Source: a virus (Duplodnaviria > Caudoviricetes). From it: 64,000 nucleotides of DNA. The position numbers and the translations under genes are program-made. The first letter of the stretch is position 1. Every line of letters begins with the position of its first letter. The notes under the pieces are model-generated. The model worked only from the letters and a program-made list of their open reading frames with translations. It made no database searches and was not told where the DNA came from. Positions 1 to 64,000 of the stretch are shown one piece after another. The stretch is taken from the IMG/VR virus record IMGVR_UViG_2974651877_000001, positions 49,761 through 113,760 of that record, one strand, 5' to 3'.

Positions 1-2
1 CA

Positions 3-350
3 CTAGAGCTTAAGTATCGTAAACAGCTAGTTTATCTCTTTAGAGAAGAGCTAGACTCTTGGAACTGCATTCCAGAGTACACGGGAGAGTATCTACTATC
101 TTTCAGTAGAGACCGAGTTTGCTATGCCGAAAAGCAGGTTAAGCTGACTAAGTACGTAGGGGACTGTAAGGAAACCCTGTCAATACCAATCTTTTCGTTC
201 GAGAAGCTGCGTAAGGTACAGGATGAAGCTTATCGCATTGTGAACTCGTTAAATGCGGAATATGCTACTGAACAGTCTAGTAAGGCCGCTTTGGAGAAAG
301 AAAAACGTCGCCAACAGTTCGAAAAGCTAAAACGAGAATTCGGAGAGTAA
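3..350 (+). CDS. hypothetical protein, 5'-truncated at window edge
   Basis: Open frame LELKYRKQLVYLF... from base 3 to TAA at 348-350; next ATG at 353. Confidence 0.7.
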   Translation, partial: LELKYRKQLVYLFREELDSWNCIPEYTGEYLLSFSRDRVCYAEKQVKLTKYVGDCKETLSIPIFSFEKLRKVQDEAYRIVNSLNAEYATEQSSKAALEKEKRRQQFEKLKREFGE

Positions 351-352
351 TC

Positions 353-586
353 ATGTCAAAAACAGTAATTGATACTGAAACCTTAGAGAAGATTCTGACC
401 CTTGGTAAAGTAGCCTCTCTAGTTATGTTGGCTTCCAAAGATATGGTAGCACATCATGGAGCAGAGTCCTTGCTCTCACAGGGAGAGCAGGCTATTAAGG
501 ACAGCATGGGTCTTCGTATCTTCACTAAAGAAGAAGTAGCCGCATTAGAAAAGCATTTCGACCTCGGAGCATTCTTCGAGGAATAG
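353..586 (+). CDS. hypothetical protein
   Basis: 77-aa ORF with GGAG RBS, tightly packed. Confidence 0.75.
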   Translation: MSKTVIDTETLEKILTLGKVASLVMLASKDMVAHHGAESLLSQGEQAIKDSMGLRIFTKEEVAALEKHFDLGAFFEE

Positions 587-594
587 CAGACAAA

Positions 595-670
595 GGGCGA
601 TACGCTGAAGACTCGAAGCGCGGGATTGCAAACTCCGTCTTAGTGGGTGGGAGTCCCACATTGCCCTCCA
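595..670 (+). tRNA. tRNA-Cys(GCA)
   Basis: Acceptor GGGCGAT/ATTGCCC, U73, encoded CCA, anticodon loop TT-GCA-AA, T-stem GTGGG/CCCAC with a non-canonical loop. Confidence 0.85.
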
Positions 671-684
671 GATAAGGTAAGAAA

Positions 685-840
685 ATGCCAAAAAATAGAG
701 CAGAAAAGAACGGTCTAGGAGTATGGGTATGTAAGCCCGTAAAAGAGGAAGAAGACTGGTTCTCCAAGCACGATAGCTTTATAAAGGGTGCTATCTTAGG
801 TGCCTCAGCAATGTATATACTAGCCCTATTCCTATTTTAG
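685..840 (+). CDS. small membrane protein (51 aa)
   Basis: AAGG RBS; MPKNRAEK...FIKGAILGASAMYILALFLF with a C-terminal hydrophobic helix; below ORF-track cutoff. Confidence 0.6.
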   Translation: MPKNRAEKNGLGVWVCKPVKEEEDWFSKHDSFIKGAILGASAMYILALFLF

Positions 841-862
841 AAACTACTCTTTGGAGAGCACA

Positions 863-1264
863 ATGAAAGAAGTTATTTTAAAAGCCGGCTATACCCTTAA
901 AATAGTATCTTGGGAAAACGACGCTGACTTCTACAATACCAAAACCTATCACGTAGAGGACGAGAATTGGGCTATTATTTTAAAGCATATCTGTGAGAAC
1001 TTACTATGCTCTCGATACTCTAGCTCTAGTGACTACGGAGTAGGTAATACTAACCTATCTAGTAGCGACAGTGCTAATAGAGTAGCAGAGTATTTTAAAA
1101 CCTATGGTATTCCAGAACACGTTCCAGAAGACGAACTTCTTGAATGGCTACACGACCTATCCTACGATTTAGTAGGTAGCTCCTACGAAAGTGATTGTAT
1201 ACGAGTATGTGAGTCGTGTAAAGTCTTGTACACTCCAGTTGATATTGAGGTAGAAACTCTATAA
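863..1264 (+). CDS. hypothetical protein
   Basis: ORF 851-1264; ATG at 863 follows GGAG. Confidence 0.75.
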   Translation: MKEVILKAGYTLKIVSWENDADFYNTKTYHVEDENWAIILKHICENLLCSRYSSSSDYGVGNTNLSSSDSANRVAEYFKTYGIPEHVPEDELLEWLHDLSYDLVGSSYESDCIRVCESCKVLYTPVDIEVETL

Positions 1265-1290
1265 CAATCTGCCGAAGCCTTTACTAGGCT

Positions 1291-1467
1291 TCACATTTAA
1301 GCACTCTTGAACGCTAAGGACGTGAGACACCCTTAGCATACGGAAATCCGGTATCCACTACAGGGTCTCAACGGCGGTGGGTTAAAGGCTCCTATAATAG
1401 CGGCTGGAGCGATGCCATGGGAAGTAGCTATCCCTAAGAGCTGACTGTGTAGAGTGCTTAAATGTGA
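1291..1467 (+). ncRNA. candidate structured ncRNA closed by a 17-bp perfect stem
   Basis: TCACATTTAAGCACTCT (1291-1307) pairs with AGAGTGCTTAAATGTGA (1451-1467); several internal hairpins; no credible + strand ORF. Confidence 0.6.
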
Positions 1468-1540
1468 CGTTGGCTGATGTGGAAATGGCTCCGGGTTGTG
1501 ATTCCGGATAATGCGGGTTCGAACCCCGTACGTCACCCCA
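1464..1540 (+). tRNA. tRNA-His(GTG)
   Basis: Acceptor GTGACGT/ACGTCAC, C73, CCA, anticodon arm CCGGG-TTGTGAT-TCCGG, GGTTCGAACC T-arm. Confidence 0.93.
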
Positions 1541-1547
1541 AATTATC

Positions 1548-1690
1548 GCAGTACCGGCTTCTGAACGCTGCTCGACAGAACATCGTCGAATAGATAAGGC
1601 AAAACGGCGTGAAGTGACTCCACGTAAATCGATTTCTAGGCGTCCGAGTCTATGGTGGTAAATTCCTATAGTCGACAATGGGTTCCACCA
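1548..1690 (+). ncRNA. candidate structured ncRNA downstream of tRNA-His
   Basis: Non-coding; hairpins GCAG/CTGC, TCGAC/GTCGA, CGTG/CACG, TGGTGG/CCACCA. Confidence 0.4.
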
Positions 1691-1746
1691 CAACCAATTA
1701 ACCAACTAACCAAAGAACTAATCAAGTTAACTTATATAGGATTAAT

Positions 1747-2001
1747 ATGTTTTCAATAAAACTATTTCTGCCTTCTGAGAAAGATAAGTCTATGTCTGAG
1801 TCAGCAGGAGTATCCGCAGTTTACTATGCTACTAAGCCGGAGTACACTCAGGATGACCAATTTGTACATCATGTTTTTGAGTGCGAAGATGTCAACGGGG
1901 GTAAATACTACTGGCCACTAACCCAAGGTACTAGGGTTTACGTAGAGAACTCAGCAGGTAAAACAATAGCCCATTTCTATGGTGGTGGCCCTATCGACTA
2001 G
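1747..2001 (+). CDS. hypothetical protein
   Basis: 84-aa ORF with AGGA RBS. Confidence 0.75.
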   Translation: MFSIKLFLPSEKDKSMSESAGVSAVYYATKPEYTQDDQFVHHVFECEDVNGGKYYWPLTQGTRVYVENSAGKTIAHFYGGGPID

Positions 2002-2011
2002 GGTACATATT

Positions 2012-2039
2012 AAAACCCTCCGAAGTACTAGAGGGTTTT
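2012..2039 (+). terminator. hairpin (terminator or processing stem)
   Basis: AAAACCCTC-N10-GAGGGTTTT. Confidence 0.6.
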
Positions 2040-2080
2040 CACATGTAACCGACTAACTATATTACTTTATAAGGATTGAT

Positions 2081-2335
2081 ATGTTTAAACTATTAATTAA
2101 ATTCCCTCTAGTACGAAAAATCTACCGAGCTTTCGTGCCCCTTCAAACATCTGACAGCCTAGCTGAGCAGTTTACTGGTAAGTTCAAACGTGTGGTTCAG
2201 GAGCAGAATGAAATTGCTAAGGAGTACACCCGTAAAGAAGTAGAGGCGAATACCCGCCGAGTAGCAGCAGAAAAAGAAGCCGCTCGTGCAGCTAAAGCCG
2301 CAAAGAACTTCCAAGACATGCTGGAGAAAGACTAA
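2081..2335 (+). CDS. hypothetical coiled-coil protein
   Basis: 84-aa ORF with AAGGA RBS. Confidence 0.75.
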   Translation: MFKLLIKFPLVRKIYRAFVPLQTSDSLAEQFTGKFKRVVQEQNEIAKEYTRKEVEANTRRVAAEKEAARAAKAAKNFQDMLEKD

Positions 2336-2366
2336 ATTCTCAGTAAGCCCCTTTGTAATAAATAAG

Positions 2367-2501
2367 ATGTCAATACGGCTTCTAATTATAGAGACCAGAC
2401 GACTTCTTCTTGTTACAAAAAATCCCGTCTACCTCAAAAGGCTAGAGGTAGACCTAAAGAACTACTTAGCCATACAAAATCTACTAGAGCAAGGAGATTA
2501 G
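2367..2501 (+). CDS. small hypothetical protein
   Basis: Internal ATG of track ORF 2286-2501; avoids overlap with the upstream gene. Confidence 0.45.
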   Translation: MSIRLLIIETRRLLLVTKNPVYLKRLEVDLKNYLAIQNLLEQGD

Positions 2502-2502
2502 A

Positions 2503-2697
2503 ATGCCTCTATTTAAAGGTACGGTACTAAGCGAAAAGTTCGGCGCTAAAATCGAACTACTTTCCCCAGTTAAAAACGGCTGTGCAGTCGTTCGAGTACT
2601 GGAAGTTGGCGAGATGCTAGAAGGCGTCAACAAGAATCAAGTTGTAAAAGACTTTGCAGTTACTTTTGGCGTTCTACGCTTCACTCCTGTAAAGTAA
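2503..2697 (+). CDS. hypothetical protein
   Basis: 64-aa ORF with AAGGAG RBS. Confidence 0.75.
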   Translation: MPLFKGTVLSEKFGAKIELLSPVKNGCAVVRVLEVGEMLEGVNKNQVVKDFAVTFGVLRFTPVK

Positions 2698-2704
2698 TAC
2701 CTAC

Positions 2705-2791
2705 GCGGGGTGTCCCCACATCTCCCTTCTAAGGAGATAGCGTATAAAAGTGGGAAGGAGCTGAGGGGTTCGATTCCTCCACCCTGTTCCA
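2705..2791 (+). ncRNA. tRNA-like RNA with an Arg(TCT) anticodon loop but no D-arm
   Basis: Acceptor GCGGGGT/ACCCTGT + T + CCA; T-arm GGGG-TTCGATT-CCTC; ATCTCC-CTTCTAA-GGAGAT hairpin nested in a CCCAC/GTGGG stem. Confidence 0.75.
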
Positions 2792-2800
2792 ATACTAACT

Positions 2801-2825
2801 AACCCTGACCTGTTCAGGGTTTTTT
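2801..2825 (+). terminator. Rho-independent terminator
   Basis: AACCCTGA-CCTGT-TCAGGGTT followed by a T-run. Confidence 0.8.
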
Positions 2826-2830
2826 ATTAT

Positions 2831-2859
2831 TTGTCAAAAAGCTATAATTACGTTATAAT
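2831..2859 (+). promoter_or_regulatory. sigma70 promoter
   Basis: TTGTCA-N17-TATAAT. Confidence 0.8.
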
Positions 2860-2898
2860 ACTTTGTAACAATAGATAATGACTTAGAGGAAATAGATA

Positions 2899-3558
2899 AT
2901 GTATGTAATTTCAGGCGATGCCGGAGCTGGCAAAGATACCGTAGGTGCGATGTTAGCGGAAGAACTAAAGGTAGGAACTTATGCCTTGGCTAACCCTATC
3001 AAAGCACTACTAAAAGCTCTGTTCAATATTCCAGAACACCAAATGGAAGACCGAGCGTACAAAGAAATGGAGCTAACGTACCATGTAGACGTTACTAGCC
3101 TAGAAGAAGCAGGAATGCTATATAACGAACTAGGGCTAGATAAGTATCAAGAGTTCCATGATGCTTGGGAAGAGTGGATTGCACTATTCGGACTAGAAGA
3201 AAGTGGAGAGTCTATGACTACCTTCCGCTCCCTACGTAATTTAATGCAGTTGCTAGGTACAGAGTGGGGTCGTGCCAAATCGGACACGATTTGGTTAGAC
3301 CTAGCCCCTGAGAGCCAAATTATCACAGACGCGCGTTTTGACAACGAAGCCCAGTACTTTAAAAATAAAAACTACCGAGTAATCGAAGTTGTACTCCCTG
3401 GGTTAGAGAAAATACCATCATCTGGCCACGCGTCCGAAGCGGGAATTTGCCCTAGCCTTATTGATACCGTTCTAATCAACGACGGTAATCTTCTAGACTT
3501 ACGAACCAAAGCTATTACTATAGCTGCTAACGGAGATGGCCCGTTAGGTGTATTATAA
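2899..3558 (+). CDS. dnk: deoxynucleoside monophosphate kinase
   Basis: P-loop GDAGAGKDT, R..MQLLGTEWGR, ITDARFDNE and HASE motifs; T5 synteny near clpP and lysin. Confidence 0.93.
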   Translation: MYVISGDAGAGKDTVGAMLAEELKVGTYALANPIKALLKALFNIPEHQMEDRAYKEMELTYHVDVTSLEEAGMLYNELGLDKYQEFHDAWEEWIALFGLEESGESMTTFRSLRNLMQLLGTEWGRAKSDTIWLDLAPESQIITDARFDNEAQYFKNKNYRVIEVVLPGLEKIPSSGHASEAGICPSLIDTVLINDGNLLDLRTKAITIAANGDGPLGVL

Positions 3559-3561
3559 CCC

Positions 3562-3587
3562 AAAGCCCGCCAAGTGCGGGCTTTTTT
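3562..3587 (+). terminator. Rho-independent terminator
   Basis: AAAGCCCGC-CAAGT-GCGGGCTTTTTT. Confidence 0.85.
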
Positions 3588-3648
3588 GCGTGCAACGAAA
3601 GCCACACTCATCATTCGAGGTATGTCAAGCGATAATTTTAATCTATAG

Positions 3649-3677
3649 TTGACACCATCCCCATATATAGGTATACT
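3649..3677 (+). promoter_or_regulatory. sigma70 promoter
   Basis: TTGACA-N17-TATACT. Confidence 0.8.
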
Positions 3678-3722
3678 GTCAAGGTAGGGTTACAAATTTA
3701 AAGACCAGTAACTAACTGGTAT

Positions 3723-4169
3723 ATGGGAATTTTGCCAATGAATTGGAAAACAGTAGTTATCAATGCTGCTATCCCAATACTATTAACTTTATCAGTAAAC
3801 TGGGTTCTAGAGCAGGGCAGTGCCGACAAAGCCTTGGAACTCAAGTATAGCGAGTTGGCTTCTAAAGTGCAGGTATTAGAGGACGCAGCTAAAGGTACAA
3901 AAATAGATATAAAAACCTATAGCTTAGAGATAAATTCTCTTAGAGAAAGGATGCTAAAGGTGGAGGGCGACATCAATCGCTTAAAGCTAGATGTTAATGC
4001 AGCCCCCAACATTCATAGAATACGACAAGATATAGAGTCTATAAAAGAGGATATAGATGTTTTAACTGTCGGAAGAGGCAACAGTACCGCGCTACTCAGC
4101 TCCATAAGGCTCCAGCTAAGTGGAATTGAGGGTAAGTTGTCAATTATAGAACAAGAGGTATTTAAATGA
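3723..4169 (+). CDS. membrane-anchored coiled-coil protein, possibly lysis-related
   Basis: N-terminal TM (VVINAAIPILLTLSVNWVL) followed by a long heptad region. Confidence 0.6.
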   Translation: MGILPMNWKTVVINAAIPILLTLSVNWVLEQGSADKALELKYSELASKVQVLEDAAKGTKIDIKTYSLEINSLRERMLKVEGDINRLKLDVNAAPNIHRIRQDIESIKEDIDVLTVGRGNSTALLSSIRLQLSGIEGKLSIIEQEVFK

Positions 4170-4510
4170 TTAAAGCTATCGTACTAGCGTTAGTGTTTCT
4201 ATGTGCTCCTGTCTTAGGTGAACAATGTAGTGAACTAACAAAGGTAGAGCCTAATCATCTACCTGAATATCAAGCTTACCAAGAAAGTCTTCAGGAACAG
4301 CTTAATGCAGGAATTCCAGAGGATAAATTCAATTATTACTGCATCAATAATGTAGAATATCAGATTAGTACAGTGTCTGTAATACCAGAGTACCAGAAGG
4401 AACAGGAAATGGTAGTAGAGATATTTGAACAACTAGAAAGGGCATCTGACCTTACTGATAGAATACTAGACGTAGTACCTATTAACAAGCTAGCCAAGAG
4501 CGAGGAGTGA
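4166..4510 (+). CDS. secreted/periplasmic protein
   Basis: Signal peptide MIKAIVLALVFLCAPVLG; ATGA-coupled to the upstream gene; two Cys in the mature part. Confidence 0.65.
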   Translation: MIKAIVLALVFLCAPVLGEQCSELTKVEPNHLPEYQAYQESLQEQLNAGIPEDKFNYYCINNVEYQISTVSVIPEYQKEQEMVVEIFEQLERASDLTDRILDVVPINKLAKSEE

Positions 4511-4527
4511 TTGCTGGAAACTTATAG

Positions 4528-4556
4528 TTGCCTAACTGTCTCAAAATTGATATAAT
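4528..4556 (+). promoter_or_regulatory. sigma70 promoter
   Basis: TTGCCT-N17-TATAAT. Confidence 0.75.
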
Positions 4557-4598
4557 ATTTATATTAATCAACGAAAGACCAGAAACCTAGGAGACTAA

Positions 4599-5348
4599 AT
4601 GGAACCACAAAAACTAACCGTAACAGGTGATATTAGCAAAAACCGTGTAGGTGCTCAGCTACCGTCTGAAGCACCTCACGTATTCATTTCTTACCGACCA
4701 AACCCAGGAGGAATTTATCAGGTACATCTAGACGAGGGAATTTCCCTGGCATCTAAGTACCGAGACCTAAAGCATCTACTGCGTAATGCCTCCGAGTCGG
4801 ATACCTTTGAAATCTACCTTAACGGGCCAGGCGGCCACCTCAGTACGTGTATCGAACTGGTTCATGAGATAGCTAATACCAAGGGTCGGGTTGTTGGGCA
4901 CCTGACAGGGGAAGCCCAGTCAGCTCACGCTAATATCTTTATGGCGTGCCACGAACATGTAGTATACCCGTATAGTTTGCTAATGGTTCATACTTTCTCT
5001 GGCGGATTTTACGCCAAGGGCGAAGATGTGACTCGTGCTGCAAAAGCGTATAACGAGCTTACTCGAACTTGCTATACTGACCTATATACAGGTTTCCTGT
5101 CTGACGAAGAGTTGGAAGATGTACTTCGCAACAACCACGACAGATACTACATTGGCCAAGAGATTCTTGACCGCTTAGCGGGCACGTACGCTCACCGCGA
5201 AAAGCTAGCACAAGAGGCGGACGAACAGGCTCAGGAAGCTATGCAAGAGGCATTAAAAACTCTAGAAAACGTGCAATCCGGCCCCAATGACGTAGCACCA
5301 CCTGAACAGCCTGAGTCCCCTGACGAAGAACAGGAAAATGGCGAATAA
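4599..5348 (+). CDS. clpP: ClpP-like protease subunit
   Basis: YLNGPGG, GEAQSAH (catalytic Ser) and LMVHT (His) motifs; T5 synteny. Confidence 0.88.
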   Translation: MEPQKLTVTGDISKNRVGAQLPSEAPHVFISYRPNPGGIYQVHLDEGISLASKYRDLKHLLRNASESDTFEIYLNGPGGHLSTCIELVHEIANTKGRVVGHLTGEAQSAHANIFMACHEHVVYPYSLLMVHTFSGGFYAKGEDVTRAAKAYNELTRTCYTDLYTGFLSDEELEDVLRNNHDRYYIGQEILDRLAGTYAHREKLAQEADEQAQEAMQEALKTLENVQSGPNDVAPPEQPESPDEEQENGE

Positions 5349-5724
5349 ATACTCAAAAGCAAGTAGAGAACGACTAGATACTTGTCACCCTCTCCTAATT
5401 AAACTTATGGAGAGAATCCTTCCTAGATGGGACCACACCATTGTATGTGGCCACCGTTCCAAGGAAGAACAGAACCGACTGTACGCTGAAGGGAAATCAC
5501 AGCTACAGTATCCTAGGTCAAAACACAATGCCTATCCTAGCATTGCCGTTGACATACAACCTTACCCATTCAAAGACGAAAGAGACCTATACTACTTTAT
5601 TGGATACGTGAAAGGCGTAGCTGATGAGATGGGAATTAAGTTAAGAATGGGAGCCGACTGGAATGACAACAAGACAGTTACAGACAACTGGATTGACGCT
5701 TTCCACATCGAGCTAGTACTTTAA
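5338..5724 (+). CDS. endolysin, L-alanyl-D-glutamate peptidase (M15 family)
   Basis: GHRSKEEQ, SKH..PSIAVD, GADW and DAFHIEL Zn-peptidase motifs. Confidence 0.93.
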   Translation: MANKYSKASRERLDTCHPLLIKLMERILPRWDHTIVCGHRSKEEQNRLYAEGKSQLQYPRSKHNAYPSIAVDIQPYPFKDERDLYYFIGYVKGVADEMGIKLRMGADWNDNKTVTDNWIDAFHIELVL

Positions 5725-5727
5725 TCG

Positions 5728-5753
5728 AACCCTGCATTAACGTGCAGGGTTTT
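5728..5753 (+). terminator. Rho-independent terminator
   Basis: AACCCTGCA-TTAACG-TGCAGGGTTTT. Confidence 0.8.
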
Positions 5754-5769
5754 CTCGTATGAGGAGCCT

Positions 5770-6036
5770 ATGAAGATATACCTATTTTCATCCAACGGGT
5801 GTTACCCCTGTGAAAAAGCACAGGACGTGGTATCGAAAATACTAAAAGAGAATCCGTTAATAGATATTATAAAGGTTACTAGACCAGACCCACTATTCGC
5901 AAGCTATGGTGTGGTTATGGTTCCCACCTTACTTATCGACCCCGGCGATAAGCCAGGTGCGGCCTTGGTGGGCGTGAGCAACATTACAAAAGTCGAAGTC
6001 GAGGGATTACTACGAGATTTCGGATTTCTTCAATAG
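5770..6036 (+). CDS. thioredoxin/glutaredoxin-like protein
   Basis: CYPC active site and YGVVMVPTL cis-Pro motif. Confidence 0.85.
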   Translation: MKIYLFSSNGCYPCEKAQDVVSKILKENPLIDIIKVTRPDPLFASYGVVMVPTLLIDPGDKPGAALVGVSNITKVEVEGLLRDFGFLQ

Positions 6037-6062
6037 CCAAAACATGTAAATTTCGCTATAAT
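6034..6062 (+). promoter_or_regulatory. sigma70 early promoter
   Basis: TAGCCA-N17-TATAAT followed by ATTTATATAAATTGA. Confidence 0.75.
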
Positions 6063-6093
6063 ATTTATATAAATTGAATGAGAGGAAATATTA

Positions 6094-6387
6094 ATGGAAA
6101 TGTTGAAACCAGACATGAGCAAAGCAGAACTTCAGCACGTACTAGCTATCTTGCTAGGCAACGGTATTTCTGCCGAGGAGCTTAAGCCTCTTACTGTGCC
6201 AATCCTTAATAAGATGCTTACTGCTCTAGAGACTAACGCTAAAGCGTTCAACGCACTAGAAGATAAGTATCGAGAGCTGCTTCAAGCCAGTACTTACAAG
6301 CCTATTGCTCCTAAAACACATCGTAACCGTGGGGCGGAGAACCGAGCCATGGCTAAAGAACTTCGCAAGCTAAAGAGTACCAAATAA
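6094..6387 (+). CDS. hypothetical protein
   Basis: 97-aa ORF with GAGGA RBS. Confidence 0.75.
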   Translation: MEMLKPDMSKAELQHVLAILLGNGISAEELKPLTVPILNKMLTALETNAKAFNALEDKYRELLQASTYKPIAPKTHRNRGAENRAMAKELRKLKSTK

Positions 6388-6472
6388 ATGCAACTGTATT
6401 ACTTATTCTTAATAGTGTTAGCACTATACGAAAACATCGACACAATCAATTACTTAGACGCGAGGTACGGAA

Positions 6473-6886
6473 GTGAAATTCTCTGATAAACTAATCGAAC
6501 TGGTAGACGAATACGACCTAGAGGGTCCTCACCTGCCTTACGGCTTCGCTGTAGAGCATATTAACGAGAAAGGCCAGATGGACTTCGCTCACTTCATCCG
6601 TAAATATAAAGTATACGGCTCTGTAAAGGATTTCTGCTCAGCGGTAGAAACTGTATTTGGTACGTTACAGTTTACCTATGACGTACCCACGGATACAGTG
6701 ACCAAAGAAGAGTTCCTAGAGATTTACGAGTTTGGTAAATTCCCTCGGGTCATGGACTGGATTCCTTACGTAGCTGCTAAGAAAGGCAAGCTAATCTTGC
6801 GTGAAGATTTGTTTGCCTGGGTACTTGGTACTTCTGCGCCTTCCAAAGCTAACTACAGCATGGGAGATATTAATAATGTCGAGTAA
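6473..6886 (+). CDS. hypothetical protein
   Basis: 137-aa ORF; GAGG before GTG. Confidence 0.75.
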   Translation: MKFSDKLIELVDEYDLEGPHLPYGFAVEHINEKGQMDFAHFIRKYKVYGSVKDFCSAVETVFGTLQFTYDVPTDTVTKEEFLEIYEFGKFPRVMDWIPYVAAKKGKLILREDLFAWVLGTSAPSKANYSMGDINNVE

Positions 6887-7097
6887 AGACCCCGTAAATA
6901 TCGACACAATTTGTAGTATCCTAGAAGAGCTTCACCCTAGCCACTACGACTCGGTTATTCTGTCCTGTAGGTCAGGTGCTCCACACTCTCTACTGCCTGA
7001 GATTGATTTTAGTGATAGAGAGACTTCGGTTTACGTAGAGTCCTTTCTGACAATAAAGAAAACAATTAATTGCCAATCAGGTAGAATTTCCGTATAA
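6876..7097 (+). CDS. hypothetical protein
   Basis: ATG 6876 after GGAG (track ORF 6801-7097). Confidence 0.6.
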   Translation: MSSKDPVNIDTICSILEELHPSHYDSVILSCRSGAPHSLLPEIDFSDRETSVYVESFLTIKKTINCQSGRISV

Positions 7098-7098
7098 T
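7070..7098 (+). promoter_or_regulatory. sigma70 early promoter
   Basis: TTGCCA-N17-TATAAT. Confidence 0.8.
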
Positions 7099-7124
7099 AT
7101 TCATATTAAATAAGGAAACGGAAA

Positions 7125-8249
7125 ATGAATTATATGTCACTAGACCTACAGATGGGGCCGCAGCAGGAGAGTAAGCTAGATACGCTTATTAGAACCTCTG
7201 CCAACATACTACAGGCTAAGCAGCCCCCAAAGGTTCCTTTAATACCTGTGTCTGAAAGACACCTACTAAACGCATATACACAAACTCTAAGAATAGAGGG
7301 TAACGTAAGTTCTTGGGCGGAGTATGTTGCTCAAGCCCCTGAACGTTTAGGTTCTAAATTCCCAGAACGAGTTAGGTTCTGGGCTAGTAAGAAAAGTAAT
7401 ATGCCAGCTTGTCCTTTCCTACTAGGACAGGAAGTGGTTTTACCGCTTTACTTCGACTCTATGAATACTATGACTGTGTTCTGTGTGTCAACCTTAAGCT
7501 ACGGAGAGATGCATCAAGGAGTAAGTTTTGATAGGCTTATCCCGTTATTTGATAGGCTCTTCTACTCTAGAGTCCTTAATAAGGTAGAAGTACCTCCAGT
7601 AGAAAGAAGCAACATTAGAAAAGCTGTATCCACACTGATGGACTCTATCAGTGATTGGGACAAGGTTCGTAAAGACGTAATACGCACTCTATCTTTAGAG
7701 CCGACTCCAGAAAATATCTGGGACACCCCTGATATATTCGTAAACAGCAACACTCACACTTTCAAAAATGTAACAGTTAAAGATAAACAGGACAATAAAA
7801 TGAGCAAGACAAAACGAATCGCAGAAAACATGGTAGAGAGCAACAAATCAGCAGCAAAAGATATTGCATTTTTGAACGCAGGTCGTACAGCCAATATGGT
7901 TATCAAAGCCGCAATGACTCCTCTGCTAAAAGCGGTGCTTAAACCAACTTTCATGCAGCGAGCCATGATGAAGCTAACAGGCACTACTGACCCAGTGGAA
8001 CGCTTTATGGAATCCCCAGTGTCTGACCTACTAGCTGCGGAAGGCTTTAAATTAGCCCTAGAGCTTAAAGGCGTTAAAGACGAAAAACTACAAGAAACCG
8101 CAGATAAAGCTATCGTGTACGCAGGTATGAAGGTCACAGAGAACATTCCTCTAGAAGACCTATTAGATGATGCTATCGAAAAAGTAGCGGAAGCGGTTTC
8201 TGGTAGCAATATGCTGGATAAACTAGCAGAGAAAACTCGTAGGTACTAA
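7125..8249 (+). CDS. hypothetical protein (possible internal start at 7800)
   Basis: 374-aa ORF; in-frame ATG 7800 preceded by AGGA. Confidence 0.75.
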   Translation: MNYMSLDLQMGPQQESKLDTLIRTSANILQAKQPPKVPLIPVSERHLLNAYTQTLRIEGNVSSWAEYVAQAPERLGSKFPERVRFWASKKSNMPACPFLLGQEVVLPLYFDSMNTMTVFCVSTLSYGEMHQGVSFDRLIPLFDRLFYSRVLNKVEVPPVERSNIRKAVSTLMDSISDWDKVRKDVIRTLSLEPTPENIWDTPDIFVNSNTHTFKNVTVKDKQDNKMSKTKRIAENMVESNKSAAKDIAFLNAGRTANMVIKAAMTPLLKAVLKPTFMQRAMMKLTGTTDPVERFMESPVSDLLAAEGFKLALELKGVKDEKLQETADKAIVYAGMKVTENIPLEDLLDDAIEKVAEAVSGSNMLDKLAEKTRRY

Positions 8250-8251
8250 GT

Positions 8252-8401
8252 ATGGGAGCATTACTATATCTTATCGTGTGTGCCTTGGTAGGCTACGCGG
8301 CTACTAACTACAATAGGAGCCCCGTAGGCTGGTTCCTATTCTCTGCGGTCTTTAGTCCTATAGTAGGGATGTTACTCTTACTATTGGTGGGTAGGAAATG
8401 A
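8252..8401 (+). CDS. small two-TM membrane protein (49 aa)
   Basis: MGALLYLIVCALVGYAATNYNRSPVGWFLFSAVFSPIVGMLLLLLVGRK; ATGA overlap with the next gene. Confidence 0.7.
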   Translation: MGALLYLIVCALVGYAATNYNRSPVGWFLFSAVFSPIVGMLLLLLVGRK

Positions 8402-8610
8402 ACCCTTTGGAACTAACACAAGCACAGCAAAAACTTCATGCAGTAGATAGTTGGGCTGACTGGATGGATAATTGGATTACCATCCAGTTAGACCCTATAA
8501 GCAACAAACCACTGCACTACTGCTTTCACCCAGACAACTACTGTTTTCTGGTAACATCAGACCCTGAAGAGGCATGTAATGGATTTTCAAAATATCCGTA
8601 CGACGGGTAG
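8398..8610 (+). CDS. hypothetical protein
   Basis: 70-aa ORF, translationally coupled. Confidence 0.65.
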   Translation: MNPLELTQAQQKLHAVDSWADWMDNWITIQLDPISNKPLHYCFHPDNYCFLVTSDPEEACNGFSKYPYDG

Positions 8611-9016
8611 TGTATACGAAGCTATCCAAGGAGCTATTGAGCAGGCTCGTTATACAAAAGATAAAGAAGCTCTATCAGTGTTCCAGTACCTAGTCGGAGA
8701 AGTAAGCCGACAACGTACAGTGAATACTTCGGACAGCGCAGTTGTCCCTCTTGTACGAAAAGTACAGAAACGACTTGTAGAGTCGGTTGAGCAAGGAGCC
8801 ACTCCTGAAATTCAATTGACTTACCTAAATAGCTTTATCGACGCGTGGCTTCCTAAGCAAGCTACCGCAAAAGAGCTAGAGGCCATGGTGAATAAAGCCA
8901 TTGAGCATCTAGGTGACAAAGCTAACATCGGTTCAGTAATGAAGCTGTTAAAACAAACCAACGTACCATTCGATGCTCGATTCGCATCTACCCTAATTAA
9001 AGAAAAACTAGCATAA
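8579..9016 (+). CDS. YqeY/GatB-domain-like protein
   Basis: AR..KDK.ALS, WLPKQ.T..EL and IGSVMK.L...D pattern typical of YqeY. Confidence 0.75.
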   Translation: MDFQNIRTTGSVYEAIQGAIEQARYTKDKEALSVFQYLVGEVSRQRTVNTSDSAVVPLVRKVQKRLVESVEQGATPEIQLTYLNSFIDAWLPKQATAKELEAMVNKAIEHLGDKANIGSVMKLLKQTNVPFDARFASTLIKEKLA

Positions 9017-9027
9017 GGAATACCACA

Positions 9028-9909
9028 TTGATTAAACGTACACTAGCAAAAATCGCCGTAGTCGCTCTAATGGCTACATCACTAACAGGTTGTTTTCGTG
9101 GAGAGCGAGTAGAGATTCCTACTGCGTTCGTGGGTAAGGTTCAGACTGCGGCAGGTTTCGAGAAGGGAAAAGCGCGTAATCCCTCTAAGTTCCGACTTAG
9201 TCACTGTGGCCCGACCGAGGCGTGTGAGCGTCTAGTAATTCTAGATGTATCTGATAATCAGTACACTGAAGACTTTCTTACCTATATGCCGGTCGACCAG
9301 CTTAATATGGGCTACCGTATTACAATGACACTGGCTATCGACCCAGAGGAGCAGGATGGTCTATTCCAGAACGTCCCATTCCGAGAAGTTTCTGGCTCCC
9401 TTGGTGTTATCGAGCAGGCACGAGTGTATAAGACATACGCACAGCCTATCCTACAAACAAAAATCCCTGCTGTAGTCTCGCAACTCAGCATCGGTAAAGT
9501 ATCTTCTAACCTAGATGCGGTTAACGCCGTACTTCTAAAAGAAGTAGGTACAATTATCAAGTCAGAGACGCCATTCCGACTGAAGCATATCGGTATGGTT
9601 AATCCTAAGTACCCTGACATCATTACACGAGCTAAAGAGCTAGCAAAAGAGCGTGAAGCTGCACTAGGCCAAGTTAAGGCTAAGAAAGAGCTAGAACTAG
9701 CAGAAATGGCTGCTGAGAAGGAGCTAGAAGCGGAGCGCCGAGCAGTACAGCTTATGAAAGCAAAAACTGACTCTATGATTGCAGATGCTGCCTCTGACCG
9801 TTATGTAGAGCTTAAACGCCTATCAGTGCTGGAGCGACTAGCAGACTCTGATAATAAAGCGTTTATCCCTGTGGAAATGTTCGACCAACTAATGATTAAA
9901 GGTGAATAA
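9028..9909 (+). CDS. SPFH/band-7-like lipoprotein
   Basis: Lipobox LTGC, ERVEIPTAFVGKV start, YPDII motif, C-terminal Ala/Glu-rich coil. Confidence 0.75.
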   Translation: MIKRTLAKIAVVALMATSLTGCFRGERVEIPTAFVGKVQTAAGFEKGKARNPSKFRLSHCGPTEACERLVILDVSDNQYTEDFLTYMPVDQLNMGYRITMTLAIDPEEQDGLFQNVPFREVSGSLGVIEQARVYKTYAQPILQTKIPAVVSQLSIGKVSSNLDAVNAVLLKEVGTIIKSETPFRLKHIGMVNPKYPDIITRAKELAKEREAALGQVKAKKELELAEMAAEKELEAERRAVQLMKAKTDSMIADAASDRYVELKRLSVLERLADSDNKAFIPVEMFDQLMIKGE

Positions 9910-9911
9910 TC

Positions 9912-10292
9912 TTGGATTTACTAATTAACATCCTACTAGTAACGAAGCCCGTATTGGGGCTTCTACTACTGCTAGTACTGGTTCTTTGTGGTTGTAAATA
10001 CTTTAAGGTAGATTTACCTTACGCAAAGATTCTTAAAGGTTCGGGTGTAGTGGCTTTACTGGCATCAATTGCCATGGTAGCCTTCTCCCCGATAACTCAA
10101 CCTACTACACAAGTTTACGACAACACTAGAGACTTGCAGGCTATGGAAGCCAAGATAGACCGAATGGAAGCACCGTCCTTAGATAGCTTCACTTCTAAGG
10201 AAGCCACACTAACTCTAGAAAGTATTCAGAACGAACACTCTAACGCTTACGACGAGGCTTTAGAGGAAATAGAGAAGTTCGAAATTAACTAA
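9912..10292 (+). CDS. membrane protein
   Basis: Two hydrophobic segments; directly follows the SPFH gene. Confidence 0.7.
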   Translation: MDLLINILLVTKPVLGLLLLLVLVLCGCKYFKVDLPYAKILKGSGVVALLASIAMVAFSPITQPTTQVYDNTRDLQAMEAKIDRMEAPSLDSFTSKEATLTLESIQNEHSNAYDEALEEIEKFEIN

Positions 10293-10294
10293 CC

Positions 10295-10325
10295 CAATCC
10301 CTGACAGCAATGTCAGGGATTTTTT
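10295..10325 (+). terminator. Rho-independent terminator
   Basis: AATCCCTGACA-GCAA-TGTCAGGGATTTTT. Confidence 0.85.
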
Positions 10326-10328
10326 CGT

Positions 10329-10357
10329 TTGCTAAACTCTCGAAATTTCGATATAAT
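10329..10357 (+). promoter_or_regulatory. sigma70 early promoter
   Basis: TTGCTA-N17-TATAAT. Confidence 0.8.
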
Positions 10358-10387
10358 AGTTATATAAATTAGAGAGGAGACTATCTT

Positions 10388-10651
10388 ATGCGCCATAACG
10401 AAGAATGGATTGAGCTTGTGTTTGTTGACGGAGAAGTAGACGTACACGAGCTAGCAACTGATGCTTGGGAGCAGTTTGAGCAAAACCGTAGTGAAGTAGC
10501 AGAGATTTGGTGGGTTAAGAAAGAGGGCGATGAACTTGAAATCACAGCAGAACAACTGGAGCTTTGGGCAACGAATGAAGAAAGCGACGAAGATTATAGC
10601 GGTGATGATATGCGCCTTGACTACCTTCCAGACGTTGGCTTCGGAATCTAG
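10388..10651 (+). CDS. acidic hypothetical protein
   Basis: 87-aa, very D/E-rich; GAGGAG RBS. Confidence 0.75.
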   Translation: MRHNEEWIELVFVDGEVDVHELATDAWEQFEQNRSEVAEIWWVKKEGDELEITAEQLELWATNEESDEDYSGDDMRLDYLPDVGFGI

Positions 10652-10919
10652 GTTTTCCAAAGTACCCAAAGCTAACACTACAGATTGCCACACGGTAACA
10701 ACTAGGCAAGGACGAGATAATAATGGGTATACTTGGGTAGGGGACTTGTACAATGATAGATACACCCTTATCGTAGATTATCGAAACCCTGTCGATTTAA
10801 AATACAATAAAACTTATTTACTACACAACAAACAAGGTTCTCCTATCTTTACATTAGCAGCTAAGCGGCTCAGACATAAGATAGCGATAACCTACTGCCG
10901 ATGGGATGCAAGCATATGA
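10575..10919 (+). CDS. putative secreted protein
   Basis: Signal-peptide-like MKKATKIIAVMICALTTFQTLA from ATG 10575. Confidence 0.6.
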   Translation: MKKATKIIAVMICALTTFQTLASESRFSKVPKANTTDCHTVTTRQGRDNNGYTWVGDLYNDRYTLIVDYRNPVDLKYNKTYLLHNKQGSPIFTLAAKRLRHKIAITYCRWDASI

Positions 10920-11710
10920 AAACATTCGAACACATAGACCTTAATGACCGAGAGCGTGTATTCTTCGTAGGCGACATTCACGGAGATTCTAAGCTGTTCG
11001 AACATGCGGTCAACTTCCTAGGCCTATCTGAGAAGGATTACCTAGTATGTACAGGGGACTTAATCGACCGTGGAGAAGCTAGCGTAGACGTGCTAACTAG
11101 AGTGTTGATGTCCACAAATATGACCTCTGTACTAGGCAACCATGACCACTTCATGGTTAAAGCGATGAATGACCGAAAGATGTCAAACTTCGCTTTATGG
11201 TACCAAAATGGTGGATACTGGGCGGAACAACACGACAGGGCATTCGTTCAAGGATTGGCTAACGCAGTCGAAGAACAGTTCCCCCTAGCACTAATCGTAT
11301 GGTACAAGGATACTAAAGTACTGGTTACACACGCTGAAGTCCCTACTGGAGACTTAAAAGTTTTAGAGAGAAAACTGACTCCAATCACGGGTTCTGTAAA
11401 AAGCGATGAAGACTTAGCCCGACTGGTTGCCCAGCAGAAACTGCGCGAAGAAATCATGTGGGGACGTAACAGAATCTACGAAGGAGAGCAGTTTGTATCG
11501 GGGGTGGACTTGACGATTCATGGACACACAGTAACACAGTGTGTAAGAGAAGACGAAGAACCTCTGCCCTTGCAATTAGGAAATCAGCATTGGATTGACA
11601 CAGGGGCTTGCTTCACGGGAGGTAGGCTTACTATAGCTGAGCTTGTAAACGGAGAGTTGCAGTACACTCAATTTTGGTTTGATTCAGACAACGAACTTTG
11701 TATCGTATAA
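10916..11710 (+). CDS. Ser/Thr protein phosphatase (lambda-PP/PPP family)
   Basis: GDIHG, GDLIDRG, GNHD, HGHT and IDTG motifs. Confidence 0.92.
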   Translation: MKTFEHIDLNDRERVFFVGDIHGDSKLFEHAVNFLGLSEKDYLVCTGDLIDRGEASVDVLTRVLMSTNMTSVLGNHDHFMVKAMNDRKMSNFALWYQNGGYWAEQHDRAFVQGLANAVEEQFPLALIVWYKDTKVLVTHAEVPTGDLKVLERKLTPITGSVKSDEDLARLVAQQKLREEIMWGRNRIYEGEQFVSGVDLTIHGHTVTQCVREDEEPLPLQLGNQHWIDTGACFTGGRLTIAELVNGELQYTQFWFDSDNELCIV

Positions 11711-11722
11711 TAAGGAGTCAAT

Positions 11723-12016
11723 TTGAAAATTAACATGACTATTGAGACGGATAACATATCCGGATTAGTAATCTTAGATATGGACTCTGCGGAATGGGGC
11801 TCTAGACCAATCCGCAGAGAGGACTGGGAGGCTGTAGAGGCTATCAAAGCTGACGGTGAATACTTCAAGATTCCTGAAGGCACAGAGGAGTTCTCTGCAA
11901 TCTTTACAGACGAAAATAAAATTTCGGAATACGAAGCTCTAGGTCTGGAACGTATGATGAAGATGTACATTTCAGGTGATGCTAAAGCAACAGTAACTTT
12001 GACGGGGAGAAAGTAA
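11723..12016 (+). CDS. hypothetical protein
   Basis: 97-aa ORF; TAAGGAG RBS, TTG start. Confidence 0.75.
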   Translation: MKINMTIETDNISGLVILDMDSAEWGSRPIRREDWEAVEAIKADGEYFKIPEGTEEFSAIFTDENKISEYEALGLERMMKMYISGDAKATVTLTGRK

Positions 12017-12164
12017 ATGTTCCGTAACCTATACCGCAAATTTCTAAAGTGGCTTGACTACCATTTTGGTGGCTTTTGTCCTGCTAAGGCCGAAGCCGAA
12101 AACGAACAAAAAGATAAGATGTTCTCCCGCAAGGCAGAAATCTTAAAGGAGCTAAAGAAGAACG

Positions 12165-12359
12165 ATGGCAAATAAGCACCTACTAACTGGAAACCTACCA
12201 TTAGAAGTACGAAAACTAGTAATTAAAGACCCATCTCTCATAGATGGGCAGCACCGAGAGCTACTAAAGAGCCTACTAGGGTTCCGCACCAACTCAGAAT
12301 ATGCTGGATGGCTCGCAACGTTACCTAAACCAAAGAAAGAGGAAAAGTCGGATGATTGA
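12165..12359 (+). CDS. hypothetical protein
   Basis: 64-aa ORF in a packed operon. Confidence 0.65.
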   Translation: MANKHLLTGNLPLEVRKLVIKDPSLIDGQHRELLKSLLGFRTNSEYAGWLATLPKPKKEEKSDD

Positions 12360-12627
12360 TATCGCAGTCGCACGATGTAAGCACTGTGGCTCTGTCATTA
12401 CTAGTCGTGCTAGTCATGATTTCAACTCTTGTCAGTGTGGACAGCTATCTGTAGACGGCGGAGTCTTTGTAGAAGAAGAGAACCTACTTAACTTCACCCG
12501 TGTTATCGGCTCTTTTCAGCGTGAAGACCTCTCAGTAATCAAGGATTTCCCTGTAGAGTATCAAGACTTGTATGAGGACTGGAATAAAGGAATCAACGAG
12601 TACAAAGATTTACGCAAATACGCTTAG
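12352..12627 (+). CDS. Zn-finger-like protein
   Basis: CKHCG..I.S...HDF..C.CG...VDGG, a common phage Zn-binding pattern. Confidence 0.75.
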   Translation: MIDIAVARCKHCGSVITSRASHDFNSCQCGQLSVDGGVFVEEENLLNFTRVIGSFQREDLSVIKDFPVEYQDLYEDWNKGINEYKDLRKYA

Positions 12628-12689
12628 GGCAGCACGTAACACTAGGACTTACACAAACAATAGCCGGTGAGGCGCAGGAATTTTAACTT

Positions 12690-12934
12690 ATGCGAGAAAA
12701 AGTCAACATATATGATTTCACGACTGATGTGTTAGAGCAAGAGCTGTCAAACGTGCCCGAGAAAGGGAGAAAGGACTCTATATCCTAGAATTTAGTCAAG
12801 TGGAAAGCACGAAAACCGCTATAATTCACGAAGTGGCTCACGTACTACTGTGGGCACTGGAAAACAAGTACAATCATGGTCATGGAGCCGACTACATGAG
12901 GATGTACGAATACTTGGAGAATAAATACCTATGA
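12690..12934 (+). pseudogene. frame-disrupted HExxH metallopeptidase-like gene
   Basis: ATG 12690 with AGGA RBS stops at 12788; the -1 frame encodes IIHEVAHV...HGHGADY and ends ATGA-coupled at 12934. Confidence 0.5.
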
Positions 12935-13197
12935 TAACTATTAAAGCAGGTGGCTCGGAGATAGATGTAATTAAAGACCTGACTACAGAAGTAGAGCAGA
13001 GCCTTTTACCTTTTGGTGTAACCCGAATTACTGCTCGAAATCCTGCCTTTTCCACCTTTATGGTGGAGTATGGCAAGCTATTGGTCGATAAAGTTGCTTC
13101 TGGAGAATTTGATGCCCTAGCGCCAGAAGTAGCATCGTATCACTATGTAAAGTACTGCCTAGCGGCCGGAATAACCATTGAGGTGACTCGTGGATAG
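12931..13197 (+). CDS. hypothetical protein
   Basis: 88-aa ORF with GGAG RBS. Confidence 0.7.
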   Translation: MITIKAGGSEIDVIKDLTTEVEQSLLPFGVTRITARNPAFSTFMVEYGKLLVDKVASGEFDALAPEVASYHYVKYCLAAGITIEVTRG

Positions 13198-13441
13198 GTG
13201 GATTAAGTGGAGAGATAAGAGCTACTTGATAGCTCAAATGTTCGATGCTTGGCGACCTATCCCTAGGCTGATGTGCGGGATGTACGGATACCTTATTTAC
13301 CAAATCACTATGTGGTTTATAGGGCTTCCAGACCCTACAGGAGCTCAAGCAGCGTTTGTTTCTACTATGGTAGGGGCGGCAGCAGCATTTTTTGGTTTCT
13401 ACGTCAATTCTAAGGCTAGAAAGCCTGACGACAAAGAATAA
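13190..13441 (+). CDS. two-TM membrane protein, putative holin
   Basis: DAWR..PRL...WF..L.DPT..QAAFVS..VGA...F.FY pattern, two TMs, charged C-terminus. Confidence 0.55.
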   Translation: MDRWIKWRDKSYLIAQMFDAWRPIPRLMCGMYGYLIYQITMWFIGLPDPTGAQAAFVSTMVGAAAAFFGFYVNSKARKPDDKE

Positions 13442-13474
13442 AGGTCTTTCGAGGTGAATTTAGAAAGTTTTTAT

Positions 13475-13503
13475 TCGCCTCGTCGTCGATTTCCTTATAT
13501 AAT
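13475..13503 (+). promoter_or_regulatory. sigma70 promoter for the NAD salvage operon
   Basis: TCGCCT-N17-TATAAT with an AT-rich downstream segment like the other early promoters. Confidence 0.6.
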
Positions 13504-13552
13504 ATAAATATAAAATCGAGAGACAAAAATTTTTAGTTTACTAGGGGGGGAT

Positions 13553-14551
13553 ATGCCTATCACAAAGACTCATGGTTTCATTATCAGCCGACTTCAAGGC
13601 TTCCACAAAGGTCATAGGAGCTTAATCCTCAATGCCTTAAAATATAGTAACACACTAACAGTGCTTATAGGCTCTAGTAACAAAGCTGGTAGCCTAAAGA
13701 ACCCGTTCACCTATAAAGAACGTGTGAAAATGGCAAAAATGGGGTTGCCAGCAGACATTCCGGTAACTTTTGAGCTGCTACCTGATTTTGACTACAACGA
13801 CGACCTATGGGAAGAGTACCTACACAACACCATTGGTATGCTTACTAAAGAAGGCCATACCCCTACCATCTTTACCTCTCAAAAAGGCGAAGATGACCTC
13901 CTAAGAAAAGAATGGGCTAGGGACATCGAAGTTATCTCGTTCCCTGTACACAAACAAATTAGCGCCACGGATGTTCGCAAAGCTTTACTAGCCTCCGACA
14001 TGGATTACTTGAACGAGAACGTTCCTAACCCGTCTATTCTAGTTCCTCTTATGAAAGAGTGCTCTAAGCCTATGTACGAAAAACATATGGCTGTACTGCG
14101 TAACCAGTATGCTTGGAAAGACTCTCCGTATCCGGTTATCTCTAGCTGTACGGACGCAGTTATTCTAGACAGGGAGCGCCATGTACTCCTAGTAAAACGA
14201 GGTAAGCACCCAGGCAAAGGTCTGTGGGCACTACCTGGAGGGCATTTAGAACCTAACCTAACAGAAGCTCAGAACGTATACAAAGAAGTCCTAGAGGAGA
14301 CTGGACTAGAAATTAACGATACACACTACGTTAAGGACGACCGATTCGACGCTGTAGACCGCTCTGAAGCAGGTCGTATTGTCACTACAGCTTTCGCGTT
14401 CCAAGTTAATAGTCTCTTACCAGAAGTTACTGGTGGGGACGATGCAGCAGAAGCTCGATGGTTTACCATCGCAGAGCTGAGGCATCTAAAAATGTATGAT
14501 GACCATTATGGCATCATAGTCTCTATGATTAGAGAATTTGAAGTGGACTAA
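13553..14551 (+). CDS. bifunctional NMN adenylyltransferase / Nudix ADP-ribose hydrolase (NadM-Nudix, NatV-like)
   Basis: RLQGFHKGH (HxGH), NPFT..ER, ISAT.VR, Nudix box GG..E.......KEVLEETGL, GGDDA. Confidence 0.93.
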   Translation: MPITKTHGFIISRLQGFHKGHRSLILNALKYSNTLTVLIGSSNKAGSLKNPFTYKERVKMAKMGLPADIPVTFELLPDFDYNDDLWEEYLHNTIGMLTKEGHTPTIFTSQKGEDDLLRKEWARDIEVISFPVHKQISATDVRKALLASDMDYLNENVPNPSILVPLMKECSKPMYEKHMAVLRNQYAWKDSPYPVISSCTDAVILDRERHVLLVKRGKHPGKGLWALPGGHLEPNLTEAQNVYKEVLEETGLEINDTHYVKDDRFDAVDRSEAGRIVTTAFAFQVNSLLPEVTGGDDAAEARWFTIAELRHLKMYDDHYGIIVSMIREFEVD

Positions 14552-14628
14552 TAAGGCTTTACCTTATCCCACAAAACTAACCAGAGGTTTCACCTCGCAG
14601 CAGGGTTTTACCCTAAAGGAAATATATT

Positions 14629-16050
14629 ATGTTTGTAAACTCAAATATCTGTTTGGCAACTGACTCTTACAAAGTCTCTCACTGGCTACAATTCCCACAA
14701 GGAATGAACCGTTCTCACTACTACATTGAATCTCGTGGCGGAGTCTATGACGAAGTCATGGTGGCAGGGGTAAAATACCTGACATCAATTCTTAAACGTG
14801 GTGTAACTAAGAAGCAAGTCTTGAAAGCGCAACGCTACTGGAATCTTCATTTTGGACAAGACCTGTTCAATATTGATGGCTGGATGCGTATCGTAGACGA
14901 ACTTGGCGGAAAGCTTCCTGTTCGAATTAGAGCAGCTAAAGAAGGCGATGTTATCCCAGTGAAAAACGTACTTTTCACTATCGAGTCCACGGTTGACGGA
15001 TTTGGCTGGCTTCCTGGGTACCTAGAGACTATGTTACTACGTGGTCTATGGTACCCAACAACTACAGCTACTATTAGTTTTAAAGCTAAGCGCTTTATCA
15101 AAGAATACCTTGACATGTCTACTGACCTAGTAGGGGATGCCTACGATATGGCTCTGAAGACTCGCCTGCACGACTTCGGAGCACGTGGTGTATCTTCTGC
15201 GGAGTCCGCCGGTATCGGTGGAATGGGTCATCTGTACAACTTCATGGGTACTGATACCATTGAAGCAACTCTACTAGTAGAGTTCTTGTACGGTGTAGAG
15301 ATGTCAGGTATCTCGATTCCAGCTCGTGAACACTCAACTACTACCTGTTACTTGCGTGACGGGGAAGATGAGGCGTTTATGAACTCTATCGAGAACTTCG
15401 GGGGCGGTGTCTTCGCTATCGTAATTGACTCTTACTCTACAGACGACGCGTTGCGTCGTATCCTAGACCCTAGTGGAGCACTACACAAAGCTCTACGTGA
15501 GAAAGGCGGGGTATGTGTACTACGTCCTGACTCTGGGGAACCAATTGACATGGTTATGAAGTGCATGAATGCCGTGTGGAACACTGTAGGCGGAGAAGTC
15601 AACTCTAAAGGGTACAAAGTACTAGATTCTCAGTACCGAGTAATCCAGGGCGATGGTGTGGATGGCCCAGCTATCGAACGCATCCTTAACTGGATGGTAG
15701 GTGTTAAAAAGTTCTCTGCGGAGAACCTAGCCTTCGGTATGGGCGGTGGCCTTCTACAGCACTGTGACCGAGATACACAGAAATTCGCTATGAAGTGTTC
15801 TGCTATGGAAGTAGACGGAGTATGGCGTGATGTGTTTAAGGCACCCGAAACCGACCCTAGCAAAAAGTCTAAAGCCGGTCGTCTAGATTTGGTTTACCGT
15901 GGCGGTAAGTACGAAACAGTGGTACTAGGAGATACAGACGTACGTCACCCTAGCTCTGCTTTACGTACAGTGTTTGAGGATGGTCAGGTGTTTGAAGAAA
16001 ACTTCCGTACCTTCCAAGACATCCGTATGGCATCAGATTCTTACGCGTAA
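14629..16050 (+). CDS. nadV: nicotinamide phosphoribosyltransferase
   Basis: TDSYK.SH, LHDFGARG, SIPAREHS, RPDSG, IQGDG, FGMGGGLLQ and RDTQKFAMK motifs. Confidence 0.96.
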   Translation: MFVNSNICLATDSYKVSHWLQFPQGMNRSHYYIESRGGVYDEVMVAGVKYLTSILKRGVTKKQVLKAQRYWNLHFGQDLFNIDGWMRIVDELGGKLPVRIRAAKEGDVIPVKNVLFTIESTVDGFGWLPGYLETMLLRGLWYPTTTATISFKAKRFIKEYLDMSTDLVGDAYDMALKTRLHDFGARGVSSAESAGIGGMGHLYNFMGTDTIEATLLVEFLYGVEMSGISIPAREHSTTTCYLRDGEDEAFMNSIENFGGGVFAIVIDSYSTDDALRRILDPSGALHKALREKGGVCVLRPDSGEPIDMVMKCMNAVWNTVGGEVNSKGYKVLDSQYRVIQGDGVDGPAIERILNWMVGVKKFSAENLAFGMGGGLLQHCDRDTQKFAMKCSAMEVDGVWRDVFKAPETDPSKKSKAGRLDLVYRGGKYETVVLGDTDVRHPSSALRTVFEDGQVFEENFRTFQDIRMASDSYA

Positions 16051-16056
16051 CATAAC

Positions 16057-16074
16057 AGGCGGCGAAAGCCGCCT
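16057..16074 (+). terminator. GNRA-capped hairpin after nadV
   Basis: AGGCGGC-GAAA-GCCGCCT; weak U-tract. Confidence 0.55.
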
Positions 16075-16092
16075 AACTCTTGGAGACAAAGA

Positions 16093-16452
16093 GTGACTAG
16101 ACCACAATTACTAGATATTATTGCAGCGATAGCTGCGAGCCACCCTGATATCACATACATGTACATGCAAGGACGTTGCGTACAATTTGCGTATATACTA
16201 GTGGAGATACTAAAGAACGAAGAAACCCGTATAGTGTATAGTCAAGTTGAGGGGCACGCGTACACTGAGTGGGGAGGTTACTATTGGGACATTCGTGGAG
16301 CACACAGCAATGTGCCTAAGGACATAGCTAACATAACAGAATTCCCCGAACACAGGATGTGGGCAGCCAACGATACTCGCAGGTTGTTAGCGCATACCGA
16401 GAAACACCCTCTACATATAGGCACCGTATCACAACATATAGGAGATAACTAA
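16093..16452 (+). CDS. hypothetical protein
   Basis: G.C..FA, H and YWDIRG motifs (possibly a Cys-His-Asp fold); GGAG RBS. Confidence 0.7.
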   Translation: MTRPQLLDIIAAIAASHPDITYMYMQGRCVQFAYILVEILKNEETRIVYSQVEGHAYTEWGGYYWDIRGAHSNVPKDIANITEFPEHRMWAANDTRRLLAHTEKHPLHIGTVSQHIGDN

Positions 16453-16802
16453 TGTTCTCAAATAAGGTTATTATAACAATACTAGCTGCAATGAGTCTAG
16501 TCGCATGTAGTCCAGAAAAGAAAATTGTATACGTGGACAAGGATACAGGGAAGGAGCTACCTGCGGACCAAGCTCCTATAGCTAAGAAGGTGGATGTATA
16601 CCTAAACCTACCAGTAAAGAACACGGATACATGGTCAGGGGATTCTTATCACCTACATCGTCGGTGTATAGATGGATACCAGTACTACTTCGAGTATACA
16701 GGCCACGGAGGCGTAGCCTTCCCAGTTCTGTATGACGCAAAAAATGGGTCACATATAAGAACTTGTGACCCTAAAAACTTCAAAGTTAAAAAGGGTAAAT
16801 AG
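16452..16802 (+). CDS. lipoprotein
   Basis: Lipobox LVAC; CIDGYQY motif. Confidence 0.8.
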   Translation: MFSNKVIITILAAMSLVACSPEKKIVYVDKDTGKELPADQAPIAKKVDVYLNLPVKNTDTWSGDSYHLHRRCIDGYQYYFEYTGHGGVAFPVLYDAKNGSHIRTCDPKNFKVKKGK

Positions 16803-16823
16803 GAGGCTTCGGCCTCCTTTTTT
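16801..16823 (+). terminator. Rho-independent terminator
   Basis: AGGAGGC-TTCG-GCCTCCT followed by a T-run. Confidence 0.9.
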
Positions 16824-16834
16824 AGTTTCTTCAG

Positions 16835-16863
16835 TTGTCAAATCTCTCAAATCAGCGTATAAT
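16835..16863 (+). promoter_or_regulatory. sigma70 early promoter
   Basis: TTGTCA-N17-TATAAT. Confidence 0.8.
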
Positions 16864-16894
16864 ATATTTATAAACTGAAATGAAGGAAGCAATC

Positions 16895-17314
16895 ATGGAC
16901 ATAACAGCCAAGCTAAAACTCCTAAGACAACAAATAACTCAACTAGAACAGGAGTTCCGAGACTTCATAGCGGATGAGGAAAATATACCTCTAGATGTTC
17001 GATGGAAGACTTACTGCGAGAACCAAGACTTGCTGGACTTTGGAGACTACGGAGACTGTGCGTATGAACCAGAAATAACAGCTATCCTGAAAACTGTAAA
17101 GGAAGACTTTGCAGGCCAAATATGCTGGCACTCAGACTTAAATATCCACCGCTACCAGAAAGTTAAGTACAAGGATATTATCGAGTTCCTAGAGATGTAC
17201 AACTGGGACGCTACGGAGCAGCGTATCCTATCCCAAGAAGTAGCCGATTTAATAGTAGAGATGAAAGAAAGCCTACTACTAGACTCCAACGGAGGTTTTA
17301 CATATGACTGGTAA
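16895..17314 (+). CDS. hypothetical protein
   Basis: ATG 16895 after AAGGA. Confidence 0.7.
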   Translation: MDITAKLKLLRQQITQLEQEFRDFIADEENIPLDVRWKTYCENQDLLDFGDYGDCAYEPEITAILKTVKEDFAGQICWHSDLNIHRYQKVKYKDIIEFLEMYNWDATEQRILSQEVADLIVEMKESLLLDSNGGFTYDW

Positions 17315-17654
17315 TACGCTAAAAGTATCTCCAATGCTGGAAAGCAACGAACGAATCACTTACTTTGTATATGTAGTGGCGGAAGGTTATGTCAGTGAGT
17401 TTCGTACACCGCAGCTAAGTTATCAGTTAGCTGGCACCACCAATCTAGAACACGCTATTTACGACGCTTTCCGATACGCCAATTTTCACGGACTATCTGA
17501 GGCTTGCGTGAGCACAGCTTTTCTAGATGCGGTGGGTGACCTATTAGATGTAGAATACCTACAATCCTCTTTACTGTCGTACCAGGACACATTCGGAGAC
17601 CTGTACGAATTTAAAACCACAGGAGTACGTAATGAAGAAAGAAAAATTAGCTGA
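17304..17654 (+). CDS. hypothetical protein
   Basis: 116-aa ORF with GGAGG RBS. Confidence 0.7.
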   Translation: MTGNTLKVSPMLESNERITYFVYVVAEGYVSEFRTPQLSYQLAGTTNLEHAIYDAFRYANFHGLSEACVSTAFLDAVGDLLDVEYLQSSLLSYQDTFGDLYEFKTTGVRNEERKIS

Positions 17655-18096
17655 GCTAGTTGCTAGGGGAGCGCATAAAGGGCAGAAGTACGGCGGTTAT
17701 GACTACGACTACCACCTAGAGATGGTTGTAGGTATGGCTCGCTTTCTTTACCCAGAGTCTCCCAAACTAGGCCTAATCCTTCAAGGCTGCTGGCTTCACG
17801 ATGTGGTTGAAGATACAGACCTTAGTCTAGATGACCTAAGGGATATGGGATTCCATCACGAAGTGGTTAAGGCGGTTAGTCTAGTCACCAAAGACGAAAA
17901 GTACGTCAAAGATAAACACTTCCTGTACTTAGCCTCGATAGCGCAAGACAACTTAGCCTTTAAGGTGAAAGTCGCTGACACTATGGCCAACCTACAGCAA
18001 AATGTCAGGGAAGGTAACTACAGTGGTGTTAGGAAATACACAATACAACTAAAAGAGTTGCATGAAGCCAAGAGCCAAAGGAGTACACATGTATAA
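17632..18096 (+). CDS. HD-domain small alarmone hydrolase-like protein (SpoT/Mesh1 family)
   Basis: AH.GQ.Y, Y..HL..V, LHDVVEDT and VK.AD...N motifs. Confidence 0.85.
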   Translation: MKKEKLAELVARGAHKGQKYGGYDYDYHLEMVVGMARFLYPESPKLGLILQGCWLHDVVEDTDLSLDDLRDMGFHHEVVKAVSLVTKDEKYVKDKHFLYLASIAQDNLAFKVKVADTMANLQQNVREGNYSGVRKYTIQLKELHEAKSQRSTHV

Positions 18097-18418
18097 TCCA
18101 AGACCTCCTAGACCCAACTTACCAAGAACCCAAAAACCCATTATCGTAGAGCTGCGTAGAGTACTGAAAGAGCCTCTTAGAACCAAGAAGGTAACTCAAT
18201 CACTGTCTCCTATCTCCAGTAGAAAACATAAGAAAGAAGAGGCCTTCTTCCTTATTGGACGACTAGTAACAGTAACTAGAAAGTGGTTCGGTCTATCTAG
18301 TAAAACGGAAACTGAGTTCGTTTACGTAATATGCCTCGGTAGTTCAATGGTTGGATATACTAGGACAAAAGAGGCGGCAAAATCCGTAGTACGAACCTTA
18401 AATAAAGAGATGTCTTAA
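18089..18418 (+). CDS. basic hypothetical protein
   Basis: ATG 18089 after AAGGAG. Confidence 0.65.
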   Translation: MYNPRPPRPNLPRTQKPIIVELRRVLKEPLRTKKVTQSLSPISSRKHKKEEAFFLIGRLVTVTRKWFGLSSKTETEFVYVICLGSSMVGYTRTKEAAKSVVRTLNKEMS

Positions 18419-19368
18419 TGAAAGAACTAAATCTAGTACAACTACACGACTTGGTATCCCAAGGCCTAGTTCGTACTAAAGAATATCCAGCCCTTGGGCT
18501 AACTATACATAAGTATTCTCGCAAAGTGTTTTACGACGCTCTGTGGGGTACAGGGCCAATGCTAGAAGAATCTCGCGGACTAGTATTAGACTCTGAAGGC
18601 CGTATTATCATGCGCCCTTTCCGAAAAGTCTATAACTATCTAGAAAGAGATAGCTGTAAGTATGTAGACCCAAACATGAAAGTACGTGTCGTTGAAAAAA
18701 TCAATGGCTTCATGGCTCAAGCAGTTAAATTCGCAGGCCAAACCTTAATAGGTACTACAGGTACACTAGACTCTGATTACGCTAAGCTAGCTAGAAAGGT
18801 TATTGAATCCGCTAATCCTGTGGAGGAGTTTTACGGTATAACTGATAACAAATTCCGTGGGTTTGAAAACTACACTACCTTGTTTGAGATATGTGACCCA
18901 TCTGACCCACATATTATACCAGAAGAAGCAGGAGCTTACCTGATAGGTATTCGTTGCAATCAAACGGGTGAGCTGCTGGACGAGATGAAGCTAGATTTGT
19001 ATGCGCATATCTGGGGGTTCAAGCGTCCTAAGCACTTCATAACTACCTTCGAAGACGCAGTGGCTATGCGAAAAACCTGTAAACATGAAGGGTACATGGT
19101 TCAGTCCCTAAACGGGGAAGTGCTGTGTAAGATGAAGTCTCACTACTACTTAGCCAAGAAAGCATTTATGCGCATGGGTAAACAACGTTGCGCCTTGATG
19201 TATAAGAACCCTAATAAGTTTAAAGAGCAGATAGACGAGGAGTTCTATGGGGTAGTAGACTATATCACCAAAGTGTATACTGAAGAAGAGTGGAATGGCA
19301 GAACTCCACTAGGTAGAGAAGATGTTTTCTGCTCCTTCTTTGCCGAAACAGCAGACAATAGCTTTTAG
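18418..19368 (+). CDS. RNA ligase (Rnl1-like)
   Basis: ESRGLV, PF.KVYNY.E, KING (motif I), LFE, EGY and K.KS..Y motifs. Confidence 0.88.
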   Translation: MKELNLVQLHDLVSQGLVRTKEYPALGLTIHKYSRKVFYDALWGTGPMLEESRGLVLDSEGRIIMRPFRKVYNYLERDSCKYVDPNMKVRVVEKINGFMAQAVKFAGQTLIGTTGTLDSDYAKLARKVIESANPVEEFYGITDNKFRGFENYTTLFEICDPSDPHIIPEEAGAYLIGIRCNQTGELLDEMKLDLYAHIWGFKRPKHFITTFEDAVAMRKTCKHEGYMVQSLNGEVLCKMKSHYYLAKKAFMRMGKQRCALMYKNPNKFKEQIDEEFYGVVDYITKVYTEEEWNGRTPLGREDVFCSFFAETADNSF

Positions 19369-19376
19369 GAGTATTT

Positions 19377-19739
19377 ATGACTACTAGAAAAGTACCAGAA
19401 GAAGTTAAACTATACAGGTCTAGAGATGGTATATTTTTCGATACTATGACCAATGCAGGGTATCGTGACCAGTTACTAGACCTACGTGAAGCCTGTTCCA
19501 ATGCAAACAAAAAACTCACTGAGTATGTACGTAACTGCGAACACCCTGAGTACTCTGAAACGGGAACTGAATTGGCTTTGCGTGAAACCGACGTGCAAGA
19601 TGAGTGGGGCACTTATATGTCTGACCAAGTAGAGCGAGTCACGTATAAGTGCAAGTGCTGTGGGGCTATAGGTCACCGATGGGTGGATAGCGACCAAATT
19701 GTGTTCTACCGCCCAATTAATCCAATGTGGGATTCGTAA
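19377..19739 (+). CDS. hypothetical protein with a C-terminal Cys cluster
   Basis: 120-aa ORF; CEH and CKCCG. Confidence 0.7.
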   Translation: MTTRKVPEEVKLYRSRDGIFFDTMTNAGYRDQLLDLREACSNANKKLTEYVRNCEHPEYSETGTELALRETDVQDEWGTYMSDQVERVTYKCKCCGAIGHRWVDSDQIVFYRPINPMWDS

Positions 19740-20294
19740 ATGAGTAAGGTAGCTTGCCTAGTTGGTTCTAGGAATATCACAAATCAGGATAGAGAGCGCA
19801 TACGTACTGTAGGAGAACTACTCTTCTTCCTACACTATATTGGGCGTTCTGGCAACGCTGAAGGTGTAGACCAAGAATGGGATAAATACCTGTTCGTTCA
19901 ACACATACTACCGTGGAACGGGTTTAACGGAGCCCATAACGGTGACTGTGACTACCAATACCTAGCCCTAAACTTTGCTCCTGAGGAGCTTAGAACTAAG
20001 GCAGAGGCTATAGCCATAGAGCATCACCCTTACGGGGATACCTTAAGGGAGGGCCCACTAAAACTCCATACGCGGAATGTTTTTCAGCCCCTAGGGTTAA
20101 AGCTGTCTCCAGAAACCTATGCGGAACTAACAATATACTGCGCTCCAGAATCCCCTTACGGGGTAGTTAAGGGCGGCACGGCGACAGCCGTGAGCATCTC
20201 TAGGACTCATGGTATTCCTACCTATAACCTTAGAGACGACGAACAGTACCAAGATTTGCTCAATAAATTAAGAGCAGAACTGGAAGAAATGTAA
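19740..20294 (+). CDS. DprA/Smf-like (SLOG fold) protein
   Basis: VGSR, RSGNAEGVD, LPW.GFN, RNVFQ.LG, GGTATAV and IP.YNL motifs. Confidence 0.8.
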   Translation: MSKVACLVGSRNITNQDRERIRTVGELLFFLHYIGRSGNAEGVDQEWDKYLFVQHILPWNGFNGAHNGDCDYQYLALNFAPEELRTKAEAIAIEHHPYGDTLREGPLKLHTRNVFQPLGLKLSPETYAELTIYCAPESPYGVVKGGTATAVSISRTHGIPTYNLRDDEQYQDLLNKLRAELEEM

Positions 20295-20296
20295 AT

Positions 20297-20331
20297 AAAT
20301 GCTCGCTTCGGCGGGCATTTTTCGTTATAAT
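20297..20331 (+). terminator. terminator overlapping a sigma70 promoter
   Basis: AATGCTCGC-TTCG-GCGGGCATTTTT; TCGCTT(20303)-N17-TATAAT(20326). Confidence 0.7.
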
Positions 20332-20347
20332 ATATGTATAAAATGAA

Positions 20348-20590
20348 TTGAAGGAACATTTGTTGGAAATGAGACATAAGTTATACTATAAGTACATAGA
20401 TATGTTATCCGATGAGCAAGCGAGGCTTCGTGGGTACATCCGGGTCGCAAAGAATGAACGCGCGGCAGATTTAGCACTTCGCAGATTTTCTAGTAGTAGA
20501 GCCCGCCTGGTGATTGCAACAAAACTATTAATCGCTAGATACACTATGCGTGCAGCAGCGTTTGACCAGACTATAAACTACTTTAAATAA
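20348..20590 (+). CDS. basic hypothetical protein
   Basis: 80-aa ORF after a promoter; start codon uncertain. Confidence 0.6.
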   Translation: MKEHLLEMRHKLYYKYIDMLSDEQARLRGYIRVAKNERAADLALRRFSSSRARLVIATKLLIARYTMRAAAFDQTINYFK

Positions 20591-20606
20591 CCAACTGGAG
20601 CCAATT

Positions 20607-21176
20607 ATGAAAAACTACTTATTCTTTTACAAACTAGGCGGTGCTGGCGTTGGTTGTGACGCAACTGGTATCTGCTGCTTCGAAGTTGAAGACCCTGAAA
20701 AAGTTATGGAAAACCGCGAGGTTAACGACGTTCTGTGGGAAATGGCCTGTGACAACGCTGAGTCTTTCGGTATATACCCTACTCCTGACTACGAGGTTGA
20801 GGAAGACGAGGAGGACAACTACTCTGAAGACATTTACGGCCACGCTGTACCTTTCGACCTTGAAAAACATGGTGGTAAGCTGTGTGGTGGCGGTAACTGG
20901 AGAACTCATATTGACGAGCCAGGCACCCCTGTCTTTGAAGATGGCTACTGGGTTCTAGACACTAGTGAAGCCGCTCGTGCGAAAACGGCAAAAGACCTAG
21001 AGCTTAAATCTGTAGACGAGTGTCAGTACCGTCTTGAAAAGAAAATGGAACGTGTGCTAGCTGAGGCTGACCGTATCGAACGTGAGCGTGTACGTCTTGA
21101 GAAAGAGATTGTCGCGCTTAAGCTTAAAGCACGTAAGCTAGTAGCTTCTGGTGCTGAGTATTTTGAAGAAGACTAG
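20607..21176 (+). CDS. hypothetical protein (acidic N-terminus, coiled-coil C-terminus)
   Basis: 189-aa ORF with GGAG RBS. Confidence 0.8.
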   Translation: MKNYLFFYKLGGAGVGCDATGICCFEVEDPEKVMENREVNDVLWEMACDNAESFGIYPTPDYEVEEDEEDNYSEDIYGHAVPFDLEKHGGKLCGGGNWRTHIDEPGTPVFEDGYWVLDTSEAARAKTAKDLELKSVDECQYRLEKKMERVLAEADRIERERVRLEKEIVALKLKARKLVASGAEYFEED

Positions 21177-21185
21177 GAGCGGTTA

Positions 21186-22235
21186 GTGAATATATTTGTA
21201 CTTGACTTAGACCCTAAAGTAGCGGCGACGTATCACTGTAACAAACATGTTATCTCACAGATGAAAGAGTCAGTACAGATGTTATGCTCTGCTTTGCTGA
21301 TGAATGATAACCCAGTACCTCTAAATAAATCAGGTAAGCCTTACGAGCTGGCTTACCCAAACCATCCGTGTACTAGATGGGTGGCGGAGGGTATTGGCAA
21401 CTACCAATGGCTGTGGGATTTATCTATGGCTCTGGTAGAGGAGGCTGAAATGCGGTTTGGTGGAGAGTATCATTTAGGGACTATATTGCGTGATGGTTCT
21501 TTACCACGAGAACCTGCTAAGTGGCTACACCCAAAGCACTCTCCAGTGCCTCACCGTACTCCTTTTGCAAACGCCACCGCAGACTGGCTAAAGTCTTCCG
21601 AGATGTGGGATAACCCCTCTACCTTTAACCAGCTAAACGCGATAGACATCTACCGACTATACTACATGATGGACAAGTGCCACATGACCTCGGTGGACAT
21701 GAAAGAAGCCAATATACATTGGAAATCAGCACACACCCTAGGGCAGGAGTTCACTGACCTAGATATTTGGACTAACAGAGGAGCACCGGCCTTTATGAGC
21801 GACAGATTTTATGCACAACAATGTGAATATTTCGGTATCAAGCCAGCCCAGTTAATCCATATGGGTAGATACCCAGACCACCCTGACTCTATCAAGCTAA
21901 AAGAGAAGATGGAGCGAAAAATGGGCAAGAAAGCTTCAGGTACCGTAGGTACTAAGTCTAAGAGAGTCACCAAGGCAGATGTACTAGTGGACATCCGTGA
22001 GCAGATTGGCTCACAAGCTTGTGACGGCTTCTTGAAGCTTACACTAACCGACATGCAAAAGGTGAAACTAGCTCTAGTAGACTTAGAGATGCCAGAGAAT
22101 ATCCCTATGCCAGTAGGTAGACTAAAGGCACCGTTTGTTGATGCGCTAGCATCGTTGATACCTTGTGACGCTGACTTCTCAAAAATGACCGTAGCGGAAC
22201 TAAAAGAAATCTTAACACACTTTGGAGCAGAATAA
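21186..22235 (+). CDS. pyrimidine-dimer DNA glycosylase-family protein with C-terminal extension
   Basis: MNIF.LD.DP..AA.YHC.KHV, E..Q.LC, NHPC..W, NY.WL and YRLYY motifs. Confidence 0.75.
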   Translation: MNIFVLDLDPKVAATYHCNKHVISQMKESVQMLCSALLMNDNPVPLNKSGKPYELAYPNHPCTRWVAEGIGNYQWLWDLSMALVEEAEMRFGGEYHLGTILRDGSLPREPAKWLHPKHSPVPHRTPFANATADWLKSSEMWDNPSTFNQLNAIDIYRLYYMMDKCHMTSVDMKEANIHWKSAHTLGQEFTDLDIWTNRGAPAFMSDRFYAQQCEYFGIKPAQLIHMGRYPDHPDSIKLKEKMERKMGKKASGTVGTKSKRVTKADVLVDIREQIGSQACDGFLKLTLTDMQKVKLALVDLEMPENIPMPVGRLKAPFVDALASLIPCDADFSKMTVAELKEILTHFGAE

Positions 22236-22570
22236 TGAGTAAAGAAGTATATGTAGTATTAAGTAAAGAGCAGCCTTGGATACCCCTAATCCCCCTAGAA
22301 GGTAAGGTGATTCAAGCTACTATCACGGGTGGCTACCTAAGTGTCGTCTGTCCAGACGGGGAAATGTTCAATATCGAAATGGAACCCGATTGGGAGCTGC
22401 AGGGTGGGGATGCCCAGTTTAGTATCGTGGATAAAGATGTGTTCGCAGAGCAGGATTACTACACTCTGGCTAATATCCTTAAAGAATGCTCCACTCCTAT
22501 TCTGGTCAATGGGCGGAAAGTAACAGGGGCTCGAGTGATTGACGGTGAAATCCACTTGGAGGTTAAATGA
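22235..22570 (+). CDS. hypothetical protein
   Basis: 111-aa coupled ORF. Confidence 0.7.
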   Translation: MSKEVYVVLSKEQPWIPLIPLEGKVIQATITGGYLSVVCPDGEMFNIEMEPDWELQGGDAQFSIVDKDVFAEQDYYTLANILKECSTPILVNGRKVTGARVIDGEIHLEVK

Positions 22571-23040
22571 CGTACCCAATACTATTCCTAGACTTCGACG
22601 GAGTCATAAACTCAGACGAGGGAGAGATAGAGTGGTTGAAAGGTGATTTCTTCGGGTTCTTTCAGCCACACCTAGTGGATAGAGTGAACAAAATCACCCA
22701 AGCCGTACCTAACTGCAAGCTAGTAATAAGCTCAACATGGCGGCTAGGTACTGATATAGACGAGCTTGCAGACATATGTCTGCGTCTCGGCTTGACCGCA
22801 GAAGTTATAGGTAAAACGTGCTCTTTCGGTAAGTACTCTGTTAGAGGCAATGAAATCTACGCATACCTTAAAGACAACGCGGAAGAGTTGGGACATGACT
22901 ATAGAGCTTACGTTATCTTAGATGATGACTGTGATATGCTCTACCCACAACGCCATAATTTTGTTCGTGTAAACGGAATGAAAGGGATACAAGAGTCCGA
23001 CGTCGATAAGGCTATAGCCATATTTCTAGAGAATCTTTGA
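22567..23040 (+). CDS. HAD phosphatase (Swiss-army-knife RNA-repair type)
   Basis: FLDFDGV, ISSTWR, RG.EI..YL and YVILDDD motifs. Confidence 0.85.
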   Translation: MTYPILFLDFDGVINSDEGEIEWLKGDFFGFFQPHLVDRVNKITQAVPNCKLVISSTWRLGTDIDELADICLRLGLTAEVIGKTCSFGKYSVRGNEIYAYLKDNAEELGHDYRAYVILDDDCDMLYPQRHNFVRVNGMKGIQESDVDKAIAIFLENL

Positions 23041-23069
23041 TTGCAAAGATTCTCTTTTTTCGTTATAAT
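23041..23069 (+). promoter_or_regulatory. sigma70 early promoter
   Basis: TTGCAA-N17-TATAAT. Confidence 0.8.
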
Positions 23070-23099
23070 ACTTGTATAAAATGAATTGAGGGAATAAGC

Positions 23100-23336
23100 A
23101 TGACATACGAAGAGTACATAGATAAGATAGAGGAAATTGTGTCCCCTGAGTTCTCTACTATCTCCCAAATTGACCATGACGGTGGCTGGGTTACTGTAGA
23201 TGGTATACCTAATTACTGGAGCACTTATGTAGTTAGCGAACTAGAGGCCAAGGGACTAACCTTCCACGGCACTGCGCCTGTAGGGGAAAATACTACCTAC
23301 TACTTTAAGCTTAATCTGGAGTTCTACTTAAAATGA
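23100..23336 (+). CDS. hypothetical protein
   Basis: 78-aa ORF with GAGGG RBS. Confidence 0.7.
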   Translation: MTYEEYIDKIEEIVSPEFSTISQIDHDGGWVTVDGIPNYWSTYVVSELEAKGLTFHGTAPVGENTTYYFKLNLEFYLK

Positions 23337-23743
23337 AAACACTATACCTAATTCGTGGTGTATCCGGCTCGGGCAAAACTACTATGGCCAAGACCTTAGA
23401 GGCTGCCCTTCCTGACGCTGTAGCCTACGCTGCTGACGACTTCTTCTATGATGCTCAAGGCAACTACAATTGGGAGCGTAAACAGTTAGGACGAGCACAT
23501 AATTGGTGTGTTACTCAAGTAGCCCGTGCTTTGGCAGATACCCATGTAGAGAACGTCATTGTTCACAATACTTTCTCCACAGATAAAGAGGTGCGCCCAT
23601 ATATTGAGATGGCGGAAGACTTTGGGGCACGAATCGTATCTTTAGCGGTAGAAAACCGTCATGGTAACTGTTCAGTGCATAACGTACCTGAAGCAACACT
23701 AGAGCGTCAGCGCCGTTGTCTACGGGATAGTCTGAAACTATAG
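23333..23743 (+). CDS. P-loop polynucleotide-kinase-like protein (AAA_33 type)
   Basis: LIRGVSGSGKTT, ADDFF, AHNWC, VIVHNT and SVHNVP motifs. Confidence 0.85.
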   Translation: MKTLYLIRGVSGSGKTTMAKTLEAALPDAVAYAADDFFYDAQGNYNWERKQLGRAHNWCVTQVARALADTHVENVIVHNTFSTDKEVRPYIEMAEDFGARIVSLAVENRHGNCSVHNVPEATLERQRRCLRDSLKL

Positions 23744-23751
23744 GAGACTGT

Positions 23752-24006
23752 ATGGAGTATAAAAGCAACGGGGCGTACTTTAAAAAGTACGTCCTAGAAC
23801 AGATGCTAGATGAAATAGCATTCAGCTTTCCAGACGTGTTCCACGCCATATTAGTAAGCGACCCAATACACTTTAAATACACTGCTAGGGTATGTTGTCA
23901 TCTGAGTGACGACCCCATAGAAGTCACTGAAAATATTTGGGATTACGACAAACTTCTACTCGGTGTAGAGGAAAAATTGATAAATTTATATTGCCAAGAT
24001 TCGTGA
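23752..24006 (+). CDS. hypothetical protein
   Basis: 84-aa ORF with AGGAG RBS. Confidence 0.7.
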   Translation: MEYKSNGAYFKKYVLEQMLDEIAFSFPDVFHAILVSDPIHFKYTARVCCHLSDDPIEVTENIWDYDKLLLGVEEKLINLYCQDS

Positions 24007-24019
24007 ATTTCGATATAAT
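23991..24019 (+). promoter_or_regulatory. sigma70 early promoter
   Basis: TTGCCA-N17-TATAAT. Confidence 0.8.
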
Positions 24020-24035
24020 AATTATATAAATTGAG

Positions 24036-24401
24036 ATGGAGAAAGTTATGTTAGTTAAAATCACCAAAGACGACGTAGTGGCTGGCCTTCAAGCCACCCT
24101 AGAAGGAACGTGTACCTACTCTAGTTACTGCAGTACGGCGGTAGAGGATACCTGTTATAACTTCCTAGCATCTTATGTGGCTGGCCACTTAGGTGGTAGA
24201 ACGCCTATGTATAAATATTCTGACGAATTAGAGAAACTGGCTAAAGCTCTAGCCCACTACCTAGATACTGACGATGTGTGGGATAAAGCCTATGATTCAT
24301 GGGCTGGGTCTGGCTTTTCGCTATGCGAAGCTTGCGGTTGGTGGGGAGAGTACCTTAACGACGAACCTGTATGTGATTCCTGTGTGGAGGACGACTTATG
24401 A
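24036..24401 (+). CDS. hypothetical protein with a C-terminal Zn ribbon
   Basis: CEACGWW...CDSC. Confidence 0.7.
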   Translation: MEKVMLVKITKDDVVAGLQATLEGTCTYSSYCSTAVEDTCYNFLASYVAGHLGGRTPMYKYSDELEKLAKALAHYLDTDDVWDKAYDSWAGSGFSLCEACGWWGEYLNDEPVCDSCVEDDL

Positions 24402-24751
24402 GAGTAAAATTCATCCAGTCTATAACAGTAACCTCCAATAACTGGGGTTCTTTACTAGCTTATTTGATTAAGGAGGAGTGAGATAAAGCCTTCTTCTCAC
24501 TAGACCCAGAATTTGAGAGTGAGTCAGTAGAAAAGCTATGTAGAGACATAGCTATTCAGATTCTACAGACGCCTGCTAACTACCATGCAGATTATCAGAC
24601 TAAATTTATAGAAGGTTTTGGGACATTCTATCAGGTAGACGACCCTTGGAGCCCAGAACAACTAACCACCTGGGTATGGTGGAGCGAAGACAAAGAACAC
24701 ATCCTAGTAGCAGTAGAAGAACCAGACGAAGACGAGGTAGAAGCAGAATGA
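24398..24751 (+). pseudogene. 117-codon gene interrupted by an in-frame TGA at codon 28
   Basis: ATGA-coupled at both ends; single stop at 24479-24481. Confidence 0.6.
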
Positions 24752-25002
24752 TAGACCTGTCAGAATATAAGAAAGCAGTAATCAACTTGGTGAAGGCTAG
24801 ACGTAAGGTCATGAATCTGCACCGCACCCAAGAAGAAGGTACTGTAGGTAATAAGCTATCTCGCGAAGCCTATAAAGCACTCTCACAACTAGAAGATGCT
24901 TATCAAGGGGTATCTGCTGCACGTGGTGAAGTCGCTAGACTAGAACGTAATATCAAAAACCAACTATTTAGAGAGTTGATTGACAAAGAAGGAGCATTGT
25001 AG
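24748..25002 (+). CDS. hypothetical coiled-coil protein
   Basis: ATG 24748 after GAGG (track ORF 24646-25002). Confidence 0.7.
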   Translation: MIDLSEYKKAVINLVKARRKVMNLHRTQEEGTVGNKLSREAYKALSQLEDAYQGVSAARGEVARLERNIKNQLFRELIDKEGAL

Positions 25003-25583
25003 TGCGACTTACATTTAACGAGAAGTTAGACCCTAACGTAACCTACTGGACTACGTCAGACCTACACTTCGGACACAAAAATATCCTTAACTTCTGTCCA
25101 GAAACCCGACCACAGGCTTCCGTAGAAGAAATGGATGAGCACCTAATTAATCACTGGAACTCTCTGGTGAAAGAGAACGACGTAATTTTCCACTTAGGGG
25201 ACTTCTCGTTCTACGGGGCTGAGAAGACCAAACGTATTATCGACCGCCTCAATGGGGAGATTGTATGGATTCGTGGGAACCACGACAAGAGTTTAGACTC
25301 TGTCCTACAACGGTCTGGAGACCATATGCATGAATACGTAGAGTGCCGTCTAGACGGCACTAAACTATGCCTTATGCACTTCCCTTTGGCTGAATGGAAC
25401 CAGAAACATCGTGGGGCTATCATGCTTCACGGACACCAACATGGTAGCGGGCCTGGGTACCCAGGACGTATTGCGGACGTAGGGTATGACGCTTGTGGGA
25501 GCATCTTAAAACTACGCAGCGTGGTAGCGTACATTAAAGCAGGAGACCCGTACAAGGGTGAGGAGTCCCGAGACCGTGGTTAG
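25002..25583 (+). CDS. calcineurin-like metallophosphoesterase
   Basis: SDLHFGH, LGD, GNHD, HFP, HGHQH and DVG.D motifs. Confidence 0.9.
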   Translation: MRLTFNEKLDPNVTYWTTSDLHFGHKNILNFCPETRPQASVEEMDEHLINHWNSLVKENDVIFHLGDFSFYGAEKTKRIIDRLNGEIVWIRGNHDKSLDSVLQRSGDHMHEYVECRLDGTKLCLMHFPLAEWNQKHRGAIMLHGHQHGSGPGYPGRIADVGYDACGSILKLRSVVAYIKAGDPYKGEESRDRG

Positions 25584-25592
25584 GGAGAGCGT

Positions 25593-25979
25593 ATGATTAC
25601 ATCATCTTTGGGTCTAAAGATTTCTTTAGGCCTATTACTCGTAGCGTCAGCCACCGCAGGGTGGTTTGCGCTACAACACTCTAGAGCGGAAACTGCTCTA
25701 GCCGAGAAAACAGCAAAGATAGAATCCCTACAGTTAGACCTTTCAGCAGCGAACCAAGCTCTAGTTCAGGCTAAGAGTAGGGAGAATCGCCTGTATGACT
25801 TACAGGTCGATTACGAAAACCAACTATCCGATTTACGGAAGTCCTTAGTACAGAAGAACGAAGAAATCAATCAGTACAAAGGTAGGCAGGATGTAGTATA
25901 TGCTAAGCCAGGATTGGTAGAGCGTTTAGAGCAGAAGGCTCTAGATAAATTCTTTACGGAGGTGGAGAATGCGAATTAA
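25593..25979 (+). CDS. i-spanin (Rz-like, T4 PseT.3 type)
   Basis: N-terminal TM, coiled coil, C-terminal AKPGLVE motif. Confidence 0.8.
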   Translation: MITSSLGLKISLGLLLVASATAGWFALQHSRAETALAEKTAKIESLQLDLSAANQALVQAKSRENRLYDLQVDYENQLSDLRKSLVQKNEEINQYKGRQDVVYAKPGLVERLEQKALDKFFTEVENAN

Positions 25980-26304
25980 AGCGTTACTACTAGGGCTACT
26001 GTTGCTCGGTGGCTGTGCCTCCGCACCACAGGAGCCTAGGGTTGAGGTCAGTAATGACGTTGTATTATTTCATCCAGTAATTCCGGACAACCCAAGCAAC
26101 CCAGGACTTAAAATTAAGGCCATTACTTCCGAACGCATCGCTAGTGGAGAACTACCAGATAAAGCGTATATAGGCTTCTTATACGATGACTGGCTGGAGT
26201 TCGCTAAGTGGATGCACAAGTATAAATCGGTTAACGAAGAACTTAGAAAAGCGATACAACAGTATCGGGAGCAGGACACTAGATATGACCAAGATAGTAA
26301 TTAG
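25969..26304 (+). CDS. o-spanin lipoprotein (Rz1-like, T4 PseT.2 type)
   Basis: Lipobox LGGC, Pro-rich linker, overlaps the i-spanin end. Confidence 0.8.
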   Translation: MRIKALLLGLLLLGGCASAPQEPRVEVSNDVVLFHPVIPDNPSNPGLKIKAITSERIASGELPDKAYIGFLYDDWLEFAKWMHKYKSVNEELRKAIQQYREQDTRYDQDSN

Positions 26305-26590
26305 TAATGAAGACCTTCAGGACTTCCCTACGGCACAGGCAGTAGTAGGCCTTGTTGCGGCTAAAAGGAAAGAAAGAGCTATCGCCTTCTTAAAAAACGT
26401 ACAGGGCAAGCTTAAAGATAACTGGCTTAAAGCGTATCCCAAAGACGAAATTGTTATCTATGGGCCGAAACCCCCTGAAGCAGCCCTAGAGTATTTACAT
26501 ATAATGGAGTACTTAGTAAAGGTGGAAAACCCTCCATCAATAGGCGCTATGAGTTCTGAGTTCAAAATTACTATCAAGTGGAGTAAGTAG
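26285..26590 (+). CDS. hypothetical protein
   Basis: ATG 26285 after AGGA. Confidence 0.65.
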   Translation: MTKIVISNEDLQDFPTAQAVVGLVAAKRKERAIAFLKNVQGKLKDNWLKAYPKDEIVIYGPKPPEAALEYLHIMEYLVKVENPPSIGAMSSEFKITIKWSK

Positions 26591-26591
26591 T

Positions 26592-26990
26592 ATGGTAGAG
26601 TTCATCACTGCAACTATTTTTAAGTACGACGGGAAGGTATACTCAGCCCCGAGAGCTGCTGTAGACTCCTATAAGAAGCGTAAGACTTTGCGTAACCTAC
26701 TTTCACGTTCACGTCTGTTAGACGATACAGAAGCTAGTACTGTACTAGCTACTATGGGTAGAGTTTTAGTATTTGATTGTGATGGACTAATCGTAGTACG
26801 TACCAGTAAAAAGACTAAAGACGACCTAAAAATGCTAGAAAAGGTTCACGACAGAGTAACTATCATGTTCCGCAGTAAGCCCTGTAATCTACGGGTTGCG
26901 AAAGATTTACTTAATAAAGGACTGGACTTGCAGGAATTTCCTGACTATTTTGGCACATTATACATGCACCCCGACTTTACCGAGCTTTAG
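26592..26990 (+). CDS. hypothetical protein
   Basis: 132-aa ORF with GGAG RBS. Confidence 0.7.
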   Translation: MVEFITATIFKYDGKVYSAPRAAVDSYKKRKTLRNLLSRSRLLDDTEASTVLATMGRVLVFDCDGLIVVRTSKKTKDDLKMLEKVHDRVTIMFRSKPCNLRVAKDLLNKGLDLQEFPDYFGTLYMHPDFTEL

Positions 26991-27012
26991 CTCGGTTTTG
27001 TCGTTTCTATAG

Positions 27013-27041
27013 TTGCCAAAAAGCCCAAAATTCGATATAAT
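27013..27041 (+). promoter_or_regulatory. sigma70 early promoter
   Basis: TTGCCA-N17-TATAAT. Confidence 0.8.
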
Positions 27042-27070
27042 AATTATATAAATTGAGATGAGGGAAGATT

Positions 27071-27295
27071 ATGCAAGTTTCAACCGATATATTCATGGTA
27101 GTGGAAGTACAGTCCGAGTATGTATACGGTAGGGAAGGAGTTAAGGAAGTATCTAGAACTACTGTTAAAGTCTTCGACCAATTATACGTAGGGAACGCTG
27201 CACTAGCTAACGCTGCCAAAGCAGAAGCGGAGAGATTAAACAAAGCCCACGGCTGTGATGTTGTAAAATACGTAGTAGAAACAAAACCACGATAA
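27071..27295 (+). CDS. hypothetical protein
   Basis: 74-aa ORF with GAGGG RBS. Confidence 0.7.
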   Translation: MQVSTDIFMVVEVQSEYVYGREGVKEVSRTTVKVFDQLYVGNAALANAAKAEAERLNKAHGCDVVKYVVETKPR

Positions 27296-27305
27296 GGAGC
27301 ACTAT

Positions 27306-27833
27306 ATGCATATTTACTGTGACGGTTCTGCTACAGCTACTACCAAAAAGGGAACAGTTCTAGCTGCGGGTTGGTCAGTAGTAACGAACTCTAAAGTGTT
27401 TTATGGGCACTGTAAAGCCCATACCACTGCGAGAAAGAACACTACTACAGCCACTATCCCTGAGCTTACAGCCTTACTCTACGCCCTAAAGATAGCCCAA
27501 GAAGGTGACGTAATACACACAGACCAAGAGCGTTTGCTAGACGAGTTACTAGTAAAAGGAGCCTTGGGCGGGGGTAAGCTTTTAAGGCTAGAGCAGCCTA
27601 AGTGGAATCCTGGACGCTCTAGGGTTCAACACCTAAAGTTTTATATCAATGAGCTGATGAAGAAGAAACAAGGGATAACGATACAGTTTACCCCTAGGGA
27701 ACAGAGCAAATACACTAAAGGTAACTTGCCGTGTTATTTGGCTGATACCTTTTCTAGGCTGGGAAGAGACCAACTACTTCCTGGCGAATTACTAACAAAA
27801 AGATTAAAGGGGAGAACGCCAGTATATGTTTGA
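27306..27833 (+). CDS. RNase H-like protein
   Basis: IYCDGS, ELTAL, IHTD and LAD..SR give the D-E-D-D catalytic layout. Confidence 0.8.
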   Translation: MHIYCDGSATATTKKGTVLAAGWSVVTNSKVFYGHCKAHTTARKNTTTATIPELTALLYALKIAQEGDVIHTDQERLLDELLVKGALGGGKLLRLEQPKWNPGRSRVQHLKFYINELMKKKQGITIQFTPREQSKYTKGNLPCYLADTFSRLGRDQLLPGELLTKRLKGRTPVYV

Positions 27834-28131
27834 TGCAAATCTAAGAGCACTACCGAACGGCCACCGATTCTTTGCTAAGGTCGTTTCAGGCTTCAAAGGG
27901 TACGACGTTACCGGAGAGCTGCATCAAGACAACATTGTTGAGTGTGTGATGCTAGACAACAGTGAAGATAACTGCGAGATACTACTAGTAAAGCCAGGAC
28001 TCTCCCTAAGAGAGACCTCAATGGAGATGGAGTACTTGTTAGTCTATGAAGGTGACTATGACGGCACTGGTTTCATAGACGAGGACTCCGTAATTATAGC
28101 TAACCAAATTATCAGGAGCAAGTTCAAATGA
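27826..28131 (+). CDS. hypothetical protein
   Basis: 101-aa ORF. Confidence 0.7.
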   Translation: MFDANLRALPNGHRFFAKVVSGFKGYDVTGELHQDNIVECVMLDNSEDNCEILLVKPGLSLRETSMEMEYLLVYEGDYDGTGFIDEDSVIIANQIIRSKFK

Positions 28132-28195
28132 AAAGACAAGTAAAAACAAAAAACAACCGCAGGGTTTATTTCACCCGAGTTCTTAAGAGACGTAA

Positions 28196-28456
28196 GTGAT
28201 GAAGCCCCGCAAGCAATACAAGAGGCGTATGTCTAAGCTGCATAAGCAGACTAAGAGCCTAGGCTTAGAGAACTATATAGCTTTACTAATCGGTGTGCAG
28301 CAAGCCAAGTATGATAGAAGACTCTCTAGGAAGAAAGGGGCTAAGGTGGAGTTAGGAAAAATAGAAAAATCCACACTTTTCCATACTCAACGTATTTACT
28401 ACAGATTACCGGACGGACGTTTACTAAAGAGCCATGGCTACCGTATAGTATGGTAA
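28196..28456 (+). CDS. basic hypothetical protein
   Basis: 86-aa K/R-rich ORF. Confidence 0.6.
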   Translation: MMKPRKQYKRRMSKLHKQTKSLGLENYIALLIGVQQAKYDRRLSRKKGAKVELGKIEKSTLFHTQRIYYRLPDGRLLKSHGYRIVW

Positions 28457-28464
28457 ATCATTAA

Positions 28465-28493
28465 TAGCCAATTCTCTAATAATTTCGTATAAT
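28465..28493 (+). promoter_or_regulatory. sigma70 early promoter
   Basis: TAGCCA-N17-TATAAT. Confidence 0.75.
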
Positions 28494-28520
28494 ATTTATA
28501 TAAATTGAATTGGAGCGAAC

Positions 28521-29078
28521 ATGAACGATAAATTACAGCATCTTAGTGATAGGATAAGGTACTTCTTAGCCTCCCCAGGTTGGGTTGAGTTAGACAGTAG
28601 AACCATCCAAGACCTAAAGGAGAAGTTTGGACTAGTGTCTATGTGCAGGTATAAGTTCCAACTACATCTAAAGCATCGTGAAGGGGAAATCGCACAATAC
28701 CTATTTATAATGAATAGACCTAAACCGTACCTCGCGTTATTGCACCAACTACTGTGCACAAAAAACGTACAAATTAGACGGTTGGCGACAAGTTACTACA
28801 GCTCCTATGAGTGTATCTTCAAAAACTCCAAAAAGAGCTTTACTGTTCACAGTACCCCAACTCGTTTTAGGGACATATCTAGAGGACGTGACCGACAAGT
28901 AGACCCTCTACTTTCTTGGATGACTCCTGACGAGTTACGTATTTTCACTAAGTTCGTGTCTCGTGCCTGCAGAGAGCAAGAGGAGCGTAAGAAAAGAATA
29001 CAGAAGTACTTGACTGAGCGTGCAGGCCGCAATAGCCGCCAACAGATGATAGACTTATTGCCAGGAGACCTACTATGA
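28521..29078 (+). CDS. hypothetical protein
   Basis: 185-aa ORF with GGAG RBS. Confidence 0.7.
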   Translation: MNDKLQHLSDRIRYFLASPGWVELDSRTIQDLKEKFGLVSMCRYKFQLHLKHREGEIAQYLFIMNRPKPYLALLHQLLCTKNVQIRRLATSYYSSYECIFKNSKKSFTVHSTPTRFRDISRGRDRQVDPLLSWMTPDELRIFTKFVSRACREQEERKKRIQKYLTERAGRNSRQQMIDLLPGDLL

Positions 29079-29257
29079 AAGGACAAATCAGAGCATTCAC
29101 CTGTATCTCTAAAGACAGATACAAGCCAAAGAACTTAATAGTGGTTCTAGAAGTGAAGGATGAAGTAGTACGTTTTGCGTATCTAGGCAGTTCTTCTCGT
29201 CACCGACGCAGCATGACTAAGAGCAGCTTCCTACAACAAACTGAAAGGTATTTCTAA
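29075..29257 (+). CDS. hypothetical protein
   Basis: 60-aa coupled ORF. Confidence 0.6.
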   Translation: MKGQIRAFTCISKDRYKPKNLIVVLEVKDEVVRFAYLGSSSRHRRSMTKSSFLQQTERYF

Positions 29258-29520
29258 TGTTAAGAGGACGCACTAAGCTAAACATACTACTGGGTCTCTG
29301 TTGCATACTGTTTCTTGGTAGCCTCCTAGGGCTACAAGCCTACTCGGCGTATCACAAAGGACAGGTGGACAAACTTAAGTGGTGTTTCGGAACACTACCA
29401 GAAGCACAAATACAGGTGACAGCAGCAAGGCATAAACGTTACCTACACACTGCGTACGTGTCGGGGGTAGAGAACACTCCCTGCACTAACGAGAACCCCG
29501 TAGAGGTATCGAGAAAATGA
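29257..29520 (+). CDS. membrane-anchored or secreted protein
   Basis: N-terminal hydrophobic helix. Confidence 0.65.
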   Translation: MLRGRTKLNILLGLCCILFLGSLLGLQAYSAYHKGQVDKLKWCFGTLPEAQIQVTAARHKRYLHTAYVSGVENTPCTNENPVEVSRK

Positions 29521-29891
29521 AAATCTTATTTATATTAATATTTACGCTCGCGTTGTTTGGCTGTGACGCGTCACCTAGAAAATCCAGTGGTGTGAGTACT
29601 TTCGCAGGTAAATGTCCTCCAGGTCAGATGAAAGAAATTGACTCTAACGAATGCGAAGACATCCTAGATGCACTAGACCTAGACGAAGATTGGGACTACG
29701 ATAAACGAAAGAAGGCGGTGAAACCACCTAGCCCTAAGAAGAAACAGGTCAAACCAAAAACAAAGACAGCCACTAAGGCAGTACCTAAACCTAAGCGAGT
29801 AGTTAAGCCTAAGAAGCCCGCCTACAAACCTAGAGACACATACCGAGCTAAGCCTAGGTTTGGGTCAGCTAAAAGGAGCAAGCGCAAATGA
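29517..29891 (+). CDS. lipoprotein with a Lys/Pro-rich tail
   Basis: Lipobox LFGC; acidic patch followed by KP-rich C-terminal half. Confidence 0.75.
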   Translation: MKILFILIFTLALFGCDASPRKSSGVSTFAGKCPPGQMKEIDSNECEDILDALDLDEDWDYDKRKKAVKPPSPKKKQVKPKTKTATKAVPKPKRVVKPKKPAYKPRDTYRAKPRFGSAKRSKRK

Positions 29892-30019
29892 TTAAGGCTA
29901 AAGAATTATTAATAGTAGTAGCTATACTACTAGGTATCTTAACAATTAGTGCTGTCGTGGCTGGATTATTCTACGGTACTATAGCATACATCATAGGCAG
30001 TATGGTAGGAGTGATTTAA
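29888..30019 (+). CDS. small membrane protein (43 aa)
   Basis: MIKAKELLIVVAILLGILTISAVVAGLFYGTIAYIIGSMVGVI; coupled at both ends. Confidence 0.6.
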   Translation: MIKAKELLIVVAILLGILTISAVVAGLFYGTIAYIIGSMVGVI

Positions 30020-30327
30020 TGGAAAACAAAATTTACGTCTTCTCTGCTTCAGAGCTAGAAAAAGAGAGAACTAACAAGCTAGTCCCTGGTATGCTATATT
30101 GGGTATCTAAAGTATGGACAGAGAACGTGTTAATGTCCCCTACTGGAGGCACTGACCCATGTACGTTCGCTAGCTTAGTTCCTCTAGACGACCACGGACA
30201 ACCACTGCCTAGTGTAGATATTGTAGTCACTATCGACTGGTGGGCTACTGACCTACGACTCAGCAAATACAAGCCTGTTGGTGAGATGCACAAACAGACC
30301 ATCTTTTTACCGGAGCTACTAGGATGA
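30019..30327 (+). CDS. hypothetical protein
   Basis: 102-aa ORF with AGGAG RBS. Confidence 0.7.
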   Translation: MENKIYVFSASELEKERTNKLVPGMLYWVSKVWTENVLMSPTGGTDPCTFASLVPLDDHGQPLPSVDIVVTIDWWATDLRLSKYKPVGEMHKQTIFLPELLG

Positions 30328-30524
30328 CTAAAGCACTACTAATGATACTGGCCATACTAATGTTATCGGGATGTGAAAACTCTAAGGAGTTTTCCGAATC
30401 TGCCAGAGTACAGTGCCTAGGCGGTGTTAAGTACTGGGTTGTCAGTGAAACCCCAGGGTATCAGGCAGGTATGGCGGTGTACTTAAACCCCAAAACGTTG
30501 CAACCGGAAAACTGCGGATATTGA
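30324..30524 (+). CDS. small lipoprotein
   Basis: Lipobox LSGC; CLGGVKY...C. Confidence 0.75.
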   Translation: MTKALLMILAILMLSGCENSKEFSESARVQCLGGVKYWVVSETPGYQAGMAVYLNPKTLQPENCGY

Positions 30525-30525
30525 A

Positions 30526-30849
30526 ATGATTAAAACAGCTCCCAATACACTTCTGTACCGCTACCTGAGGGAGTACATGCCCCCAGCAGTTAGGCAGTAT
30601 GCTAACAGGATGGTAGCAGCGGAAGTCCTAGTAAAAGTGACTAATCTACAGGGTCACTACTTAACTGCTGCTGCCCTAGGTCTAGTAGTTAGGGCGGAGA
30701 GATACATCAGACCTTCAGATGATGAGTGTATCTACGCAGTACGAATATCAGAATTTCATAAACAAGGAATTAACATACCAAACTCTACAGTACCTATAGT
30801 ACTTGGGGCGGATTGTGTAACAGAACTTAACAGAGAACCTGGCAGGTAG
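30526..30849 (+). CDS. hypothetical protein
   Basis: 107-aa ORF. Confidence 0.65.
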   Translation: MIKTAPNTLLYRYLREYMPPAVRQYANRMVAAEVLVKVTNLQGHYLTAAALGLVVRAERYIRPSDDECIYAVRISEFHKQGINIPNSTVPIVLGADCVTELNREPGR

Positions 30850-30865
30850 CCAGTAAGGAACAAAA

Positions 30866-31264
30866 TTGAGCACACTATCACTAGCACAGGAACCTTACCG
30901 TGGTTTTTACTTCTACCACTTCTTACTACAGGTAGGGCTGGCTCTAGGCATCGACATTTATGACGAGAATGCCGATGTAGTAAAATCCCTAGAACATCAC
31001 CCTAAGTACAACGACTGGCTACAGAAGGTGGCCAGTGAAGATGGCACGGAAGAGTTTGTAGTAACTATCGCTGATTACTGCAACGCTGCACAGGGCATTG
31101 TTACCCCTGAGATGGCAGAGTTCGTTGAAGCCCTGCTTCAAGCAAGTGACCAACAAGACCATACAGTGCTACTAATCAGTATGCACTCTGGTTCCAGTGA
31201 TTACCTAAAAGTTAGCGATGCGAAAGACATGCTAGCGTTCTACCACAAACAACCTCAACAATAA
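30866..31264 (+). CDS. hypothetical protein
   Basis: 132-aa ORF; TAAGGA RBS, TTG start. Confidence 0.7.
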   Translation: MSTLSLAQEPYRGFYFYHFLLQVGLALGIDIYDENADVVKSLEHHPKYNDWLQKVASEDGTEEFVVTIADYCNAAQGIVTPEMAEFVEALLQASDQQDHTVLLISMHSGSSDYLKVSDAKDMLAFYHKQPQQ

Positions 31265-31273
31265 GGAAAAATA

Positions 31274-31600
31274 ATGGGCGAATTAGTTTGGATTGCACTA
31301 ACCACTTTACAACCCTTCCCAGCGTTCGTTCCCCTAGAGGAACACATTCCCTTAAGAGCTATCAAGCTCTCTGAAGACAAGATGCAAGTAAGCATAGAGC
31401 AGGTGGCTAGAATCTATCCTGCCATCGAGGATATCTTCACTAATGAAAACTTTGTTATCTTCTCTGGAGCGGAGTTCACAGAACTACCAGTAGCACATGA
31501 TGGAGAGATAGTAGAGGGTCTAGAGCAATTAGCTGAAGCTTCCCGAAAAGGGGCAGAAGCTATCCAATCCTTGTCAGCGGCTATTGCGAAACTTCGTTAG
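31274..31600 (+). CDS. hypothetical protein
   Basis: 108-aa ORF with TAAGGA RBS. Confidence 0.7.
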   Translation: MGELVWIALTTLQPFPAFVPLEEHIPLRAIKLSEDKMQVSIEQVARIYPAIEDIFTNENFVIFSGAEFTELPVAHDGEIVEGLEQLAEASRKGAEAIQSLSAAIAKLR

Positions 31601-31611
31601 CCTAAGAACAT

Positions 31612-31634
31612 AAGCCCCTTAATTGGGGCTTTTT
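31612..31634 (+). terminator. Rho-independent terminator
   Basis: AAGCCCC-TTAATT-GGGGCTTTTT. Confidence 0.8.
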
Positions 31635-31639
31635 GTCGT

Positions 31640-31668
31640 TTGCTTCGAATCCAAATTTTCGCTATAAT
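31640..31668 (+). promoter_or_regulatory. sigma70 early promoter
   Basis: TTGCTT-N17-TATAAT. Confidence 0.8.
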
Positions 31669-31697
31669 ATTTATATAAATTAATTGAGAGGTTAGTT

Positions 31698-32087
31698 ATG
31701 CACTATAGAGAAGCGTGTCAAGTCCTAGCAGAAGGTGAGCCTGCCCCAGAAGATATGTGTAACATAGCATGTGGTTGCTGTGCAGGTGAGTGGTCATCCA
31801 TCCAGTCCTCTATTTACCGACTAGGAGATGATAAACCTACCGTTTACAAGAACTACGTAGGCCAAGAGAACTGTGAGTATGTTCTAAGCACAGCAGGCGG
31901 ATACCAAGAAATGTATCAATGCCCAAACTGTAGCAAAGAAGGAGATGTAGTGTTTCTCTATAACATAGCTGAATCAGGCAACCTAGGCCCTCACGATAGG
32001 TACAAACTAGCGCAGTTGATAGTGGAAGAGCACGATCTACAAAACAGGCTCAAAAGTGTTATAGAAGAAATTAGACAGTACATCTAG
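31698..32087 (+). CDS. Cys-rich hypothetical protein
   Basis: CGCC and CPNC. Confidence 0.7.
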   Translation: MHYREACQVLAEGEPAPEDMCNIACGCCAGEWSSIQSSIYRLGDDKPTVYKNYVGQENCEYVLSTAGGYQEMYQCPNCSKEGDVVFLYNIAESGNLGPHDRYKLAQLIVEEHDLQNRLKSVIEEIRQYI

Positions 32088-32096
32088 GAGAACCTC

Positions 32097-32282
32097 ATGG
32101 ATTTGAAAGAATACGATAAATACTTTGCCCACTTTGTTAAGGTAACTGGAGGTTCCGCAAAAGCAGAATCAACTAGAACGCACTTCCAGAGAGCTTACGA
32201 CTTACACAAAGGTGACTGGCAACACACGATTTCGATAGCGGTAGCTATCGATTCCGCTTATAAAGCAGGACTAAGATTTTAA
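32097..32282 (+). CDS. hypothetical protein
   Basis: 61-aa ORF with AGGAG RBS. Confidence 0.7.
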   Translation: MDLKEYDKYFAHFVKVTGGSAKAESTRTHFQRAYDLHKGDWQHTISIAVAIDSAYKAGLRF

Positions 32283-32294
32283 CGGAGATTATTA

Positions 32295-32624
32295 ATGTTT
32301 TTAGCCAATAAAGACTACCACACAATCCTACGACTAGAGCGACTATGGAAGCAGTTTCATGGTAAATCATTTAAATCTATGCACCCCGATGAAAAGTGTA
32401 TTGGTTGCTTCCTAGGAGTAGAAGGCCACTCAGCTTGGGAAGATGCGGAATGTGCCAAAGTATCCTTTAAGCAGAAGGATAACCCATTCACTAAGCGCAA
32501 AGATATTGAGGCTATCATCCAAGACCTAGTAGACCGTGAAAAAGAAGCGGGTGATAAGAACAGGCGTGACGAGATGATGCAAAAGTCAAAGAACTACAAT
32601 GATGAGCAAGCGGCGGATATTTAA
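32295..32624 (+). CDS. hypothetical protein
   Basis: 109-aa ORF with GGAG RBS. Confidence 0.7.
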   Translation: MFLANKDYHTILRLERLWKQFHGKSFKSMHPDEKCIGCFLGVEGHSAWEDAECAKVSFKQKDNPFTKRKDIEAIIQDLVDREKEAGDKNRRDEMMQKSKNYNDEQAADI

Positions 32625-32633
32625 GAGGTAACA

Positions 32634-33335
32634 ATGGAACAATATAGACACGAGCTTTACCATAAAGTAAAAGAAACACTAAAACAAGTCAAGACTGGAG
32701 AGGTAGCTTTAACGGAGCTACACTTAATGTTACTAGGGTTCTCTAAGAGAGGAAAACAGTCACTAGCCAAGTCTCAAAGTACTTGGCAATTCTCCTTTGG
32801 TAATGCACCGGGAGGTATAGAGTATATTTGCAGGTACTGGGCATTACATGAAGAACGTGATAACTACTTCCTGAATCCAGAGTCTGTAGGCCTAGGACGT
32901 GGTAAGTCTGATGTAGGCACTGAACTCTCCTTCTCTAGTGGTGATACTACGCATATTAAAGAGTTTGTGAAAAAACTACCTCAATGGCCAGAATTAGGCT
33001 ACAAACCTAACTGGGGCAAATGGAAGAAGAACTCTGAGCTTTCTAATACTTGGAATACTCCTGTCCTCGCTGTGTTGTACGAGATAGTATATGAAAAACC
33101 AGTACATATCATGCAATTGGTAGAGGAACTTAAGACTCGCGAGTTTGTGCCGACCTGCCAGTTCAATTTGTGCAATGGCAACCCAGGACTTAAGCACCCT
33201 ATACTAACTAAAGCTTCTAGAGCCGAACAGATTGAAGATTTTAGACAAGGCAAGCCGGCCAAGCTTCGCGAGACTAAGGAGCTAATGAACGAGAAACCAA
33301 AAATCGGAATGACTATCAAACTCACCCCAGAGTAG
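32634..33335 (+). CDS. hypothetical protein
   Basis: 233-aa ORF with GAGG RBS; last early gene before the non-coding block. Confidence 0.75.
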   Translation: MEQYRHELYHKVKETLKQVKTGEVALTELHLMLLGFSKRGKQSLAKSQSTWQFSFGNAPGGIEYICRYWALHEERDNYFLNPESVGLGRGKSDVGTELSFSSGDTTHIKEFVKKLPQWPELGYKPNWGKWKKNSELSNTWNTPVLAVLYEIVYEKPVHIMQLVEELKTREFVPTCQFNLCNGNPGLKHPILTKASRAEQIEDFRQGKPAKLRETKELMNEKPKIGMTIKLTPE

Positions 33336-33345
33336 AAAAAGTCGG

Positions 33346-33373
33346 TTGGAAAAATTTCAAAATATGTTATAAT
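33346..33373 (+). promoter_or_regulatory. sigma70 promoter upstream of a non-coding hairpin region
   Basis: TTGGAA-N16-TATAAT with an extended -10 (TGT TATAAT). Confidence 0.6.
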
Positions 33374-33430
33374 CATATGGAACTTTTAGAGACTAGGAGG
33401 TTTTAATTTACCTCCTTTCTAAAAACCCTA

Positions 33431-33534
33431 GCTCGCTTCGCGAATGCCTAGGATTCTTGTTTCCATTCGGGAGGCGGCAGCAAAGGAGAGATGGAAACAA
33501 CAAAAATCCTAGTAGTATTCGCAAAAAAGCGAGC
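33431..33534 (+). ncRNA. long interrupted hairpin (sRNA or DNA stem-loop)
   Basis: Four nested stems: GCTCGCTT/AAGCGAGC, GCGAATGC/GTATTCGC, CTAGGATT/AATCCTAG, TTGTTTCCAT/ATGGAAACAA. Confidence 0.6.
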
Positions 33535-33777
33535 AATAAAAATACTACTAAATATCTTTTAATAACTTCTTAATCTTTTGGTGGGGACTCTAATACCCTA
33601 AATTCCACTCGAACCTTAAAAAGTCATCTTTTACTAAAAAGAGACTCCTCAAAAACAGACTACCTTAATTCCCACAAGAGACTTTTACAAAACAAAAGTC
33701 ATGTCCGCCCCGCAATCCCTTCCTAGTATCTTTCCCTATAATTCATTCCTAGCTTCTAAAATCTAATAAACCACATA

Positions 33778-33863
33778 TAGAATCCGCACTCACATAACTT
33801 TCCCTAGAATCCGCACTCACAAACCCATTTCAAAATCTACCTAGCTCACATAACTTTCCCTAG
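33778..33863 (+). repeat. overlapping direct repeats in a G-poor tract
   Basis: TAGAATCCGCACTCACA twice (33778, 33805); CTCACATAACTTTCCCTAG twice (33789, 33845). Confidence 0.85.
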
Positions 33864-34190
33864 CCAACCTATCCCTAGCCTTATTGTAATTACAGGCACT
33901 TAAATTACAGGAACCCGACGGCTTTGCCGTCGAACCCCCTGAGCCCCAGGTTGAATTCTACCAGCTCCTGTACTCCACAGGTGGCGCGGCTTTTGAGGCC
34001 CCAAGGGCGCAGAATCTCACCGAAACCCTATTGTCAAGCGATTATTTCAAGTTTTTGCCGATTACCTCCAAAAACCCTCAAAAACGCCCCAGGGCCCATG
34101 TAGCTCGACGGCTACGCCGTCGACACGTAACTTTTGCACTCATAGATTTCGCACTCCCTGGGGCGCAGAATCAATGTACCAGAGAAGTTG

Positions 34191-34626
34191 AATGATAATT
34201 ATTCAAGAAGCGAAATGATAATCATTTGCAAATGCGAATAGTTCTCATTTACCCCTGCGAGTACGAATGCGGTTGAATGAGAAGCATTATCATCTAGTTT
34301 ATTGCACAAATGGACAATATAAAATATGGCATGAATTTTGTTATCCACATGGCACGATTTTTGCTTTATCTCTGTAAGGCTCTCTGACGACTTGTCCACA
34401 CAGTTATCCACAGCTTATACCACTGTATAAATAAACAGTACCTTGCACGTAGTGCAATATTCTGAGTGCCCTTGAGAGGCTCTGTAAGGCTCTGTAAGCC
34501 GAGTTTCGTCGCCCTAGGTATTAAAGCAAGCCGACCATCCGCTAGCAGTCGTGCCCACGCACGTAACACAAATGATAATCATTCTCATTGCCGGACAGGC
34601 GCGGTCAAATGAGACTCATTCTCATT
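34191..34626. promoter_or_regulatory. cluster of Fur-, DnaA-, LexA- and sigma54-like sites
   Basis: AATGATAATCATTCTCATT 34571; TTATCCACA 34341 and 34404; CTGTATAAATAAACAG 34423; TGGCACGATTTTTGC 34350. Confidence 0.75.
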
Positions 34627-34640
34627 TAGGCGGTGGGCAC

Positions 34641-34666
34641 AAAAAATCCCGCACAGGGCGGGATTG
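34641..34666 (-). terminator. terminator of the minus-strand pre-early operon
   Basis: AAAAAATCCCGC-ACAGG-GCGGGATT on +, giving a hairpin plus U-tract on -. Confidence 0.8.
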
Positions 34667-34678
34667 GCATGATTATTG

Positions 34679-34900
34679 CTAGTCTATTTGAAAATCCTTT
34701 ACTATCTCTAAAAACTCACTGATTAAAATTCCATCGCAGCGAATTTCCTCATCGCTCATATGCAAATAGCGTACCACAAATTTATCATACTCTATTTGCT
34801 CTATTGACTCCACTATCTCATTTTTATAGTACAGTGGACGAAAACCGGACGCTTGCAAATGTTGCAAAAATGAGACAAGCATTTCACTAGGTCTTAACAT
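34679..34900 (-). CDS. pre-early hypothetical protein
   Basis: 73-aa ORF with GGAGG RBS. Confidence 0.7.
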   Translation of the reverse strand: MLRPSEMLVSFLQHLQASGFRPLYYKNEIVESIEQIEYDKFVVRYLHMSDEEIRCDGILISEFLEIVKDFQID

Positions 34901-34914
34901 GGCATCTTCCTCCG

Positions 34915-35142
34915 CTAGCTAATACTCACAAGGTGGGTGATTTTGTCAAACTCATCTTGTGTCATATTTAGGTCATTGCGCAACAATTCTAGGAAGCCTT
35001 CAGAAAAGTCACCTTTTGGGATGTGTTCGACAAAGAGGTTATCTAGCGTACCGTGAATTTCTTCCTCGCAGATTTCCCAAGTGTAGTCTGAAATTTCCGC
35101 AATCTCGAATTCAAGCGCAACGATGTGGTGTAATTTTGGCAT
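34915..35142 (-). CDS. pre-early acidic hypothetical protein
   Basis: 75-aa ORF with GGAG RBS. Confidence 0.7.
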   Translation of the reverse strand: MPKLHHIVALEFEIAEISDYTWEICEEEIHGTLDNLFVEHIPKGDFSEGFLELLRNDLNMTQDEFDKITHLVSIS

Positions 35143-35144
35143 GA

Positions 35145-35366
35145 TTATTGCTCCGTTACGTCTGTTATCTCATACGCACAGCTAGGGGATATAGTCACGT
35201 TTGGCTCATCCGTGCCTATCAACTTACCGCTAGTTGCACCGTTGCCACAATAGCTTTCCAAGTAGCATACCGATTCTGCTAATTCCGAGGCTTGCTCACC
35301 GTCTACAGCATCCACCTCGATAGTAAGGAAAACTGTTACTTCTGCTTCAATCGTAAATTTTGGCAT
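35145..35366 (-). CDS. pre-early acidic hypothetical protein
   Basis: 73-aa ORF with GAGG RBS. Confidence 0.7.
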   Translation of the reverse strand: MPKFTIEAEVTVFLTIEVDAVDGEQASELAESVCYLESYCGNGATSGKLIGTDEPNVTISPSCAYEITDVTEQ

Positions 35367-35368
35367 GA

Positions 35369-35557
35369 TTATTGCCTCACTGTCTTAAGTTCAACCAGAC
35401 CAACAATTCTAGGGTTACTGGTCACTATGCGGTAATACATTTCGTCCCGTAGCTCTTTGCTAGGGAACACCTTTGTGAATCGGCGGATACCTCCGCCGAG
35501 CACATCAACTTTTAGGTAGTAGATTATCTGATAAGCTAACATTGGTCTACTCTCCAT
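35369..35557 (-). CDS. pre-early hypothetical protein
   Basis: 62-aa ORF; start may be the second Met. Confidence 0.6.
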   Translation of the reverse strand: MESRPMLAYQIIYYLKVDVLGGGIRRFTKVFPSKELRDEMYYRIVTSNPRIVGLVELKTVRQ

Positions 35558-35815
35558 CCATGCAGTACAAACCCAAGGCGACCAAGTTACATAAAATCAC
35601 TAAGACGCCTTGAAACGTGTGGGCAAGTTCCGTGCCAAAATAAATTCTGACTATCCCGAACAATGCCCCAAGGATAAATAACACTTTCAAAACTTAGCCC
35701 CTAGTAGTCAATCCCGCCACCACCCTTGTAAGGGTGTTTGCTCTCGTATATCACTAGGGCGATAATGTATGCCAGTGATAAGCCTAAACAGGTAATGAGA
35801 AACATTTTCATCCCC

Positions 35816-36082
35816 TTACATTTTTGCTCGTTGCGGTGCCTTGCCATCTCGCAACGTAAACCAGATAGCCCCTTTATTAAACAGGATACCGCAACGTGGT
35901 TCCCCTACTACGTGGTTATTGACTGCACTACGCTTTTTCAAGTGCTTGCAATCTACGTACGACTGGCGACCTTCACGGATACATTTGTGAACCATTGAGT
36001 CTAAGTCTGTTACTTCTACTTTAACTAACATACCATACCAACGATGAGTTGGGTCGTCTACTATAGCGTTATATGTATACAT
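35816..36082 (-). CDS. pre-early hypothetical protein
   Basis: 88-aa ORF with GAGGA RBS. Confidence 0.7.
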   Translation of the reverse strand: MYTYNAIVDDPTHRWYGMLVKVEVTDLDSMVHKCIREGRQSYVDCKHLKKRSAVNNHVVGEPRCGILFNKGAIWFTLRDGKAPQRAKM

Positions 36083-36135
36083 GGTCTTTTCCTCGCTCTT
36101 AGCGGATAGTGGTAGGGGCTTTCGCCCCTAGTTGG

Positions 36136-36339
36136 TTAGAATGGTTGCACGCCTTTGATGATAGCTTGTTCTAGCTCGCTTAACGTGTCACCTTGCACGG
36201 TCAGGACGTGACCTGAATCCACACGCTCCAAAACAACAGTTAGACCATATACTGCGCAATCAGCAATTGAGAAAATGGCATAGTCACTAGCGTTAGTCTC
36301 AATGATATTGGCTAGGGCTACTAGGTTAGATGCTTTCAT
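36136..36339 (-). CDS. pre-early hypothetical protein
   Basis: ATG 36339 after GGAG, downstream of a promoter. Confidence 0.7.
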   Translation of the reverse strand: MKASNLVALANIIETNASDYAIFSIADCAVYGLTVVLERVDSGHVLTVQGDTLSELEQAIIKGVQPF

Positions 36340-36399
36340 GGTAAATCTCCAAATCTCGGAAAATCCGTCCGGTCGGTCATACCTCGTTGGTATGTGTAT

Positions 36400-36428
36400 A
36401 TAATAGGGCAATCCGTTGCCCTAGTCAA
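36400..36428 (-). promoter_or_regulatory. sigma70 promoter with a palindromic spacer
   Basis: TTGACT-AGGGCAACGGATTGCCC-TATTAT on - strand. Confidence 0.7.
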
Positions 36429-36433
36429 GTGAC

Positions 36434-36730
36434 CTAGCTCACATTTCTGTCAAGATACACGTCTTCTACTTCTAGAACCACGGGCACTACCTCGGCATCT
36501 TCGCTTATGAAGTAATCGTCTCGGAATACCGACCAATCCGTTCTATGTGCCGATGCACTATTGATGGGTAAGTAAATTACATCCTCATCCGTGTCTGAAT
36601 ATGCGCACAAAGCTATCTTAACATTTTTCAGCTCTATATCCTCACCTCGGATAACAAAGGCTTGACCTTGTAGCAAATCGCGTGCCAAGAATTCTTTCTT
36701 GTCTTTTACTTCTTTTTTGTGAACAATCAT
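36434..36730 (-). CDS. pre-early hypothetical protein
   Basis: 98-aa ORF. Confidence 0.7.
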   Translation of the reverse strand: MIVHKKEVKDKKEFLARDLLQGQAFVIRGEDIELKNVKIALCAYSDTDEDVIYLPINSASAHRTDWSVFRDDYFISEDAEVVPVVLEVEDVYLDRNVS

Positions 36731-36740
36731 ATCCTACCCC

Positions 36741-37046
36741 TTACACTACGTAGTCAATTTGGTCTATACCAATTTCACGCCACACCTTAGAGTCACTATA
36801 AATAGACCAATCGTCTAACAGGTCTAGTATCTCGCTTTCTTGCTCTTTGTCGTAGATGCCTATAGTGTGCATATCATCGTTATAGAACACTAGCCCGTAT
36901 TTAGGATGTACCGTAACCAACAAGGACTCATCCGAGTCGATATACCATACCGTGTCTGAAGGGTCATCCGTTGCGGATAACATTGACAATTCCGCCAGTA
37001 TATAGTCAAGGGTAACTAGATTAGCTTTATCTTTTTGGTTAAACAT
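36741..37046 (-). CDS. pre-early acidic hypothetical protein
   Basis: 101-aa Asp-rich ORF with GGAG RBS. Confidence 0.7.
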   Translation of the reverse strand: MFNQKDKANLVTLDYILAELSMLSATDDPSDTVWYIDSDESLLVTVHPKYGLVFYNDDMHTIGIYDKEQESEILDLLDDWSIYSDSKVWREIGIDQIDYVV

Positions 37047-37258
37047 TTTACAGTCTCCAATGTGGGTATAGACCTACTGCCATAGCAGCGATAAACATAA
37101 CGCAAGCAATTAGTTCAAACATGTTATACCTACCTTGTCAAATAGTTTCTGCATACTACTAGCTGTAGTATATTCGCCAGTCTCTTTATTGAGACACCAC
37201 CAGATAACATCAAAATGAATACGGTACATGTTGTGCCCTCCTTGCCGCCTTCCCTTAT

Positions 37259-37286
37259 ATAGTAGTAATTCTAGCTCATTTGTCTA
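37259..37286 (-). promoter_or_regulatory. sigma70 promoter for the minus-strand pre-early genes
   Basis: TAGACA-N16-TACTAT on - strand. Confidence 0.55.
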
Positions 37287-37392
37287 ATAACATTTTGTTA
37301 TAAGAAGCAGCGAATCGGTGCCCAGGTATTATAAGCTCTGTAAGCGTTTCTGAGAGGTTTTAGAAAGAAGCCTTACTTTAATATGTCTAGGT

Positions 37393-38021
37393 TGTGGATA
37401 ACTGCTTAGAATGGATTCTACAGCCTAGAAACGGCATTCTGTAATTTATAAGTGCTTTTTTAGGGTGGATAACTTTACTTAGCCTGTTGATAAGTTGTGG
37501 ATATACAGTACATAACCAGTATTATTAGAACTTGCTAATGTGCATAAAGTTGTGAACAAAAGGCTTGGCATACATTTTGCCTTGCGAAAAGCGTGCCAAC
37601 GATTTTTCGACCTAAATGCAAAAGGTTCTCATCTGCGAATGCGAATCCCTATCATTAATATATAATATAGATTCTCATCTACGACGATTTTTGAGTTTGA
37701 AATTTCTTCTTGACTTTTCAAAAAAGCTCGTTCTCATTCTATTCACTAAAGTGCATGAATATGCAGTTTTAAAGGCAAAAGTGCATAAACTGTTTGGGAA
37801 TACCATTGCAAGGGTAGAGGCTAAAATCGCTTAGAAACGCTTACAGAGCGTTTTAGAGGCATGTACAAATATACAGTGTTTTCAAAACTGGCACGATTCT
37901 TGGGGGTTCGACCTAAATCACAGTTTTAATCAAAAGAGTTGTTTTTTGTTTCTAGGTATGGTAGACGCGCGCCCGTCTCATTATATTTATAGGGCAAATT
38001 TCGCTGATAGCCAAAACCTAT
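37393..38021. promoter_or_regulatory. second cluster of DnaA-, sigma54-, Fur-, ArgR- and LexA-like sites
   Basis: TGTGGATAA 37393 plus near-matches at 37464, 37485, 37496, 37539, 37551; TGGCATACATTTTGC 37566; AGTGCATGAATATGCAGT 37750. Confidence 0.7.
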
Positions 38022-38151
38022 CAATCTAGGGATTTTTAAAGATTTAAACGATTAGACTCTATTCCTAGATTCGCTATTATATACACATACCGCAGCAACA
38101 AGGCGGGACAGAAAAGCCGAAAAGCTTCTCGAAAAAAGTTTCAAAAAGTAG

Positions 38152-38214
38152 TTGACAAGCCTAACGGGTTTTTGAGATACTACTAACGTTCCCAAGGGAA
38201 CACGCTCTTTAACA
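38152..38214 (+). promoter_or_regulatory. rrn-like promoter with boxA antitermination element
   Basis: A-tract UP element, TTGACA-N18-GATACT, hairpin GTTCCCAAGGGAAC, then CGCTCTTTAACA. Confidence 0.75.
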
Positions 38215-38348
38215 ATTTGGATATGTTTTCTGTCAGGTAGCGAATAGTTCACTGACTAGGCATTTAACCAAGTGCCTAGTTCGGGGAATTGTCCCAATAA
38301 TTCGGGTGCTCATAACATCCGGCAAATCTGAAAAAGAGGAAACAAATT

Positions 38349-38834
38349 ATGACTAAGCAAACAACAGCAGCTTTTGAATGGAACAAAGAAACTGAATCAC
38401 AAGCAACAACTCTATACCGTGAACTTGTAGCGGAAGTTGGTTTAGAAACAGCTAATACAAACGTTGAGCTAGGCAAGATTGCAAAAGCGGTCGGTGCTAA
38501 ATCAGCTCAATCGGTACGCTCTAAACTGTCTACGCTTAAAGACGACGAAGGCGAACCAGTTTACCAAAAAGCTGCTAAAGCTCGCTCGGTACGTGGTAAA
38601 GTGAAAACCCAAAAAATTCACTATATCCGTGCATTGCAAAACCTAGCTACCGCTAACGGTGTGGAAGTGACAGGTCGCAAGTTCGAATCACTTGAGCAAG
38701 CTGTAGGTTCAGACTTGGAGCTAATCGTAGAACTAGCGGAAGCCCTAAGCGGTAAGCAGGTAATTGTTAACCCTGACGACACTCAAGCTGACGAAGAAGC
38801 GAAAGTCCCACGTCAAGAAACGGCTAAAGCGTAA
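38349..38834 (+). CDS. A2: A2 protein (pre-early DNA-binding protein, second-step transfer)
   Basis: F.WN.E...A...Y..L..E.GL..AN..L..IAKAVGA.S..SVRSKL matches T5 A2 as recalled; synteny. Confidence 0.9.
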   Translation: MTKQTTAAFEWNKETESQATTLYRELVAEVGLETANTNVELGKIAKAVGAKSAQSVRSKLSTLKDDEGEPVYQKAAKARSVRGKVKTQKIHYIRALQNLATANGVEVTGRKFESLEQAVGSDLELIVELAEALSGKQVIVNPDDTQADEEAKVPRQETAKA

Positions 38835-38991
38835 TGAATTGGTTAGTAATAGGCGTGCTAGTAGGTGCGTTTATATTGCCTAACCTTTTCTAACAGATTG
38901 CCCCCAAACGGGGGCAATTTACACTGTAAATTGATGGTCAGTTTACAGTGTAAATTTACACCACTAACCGCTATAAGCGAGGACATTACTA

Positions 38992-40659
38992 ATGACTATT
39001 TCTAGCAAAATCACTGACAACGCAACTGCAATCCTAAAGCTAGCCAAGGGTGAAAACTTTTGGGGCAAGCGCCTAGACTCTAAGCGCCGAGAGGTAGCAA
39101 TCGCAATCCGTGACGACTTGGAGCTAGGGGAGGGTGTACATTCTAGCGAGCTAATCGACTTTCTAGACGACAACCGACCAACTCCAAAATCCCAAACTAA
39201 ATCGCATACCAAACAGGCGAAAGAGGACATCGAACCAACTTTCGCAGGTTCAATGACAGGGCGTGAAACTGACGACTTAGACGACGGTATTTATATCATT
39301 ACGGCAGGGCAGAACAATACCCATCCACACCCAGTGCTGAAAACCTTGCTATCTATGGCAAATAATTACGGTGCTGAATTTGGTATCATGCCTATCAAAT
39401 ACACAACCACGTTGCAAGGTTTGGAGCGTAAAAAGCCTAGCTTCCATTCGGATGTGAAAGCCCACCTACTAACCTATGTTGACACTTGGTTAGGTGGTGA
39501 AGGTAATGTGCTGCTTGCTAATAGTGCGCAAATTTTGCCTACCGCTAAACAGCCTATTAACGCAGCCGAAAAGCTGAACACTGGCGAGTCAATCACGGTA
39601 GTTGCTAGCCCACGTCGTCAAACCAAGACACTATCTAGACAGAAAAACGGCTCACATCGTTGGGTGTACACAACGGCAGTTTGTACGCTCAAACACTACA
39701 CTGACAGCCGTGCAGGTGCGGAGGCTGAATCCGAGCATTGTTACGGCGGTCTACTAATTGAAGTACGTGACGGCTACGTCACTCACCGTCGCCTAGTAGC
39801 TGACGAAAACGGCGTTATCATTGATAACGGTTGGGTGTTCTTCCCTGACGGCTCAATTAAAGCATATGGGGAAGTGTTCGAAAGTCAGCCCGTAGTAGTG
39901 CTAGGTGATTTGCATTGCGAAAAAATGTGTGACGACTCATTCACCCGTGCCACCGAATGGGCTACAAAAGTTAACCCTAAAATGATAGTGGTACACGATG
40001 CGCTAGACTTTATGAGTCGCAACCACCACAACCGCGAAGACTGGACATTCTTATACCAGATGCAAGACCGTGCAGTTATCGAAGACCTGACCGACGTAAT
40101 TAACCACCTAAACGCATTGGCTGACATTGCGCCTGTCTTCATTGTCGAGTCAAACCACGACCTAGCCCTAGATTCCTGGTTGCGTGATAATCGCTTTGAT
40201 GTGCGCAAAGACCCGAAAAACGCCCGTACATACCATGCCTTGATGCTTGCTTACATTGAAGCTATGGATAACGGAACATTTAACGACCTAGCGAAAATGG
40301 ATTTAGCTTTCGCAGCATTAGCAGACCGCTTGCCAGAACTTAGCCCAAATATTGAGTTCGGTAAGATTGACGAGCAACGCCTTGCATTCGGTTATGATGT
40401 ATCAATGCATGGGCACGTTGGCACAGGCGGTGCCCGTGGTTCGGCTGTCAGCTTCAAGAAGATGCGTATTAAGACTGTAACAGGTCACACCCATTCACCT
40501 TTTGAAGATAACAATACTGTTGTCGTAGGTGTAACTGGTTCGATGGAAATGGGCTATAACAAAGGCGGTACAACTTGGGACAGAGCAAACGCCGTTATTT
40601 ACCCTAACTCTACACATCAACTAGTGCCTATGTACAAAGTGGGCGAATACCAATACTAA
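38992..40659 (+). CDS. A1: A1 protein (metallophosphoesterase-fold nuclease, second-step transfer)
   Basis: 555 aa; T.GQNNT, LGDLH, ESNHD, HGH.G..GARGS, GHTHSP and GYNKG motifs; A2-A1-dmp order. Confidence 0.92.
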   Translation: MTISSKITDNATAILKLAKGENFWGKRLDSKRREVAIAIRDDLELGEGVHSSELIDFLDDNRPTPKSQTKSHTKQAKEDIEPTFAGSMTGRETDDLDDGIYIITAGQNNTHPHPVLKTLLSMANNYGAEFGIMPIKYTTTLQGLERKKPSFHSDVKAHLLTYVDTWLGGEGNVLLANSAQILPTAKQPINAAEKLNTGESITVVASPRRQTKTLSRQKNGSHRWVYTTAVCTLKHYTDSRAGAEAESEHCYGGLLIEVRDGYVTHRRLVADENGVIIDNGWVFFPDGSIKAYGEVFESQPVVVLGDLHCEKMCDDSFTRATEWATKVNPKMIVVHDALDFMSRNHHNREDWTFLYQMQDRAVIEDLTDVINHLNALADIAPVFIVESNHDLALDSWLRDNRFDVRKDPKNARTYHALMLAYIEAMDNGTFNDLAKMDLAFAALADRLPELSPNIEFGKIDEQRLAFGYDVSMHGHVGTGGARGSAVSFKKMRIKTVTGHTHSPFEDNNTVVVGVTGSMEMGYNKGGTTWDRANAVIYPNSTHQLVPMYKVGEYQY

Positions 40660-40733
40660 ACCCCAAACCGTGACGGGCGCAAAATGTGACGCCCGTCACA
40701 CCTAACTAATCCGCAAAATGCGAGGGAATACCA

Positions 40734-41372
40734 ATGAATAAATTAAACCTATTAGCTCTATCAATGCAAACCGTTCACATCTTTGACCTAGACGGAACAA
40801 CCATAGACAGCTTTGAGCGTGTGGAGCCTTGTTTACGTGAAGGTGGCGACCTAGACCTAGACAAGTACCGCAAAGAAGCTTGTGTGCACGATAAGGTTAT
40901 GCGTGATAAGCTAATGCCGCTAGCCGATTACATGAAAGCCCTAATAGCTAAGGGCGAGATTGTTGTTATCTGCACAGCTCGACACATGGCTAATAGTGAT
41001 TACTACTATTTGCGCAAAAACGGTTTGCGTGTGCCTTTAGTGCTTAGTCGTGACCAACTACACAAACACTTCACAGCCGAGCAAGTACAGCGTATATACA
41101 ACTCAGGTGATGCAGCCTACAAGGGTGCTTACTTTGACATGTTGCTTGAGCGTTTCGGAACCAACCACGAATTTATCATGTACGACGACCATCAGGGCGT
41201 GCTCAAAGCAGCTAAGGCACGAGGCTTTACCGCTATTGATGCCACTAACTTAAACCTTATGCTTGAGATTGCATATCAGCAAGGCTTTAACGATATGGAG
41301 GAACTGGCGTATAGTGAAAGTGAATCTCTCATCGAATCGCTAACTGGTCAACTGTTAGGTGCTAGTGCATAA
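40734..41372 (+). CDS. dmp: deoxynucleoside 5'-monophosphatase (HAD)
   Basis: FDLDGTTIDSF.RV.PC, LDL.KY, CTAR and MYDD motifs; T5 synteny. Confidence 0.9.
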   Translation: MNKLNLLALSMQTVHIFDLDGTTIDSFERVEPCLREGGDLDLDKYRKEACVHDKVMRDKLMPLADYMKALIAKGEIVVICTARHMANSDYYYLRKNGLRVPLVLSRDQLHKHFTAEQVQRIYNSGDAAYKGAYFDMLLERFGTNHEFIMYDDHQGVLKAAKARGFTAIDATNLNLMLEIAYQQGFNDMEELAYSESESLIESLTGQLLGASA

Positions 41373-41663
41373 GATAACGGCAGGGCAGGCAATCGCACGA
41401 TGTACAGCGATTGCCTCCAAAAACAGACTAGACCTGTACAGGGTAGGCGGTAATGAGACTTGTTCTCATTAAGGGCACGTGGCGACCCCCCTTCATGTAC
41501 TACTTATGTGAATTTTGGTTTGGTATGTTATCGGTGCTAATAGAAACCAGAGCCCATAGAAACAGACTACTCGGCAGGTATCGGCGAAAACGGCAGTCCA
41601 AAAATTTTATTATGTGAAATTTCGTACTCGGCAAGGTTCGGCAACCCCATAACAAAATCATCT

Positions 41664-41691
41664 TTGCATCGGCGAATTTATATTATATAAT
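41664..41691 (+). promoter_or_regulatory. promoter for the terminase genes
   Basis: TTGCAT-N16-TATAAT. Confidence 0.55.
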
Positions 41692-41729
41692 AATCACAAG
41701 ATTTACGAATTTTTGATGAGGAGTACTCG

Positions 41730-42200
41730 ATGTCAGATGAAGATAAACTACTTCCGGAGATAATGGCTCCGGAGGGGTTGTTAGTTGCTGAGGCCTATCT
41801 TGAGACAGGCACTGTAGCGGCAGCCGCAGAAAAACTAGGCATGGGTGTGGAGGTTGTAGCGGCCCAAATGAAGACCCCTGAGGTTAGGCACTACATAAAC
41901 TCTGTGTTCATGGAAACGGGATTTAGGAACCGAGACAGATTATTCGGACTCCTAGATGAAATAATTAATAGAAAAATCGCAGAGGCGGAAGAGTCCGGCA
42001 TAGTATCGGAGGATGACCTACTATCTGTACTAGAGAAAGTACATAAAATGAAGATGGCTGAGCTTAACATGGAGATTAAGCTTATAGAGGCCCAAAACAA
42101 ACAGAAAGCCCCTGCAAATCAAACTAACATCCAGAATAACTTTTCAGGTTCCGAGGGGATGAACGGTCTTCTAGGTTCGCTGATTAACGGGAAATCATGA
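41730..42200 (+). CDS. terminase small subunit
   Basis: PE.MAPEG..V.EAYL, HTH region, F.E.GFRNRDRLF; position before TerL as in T5. Confidence 0.88.
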   Translation: MSDEDKLLPEIMAPEGLLVAEAYLETGTVAAAAEKLGMGVEVVAAQMKTPEVRHYINSVFMETGFRNRDRLFGLLDEIINRKIAEAEESGIVSEDDLLSVLEKVHKMKMAELNMEIKLIEAQNKQKAPANQTNIQNNFSGSEGMNGLLGSLINGKS

Positions 42201-42319
42201 TGAGTAAGTTTCAGATACTCCTAGCTATTGTATTTAGAGAGCTACTAAACTCTAGGGCTTGCTGGTCTATGATATTCCTAATTGTAGGAGTAATTTTATG
42301 CTTTGTAGTAGGGATATAG
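42197..42319 (+). CDS. small hydrophobic protein (40 aa)
   Basis: ATGA overlap with the terS stop; MMSKFQILLAIVFRELLNSRACWSMIFLIVGVILCFVVGI. Confidence 0.5.
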   Translation: MMSKFQILLAIVFRELLNSRACWSMIFLIVGVILCFVVGI

Positions 42320-43596
42320 TAACCGACAGAGTAGTAGACTTTCCCGTAGAAGATAGGTTCATCAAACTACCTATTGAAAACTATCTTGCTATGGAAGAAA
42401 TCGACGCCATCGCACCACAGCTCGCGATAATCAACGCCATCAACGACCCGCAATACCGTTTCGTCACGGGGGTCTTAAGTAGGCGTACAGGTAAGACGTA
42501 CATCGGTAACGTTATTGCTTTCCTTAAACTTCTAGAGCCAGGGTCTCAGGTACTTATTATAGCACCTAACTATTCTCTAGCTCAGATTTCTTGGAACGAA
42601 CAGTTGCAGCGAATAAAGGCTCATGGCCTAGAGATGGAACGTTGTAATGCAAAAGACAAAGAACTAGTACTAGAAAACGGTAGCCTGCTAAAGCTTGGTT
42701 CCGTTGGTAACGCGGACTCGTGTGTTGGTCGTTCTTACGACTTAGTACTGTTCGACGAAGCGGCAATCGATGACCGTGGTGGTGATGCGTTTAACGTTAC
42801 CTTGATGCCTACCCTAGATAAACCTAACTCTAAAGCGTTGTTCATATCTACCCCTCGTGGTACGAACTGGATGTACGACTTCTATAACAACGGGTTTAGT
42901 CAAGGGGCTGAGTTTGCTTCATGGTGTTCGGTATTTGGTACGTATAAAGATAACCCTAGGGTTTCTCCAGAGGTTATTGCGCAAGCGCGTGCGGCGATGT
43001 CTAAACCTCAGTTCGAGCAAGAGTTTGAGTGTTCATTCAGTACTCGTGAAGGACAAATCTACGAAGCGTTTGACCCAGACAAGCACGTTAAAGACCTTAG
43101 TGGCATTAACTTTAATAACGAGTATGAGTACGAAGGCCTTATGGGTATTGACCCAGGGTACAGAGACCCTACGGCAGTTATTTCTATCAAGTACAACTTT
43201 GACGAGGATGTATTCTACGTAGTGGATGAGTACATGGAGGCCTTGAAGCCTACTTCCTACCACGCTGAGAAGATACAGGACCAAATAGATAGGTGGATGA
43301 TAGACATAATCACCGTCGACTCTGCGGCAGCGCAGTTCCGACAAGACTTAGTGTCCGAATTCGATATCCCTAGTAACCCAGCTAATAAGTCGGTGCTAGA
43401 TGGTATATCCTATCTACAGATGCTGTTGGAGCAAGACAAACTCATAATTAGTGATAAGTGTCACATAGTAGTGGATATGCTAATCAACTACCGTTGGGAT
43501 ATGAATGAGAACCTGGTACGTGAACGTCCAGTCCACGATGAGCATTCTCACCCTGCGGACGCGTTACGCTATGCACTATACAGTTACTCAAGGTGA
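42298..43596 (+). CDS. terminase large subunit
   Basis: SRRTGKT Walker A, LFDEAA Walker B, ISTP, GIDPG and H..DALRY nuclease motifs; ATG 42298 after AGGAG. Confidence 0.96.
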   Translation: MLCSRDIVTDRVVDFPVEDRFIKLPIENYLAMEEIDAIAPQLAIINAINDPQYRFVTGVLSRRTGKTYIGNVIAFLKLLEPGSQVLIIAPNYSLAQISWNEQLQRIKAHGLEMERCNAKDKELVLENGSLLKLGSVGNADSCVGRSYDLVLFDEAAIDDRGGDAFNVTLMPTLDKPNSKALFISTPRGTNWMYDFYNNGFSQGAEFASWCSVFGTYKDNPRVSPEVIAQARAAMSKPQFEQEFECSFSTREGQIYEAFDPDKHVKDLSGINFNNEYEYEGLMGIDPGYRDPTAVISIKYNFDEDVFYVVDEYMEALKPTSYHAEKIQDQIDRWMIDIITVDSAAAQFRQDLVSEFDIPSNPANKSVLDGISYLQMLLEQDKLIISDKCHIVVDMLINYRWDMNENLVRERPVHDEHSHPADALRYALYSYSR

Positions 43597-43611
43597 TAGT
43601 ATAAAATCCCC

Positions 43612-43639
43612 TAGACATATTTGTTATGTGATGTATAAT
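43612..43639 (+). promoter_or_regulatory. late promoter
   Basis: TAGACA-N16-TATAAT. Confidence 0.6.
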
Positions 43640-43670
43640 ACTAACATGAATTGAATTTGGAGCAGCAAAC

Positions 43671-44144
43671 ATGGCAAAAAATACAGGACTGAAACGTGAC
43701 GCCGTTAAGTACATACGAGACGGAATAAAATCACAGTACAAAAAGAAGGACTGCTGCGAGATTTGTGGAACTACAGAAGATATTGAGCTTCATCACTATC
43801 ATACAGTGGCTTTCGTATTAGAAAAGTATACCAAGGAGAAGGGGTTGGACCTCTCCAATGTAGATAAGATACTCGCTATGCGTGAGGAATTTTACAAAGA
43901 TAAATGGTATGAACTAGTCGAAGACACTGTATCTCTCTGTAACACTCATCACGTGTTGCTGCACAAAATCTACGGTCAGAAGCCTCTACTACACACTGCG
44001 GCAAAGCAGAGAAAGTGGGTAGAGAAGATGCATAATAAGGCTAACGGAATCGAAGACCTAACTGAAGAATCTACGGTTAGTTACGAAACTGCCCTAGGCA
44101 CTTTTGCGGTCAAGTCCAAGCCTTTAAGCAAGTTTTTGGTATAG
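43671..44144 (+). CDS. HNH-like nicking endonuclease (T5 gene between terL and portal)
   Basis: RDGIKSQYKK.DCCEICG..E..ELHHYHT and LC..HH..LH motifs. Confidence 0.82.
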   Translation: MAKNTGLKRDAVKYIRDGIKSQYKKKDCCEICGTTEDIELHHYHTVAFVLEKYTKEKGLDLSNVDKILAMREEFYKDKWYELVEDTVSLCNTHHVLLHKIYGQKPLLHTAAKQRKWVEKMHNKANGIEDLTEESTVSYETALGTFAVKSKPLSKFLV

Positions 44145-44146
44145 GT

Positions 44147-45355
44147 ATGGGTTTCTTTGATTGGATAAAGGAAAAAATAAACCCTGCACAGCCACAGATA
44201 CAGCGAAGAGAACCTTCAAGTAGTCGAAGCAATAGGCGTCCTACTACGGTACGTAACTCTTTCCGAGATATGGAGATAGTTAACCGTGGTGTTAACATGC
44301 TAATTGACTCCTGTGCAGAAGTAGACTTCGATGTCCAAAAGTCTCGTGGTTACACCACGTATGGCTCTGGCATCAAAGGGAAGACCTTAGACAGACTGCT
44401 GAACCAGCGCCCTAACCTATTCATGGACTCAAGTACCTTCTGGCGACTAGTTTACATGGATTTCTTACTAGAGGGCTGGGCATTCATTTACTACAATGAA
44501 GAAGAGCAGGCTATCTACCACCTTCCAGCAGCGAATATGGAAGTATACGCTGATAAAAAATATTATATTAACCATTTCTTATATGATGGACAAACTAAGT
44601 ACATGCCTAACGAGATTATCTTTATTAAGGATAACTCTTTCAACGGAGAAACCTCCCAGATATCGGGCTACCCTAGGATTCTATCAGCACTAAGTAGCAT
44701 CATCCGTAAGGACAAGTTGCAGCACTTCAAAGAGAAGTTCTTCGACAACGGAACAGTTATGGGTCTTATTATAGAAACCGAGCAGGTTCTAAATAAGCGT
44801 CTAAAAGATAGAGAGCGCGAAGAGATTCGCATCGACCATAACGTTAGAAATGGTAAATCAAACGTTCTTATCCTAGATGGGGGTAAGAAAGCTAAGTCCC
44901 TTAGCGCAACGAATTTAAAAGAGTTAGGTATCGAGGAAGACCTAGATAGGTTTGACAAAGAGATTTGTAAGGCATTAGGTATCCCACCAATCTTACTAGA
45001 GGGCGGGAACAACGCTAATATTAGACCTAATATTGACCTATTCTACTACCTGACTATTCTACCAATAGCTGAGAAGTTTGAAAAAGCTTTAGAGTTCTTC
45101 TTCGGTTTCGATATCAAACTAGACACCTCCGATATTGCAGCACTGACACCTGACCGAGAGAAGGAGTCCAATGAGCTTTCTTCTAAGGTTAATAATGGTA
45201 TCATCACAGGTAACGAAGCTCGTGAGAAGCTACGCCTAGAGCCTATCGATGACCCACTAATGGATAAGATTAGAATCCCTCAAAACGTAGCGGGTTCTGG
45301 TACTGGTGTTTCTGGTGAAGAGGGCGGAGCCCCTAAGAAAGAGGATAATAGCTAA
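44147..45355 (+). CDS. portal protein (pb7-like)
   Basis: LLNQRPN, FFDNG, ALGIPPILL and GIIT.NEARE.L.L.P motifs. Confidence 0.95.
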   Translation: MGFFDWIKEKINPAQPQIQRREPSSSRSNRRPTTVRNSFRDMEIVNRGVNMLIDSCAEVDFDVQKSRGYTTYGSGIKGKTLDRLLNQRPNLFMDSSTFWRLVYMDFLLEGWAFIYYNEEEQAIYHLPAANMEVYADKKYYINHFLYDGQTKYMPNEIIFIKDNSFNGETSQISGYPRILSALSSIIRKDKLQHFKEKFFDNGTVMGLIIETEQVLNKRLKDREREEIRIDHNVRNGKSNVLILDGGKKAKSLSATNLKELGIEEDLDRFDKEICKALGIPPILLEGGNNANIRPNIDLFYYLTILPIAEKFEKALEFFFGFDIKLDTSDIAALTPDREKESNELSSKVNNGIITGNEAREKLRLEPIDDPLMDKIRIPQNVAGSGTGVSGEEGGAPKKEDNS

Positions 45356-45609
45356 TGAACAAATCAATCCCTTTCGATAAAATCCAAGAAGTATTTGGGG
45401 ACTCACTCCCAACAAAAGCTCACTTTTACGCATATGTAGCACATCACGGTGTTACACAGCTTATGGTAGAGAAGGCCTATAATACGTGCTCAGTAAAAGC
45501 TTGGCACCTACTAGTGGCAGACTTCGAAGAATTTATCGAGAACAAAGAAGAACCTGTAGTTAAGGAGCCTGTCAAGACCGAATCGGTCGAGGAGGACTCC
45601 GATGAGTAA
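45355..45609 (+). CDS. head decoration protein, pb10 N-terminal domain only
   Basis: VFGDSLP...HFYAYVAHH resembles the T5 pb10 capsid-binding domain as recalled; same position. Confidence 0.65.
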   Translation: MNKSIPFDKIQEVFGDSLPTKAHFYAYVAHHGVTQLMVEKAYNTCSVKAWHLLVADFEEFIENKEEPVVKEPVKTESVEEDSDE

Positions 45610-46228
45610 CGTTCTAGACAAACGATGTGAAAAGTGGTTAAATTCCACTTTTGACGTTGTTAAGAAACAGAAGAACGAAGATGAAACCCGCTCTATTGTC
45701 ATCTCCGGGTACGCGAATACTACCAACGAAGACAGGGCAGGAGATATAATCCCAGCCGATGCATGGCTTAAGCCCAAGGCAATGGAAAACTACTTAAAGA
45801 ACCCTATAGTACTTTTCCAGCACGACCATGACGAGCCAATCGGTAAGATGCTAGATTACAAGGTAGACGAGAAGGGTCTATACGTAGAGATTGAAATCTA
45901 CGATGTAGACCAACGAGTTTTCCGTCTAGTGGATAAGGGTGCTCTTAAAGCATTCTCCGTAGGTTTCCGAATCTCCGACTACAGCTACGATGTCGACGAA
46001 GACATCTTTACAATTACAGAACTAGAGTTATTTGAAATCTCGGTGGTTTCAATCCCTTGCAACCAAGACTCATTATTTGAGGCTCAGAAATCTCTAGACT
46101 CCACATCATTCAAAGCTCTAAAAGAAGAAATCAGAGCAGAGAAAGGCTCTACCCCTAGCGTAGAACCGGTTTTTAACAGTGAACTTGAAAAGCTAGCGTA
46201 TGCGCTAGGATATTTTAAACAGGATTAA
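45602..46228 (+). CDS. prohead maturation protease (pb11-like)
   Basis: GYANT, DRAGD, NPIVL.QH, FSVGF and EISVVSIPCN motifs. Confidence 0.95.
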   Translation: MSNVLDKRCEKWLNSTFDVVKKQKNEDETRSIVISGYANTTNEDRAGDIIPADAWLKPKAMENYLKNPIVLFQHDHDEPIGKMLDYKVDEKGLYVEIEIYDVDQRVFRLVDKGALKAFSVGFRISDYSYDVDEDIFTITELELFEISVVSIPCNQDSLFEAQKSLDSTSFKALKEEIRAEKGSTPSVEPVFNSELEKLAYALGYFKQD

Positions 46229-46230
46229 TA

Positions 46231-47628
46231 ATGTCTACTACACCAAATATTGACATCAACAAACTTAAAGCTGAGCTTAAGAAAGACCTAGGCCTAGACG
46301 ACGTCGCGGACCTAGTAGCAGAGCAGAAGCGCCAAAAGCAACTAGACGAAGATAAGCGTCGTCAGGAAGCTGAAACGAAGCGCATGCAAGAACTAGTTGA
46401 CACCGCTACAGGCGAGATGAGTGAGAAATTCGAAAAAGCTCTACAACTTATCGACGCAATGGAAGAAGCAGCTAAGAAATCGGCTGAAGACTTCGCGGCT
46501 AAGCTAGAAGAAAACCAAGAAGTAGTTACAGAACTACAATCAGAAATTAAATCTCTACTAGCACGTCGTGACGGTAAAGATATCGTAGCTACAGCAGTTG
46601 GTAAAACAATTCGCAACGTAGAAGACCGTGACCAGCTAATGGAAGATGCTGCGTTCGTTAAGTCTATCATGGGTGTTGACTCTGTAGAAGACACTAAGTT
46701 CGGTGCAGAAGTTCATAAAGCAGTAAACGGTGCTTCTTCTATTCAAGTTTCTTCTGAAGACTACGAAACAGTATTCTCTAACCGTATCCTTCGTGACATT
46801 CAAAAGCGCCTAGTAGTTGGTAACCTGTTCACAGAACTACCAATGACTTCTAAGTTGCTAACAATGCAAATCGAAGCAGACCGCGACGCAGCAGGTGCAA
46901 CATGGGTTGACGCTGCTCAGTTCGGTACTGACAACTCTACTGGTGGCGAGCACACCACTGCACTTACTGACATTACGTTCAGTACGTACAAACTAGCATG
47001 TAAAGCTTACATGACTGACGAAACTACAGAAGATGCGATTACTCCTCTTCTAGGTATCATCCGTCGTCGTCTAATCGAAGCTCATGCAGAAGCTATCGAG
47101 AAGGCATTCCTTACAGGTACTGTTGCAGGTGCTCCAATCGGTCTAGTTAAGCTAGCTAACGATGACGGCAACGCAGTAACAACTGTAAACGGTGCAGATG
47201 CAGCAACTCTAGTTCCTGCTATCGACCTATTGAAGCTTCGTCGTAAACTAGGACGTAAGGGTACTCGTCTAAACGACTTGACTCTAATCGTTTCCCTAGA
47301 CGTTTACTACGACCTTATCGAAGACCCAGAGTGGCAAGATATGGACAAAGTAGGTAACGCTGCTGCTAAGCTACAAGGACAAGTTGGTCGTATCTACGGT
47401 CTAAACGTTGTTGTATCTGAGTACTTCCCTGCTAAAGCTGCTTCCGTAGCATGTGCGGTTCTAGTTTACACTCCAGACTTCATCGTACCACGTCAGCGTG
47501 ACGTAACGGTTGAATATGAGCGTATTCAGCGCCAACAAAAAGATGCTTACTACGTAACACAGCGTCTGAACCTACAACGTTACTTCTCTGGTGACAACGT
47601 AGCAGTTCTTAACTACGCTGCTGCTTAA
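46231..47628 (+). CDS. major capsid protein (pb8-like, HK97 fold with N-terminal scaffolding domain)
   Basis: About 160-aa coiled-coil delta domain, then KAVN..SS..VSSE.YET.FS.RI and GQVGRIYGL.VVVSEYFP. Confidence 0.96.
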   Translation: MSTTPNIDINKLKAELKKDLGLDDVADLVAEQKRQKQLDEDKRRQEAETKRMQELVDTATGEMSEKFEKALQLIDAMEEAAKKSAEDFAAKLEENQEVVTELQSEIKSLLARRDGKDIVATAVGKTIRNVEDRDQLMEDAAFVKSIMGVDSVEDTKFGAEVHKAVNGASSIQVSSEDYETVFSNRILRDIQKRLVVGNLFTELPMTSKLLTMQIEADRDAAGATWVDAAQFGTDNSTGGEHTTALTDITFSTYKLACKAYMTDETTEDAITPLLGIIRRRLIEAHAEAIEKAFLTGTVAGAPIGLVKLANDDGNAVTTVNGADAATLVPAIDLLKLRRKLGRKGTRLNDLTLIVSLDVYYDLIEDPEWQDMDKVGNAAAKLQGQVGRIYGLNVVVSEYFPAKAASVACAVLVYTPDFIVPRQRDVTVEYERIQRQQKDAYYVTQRLNLQRYFSGDNVAVLNYAAA

Positions 47629-47639
47629 GCGTAACACTG

Positions 47640-47674
47640 AAAGGGAGTAGGGCTAAGGCTCTACTCCCTTTTTT
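47640..47674 (+). terminator. terminator after the capsid gene
   Basis: AAAGGGAGTAGGGC-TAAG-GCTCTACTCCCTTTTTT. Confidence 0.9.
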
Positions 47675-47690
47675 CTTATAAGGAGAGAAT

Positions 47691-48287
47691 ATGGCAACCC
47701 TATTATTTAGCTTGGAAGAGTATAAAGAATACGCTGCTATAGCATCACCAACTCAGGATGCAAAAATAGAGCAACTAATGCCTGCTGTAGCCTCCGCCAT
47801 CCAAACCTATTTAGGCTACGAGTTCGAAGAAGCCCCTGTAGCGGACAATAACGGTACCTTCCCCTTTGTCACAGATGTGCTAGTAGGTGCTACGGAAACT
47901 CAGGTCACTTCCCCACACCAACAGGAGTACATGCTGCAAGATGTGGATGTGGTAGTTACAGAGGTCAAGCTACGAAGAACAGGGGCTCCCGAAACAGAGA
48001 ACAAAGTTCTCGGAGCGGACGATTGGTATGCCGACCCTAGACTAGGTAAGCTCACCGTGTTTCCTACGCTAGATAAAGCATATATTATGACTGTTACCTA
48101 CGATGTAGACCTAATCCAGGCATCTGCGGATATCAAGCTAGCTGGTTTTATGCTTCTAGACTACTGGATTGACCGTAAAAACTTCAATAAGACAGTGGTT
48201 AACCAAGGTCAGTCAACCACGAAGGTACGTCTAAACAATATGCCAAAGCATATTGAGAACATACTTAACATGTATAGGAAGGCTTAA
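47691..48287 (+). CDS. head completion/adaptor protein (p144-like)
   Basis: Synteny; DIKLA..ML.DYW and P.HI..IL.MYR motifs. Confidence 0.8.
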   Translation: MATLLFSLEEYKEYAAIASPTQDAKIEQLMPAVASAIQTYLGYEFEEAPVADNNGTFPFVTDVLVGATETQVTSPHQQEYMLQDVDVVVTEVKLRRTGAPETENKVLGADDWYADPRLGKLTVFPTLDKAYIMTVTYDVDLIQASADIKLAGFMLLDYWIDRKNFNKTVVNQGQSTTKVRLNNMPKHIENILNMYRKA

Positions 48288-48288
48288 T

Positions 48289-49065
48289 ATGTCAGGACTT
48301 TCGGACGCAGCTATGGCCCTTACTAGGGCCATATACGAAGATGAGGGAGGAAAGACCCGAGGCAAGGTAGCTTATGAGGTAATCGTCGCAGATACCCGTA
48401 GTGACACAACTCTCATAACTCTGAGGTTCGAGTCTAAAGCCCCAATAAACGAGGACGAGTTACGTGGTAAGGCTAGGAAGGCTTTCACTAAGCTTACTGA
48501 AGAACTCGCGGCTGACGCCGCAGCGGACGTAGGTGCTAAGCTACTTACTCAATACGGATTCGAGGTAGAGGGAGCCGGCCAGAACATACTCAGAAAAAGA
48601 ACAACCGGTAGTGTTAATATAGTCTACGACGAGACAGGCGTAGGAGAAGATGGAGTTTCGGCAGGTATCCAAACCGCTAGAGGTAAGCTAATCTCCCAGA
48701 AAAATCTAAGGTTCCTACTGAACCTAGTAATGAAGGAGTATATGTTGAAGGAAATGACTTCACCTTCTGCAGGCAAAGGAAGGAATACTCCTCTTAGAAA
48801 TAGGACTGGTAGGTTTGTTAACTCCGCAGTAGTGGATAAGGTAGCCTTGATTAACACACCATCGAAAAGACAAAAACAAAAATTGTCTTTATATTTTAAT
48901 TATATGATTTATCCATATCAAGTTTTCGACCCACGTAGGACATCCCGCGAGGCACTGGCATCGAAGGCTAGAGACCCTGTTAGGATAATTGGAGAAGCGT
49001 TGGCCAAGGCTGCTAGGGACTTAGTCTTAGAGAAGGCCTACAACATAGAGGTTAGACAAATATGA
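48289..49065 (+). CDS. tail completion protein (p143-like)
   Basis: PL.NRTGRF.NS, YM..PY.VFDP and RDP.R.IGEA..KAARDL motifs; ATG 48289. Confidence 0.82.
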   Translation: MSGLSDAAMALTRAIYEDEGGKTRGKVAYEVIVADTRSDTTLITLRFESKAPINEDELRGKARKAFTKLTEELAADAAADVGAKLLTQYGFEVEGAGQNILRKRTTGSVNIVYDETGVGEDGVSAGIQTARGKLISQKNLRFLLNLVMKEYMLKEMTSPSAGKGRNTPLRNRTGRFVNSAVVDKVALINTPSKRQKQKLSLYFNYMIYPYQVFDPRRTSREALASKARDPVRIIGEALAKAARDLVLEKAYNIEVRQI

Positions 49066-49550
49066 GCAATGGAACACACAGGACAGCAATCGCCAGTAAG
49101 TTTGTAGAGATAATCAAAGAGAACTTTACAGGAACTGGTTCTTATTACACCAACGTGTATGGTAGGAATGCCTCTACAAAAATCCTACACTTTGATGAAA
49201 TAACCGACTTCCCCTTTATAAGTGTAGTTAAATCTACCGAACGCATTGAGAATCTCCCTGGAGGCTTTAACTGGCATCACTATAATATGTTCATTAGAGT
49301 ATATATTAGTAACATAGAGGACTATGACGAGGAGCTAGAGAAAGTAATATCTGATTTAATTTCTCTCATTGACAATACGGAAGATTTTGAATATACTATA
49401 GAAAATCCTGATAGTTCGGTTACTACTCATCGAGTAACTGAGGTGGTAGCCGAAGAGATTGGGACGGACGAGGGATTACTAGCCCCAGACGCAATGGGTG
49501 AAATCAGACTGCGTGTTAGATACGAGACGCAGAATTCTAGATTCTGCTAA
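49062..49550 (+). CDS. tail terminator protein (p142-like)
   Basis: HRT.IA, F.EI.DFP and TDEGLL.P...GEI motifs. Confidence 0.85.
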   Translation: MSNGTHRTAIASKFVEIIKENFTGTGSYYTNVYGRNASTKILHFDEITDFPFISVVKSTERIENLPGGFNWHHYNMFIRVYISNIEDYDEELEKVISDLISLIDNTEDFEYTIENPDSSVTTHRVTEVVAEEIGTDEGLLAPDAMGEIRLRVRYETQNSRFC

Positions 49551-49572
49551 CAACATTTTAGGAGTTATATAA

Positions 49573-50712
49573 ATGGCAGTTAAATTACTCCGTAATACCC
49601 GTCTGTGGGTAAGTACGGTTCTATCAGGTCACGACACAACCAATACTTGGGAAATCCAAGTACAGGACGACCTATCTTTTAACCAGAACCCTACGAGTTC
49701 TGATATTGAATTAGAAGAAGCAGGTGCAACACCTACACGTGGTTCCGCCCGCTTCAACGACGCACTAGAGCCAGCGGATTGGACATTCTCCACGTACATT
49801 CGTTCGTATTTAGTAGACCCAGATAGCACTCCGGACAGTGGCGACGAGTATCAGTTTACTCCTGATGCACTTCTATGGCACTCCCTAGCTTCTGGCTCTC
49901 CATTCGACGTTACTAGTGCAGCAGGTGTTCATTCTAACCCTGTTAACATGCTTCTAGACTTTAAAGATTCTCAACACCACGAACTATTGAAGTTCCACGT
50001 TTACATGAATGTAGACGGTGCATGGTACGTTATTGAGAACTGTCAAGTAGGTGAAGCAACAATCTCAAACGATATTGATGGTATTGGTTCTACTACATGG
50101 ACTGGACAAGGTACTTTACTATCTGAGCTACCTTCGCAACCATTTGACCCAGCAAACGTTCTTTCTGTAGACTGTAACTTACAAGCTTCTTACATCCGTA
50201 ACAAGCTGACAGTCCTACGAGTTACTGATAACAGAAACTCTAACACAGCTTACGACATTGCTATCACTGGTGGTTCTATTACATTTACCAACAACATCAC
50301 GTTCCTAACTCCTAGTACCCTTAGCTGTTTAGACGTTCCTATCGGTTCGTACACTGGGTCTCTATCTATTACAGGTGAGATGACAGCATACCTAGACGAC
50401 AAGACTAACGGGTCTAAGAAGCTACTAGCGGACATGTTGCAACAAAAATCCGTAACATCTAGCTTTGAGATTGCAGTAATTATGGGTGGTGTGGCTAGCT
50501 CCGGTACAGCTCCAGCAGCGGTTATCGTTCTACCAACAGCTCACCTAGACGTACCTAGTATCGAATCCGCTGATGTTATCAGTACCAGTCTATCCTTTAA
50601 GGGTATTCCTACTGACTTCTCAGCAGGGGACGAAGCCTTCCTAGGTTTCTCTGACCGATTCACTAGTGCAGAAATCGACCGTCTGATTAATACTGGAGAC
50701 GGTGAAGCTTAA
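49573..50712 (+). CDS. major tail tube protein (pb6-like, no C-terminal Ig domain)
   Basis: LLRNTR..VSTV, EI.VQDD.SF.Q, PTRGS.RFND.L and SYI.NKLT motifs. Confidence 0.93.
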   Translation: MAVKLLRNTRLWVSTVLSGHDTTNTWEIQVQDDLSFNQNPTSSDIELEEAGATPTRGSARFNDALEPADWTFSTYIRSYLVDPDSTPDSGDEYQFTPDALLWHSLASGSPFDVTSAAGVHSNPVNMLLDFKDSQHHELLKFHVYMNVDGAWYVIENCQVGEATISNDIDGIGSTTWTGQGTLLSELPSQPFDPANVLSVDCNLQASYIRNKLTVLRVTDNRNSNTAYDIAITGGSITFTNNITFLTPSTLSCLDVPIGSYTGSLSITGEMTAYLDDKTNGSKKLLADMLQQKSVTSSFEIAVIMGGVASSGTAPAAVIVLPTAHLDVPSIESADVISTSLSFKGIPTDFSAGDEAFLGFSDRFTSAEIDRLINTGDGEA

Positions 50713-50723
50713 TAGGAGTTAAA

Positions 50724-51593
50724 GTGGCCAGCAGACAACTTTTAAGAAACGCCCTAGTGGTTATAGTCTACGAAGGCCGCTCTTACACTTACCAAGCAGC
50801 TTCCTCAATAAGTCTGGAGACCTCCTTTACGGAGGTCTCTGGTCGTAGGAAGACTTTATTTAAGAAAGTAGCCAAGAAATACTCTATCATTTCCGAAAAG
50901 GCATCAACTACTGTACAAGTGGACTTAGTTGCTACAGACGGGAGAACTGAGGAGCTACTATTCAAGCTTATAGGTCTTTCAGAAGGTCCCTTACATCGAC
51001 TTCCTGATTCTATTCCAGTAAGTCCTGAATACTTCGATGTGTACCTAACAAATACTGAAGTAACTATTAAGTTATCTCCATGTTTCTTAGAGACCATAGA
51101 CGTGTTTATGAGTAAGGATTCTCCTTTAGGTATAGGCACTGTGTTTAACGCCGCGAGCTTCGAGTACGTCGATGAGATGCCACAGCTGGAAACCAACCCA
51201 CAAGGACTACCGCTACCCCTAACACCTATATATCTGGGTTTTGGTGAGAAGATATTTAACAATGTGGTAAACGCATCCTTCAGCATACAGCAAGTAGCCG
51301 ACTGGCGACAAGATAAATCTTTATTTACCCCTGGAATTTACTCTAGAGGTAATGCAATACTAGAAGACTTAATAGTATCAGCTACTATAACAACAAACCT
51401 AGATACTAACGGCTTCTTTACTGAACCAACTATAGGGGATTTCTACGTTAAGCAGAATACTCTGTCTTTGAGTATAGACTCCGCGTCTATTATACCTAGA
51501 AACACTATAGGAACTGTTTATCAAAATAACTTGGACGTATCCCCAGTAGAAGAATCTGGAGACGTCATTATTCAATATGGAGAAAAACGATGA
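50724..51593 (+). CDS. baseplate tube/minor tail protein (p140-like)
   Basis: Synteny; VVI.YEGR.Y and RKTLF motifs. Confidence 0.8.
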   Translation: MASRQLLRNALVVIVYEGRSYTYQAASSISLETSFTEVSGRRKTLFKKVAKKYSIISEKASTTVQVDLVATDGRTEELLFKLIGLSEGPLHRLPDSIPVSPEYFDVYLTNTEVTIKLSPCFLETIDVFMSKDSPLGIGTVFNAASFEYVDEMPQLETNPQGLPLPLTPIYLGFGEKIFNNVVNASFSIQQVADWRQDKSLFTPGIYSRGNAILEDLIVSATITTNLDTNGFFTEPTIGDFYVKQNTLSLSIDSASIIPRNTIGTVYQNNLDVSPVEESGDVIIQYGEKR

Positions 51594-51997
51594 GCCTTAA
51601 TTTAGCTAACATCATCCTAGACACAAAAACTATGACTTTCGACCACCCAGAATTCGAAGGTCTAACAATTACTCTAACTTACAACTCCAAGTCTCGCCTA
51701 AGTGAGCTACGTAAGAGTTGTTTAGAGACAAAATACGACCCATCTGTTGGCGCACCAATTCAAAAACTTAATATCGAGAAGTGGAATGAGGTGTTCTGCA
51801 AAGAGGTTATCTCCACATGGAGCGGCTTCAAATACAAGTATCTAGCACAGATGCTACTAATCAATGAGTCAGCCGTGGAGCTAGAGGACGAGCTAGAGTT
51901 CACTGTTGAGAACGCTACCACTCTTCTTACGCAAAGTAACACATTCGACAGCTGGGTTAATAGCTGTTTAGCTGACCTTAACAACTTTCGAGGCTAA
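51590..51997 (+). CDS. tail assembly chaperone
   Basis: Position before the tape measure gene; ends ..L.NFR; probable frameshift partner downstream. Confidence 0.8.
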   Translation: MSLNLANIILDTKTMTFDHPEFEGLTITLTYNSKSRLSELRKSCLETKYDPSVGAPIQKLNIEKWNEVFCKEVISTWSGFKYKYLAQMLLINESAVELEDELEFTVENATTLLTQSNTFDSWVNSCLADLNNFRG

Positions 51998-52010
51998 AGC
52001 CAGAGAAGAG

Positions 52011-52382
52011 GTGTTTAAGGAGCTAGATAAGCTCCTTAAAACCCAACAAGGTCTAACTAAAGAAAAATACTACATGATATGTGAGCAGTTGGGGCAGGAA
52101 CCCGACCCTAACAAGGTGCCTAAGGACCTGTCAGACATGCCACATGTCGTTCAAATTGCTAATATCATTTACAAATCCCTATCCGACGTATTTATACCTC
52201 TCGGAATGACAGGCTCCATATTCGGAGGGAAGGACTACTCTGCCCTCCCAGTGTTCTTCGATATATATGAAGTAAGGAGCCCTAGGGACAAAGAGTTAGT
52301 GACAGATATCATATTACATATGGAAAAGAAAGCTATAGAACAGGCGGTGGCGGAACGAAAACGCAACGCTAGTAAGAAATAA
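52011..52382 (+). CDS. tail assembly chaperone, C-terminal (frameshift) part
   Basis: TKE.Y..ICE.LG.EPDP and GKDY motifs; weak RBS; frame open back to 51972. Confidence 0.75.
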   Translation: MFKELDKLLKTQQGLTKEKYYMICEQLGQEPDPNKVPKDLSDMPHVVQIANIIYKSLSDVFIPLGMTGSIFGGKDYSALPVFFDIYEVRSPRDKELVTDIILHMEKKAIEQAVAERKRNASKK

Positions 52383-52434
52383 TTCTTTTCTCCATCTTAG
52401 CCCCCACGGGGGCAATTTTTTAAAGGAAACATAA

Positions 52435-53208
52435 ATGTCAACTTCATTTAAGAATATGACCCCGGAAGCTAAGCGAGCATATATTCAAAAGGATATCACG
52501 GATGCTCTAGACGAAAGTCTTGAGAACACCCGTAAAGCAGCTCTAAATCAGATGACCCTGATTTCTCAAATCATGCAAGATGTAGAGTTAGAGTCAGGTA
52601 GAGTGCTGCACCCATACACAGACCTTCCTGTTGCAGGGCAGACGTCTTTTGTTGTTCAAGGACTCTCAATCACTAAGACTCAGACAGTAGCTGTGGTAGA
52701 CTTAGCTGATGAAACTATTGAAGACATGAACCCTATGGTAGGTCCTCGTGATTGTCTAACCACTTTGCTAGGTCAAGTACTGGCTAAAGACATGGAGAAG
52801 AACTTCGTAGACGCTGTTAGAGCCGACGCAACTATTCCAGCTGCTCCCGGCGGAGCAGCTACCTGGGCAGGTTTAAAAGCAATTATTGCAGATATGGGTC
52901 CTAACGTGTTTAATACCGTAGGACCAATTATCTTCGCCGTTAGCTTAACTGACTACCTAGACCTTATTAGTACAGATGCCCTTAGCGACGCCAAGGACTT
53001 CTTAGATAAGAAAATTCGAATTGTAACCTCTGAGCATTTAGCAGCGGGTGAAGTACTGGCCTACCACACTCACGGAGTAGCTGGAGGGTTCACGCCACTA
53101 ACTATCGGATTCGAAAGGGAAGGCGGAAAACAAAACACTGCACTAATCGGCGGTTATAGTTACGGGTACGCTTGGGATACTAAATACATCCGATTCGTAA
53201 CGGCTTAA
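52435..53208 (+). CDS. HK97-fold capsid-like protein lacking a scaffolding domain
   Basis: Collinear motif similarity to the MCP in this window (see findings); AAGGA RBS. Confidence 0.7.
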   Translation: MSTSFKNMTPEAKRAYIQKDITDALDESLENTRKAALNQMTLISQIMQDVELESGRVLHPYTDLPVAGQTSFVVQGLSITKTQTVAVVDLADETIEDMNPMVGPRDCLTTLLGQVLAKDMEKNFVDAVRADATIPAAPGGAATWAGLKAIIADMGPNVFNTVGPIIFAVSLTDYLDLISTDALSDAKDFLDKKIRIVTSEHLAAGEVLAYHTHGVAGGFTPLTIGFEREGGKQNTALIGGYSYGYAWDTKYIRFVTA

Positions 53209-53215
53209 TTATATT

Positions 53216-53239
53216 AGCGGCCTTAGTGCCGCTATTTTT
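53216..53239 (+). terminator. terminator after the capsid-like gene
   Basis: TAGCGGC-CTTAGT-GCCGCTATTTTT. Confidence 0.75.
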
Positions 53240-53250
53240 ATAGGTAAAAT

Positions 53251-56200
53251 ATGGCAGATAACAAATCAGTACAGGAATTGATGATTCAGGTACGCAGACG
53301 TGGTATAAAGCCCGCCACTAAAGAGGTAGAGGCTTTAAGTGAAGCATTGAATGATGCTGCTATATTCACGGATGACCTTAATAAAAGCCTCTCCAGCATA
53401 AAAGTTCCTGCGTCCATGACTTCCCTAACAGGCTCTTTCGAGAAGTTCAACGATGTACTAGAGTATATAGAATCGAACACTTTTAAAGCCTCCGAAACCT
53501 TAGACGCTGTACTAGACCAGCTAGGCGAGAACGCAGACGCTGCACGTGCAGATATCTTGGGGTTATCCGAAGAAGTGCAAGACCTTAACAGGAACTCCGT
53601 AGCAACCGGCAATGCAGTTCAGAAACTAGATACCAATGTTAGAGGTGTTGGCGAGTCTTTCGAGCAAACAGAGGGGCAAGCTAGACGTGTAAATAACCGA
53701 TTAAAGGACATTAATAGACAGGGTACTAACTCAGTTAGGACTTTCTCTGATATGGCCAGGTCTTCTAACTCTATTGTAAACGCTTACGCGCTAGTTGCTG
53801 CTAACGTCTTCGCGGTCACAGAAGCATTTAGACTACTTAACGAGGCAGCCAGCGTAGACCGCCTAGAAGAGGTCTCCGCAGTTATGTCAGGACAGTTAGG
53901 TATTTCCATCATCGGGGTGGCAGAAGCATTGCAAGAAGCTACTGACGGTGCTGTGAGCTACCAAGCAGCCCTTAGACAAGCAGCATCCGCTACAGCATTC
54001 GGCTTCGATACTCAAACTATTTCAGAGTTCGCCACAGTAGCTAGACGTGCTTCTATCGTTCTAGGTGTGGAAATGACCGACGCACTTAACCGTGTGGTAC
54101 GTGGTGTATCAAAAGCGGAAGTGGAACTATTAGACGAACTAGGTATTACTGTTCGACTAAATGAAGCGTTCGCTCAGTACGCAGCAGAACATAACATTGC
54201 AGCTAATAGCCTAAACTCGTTCCAGAGACAACAAGCTTTGGCTAACGAAGTGATACGTAAATCCGAGCAGAACTTAGGTGCGGTAGACTCTAGGTTAGAA
54301 TCTACAGCTTGGGAGAAGTTCGGAGCTAACGTGTCTGGAGCTACTAACAGGTTACTACGCTTAATCTCTACTAATGACATTGTTATTGGTACACTGAACG
54401 AAATCAATGGTGTATTTGAAGCTATTGATAGGTGGGGTCGTGAAGGAGCTGACTCTCTACCAGTAATTGATACACTAAAAGAGGCAAGAGTATCTCCTGG
54501 CTTCATTGACGACATGCTAGCACTGAATGGGCTACTGGAAGAGCAAGAGAAACTAGATAAGCGACTACGTAAAGCTGCTCGTGCAGCCAATAATGCTGCC
54601 CCTGGGCAGGTAGGACCTCTAGAGGATGAAGTACGCGCTCTTAAAGCTGAATACTTACTAGCAACCAGGGCAGTAAACGAGTTTACTGAGTCTATGGGTA
54701 CTAGTAAAGACACCGTTAAGGCTATCGCTCCGGAGATTCAAAACTTAACTACCCTAAGCAGAAGTCTTTCTGGCGGTATCACGGGAATCATTAATGACCT
54801 GACTCCAGAGAAGGGAACGTATGCTGGATTGGCTAACGAAGCGAAGGAAGCCCAAAGGTCTGTAAACCTACTAACTGAGGCGGGAATCTCCCAAAGAGAA
54901 GCCTTAGAGCGACTAAAAATAACTTCCGAGCAATTCTACAAGCTAGATGCAATTCAGGCTTACGCCAAGATTCAAGAGAATCAGACCAAAGAGATGCAAA
55001 AGCAAGAAATGCTTGCAAGGGAGTTGGACGGACTTACAAGCTTCGATGAGGCAGTATTAGTCGCAGAGCAACAGTTAGAAGCTCAAAGAAAAATCAATGA
55101 TGCTGCTACAGCAGTGTTAGGCATCAAAGAAAAAACCACTCAAATGGTTTACGATGAGTGGGTTCTAGAGCAGAAACTAAACGCAGCTCAGGCCAAGTCT
55201 ATTCAGAACAGCTATGAAAAGCTAAGAATCCAGTCCGAATTCGAGAATAGAAACCAAAGTACATTCAGAGAACCTCTGGACTCTACAACAACCCTGCAAA
55301 GAGAACTTAGTCTAGAGATGTCAATCCTAGAGACCATGCAGCGCCAAGAGTTTATCTCCAAGGCGGAAGTAGAGGCTCAGAAGGAAAGAACTAAGGAGCT
55401 AGAGAGACAGTTAATTATCTCCCGCGAGGAGAACTCTAGACGTCTACGTCAGGACAACCAACAGGGAGTTGATAGTACAGTAGCTACTCTAAGCCCTGAA
55501 ATCTCTGACATACAAGGTCAAGTACTTGCGGCAGCAGACGCGTGGGAAGTCTATGGTCAGTCAGCTAAATCAGCAGGGGACTTAGCAGCCGCCTCTGCAA
55601 CTACTACAGCATCCGCATTGAACAGTATATCTAGTGTAATACAGATGGCTGGGCAGGCAGCAGTTGGTAGTATAGATGCAGAGATTGCAGCCCTACAGTC
55701 TAAGGAAAACCTAAGTGAAGCAGAAGAGAAGAAGCTAAAAGAACTGAACAAGAAGAAGATAAAGGAGCAGGAGAAGTACGCTAAGTCTACTATCCTAATC
55801 CAGACAGCAGCAGGTATTGCGTATGCTTTAGGTAGCGCTCCACCTCCGCTAAGCTTCATTAACGCAGGTCTTGTGGCTGTTGCAGGTGCTATGGCATACC
55901 AACAAGCTTCTAACTCAGCAGCTTCTCAGTTAGCAGCTCTTGGTAACTCTACTAACGAAGGTGCCGACCCAACTTCTCTGAAAGTGGGGGAAGCCAACGA
56001 TATGAAAGTGGATGTAAGCTCTTCTGCCTCCGCAGCGGAACGAGCAGAGTCTCTAGGTGACCGTGGTTTCTATGGACGTGCGTCTTCTGGTAATATGTAC
56101 AAGGATAAGTCCTACTTAGTAGGTGAGACAGGTACAGAGGTAGTCACCCCTAAAGTGGATTCAGTGATTACCCCTACAGCTGAGGAAAATGAGAAATCAG

Positions 56201-56343
56201 CAGGAGCTATGGGTAGAGCCCCTACAATCTTACAGATTGAGGCGTTAGACGCAGCATCTATCCTAGATAGGGCTGATGAAATCATTGAGGCGTTAGAAGA
56301 AGGGGCCAACCAGAGTGGTAGGTCTATTGTTCGAGACGCTTAG
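53251..56343 (+). CDS. tape measure protein (pb2-like)
   Basis: YA..AANVFA, DALNRV.RGVSK.E.ELLDELG.T.RL, long coiled coils, hydrophobic C-terminal segment, VGE.G.EV. Confidence 0.93.
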   Translation: MADNKSVQELMIQVRRRGIKPATKEVEALSEALNDAAIFTDDLNKSLSSIKVPASMTSLTGSFEKFNDVLEYIESNTFKASETLDAVLDQLGENADAARADILGLSEEVQDLNRNSVATGNAVQKLDTNVRGVGESFEQTEGQARRVNNRLKDINRQGTNSVRTFSDMARSSNSIVNAYALVAANVFAVTEAFRLLNEAASVDRLEEVSAVMSGQLGISIIGVAEALQEATDGAVSYQAALRQAASATAFGFDTQTISEFATVARRASIVLGVEMTDALNRVVRGVSKAEVELLDELGITVRLNEAFAQYAAEHNIAANSLNSFQRQQALANEVIRKSEQNLGAVDSRLESTAWEKFGANVSGATNRLLRLISTNDIVIGTLNEINGVFEAIDRWGREGADSLPVIDTLKEARVSPGFIDDMLALNGLLEEQEKLDKRLRKAARAANNAAPGQVGPLEDEVRALKAEYLLATRAVNEFTESMGTSKDTVKAIAPEIQNLTTLSRSLSGGITGIINDLTPEKGTYAGLANEAKEAQRSVNLLTEAGISQREALERLKITSEQFYKLDAIQAYAKIQENQTKEMQKQEMLARELDGLTSFDEAVLVAEQQLEAQRKINDAATAVLGIKEKTTQMVYDEWVLEQKLNAAQAKSIQNSYEKLRIQSEFENRNQSTFREPLDSTTTLQRELSLEMSILETMQRQEFISKAEVEAQKERTKELERQLIISREENSRRLRQDNQQGVDSTVATLSPEISDIQGQVLAAADAWEVYGQSAKSAGDLAAASATTTASALNSISSVIQMAGQAAVGSIDAEIAALQSKENLSEAEEKKLKELNKKKIKEQEKYAKSTILIQTAAGIAYALGSAPPPLSFINAGLVAVAGAMAYQQASNSAASQLAALGNSTNEGADPTSLKVGEANDMKVDVSSSASAAERAESLGDRGFYGRASSGNMYKDKSYLVGETGTEVVTPKVDSVITPTAEENEKSAGAMGRAPTILQIEALDAASILDRADEIIEALEEGANQSGRSIVRDA

Positions 56344-56345
56344 TA

Positions 56346-56374
56346 AGAACCCGCCTTTGTGCGGGTTTCTTTTT
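56346..56374 (+). terminator. Rho-independent terminator
   Basis: AACCCGC-CTTTGT-GCGGGTTTCTTTTT. Confidence 0.8.
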
Positions 56375-56392
56375 GTCGGGTAGAAAAATCTC

Positions 56393-56421
56393 TAGACAGT
56401 TTGAGAGGTTTTATATATAAT
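56393..56421 (+). promoter_or_regulatory. late promoter
   Basis: TAGACA-N17-TATAAT. Confidence 0.7.
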
Positions 56422-56480
56422 AAGTATAAAATATATTGACAAATTATCATGGCACAGAGCTTTATAGGAGAATACAAACT

Positions 56481-57104
56481 ATGCGCCTTCCAGACCCTTT
56501 CACGAATGCAGACGCCCCAGGCTTTACAGGTGCCCGTCTTGTAGATAATAACCCTGTAATATACGACGAAATGCCGAACGGTTCTGTACTACGTGTAGAT
56601 GGAGCCGCTCAGTTTTGGTCTTTAGAGTTAACATATCCTGAGCTATTCTATATGGAGTTTGCAGTACTAAGTGCGGCTGTTATGGAAGCTATTAGGGTAG
56701 GCGATACTATAGATGTCCTTCTACCTCAGTACGAAAACTACAGGGTTACAGGAAACCCTAACAGTACGGTCATAACCGCAGGACAAAAAGGCAATCAGAT
56801 AGTTATTCAGAACGCATCAGCACTTAAGGGCAGACCTAATATAGGGGATTTGTTTAAAATAACTGGGCATTCCAAGGTGTACAAAATAACCAGCTACACT
56901 TTGAATAACGCATCTAATAGTATAACTCTAGGGTTGTACCCTAAGTTAGCAAAAATAACTGACGGTACGGAGAAACCTATATTCAATAATATCTTGTTCG
57001 AGATGGTTTTGGTGGATGATACAATCCCTACCGAAGACCTTGACGTGAACGGGATGTATCAAGGATTCGAACTTACTTTAAGGGAGAACGTACATGCCGA
57101 GTAA
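56481..57104 (+). CDS. distal tail protein (pb9-like)
   Basis: MRLPDP.TN, AQ.W...YP, IDV.LPQYE and H.KVYKITS motifs; ATG 56481 after AGGAG. Confidence 0.9.
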   Translation: MRLPDPFTNADAPGFTGARLVDNNPVIYDEMPNGSVLRVDGAAQFWSLELTYPELFYMEFAVLSAAVMEAIRVGDTIDVLLPQYENYRVTGNPNSTVITAGQKGNQIVIQNASALKGRPNIGDLFKITGHSKVYKITSYTLNNASNSITLGLYPKLAKITDGTEKPIFNNILFEMVLVDDTIPTEDLDVNGMYQGFELTLRENVHAE

Positions 57105-59967
57105 GATTACTCAGGCACTAAAAGACTACTTAAACAATAATGATAAGGTACAGCTAGCACATCTAGTTAGAATAGAACTACCAGGAGACTTAGCTAGCTT
57201 TGCCTACTACACTGATTACTCTAGAGAAATCCAGTACGACGGACAAGAGTTCGTCCCTGGTAAGGTCAAGAATATCAGTGATGTTAAGCAGTCTAATAGG
57301 CTTAGTGCCCATAACGTAACAATTAAAATAACCGGTGCATCCTCTGAGGAGGTAGACCGTGCAGTACGCTCACAGCAGTATCTAAATAAGAAGATTTCTA
57401 TATGGAGAGTGGTACTAGACAACACAACCGGTGAGATAATTCCTTACTACGATGATGGAAGTACCCTACTGTTCTTTGAAGGTACCATAACTGAAGTGTC
57501 TATCGATGAGAACCGTTCAGCCACTTCTAGAGGGGAATCTACCATATCATGGAAGTGTGCTAATGAGTTCTATGACTTAGAACGTGTAAATGGTAGATTA
57601 ACGGATGATGAAGCTCACCGAGGTCTTATCGTAGACCAAGACGGAGACGAGGTTCCTTCTAACGCAGCTAAGAGGTTTGAGTATCAGACTGATTTAGGCT
57701 TCTTCCACGCTAACAAGTCAGTAAACATACTAGCTAAGTACCAAGGCCTAGAGCAGGCTTACAAGCTTAAGAAAAAGTCTTCAGGTCTTTTCGGTATTAA
57801 GAAGTCTTACGACCTTGTTGAATACTGGGAAACTGTAGAGAAAGAGGTTGACATGAGATTCAACCTTGCAGCAAAGAACATCCCTACTATTTACGGGGTT
57901 CAAAAGACCCAAGGTATTCCGGTATTCGCTGACACACTACTAGACGACCCTTCTACTGTATACGTAGTGTACGCATTTTGTGAGGGAGAGATAGACGGAT
58001 TCCTAGATATATGGATGGAAGATAAGCCTTTAGTGTGTAATGACACTAACGATGCTGATGAGCGAGCTTGTTTTGGTGTAAAAAGAGGTAATGGAGACAC
58101 TATTTCTGTTGCTACACCTACCCAAGACCCTACAGCGCCTTCTGTACATGGTCAAGAATACATCGTTCAGGATGGCTTAGGGCAAGTAAGCTTCTGGACA
58201 TTCCATGGTAAAAGAGACCAGACAGCATGCTCTAAGTTAGTAGACATAGCTGCCGACGGAAATTTCTACCTACAGAATAACGGACCAACCCCTATGGGGC
58301 CAGAGTACTGGGACAACAGATACCGTTTGCTAGACACAGCCTACGTGGTAGCTGAGTTTAAGATAACTGACCAAAGAACAGAAATACCTACCATCTACGC
58401 AGAGATACAGGGAAGAAAGGTAGCCGTTTACGACGAAAATGGCTTAGTAAGAGACGACAGAACAAGCACCAATCCAGCATGGCAGATGCTAGACTACTTA
58501 AATAGTCCTATCTTCGGGGCTTCGGTGGGTATGGATAGAATAGACTTAAATACTTTCGTAGAGGTAGCTAACCTACTAGATACTGTAGATAATACTTACG
58601 AGTTATCGTGGGTACCTTTCTGGAGGTACATCGGGTGGGAAGATAACACTAATGAAGCGAATAAGGCTATTTTACAGACCAACCCCCTACTGAACGGAGA
58701 GACGTCACTCTTCAAGAACATGAAGAGTATGTTAGAGCAAGCCGAATCTTCCCTAAACATCATAGAAGGTAAGTATGCATTAACAGTAGAATCGCTAAAA
58801 GACCCTGTGGCCGACTTAACCGAAGCGGACTTAGTGGGTGGGAGACTTCAGGTATCAGATATAACGTCCAAGGAAAAGTACAACACAGTACAGGCAGATA
58901 TTAGAGACCCTGGAATAGGTTGGGAGTCCAACGATATCATCTTCTTTAATGCGGATTTCAAGGCAGAAGACAATCAGCTAGAGAAAAAGGCTAATATATC
59001 GTTCCCTCACGTAACCAACTACTACTGTGCTAGGGCTTTAGCGGAACGTGTTCTTAAGAAGTCTAGATATAACCGAGAAGTGTCTATTACAGTTCCTTAC
59101 AAGTATGTAGACCTGCCAATAAACTCTCCAGTAACCTTAACGTATGAGCGTTTTGGTTGGGACAAGAAGCAATTCCTAATCAGAGAAACTGTGTGGCAGT
59201 CTACTGGTAAGGTTAAACTAAAGCTCAGAGAGTATGAGGACGGTGTCTTTATTAACTCGCCTCAGTCAGATATAGGAGACTCTCAGATACCTGAGATAGG
59301 TACCAAAGTACTTCCGCCTAGAGACCTAAACTATAGACCTTCCATTCCTGGAGACCCTGAGGGAGTGAATGGATATCTAAGATGGCTTCCTAGTTTCTCT
59401 CCTGATGTAACGTACTACGCAATCAACTATACTGGAGTAGCTTCGACTATTACAGTCAACGCCTCTTCCACAGATGAACCTAGCACGTATATAGAGCTCC
59501 CTATAGACACTATTACTGAGGATAGGATTTACACTTTCGAAGTCCGAGCGGTAGCAGGTAATAAAGGATTATCTTCCTCCCCAGCTATTCTCTCCTTGCA
59601 ACTAGGCCCTGACGGTACCAAGAACCTTACTATGGTGACGGGATTTGACCTAGTGAACAACATCACAGGAGATGAGACAGTATGGAAAGGTGCGGAGGTT
59701 AGCCTACAATGGAATCCGATATTCGAAGAAGACTTCATGGATAATATATATTATAATTTGGAATTTTGGGACGGCGATTTCGACACGGGTGACTTAATTC
59801 GTGCGCTAGAGATACGTAATGCTTATGCTTACATATACGACCTCCCTGCCAATAAATCAGACTACTTAGCTGCTAAAGGTACTAAAGGTATGTTTAGGCA
59901 GTTAGGGGTTAGGATACGAGCAGAATCAGATGACGGAGCTAAATCCGTGGGATGGACAAAAATATGA
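57094..59967 (+). CDS. baseplate hub protein (pb3-like)
   Basis: 957 aa; RVNGR.TDD..HRGL, D.GFFHANKS, P..YGVQK..G.P.FADT; C-terminal FNIII-like domains. Confidence 0.92.
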   Translation: MPSKITQALKDYLNNNDKVQLAHLVRIELPGDLASFAYYTDYSREIQYDGQEFVPGKVKNISDVKQSNRLSAHNVTIKITGASSEEVDRAVRSQQYLNKKISIWRVVLDNTTGEIIPYYDDGSTLLFFEGTITEVSIDENRSATSRGESTISWKCANEFYDLERVNGRLTDDEAHRGLIVDQDGDEVPSNAAKRFEYQTDLGFFHANKSVNILAKYQGLEQAYKLKKKSSGLFGIKKSYDLVEYWETVEKEVDMRFNLAAKNIPTIYGVQKTQGIPVFADTLLDDPSTVYVVYAFCEGEIDGFLDIWMEDKPLVCNDTNDADERACFGVKRGNGDTISVATPTQDPTAPSVHGQEYIVQDGLGQVSFWTFHGKRDQTACSKLVDIAADGNFYLQNNGPTPMGPEYWDNRYRLLDTAYVVAEFKITDQRTEIPTIYAEIQGRKVAVYDENGLVRDDRTSTNPAWQMLDYLNSPIFGASVGMDRIDLNTFVEVANLLDTVDNTYELSWVPFWRYIGWEDNTNEANKAILQTNPLLNGETSLFKNMKSMLEQAESSLNIIEGKYALTVESLKDPVADLTEADLVGGRLQVSDITSKEKYNTVQADIRDPGIGWESNDIIFFNADFKAEDNQLEKKANISFPHVTNYYCARALAERVLKKSRYNREVSITVPYKYVDLPINSPVTLTYERFGWDKKQFLIRETVWQSTGKVKLKLREYEDGVFINSPQSDIGDSQIPEIGTKVLPPRDLNYRPSIPGDPEGVNGYLRWLPSFSPDVTYYAINYTGVASTITVNASSTDEPSTYIELPIDTITEDRIYTFEVRAVAGNKGLSSSPAILSLQLGPDGTKNLTMVTGFDLVNNITGDETVWKGAEVSLQWNPIFEEDFMDNIYYNLEFWDGDFDTGDLIRALEIRNAYAYIYDLPANKSDYLAAKGTKGMFRQLGVRIRAESDDGAKSVGWTKI

Positions 59968-62900
59968 TTGAAAACACTCAGCCGCTAAAAATGGGTATCA
60001 CTGACGTCTACCCAGGGTATACGGCTATTTACATGCAACACACAGCCTACACGGACGTAGACGTACAGGGAAAAATGGTTTGGGTCAACGGTACGGCCCA
60101 AACTCCTGACGTAAACATTGACAGGTACTATGTATTTGCTGTTGGACTAAATCCAGGCTCTCCGTACAACCTAGAAGCTGCGTACTTTGATGCCATGGTA
60201 GACGCGGAGCTTAGGGCTGAACGTTTTGGTATGGCAATCTCAGACCCCGTGGCTACCGCCACGAGAGCTGAGCCAACTATCAACTCTTATACAATTACAG
60301 CAGAAGAAGTGGATGTAGGTGTCGCCCCTCCCGTTCTTACCTTAGACTTAGATGGAGATGCTGACCTTATAGAAGCCCAGTGGGCTCCTACAGGTACCTC
60401 AGACTGGACTGGGTTCTTCTACGGAGGTTTCCTACAGACTTTAGGAGTGGCCGGCCTACCTATCGGAGTCGCTATAGATGTTCGAATCCGTGGCGTCGTT
60501 AACTTCCCGGATGGTAGCACTAGAGATGTGAGCTCTTGGGATACCTTAGAGAACATAACCCTTAATTGGGGGTTTACTCCACCAGAAAAGGTTAGTAATA
60601 TCACCTTCCAAGTAGCTAAGCTAAAGGAACCAGCAGAAAGATATGATGTAAAAATATCTTGGGACTGGGAGAAGCTAGAAGGAGCTAACGCTAGAGAATT
60701 CGTAGTCTGGAGACTAGACAAAGCCAAATACGACTCTAACAGCGCGTCAGATAAGTGGGCAGGTGCTGAAGTAATTAACGCAGGTACAGCTAAGTCAGTA
60801 GTAGTTACTAACCACCCTTTCGACAGAGAGCAAGTGTACCGAGTAGCTACTACAGCTTGGGGACCGGAATCCGATGACGTCGTCTACGCAGATAATATTA
60901 TATTTAAAATCGACGATACGACGACGATTGATAACTCGTTCACTAATGAGACAGGTATCGACCTAACATACTCCCACATTAGAGGTAGAGTATGGGACGA
61001 CACTAACTCTGTGTGGAAACAGTCTTTTAACGTAGATGCTGCTACAGGTAACGTTACAATAGGTATACTAGACGAGGAAGGGGAAGCCCCGATAAGCTTC
61101 ACATCCGATGGTAACGGTAACGGTACAGTAAACGTTAAGGGCTCAGTAATATCCGAGACTATAAACGCTGCTAACTTCGTGCTAACTAACTTAAACGGTA
61201 CTCAGTCACCTCAGCTGCGTTCCGCTGGTAAGACTGAGTACGGAGACTCTACCGAAGGTATCTGGATGGGGCATGAGATGTCTGGAGGATACAGGTTCAA
61301 GTTTGACTTAGGTAACAGTGCTCAATACATACGTTGGGATGGTGATACTCTAAGGATTTCTGGAGATGTTGCTATAGGCACTCCTCAGGGGGATAGACCT
61401 CTGTACTCTCAAGTAAGGACTATCTATAAGGCCGCATCATCCACCCCAGCTACCCCTAGCCAAACTACTTATCCACCTTCCGGCTGGAATGTTGCACCAC
61501 CTACAGTTCCTTCGGGTCAGTACCTATATATTTCAGTAGGTTTAGTAGATCTTACTACTTCCTTCCTAGTGGATGGGGAGTCCTGGTCAGCTCCTGCCCT
61601 TACTGGTGGTACTGGTGCTCCTGGACAAGATGGTGCTGATGGTACTGATGGGGCAGATGGGCCAGGGTTCTACTCTCAGGCCATATCTGGGTTTAACGGA
61701 ACCTTCCAGTCTAGTACAGCTACTTCGTTCTTCCAGTCTCAATTTGGAAGGCCGCCAGCTAAGTACGATGTACTGACTCAGTACAACCCTAGTAACCCAT
61801 CCATTGCTACAACTAGACAATGGGATACAGCCTCGTCTGGAGCGTGGGGAACAGTAGCCTTAGCAGTACATGGTAACATGGTAGTTGATGGGTCAGTAAC
61901 AGCGGATGCGTTTATAGCAAACACTATCCTAGGTACTAACCTACATATCGGTAATACTGGAGGGGATGGGGTTTATGCTGGTATTCGTGGTAGCCATACA
62001 TTTGGTAGTAGCCTAGCGTTTGCGGCAGGGTATACTTCCACAACAGACAACACACTACCTAACTGGAAGTGGGGAGTTACCTCTAATGGTATTATGTATG
62101 CCAGAAACTCAGCAGGTAGTACTAGAGTCGAGTTAAACCCTGTAACGGACAAGTTCTCTTTCCGTGGAGATATCACAGCTGAGACACTAACACTAACAGG
62201 AGACATACCAGACTCCATCGATAATAGTAACGTAACGACGTCTAGTATCGGAGCCGAAACCCCTTCTGGGGCGCAGGCTAAAGCAAATGCAGCCAAGAAC
62301 GCGGCTATCAGTACCGCAGCATCAGACGCTACATCTAAAGCCAATGCAGCGGAAGCAGCAGCTAACGGATATACTGAGAATAGGATATACCCTAACCAAA
62401 GCTCTACAGTTATTAAATCCGCTAACTACTCCCAAGGTAATGCGGGGTTCTCAATGGACATTAATGGTAACGCAGAGTTTAACAACGTAGTTGTGCGAGG
62501 TACTGGTTACTTCACCGATGGTGTGTTTGATGGTACTGTATACGCAGAGAAGATTGTGGGTGACATAGTTTCCGGACTGGTCAAAAGCAACCCTCCATCA
62601 TCACAGAATAGACCTGGGGGAACTACAGGCTGGATAGACTTATCTACCGTAGTGACAATATCTCATGCTAGACCTTACCCTAGACGCATCCAGTTAGCGT
62701 CCGCGGAAGGGTACGATGCAATACAGTTCATGGCAGAGGTAGAGAGAAACGTTGGGTTCATTCTAACGTTCCAGTTAATAAGCTCCAACGGTACTGTAGT
62801 TTGGGATTCTAGTCAGAGCTTCAGCTCAATAGGCTCCAGTGAGGACAACCTAGTGACTGTATCCTTCCCTAGCGTTAACGGGTATATTCCCGCAAACACG

Positions 62901-63047
62901 CCAGCGGGTAGCTACAAGTTTAGGATAACCTCTAACCACGACATATATCATGCATGGTATATGTACCGCTCACTAGGTACTGCCAGGTACCCTATTACCT
63001 CGCAGTTAGTGGCTTATCTATTCAAAGACTCAGGGGAGTTGTCTTAA
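59964..63047 (+). CDS. central straight tail fibre (pb4-like) with a C-terminal extension
   Basis: FNIII-like N-terminus, ERYDV...WDW, INAANF.LTNL, KFDLGNS..YIRWDG.TLRISG; then collagen-like and J-like tail. Confidence 0.88.
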   Translation: MIENTQPLKMGITDVYPGYTAIYMQHTAYTDVDVQGKMVWVNGTAQTPDVNIDRYYVFAVGLNPGSPYNLEAAYFDAMVDAELRAERFGMAISDPVATATRAEPTINSYTITAEEVDVGVAPPVLTLDLDGDADLIEAQWAPTGTSDWTGFFYGGFLQTLGVAGLPIGVAIDVRIRGVVNFPDGSTRDVSSWDTLENITLNWGFTPPEKVSNITFQVAKLKEPAERYDVKISWDWEKLEGANAREFVVWRLDKAKYDSNSASDKWAGAEVINAGTAKSVVVTNHPFDREQVYRVATTAWGPESDDVVYADNIIFKIDDTTTIDNSFTNETGIDLTYSHIRGRVWDDTNSVWKQSFNVDAATGNVTIGILDEEGEAPISFTSDGNGNGTVNVKGSVISETINAANFVLTNLNGTQSPQLRSAGKTEYGDSTEGIWMGHEMSGGYRFKFDLGNSAQYIRWDGDTLRISGDVAIGTPQGDRPLYSQVRTIYKAASSTPATPSQTTYPPSGWNVAPPTVPSGQYLYISVGLVDLTTSFLVDGESWSAPALTGGTGAPGQDGADGTDGADGPGFYSQAISGFNGTFQSSTATSFFQSQFGRPPAKYDVLTQYNPSNPSIATTRQWDTASSGAWGTVALAVHGNMVVDGSVTADAFIANTILGTNLHIGNTGGDGVYAGIRGSHTFGSSLAFAAGYTSTTDNTLPNWKWGVTSNGIMYARNSAGSTRVELNPVTDKFSFRGDITAETLTLTGDIPDSIDNSNVTTSSIGAETPSGAQAKANAAKNAAISTAASDATSKANAAEAAANGYTENRIYPNQSSTVIKSANYSQGNAGFSMDINGNAEFNNVVVRGTGYFTDGVFDGTVYAEKIVGDIVSGLVKSNPPSSQNRPGGTTGWIDLSTVVTISHARPYPRRIQLASAEGYDAIQFMAEVERNVGFILTFQLISSNGTVVWDSSQSFSSIGSSEDNLVTVSFPSVNGYIPANTPAGSYKFRITSNHDIYHAWYMYRSLGTARYPITSQLVAYLFKDSGELS

Positions 63048-63053
63048 CAAGGT

Positions 63054-63076
63054 AGGAGCTTCGGCTCCTATTTTTT
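63054..63076 (+). terminator. Rho-independent terminator
   Basis: TAGGAGC-TTCG-GCTCCTATTTTTT. Confidence 0.9.
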
Positions 63077-63101
63077 ATTTATGCTACTCTAAAAAATTTT
63101 C

Positions 63102-63130
63102 GTGACAAATCTAAAAAACCATACTATAAT
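63102..63130 (+). promoter_or_regulatory. late promoter
   Basis: GTGACA-N17-TATAAT. Confidence 0.65.
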
Positions 63131-63176
63131 AATTTTAAATATTTTGGTAAGAATATATTATTAAAGGAGCCCAGTA

Positions 63177-63623
63177 ATGAGCGTTTTAGACCAAAAAACA
63201 TATGATATCATATTAGAGGAAGGGGCAGACTACGGACTGAGGCTTCGTCTAAAGGAAACAGAACTACAATGCACTGAGAACCCTGTTACAGGTGCTCAAG
63301 AAAACTGCGTTGAAGCAGAGAACCCTATTAACCTAACATTCCAAGAGTTTAGTGGAACTATCGCTGACTCTTTTGAAGAAACTGCTACCGAAATCGGTAA
63401 CTTCTCCTTCCAGAAGACCGATGCAGTCAATGGTGTTGTTGATATGAGCTTAGGTAGAGCCGAAGTGCTCGCAATGTTGCCATACGCACAACCTACTCGT
63501 GACAAATATAACCCAAGAATCAGATTCCTAGGCTACTACGACGTTCTAGTGAGAGACACTCAATCAGACGTAGTAACCCGCATCATGCAAGGTAAAGTTT
63601 ACTTTAGTGACGGAGTAGTATAA
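63177..63623 (+). CDS. collar/fibre-anchoring protein (p132-like)
   Basis: RDKYNPR.RF.GYYDV and RIM.GKVY.SDGV motifs. Confidence 0.85.
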   Translation: MSVLDQKTYDIILEEGADYGLRLRLKETELQCTENPVTGAQENCVEAENPINLTFQEFSGTIADSFEETATEIGNFSFQKTDAVNGVVDMSLGRAEVLAMLPYAQPTRDKYNPRIRFLGYYDVLVRDTQSDVVTRIMQGKVYFSDGVV

Positions 63624-64000
63624 TGGCAACTAGAATTTATCTAGAACAGATAAAGAATACACTAGAGCTAGAGAGCAAACAGAATAAAGCTGTAGTCCTT
63701 GAAATAGCCCCTACTGTTGGGGCTATAAAAGGATTAGCTCAAGCATCTAAGTACCAGGGGGCTTACCCAACCGCGCCTACAGAGCGCGTAGACGGTACAG
63801 CTCTGGAAGTAGGGGACTACTACCTAAACACTACAGATGGCTACGTATATTACTACGAAGGGTCAAGTGTTTGGAAGTCTCCTGAGAAGAACTCTAAAGA
63901 GTCAGAAGACAATGCTGCAACTTCTGAAGCTAATGCAGCAACTTCTGAAACTAATGCAGCAAACTCAGCATCAGCAGCTCTAGCATCTGAGCAAGCAGCA
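63623..64000 (+). CDS. L-shaped tail fibre (pb1-like), 3'-truncated
   Basis: ATG overlaps the collar gene stop; PT.R.DGTAL..GD.Y motif then AATSEANAATSETNAANSASAA repeats. Confidence 0.8.
   Translation, partial: MATRIYLEQIKNTLELESKQNKAVVLEIAPTVGAIKGLAQASKYQGAYPTAPTERVDGTALEVGDYYLNTTDGYVYYYEGSSVWKSPEKNSKESEDNAATSEANAATSETNAANSASAALASEQAA

What the first reader, a model, noticed from the sequence alone, without database searches (positions are those of the whole stretch)
34191..34626. First-injected DNA carries a dense array of sites for several different host DNA-binding proteins (cluster 1)
Seen in about 440 non-coding bp downstream of a terminator, with no gene to regulate: Fur-like 19-mers at 34214, 34231, 34276, 34571 (AATGATAATCATTCTCATT, an exact fit to the Vibrio-type AATGANAATNATTNTCATT) and 34608; DnaA boxes TTATCCACA at 34341 and 34404 and TTGTCCACA at 34392; a consensus SOS box CTGTATAAATAAACAG at 34423; sigma54 -24/-12 TGGCAC-N5-TTGC at 34350 with a near-match at 34327. 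Known: DnaA-box-like repeats were noted in the T5 injection-stop region. I do not know of a description of such a multi-regulator array. Inference: a landing pad that coats, anchors or ratchets entering DNA, pauses transfer, shields it from nucleases, or titrates and senses host regulators.
Basis: partly seen in the sequence, partly recalled or inferred. Interest (0 to 1): 0.82.

Follow-up and report, generated by a model that had tools for sequence, protein, structure and literature searches.

The report
Host regulator sites at phage injection stop
A Vibrio relative of phage T5 carries, in the gene-free stretch that matches where T5 pauses its DNA entry, a conserved cluster of binding-site sequences for four host proteins (Fur, DnaA, LexA and sigma-54 RNA polymerase), which names testable host candidates for a pause that is still unexplained.

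Summary
All motifs sit at the stated coordinates. They are far denser than in shuffles. Twelve control regulator motifs give no hit.

The window is a T5-like Vibrio phage. The region lies just past the terminator of the small pre-early operon. By position and motif order it matches T5's injection-stop "Repeat Region 3".

The core, sigma-54 box, three DnaA boxes, then a LexA box, keeps its order in 7 of 7 related Vibrio-phage loci of at least two named genera. A mirrored second cluster lies between the pre-early operons. T5, Gostya9 and a Klebsiella phage carry LexA, DnaA and Fur-like sites in the same place but no sigma-54 box. Fur-box number varies by lineage.

The phage encodes no Fur, LexA, DnaA or sigma-54 activator homologue.

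Only the DnaA boxes and inverted repeats are in print (Davison 2020). I found no paper naming the Fur, LexA or sigma-54 sites. This scan has noted the same arrays before on other T5-like genomes.

Best reading, an inference: host proteins load here and help hold or pause the entering DNA. No binding has been shown.

The parts
33778..34160 (+). Short direct repeats (TAGAATCCGCACTCACA type, 3 copies, and others) and two CGACGG...CCGTCG palindromes. They lie distal to the array. This is the likely counterpart of the T5 'DRD' repeat field, in which the terminal-repeat boundary lies.
   Evidence: Families D3, D5, D6, D8 and pair I1/I2. VF16 has a comparable repeat family around its PhageTerm repeat boundary. 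T5 repeats read.
34191..34294 (.). Distal block of Fur-type boxes: 34214 (3 mismatches), 34231 (2), 34276 (2), plus a half-site at 34191. The window lacks one 35-bp unit that X1, SJ1 and PG07 have.
34327..34364 (+). Degenerate sigma-54-like box (34327, 2 mismatches), exact DnaA box (34341-34349), then exact sigma-54 -24/-12 box TGGCACGATTTTTGC (34350-34364).
   Evidence: The block TATAAAATATGGCAC..TTGC is aligned in 7 of 7 Vibrio-phage sequences.
34392..34412 (+). Pair of DnaA boxes 3 bp apart (TTGTCCACA, TTATCCACA).
   Evidence: The pairing by 3 bp is the feature Davison 2020 describes for T5-like phages.
34421..34440 (.). LexA (SOS) box, CTGT-N8-ACAG with an A/T-only spacer. It lies 8 bp from the DnaA pair.
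   Evidence: CTGTAT....ACAG is kept in 7 of 7 aligned sequences while the middle varies.
34370..34500 (+). Copies of CTCTGTAAGG(CTCT) at 34370 and 34478-34500, reader unknown. Inverted copies lie in cluster 2 (37335, 37839).
   Evidence: Family D11. Pairs I1, I3, I10, I22.
34571..34626 (.). Two proximal Fur boxes (34571 exact, 34608 one mismatch) flanking a conserved GC block.
   Evidence: The exact 19-mer occurs in at least 120 bacterial stretches, next to iron-uptake-type genes in the sample I looked at.
34590..34606 (+). Conserved GC block GCCGGACAGGCGCGGTC. It fits the T5 nick consensus (purine, then pGCGC) on the strand equivalent to T5's nicked strand.
   Evidence: GGCGCG is invariant in 7 of 7 sequences. 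T5 nick annotations and flanks. The SJ1 GenBank record begins exactly at this GCGC.
34645..34665 (-). Intrinsic terminator of the minus-strand pre-early operon (34679-37046).
37334..37903 (-). Cluster 2, the mirrored array between the divergent pre-early operons: DnaA boxes on the minus strand (37393 exact; 37464, 37485, 37496, 37539 with one mismatch), sigma-54-like boxes (37566 plus strand, 37584 minus strand, 37889 plus strand, one mismatch each), Fur-like sites (37615 with 4 mismatches, 37638 with 3) and a LexA-like box (37861, one mismatch).
   Evidence: In the relatives the sigma-54 and LexA boxes here are exact.

Best explanation
WHAT IT IS (confidence about 0.85). The region is the Vibrio-phage counterpart of the untranslated 'Repeat Region 3' of the T5 terminal repeat, the candidate injection stop signal. 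It is a cis-acting, gene-free stretch at the inner end of the first-step-transfer DNA. Its conserved elements are operator-type sequences for host proteins: a LexA box, DnaA boxes in a 3-bp-spaced pair, Fur boxes and, in Vibrio phages only, sigma-54 -24/-12 boxes. A second, mirrored cluster lies between the two pre-early operons.

HOW IT WORKS (inference, about 0.45).
1. LexA, DnaA, Fur-Fe and sigma-54 holoenzyme all pre-exist in the uninfected cell. They bind their sites without new synthesis. Sigma-54 holoenzyme sits at its promoter as an inactive closed complex.
2. They load onto this stretch as it emerges into the cytoplasm.
3. The resulting nucleoprotein block holds the first-step DNA at or near the entry site. 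It may also stop RNA polymerase that reads through the operon terminator from travelling on into DNA that has not yet entered.
4. The transfer pause therefore lasts until the pre-early proteins A1 and A2 release it.

Shown: the sequences, their position, their conservation, and the lack of phage-encoded readers.
Inferred: that host proteins bind, that this phage injects in two steps, and that binding causes or stabilises the pause.
For: Position.
- The gene order dmp, A1, A2, divergent control region, small-gene operon, terminator, gene-free repeats is the same as in T5. There the stretch is annotated 'injection stop signal' inside the left terminal repeat.
- In VF16 (PhageTerm) and Pylo the terminal repeat includes the array.

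Motif order. Read from the terminator outward:
- T5: LexA 9411, DnaA 9510, Fur-like 9552-9697, nick 9748, short repeats, repeat end 10219.
- The window: Fur x2 around a nick-type block, LexA, DnaA pair, sigma-54/DnaA, Fur x3-4, short repeats.

Conservation.
- Sigma-54 box, three DnaA boxes, then a LexA box are present in the same order in 7 of 7 related loci.
- In the alignment of the window and 6 relatives at 56% mean column identity, the invariant columns fall on the contact positions (TGGCA..TTG, TTATCCAC, CTGTAT..ACAG), while spacer positions vary.

Host identity of the sites.
- The exact 19-mer of 34571 occurs in at least 120 bacterial genome stretches.
- I examined 20 of those and scanned 10 ORFs beside 8 of them. 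Of the 10 adjacent ORFs, 3 were TonB-dependent receptors, 1 a periplasmic binding protein (Peripla_BP_2 family) and 1 PepSY_TM.

Other support.
- The phage genome has 0 matches to FUR, LexA_DNA_bind, Bac_DnaA_C or Sigma54_activat.
- 0 of 12 other regulator consensus motifs hit the 436 bp.
- Davison 2020 proposed membrane-bound DnaA on these boxes as the stop (sections read).
Against: - No binding data exist for any of the four proteins on any T5-like phage in the papers I could search.
- Two-step injection has not been shown for Vibrio T5-like phages; I take it from homology.
- Fur boxes are not conserved within the Vibrio phages. This cluster has 6 in X1, SJ1 and PG07, 1 in VF16, VPT02 and pVp-1, and 0 in Pylo and BBMuffin. 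Fur therefore cannot be essential to a shared mechanism.
- Sigma-54 boxes are absent from T5, Gostya9 and the Klebsiella phage (0 of 3). Sigma-54 cannot be part of the ancestral stop either.
- Proteins that bind in the cytoplasm would usually favour entry as a ratchet, not block it. The stop step therefore needs an extra assumption such as membrane anchoring or roadblocking of a puller.
- In a Salmonella genome-wide screen with the T5-like phage Aji_GE, the rpoN effect was indirect: an rpoS deletion or glutamine relieved it. fur and lexA are not among the genes named in the passages I read (PMC8744999; its datasets not seen).
- The SJ1 record places the repeat boundary at window-equivalent 34599. 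That would put most of the array just outside the repeat.
Confidence: 0.45

Rival explanations
1. Regulatory operators. The sites let host LexA, Fur, DnaA and sigma-54 (with a host activator) tune phage transcription to host state (DNA damage, iron, growth). Targets would be the pre-early operons or an unannotated antisense or non-coding transcript. Cluster 1 would be the downstream copy of a looped or paired control region.
For: - Cluster 2 lies in the divergent control region of the two pre-early operons.
- An exact sigma-54 box at 35623-35637 on the minus strand is in the sense orientation, in an intergenic gap about 66 nt upstream of the gene 35369..35557. It is shared with SJ1 and PG07.
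- In the relatives, the cluster 2 sigma-54 box points into the small-gene operon.
Against: - Cluster 1 lies behind a terminator with no gene ahead of its sigma-54 box, only the 3' ends of convergent genes.
- No Rfam family matches: the one hit had E 0.56 and scored below its gathering threshold.
- Folding is only modestly better than shuffles on both strands (z -2.1 and -1.9).
- The phage has no sigma-54 activator.
- In T5 the annotated promoters do not overlap the LexA box at 6213.
Confidence: 0.2
2. Sites for phage proteins or DNA-processing steps. Candidates are the A2 DNA-binding protein, the nicking enzyme, or the terminase that sets the repeat boundary. The likeness to host operators would then be incidental or partial.
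For: - A1 and A2 are required for second-step transfer (Davison 2020 abstract), so they may act on this DNA.
- The conserved GC block fits the T5 nick consensus, and one GenBank record starts there.
- The short-repeat field and the CTCTGTAAGG repeats have no known host reader.
- The Fur-like units often carry GAGAAT where I recall the E. coli hexamer as GATAAT.
Against: - Four independent motif kinds match host consensus sequences exactly. They vary only at non-contact positions across the aligned phages.
- The best Fur site is letter-for-letter a sequence found next to iron-uptake genes in bacteria.
- 0 of 12 control motifs hit.
Confidence: 0.12
3. Decoy or titration array. Replicating phage DNA soaks up LexA, Fur and DnaA so as to derepress SOS or iron-uptake genes, or to block host replication initiation.
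For: Several strong sites per genome, two copies if the array lies inside the terminal repeat. From memory, multicopy Fur boxes derepress the Fur regulon (the FURTA assay), and the E. coli datA locus titrates DnaA.
Against: - For T5, host DNA is degraded and host expression is shut off during the pause, before replication (passage in bioRxiv 10.64898/2026.04.02.716235; T5 A1 annotation). Derepressing host genes would gain little.
- The fixed order and spacing, and the mirrored second cluster, are not needed for a sponge.
- Fur boxes are lost in some lineages.
Confidence: 0.08
4. Replication origin of the oriC type, with DnaA boxes and flanking A/T-rich DNA.
For: Clustered DnaA boxes in a fixed arrangement. 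Davison 2020 notes the likeness to oriC.
Against: - Davison 2020 cites mapping of T5 origins near the middle of the genome. He also notes that replication genes are not expressed during the first step (section read).
- The LexA, Fur and sigma-54 boxes are not explained by this reading.
Confidence: 0.04

Closest known systems
Phage T5 injection stop signal region: 'Repeat Region 3' with inverted repeat IRD'-spacer-IRC', and its partner IRC-spacer-IRD in Repeat Region 2. Sources: T5 record NC_005859; Davison 2020, bioRxiv 10.1101/866236; Heusterspreute 1987 and Wang 2005 as cited there.
   Same: - Same position after the terminator of the small pre-early operon, at the inner end of the terminal repeat.
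- DnaA boxes in 3-bp-spaced pairs.
- A mirrored partner between the divergent operons.
- A field of short direct repeats further out.
- A LexA box and Fur-like repeats in the same order.
   Different: - Adds sigma-54 boxes: present in 9 of 9 Vibrio-phage loci and the window, 0 of 3 enterobacterial loci.
- Has two extra Fur boxes between terminator and LexA box.
- The long arms of the T5 inverted repeat survive only as mirrored motifs.
- No megablast match: the region hit only Vibrio phages.
Bacterial Fur operator clusters upstream of iron-uptake genes
   Same: Same 19-bp consensus; one copy is an exact fit. Sites are overlapping or closely spaced, as I recall for strong Fur operators. The exact 19-mer occurs next to TonB-dependent receptor and iron-transport-type genes.
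   Different: No promoter or gene under it. It lies on a virulent phage.
Sigma-54 (RpoN) -24/-12 promoters, including non-productive or intragenic holoenzyme binding sites (Bonocora 2015, PMC4591121; only the search listing and the start of the abstract seen)
   Same: Exact TGGCAC-N5-TTGC with G after TGGCAC. The holoenzyme is known to bind such sites in an inactive state (that abstract start).
   Different: In cluster 1 no gene lies downstream. No activator gene in the phage. No upstream activator site identified.
Gammaproteobacterial SOS (LexA) boxes
   Same: CTGT-N8-ACAG with an A/T-only spacer; 17 of 20 positions fit the recalled E. coli consensus.
   Different: Not placed over a recognisable promoter. 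Kept by virulent phages that have no lysogeny switch.
Transcription-driven genome entry of phage T7
   Same: A possible reason why a terminator followed by protein roadblocks could halt entry, if host RNA polymerase helps to pull the first-step DNA in.
   Different: No evidence that T5-type entry uses transcription. This is an analogy only.

Membership tests
T5 injection-stop region (Repeat Region 3 / IRD'-spacer-IRC') | Gene-free stretch directly after the terminator of the small pre-early operon, at the inner end of the long terminal repeat | tested here: met
   Synteny with T5 and with VF16's annotated repeat. The boundary in this genome itself is not determined: the assembly collapses the repeat to a 37-bp overlap, and SJ1 disagrees with VF16 and Pylo.
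T5 injection-stop region (Repeat Region 3 / IRD'-spacer-IRC') | DnaA boxes in pairs separated by 3 bp | tested here: met
   34392-34400 and 34404-34412. Feature as described in Davison 2020.
T5 injection-stop region (Repeat Region 3 / IRD'-spacer-IRC') | Inverted partner copy between the divergent pre-early operons | tested here: met
   Cluster 2 carries the same motif kinds on the opposite strand. Only short inverted arms of 16-33 nt are shared.
T5 injection-stop region (Repeat Region 3 / IRD'-spacer-IRC') | Constant 52-bp spacer between the two arms | tested here: inconclusive
   42 bp separate the first DnaA box (ends 34349) from the pair (starts 34392). The arms as Davison defines them cannot be delimited here, so the numbers are not comparable.
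T5 injection-stop region (Repeat Region 3 / IRD'-spacer-IRC') | Acts in cis to stop DNA transfer after the first step | not testable with these tools
   Needs infection experiments. Not shown for any Vibrio T5-like phage that I know of.
Fur operator | Fit to the 19-bp Fur-box consensus | tested here: met
   0, 1, 2, 2 and 3 mismatches at five sites. Consensus from PMC5511505.
Fur operator | Overlaps the promoter of a regulated gene | tested here: not met
   No gene or family match in the gap.
Fur operator | Bound by Fur with metal | not testable with these tools
   Needs gel shift, footprint or ChIP.
LexA (SOS) box | CTGT-N8-ACAG palindrome with A/T-rich spacer | tested here: met
   34423-34438. 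It is the only site in the genome within 3 mismatches of the 20-mer consensus. Conserved in 7 of 7 aligned sequences.
DnaA box | TTATCCACA / TTWTNCACA 9-mer | tested here: met
   Two exact copies and one with a single mismatch.
Sigma-54 promoter | GG at -24 and GC at -12 with the fixed spacing (TGGCAC-N5-TTGC) | tested here: met
   34350-34364, exact.
Sigma-54 promoter | A gene or RNA downstream, and an enhancer-binding activator with upstream sites | tested here: not met
   No gene downstream in cluster 1. No activator homologue in the phage. LuxO-type and NtrC-type sites gave 0 hits. Host activators were not examined.
oriC-type replication origin | DnaA-box cluster next to an unwinding element, with initiation mapped there | not tested
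   Only the DnaA boxes are seen. Davison 2020 places T5 origins mid-genome.

The most novel reading that the evidence does not exclude
DNA entry of T5-type phages is gated by the host's own DNA-binding proteins. LexA, DnaA, Fur and, in Vibrio, promoter-bound but inactive sigma-54 RNA polymerase load onto the last-entering part of the first-step DNA. Together with the mirrored cluster they form the stop or anchor that A1 and A2 later undo. The pause therefore reads host state (DNA damage, iron, replication status), and each phage lineage recruits whichever abundant host binders its host offers.
Probability: 0.2. Interest if true: 0.85.

Novelty: new variant of a known kind. Interest (0 to 1): 0.6.

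Why it matters
How T5 stops after injecting about 8% of its DNA is still described as poorly understood. Papers of 2026 describe the stop signal only as repeats, palindromes and DnaA boxes (passages in PMC13250531 and bioRxiv 10.64898/2026.04.02.716235).

Reading those repeats as LexA, Fur, DnaA and sigma-54 sites turns a descriptive puzzle into four bench-testable candidates. Purified proteins and host mutants for them already exist in E. coli and Vibrio. The Vibrio variant adds a natural comparison: sigma-54 boxes present, Fur boxes variable. That comparison can show which elements belong to the shared mechanism.

If the sites prove to be bound, this would be a case of a virulent phage using resident host repressors as structural parts of its entry programme.

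Tried and rejected
- Structured RNA: Rfam at E up to 1 on 33000-38500 gave one sub-threshold hit (Trp_leader, E 0.56). Folding z-scores were -2.1 and -1.9 on the two strands. This fits DNA-level palindromes, not one RNA.
- Coding: 0 of 6 gap ORFs match PHROGs.
- IHF: 0 core sites in either gap.
- Twelve other regulator, parS and dif consensus motifs: 0 hits in the 436 bp.
- Close relatives X1, SJ1 and PG07 are 95% identical here, too close to show selective constraint.
- The pattern was derived from the site itself, so it is not an independent test.
- RNA evidence: no RNA holder listed. All listed runs are kept as contigs, so I did not lay them.
- IMG/VR scans. The DnaA-LexA composite gave 78 stretches on 58 contigs by my count, 28 of them 103-128 kb. 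The sigma-54-DnaA composite gave 38 stretches, of which only 7 loci on 6 contigs are shared with the first scan. I cannot compute a chance level because the size of the collection is not given. By my rough estimate the second scan may be mostly chance, so I draw nothing from it. None of these loci were examined further.
- The Aeromonas Akh-2 locus is cut by the record end 2.2 kb upstream of A1. It shows only three DnaA boxes and is uninformative.
- Davison 2015 (Bacteriophage 5:e1086500, PMC4743489) is not held. It, the supplements of Davison 2020, and the datasets of PMC8744999 may bear on the novelty and host-factor claims. I did not see them.
- Not tested: whether the array shares DNA similarity with host chromosomes (capture of a host intergenic region).
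Full report
IDENTITY AND SETTING

The window is the last 64 kb of a 113,760-bp virus record. Its only end repeat is a 37-bp assembly overlap, so the long terminal repeat is collapsed. DNA of 33300-34900 matches only Vibrio T5-like phages: 9 records, with SJ1, X1 and PG07 at 91-93% identity.

The flagged 436 bp lie in a 1.34-kb gap (33336-34678). On one side are plus-strand genes. On the other are the 3' ends of a minus-strand operon of small genes (34679-37046). Next comes a second gap, then A2, A1 and dmp on the plus strand. This is the T5 first-step-transfer layout read in reverse. In T5 the order is dmp, A1, A2, divergent promoters, small-gene operon, terminator at 9275-9296, then a stretch annotated 'injection stop signal' (9140-10149), which lies inside the left terminal repeat (1-10219). 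VF16, a cultured relative, has a PhageTerm-derived left repeat of 7427 bp with the same gene order.

THE OBSERVATION

All sites are at the stated coordinates.
- Fur-type 19-mers: 34214, 34231, 34276, 34571 and 34608, with 3, 2, 2, 0 and 1 mismatches to the Vibrionaceae consensus. That consensus is quoted in a passage of PMC5511505.
- DnaA boxes: 34341, 34392 (one mismatch) and 34404.
- LexA box: 34423.
- Sigma-54 box: exact at 34350. The near-match at 34327 has two mismatches.
- The terminator (34665-34645, minus strand) belongs to the small-gene operon.

STATISTICS

- Against 100 dinucleotide shuffles of the window: Fur 6 sites against 0.03, sigma-54 3 against 0.06, DnaA 3 against 0.44. Shuffles reaching the observed count: 0, 0 and 2 of 100.
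- Against 1000 shuffles of the 436 bp: 0, 0, 5 and 1 shuffles reach the observed counts for Fur (2 or fewer mismatches), exact DnaA, CTGT-N8-ACAG and exact sigma-54. None holds all four kinds even at loose thresholds.
- Genome-wide, every strong Fur, exact DnaA and exact sigma-54 match lies in the pre-early block.
As a check I scanned 12 other regulator or site consensus motifs at comparable stringency and got 0 hits.

ARE THEY HOST-TYPE SITES?

- The exact 19-mer of 34571 occurs in at least 120 stretches of bacterial genomes from many phyla.
- In the first 20 stretches it was outside long ORFs in 18.
- Of 10 adjacent ORFs from 8 of them, 3 were TonB-dependent receptors, 1 a Peripla_BP_2 binding protein, 1 PepSY_TM and 1 cupredoxin-like. 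The rest were a LysR regulator, an OprB porin and two ORFs without a family. This is what a Fur operator should look like.
- The phage genome has no match to the FUR, LexA_DNA_bind, Bac_DnaA_C or Sigma54_activat families. If these families read the sites, the readers are host proteins.
- The gap ORFs match no phage protein family. No RNA family fits.

CONSERVATION IN VIBRIO PHAGES

In 7 of 7 related loci the order is sigma-54 box, three DnaA boxes, LexA box, then the last small gene. A second cluster lies in the second gap, with DnaA boxes and a sigma-54 box on the opposite strand; a LexA box is also present there in some relatives. The loci are X1, SJ1, PG07, VF16, VPT02, pVp-1 and Pylo.

I aligned the window, PG07, VF16, VPT02, pVp-1, Pylo and BBMuffin (56% mean column identity). 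The invariant columns fall on four blocks:
- TATAAAATATGGCA..TTG
- TTATCCAC (twice)
- CTGTAT....ACAG
- a GC block containing GGCGCG
Spacer positions inside the sigma-54 and LexA boxes vary. That is the pattern expected if the contact positions are under selection.

Fur boxes behave differently. This cluster has 6 in X1, SJ1 and PG07, 5 in the window (which lacks one 35-bp unit), 1 in VF16, VPT02 and pVp-1, and 0 in Pylo and BBMuffin. Two further Vibrio lineages, 70E34-5 and BBMuffin, also carry LexA, DnaA and sigma-54 boxes.

T5 AND ENTEROBACTERIAL RELATIVES

T5's own repeat holds the following:
- perfect LexA boxes at 6213 and 9411;
- DnaA boxes at 6121-6194 and 9510;
- seven Fur-type matches (3 or fewer mismatches, one exact) between 9552 and 9697;
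- no sigma-54 box (one 1-mismatch match outside the repeat, at 10556).

Gostya9 and a Klebsiella phage show the same three kinds and no sigma-54 box. The Aeromonas locus is truncated and uninformative. The array is therefore a family trait, and the sigma-54 boxes are the Vibrio-specific addition: the window plus 9 of 9 Vibrio-phage loci, against 0 of 3 enterobacterial ones.

Read outward from the terminator, T5 has LexA, DnaA, Fur repeats, nick, short repeats, repeat end. The window has Fur, nick-type block, Fur, LexA, DnaA pair, sigma-54/DnaA, Fur block, short repeats.

LITERATURE

Davison 2020 (bioRxiv 10.1101/866236; abstract, sections 15, 27 and 30, and term searches read) describes Repeat Region 3. 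It covers the inverted repeats IRD'-spacer-IRC' and IRC-spacer-IRD, and eight DnaA boxes in 3-bp-spaced pairs in 25 T5-like phages. It proposes membrane-bound DnaA as the stop. It says of the other repeats and palindromes that it is impossible to guess their function. The words LexA, SOS, sigma and Vibrio do not occur, and every 'fur' is part of 'further'.

Papers of 2023 and 2026 still describe the signal as repeats, palindromes and DnaA boxes, with no experimental test (passages).

Searches combining T5 or T5-like with Fur box, LexA, SOS box or sigma-54 gave nothing relevant. In some searches only the top 15 of 499 and 1,212 papers were listed. Davison 2015 was not available.

REPEAT BOUNDARY AND A LIKELY NICK SITE

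- In VF16 the repeat ends about 460 bp beyond the array, inside a field of short repeats, as in T5.
- In Pylo the 7440-bp repeat also includes the array.
- In the SJ1 record the 6675-bp repeat starts at window-equivalent 34599.
- That point is the G of GCGC in the conserved GC block.
- The T5 record gives its nick consensus as purine, then pGCGC. Its four annotated major nicks read R|GCGCRGG on the minus strand.
- The window's plus strand, equivalent to T5's minus strand, reads GACAG|GCGCGGTCAAAT. This is close to T5's 64.8% site.
- I therefore suspect that this block is the counterpart of T5's 7.9% nick, and that the SJ1 end reflects it. This is not shown.

MECHANISM

Shown: a conserved, gene-free array of host-type sites at the position of the T5 stop signal, mirrored by a second cluster, on a phage with no readers of its own.

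Inferred: pre-existing LexA, DnaA, Fur and sigma-54 holoenzyme load as this DNA emerges and build a block that holds the first-step DNA. The block may also stop polymerase that reads through the terminator from moving on into DNA that has not yet entered. The pause lasts until A1 and A2 act.

Against this:
- There are no binding data.
- Fur and sigma-54 are each dispensable in some lineages.
- Cytoplasmic binders would normally favour entry.
- In a Salmonella screen with a T5-like phage, the rpoN effect was indirect (passages of PMC8744999).

Rivals:
- Transcriptional operators. This is supported by cluster 2's position and by a sense-oriented intergenic sigma-54 box at 35623-35637.
- Sites for phage proteins or DNA processing.
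- A decoy array. This is weakened by early host DNA degradation in T5.
- A replication origin. This is weakened by T5 origin mapping as cited by Davison.

NOVELTY

- The element is a Vibrio-phage variant of a described region.
- Its DnaA boxes and inverted layout are in print.
- I found no paper that reads its other repeats as LexA, Fur and sigma-54 sites.
- This scan has noted the same arrays many times on other T5-like genomes. The notes include e1-151449, e1-336904, e1-5871852 and e1-6025461.
- I reached the T5 comparison before reading those notes, and they agree with it.

LIMITS

- Everything about binding and function is inference.
- The repeat boundary in this genome is unknown.
- Several consensus motifs are recalled from memory: E. 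coli Fur, the LexA 20-mer, sigma-54 and the 12 controls.
- Supplements and one key review were not seen.

Noticed in passing
window 34590-34606 (predicted break between 34598 and 34599, plus strand): A GC block, invariant as GGCGCG in 7 of 7 aligned Vibrio-phage sequences, fits the T5 nick consensus (purine, then pGCGC; T5's four annotated nicks read R|GCGCRGG) on the equivalent strand. The GenBank record of phage SJ1 begins exactly at this GCGC. It is possibly the counterpart of T5's 7.9% nick.
   Followed up: partly
window 41452-41470: A Fur-like palindrome (2 mismatches) lies about 80 bp past dmp. The same site in VF16 covers record positions 18-36, so it begins 17 bp from the PhageTerm left terminus. 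In SJ1 it lies 16 bp from the record end. The leading end of the genome therefore also carries such a site.
   Followed up: partly
window 35623-35637, minus strand: An exact sigma-54 box in the sense orientation, in an intergenic gap about 66 nt upstream of the gene 35369..35557. It is shared with SJ1 and PG07 but not X1, and it may be a working promoter inside the pre-early operon. A Fur-like site at 35794 overlaps the start of a small hydrophobic ORF.
   Followed up: partly
window 36673-36687, minus strand: A third exact sigma-54 box lies inside the coding sequence of ORF 36434..36730 and is not seen in X1, SJ1 or PG07. It is probably chance or lineage-specific.
   Followed up: partly
window 34265-34275 against X1, SJ1, PG07: The window lacks one 35-bp Fur-like repeat unit that the three close relatives have. 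Unit number changes by whole repeats.
   Followed up: yes
window 33778-34160; L001 (VF16) 7990-8500: Fields of short direct repeats lie distal to the array: GAATCCGCACTC type here, ATTTGCACCTA type in VF16 with a dozen or so copies by eye. They recall T5's nine 'DRD' repeats (GTGCAAATCCGACA read in reverse). The reader protein is unknown. The VF16 repeat boundary lies among them.
   Followed up: partly
window 34370-34383, 34478-34500, 37335-37345, 37839-37851: The unit CTCTGTAAG(G/C) recurs in both clusters, in inverted orientation in cluster 2. It matches none of the motifs I tested.
   Followed up: no
L001 (VF16) 8676-8691 and the aligned VPT02, pVp-1, Pylo and BBMuffin positions: These phages carry an extra LexA-like box with one mismatch (CTGT-N8-ACAT) right after the first DnaA box, in addition to the perfect one.
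   Followed up: no
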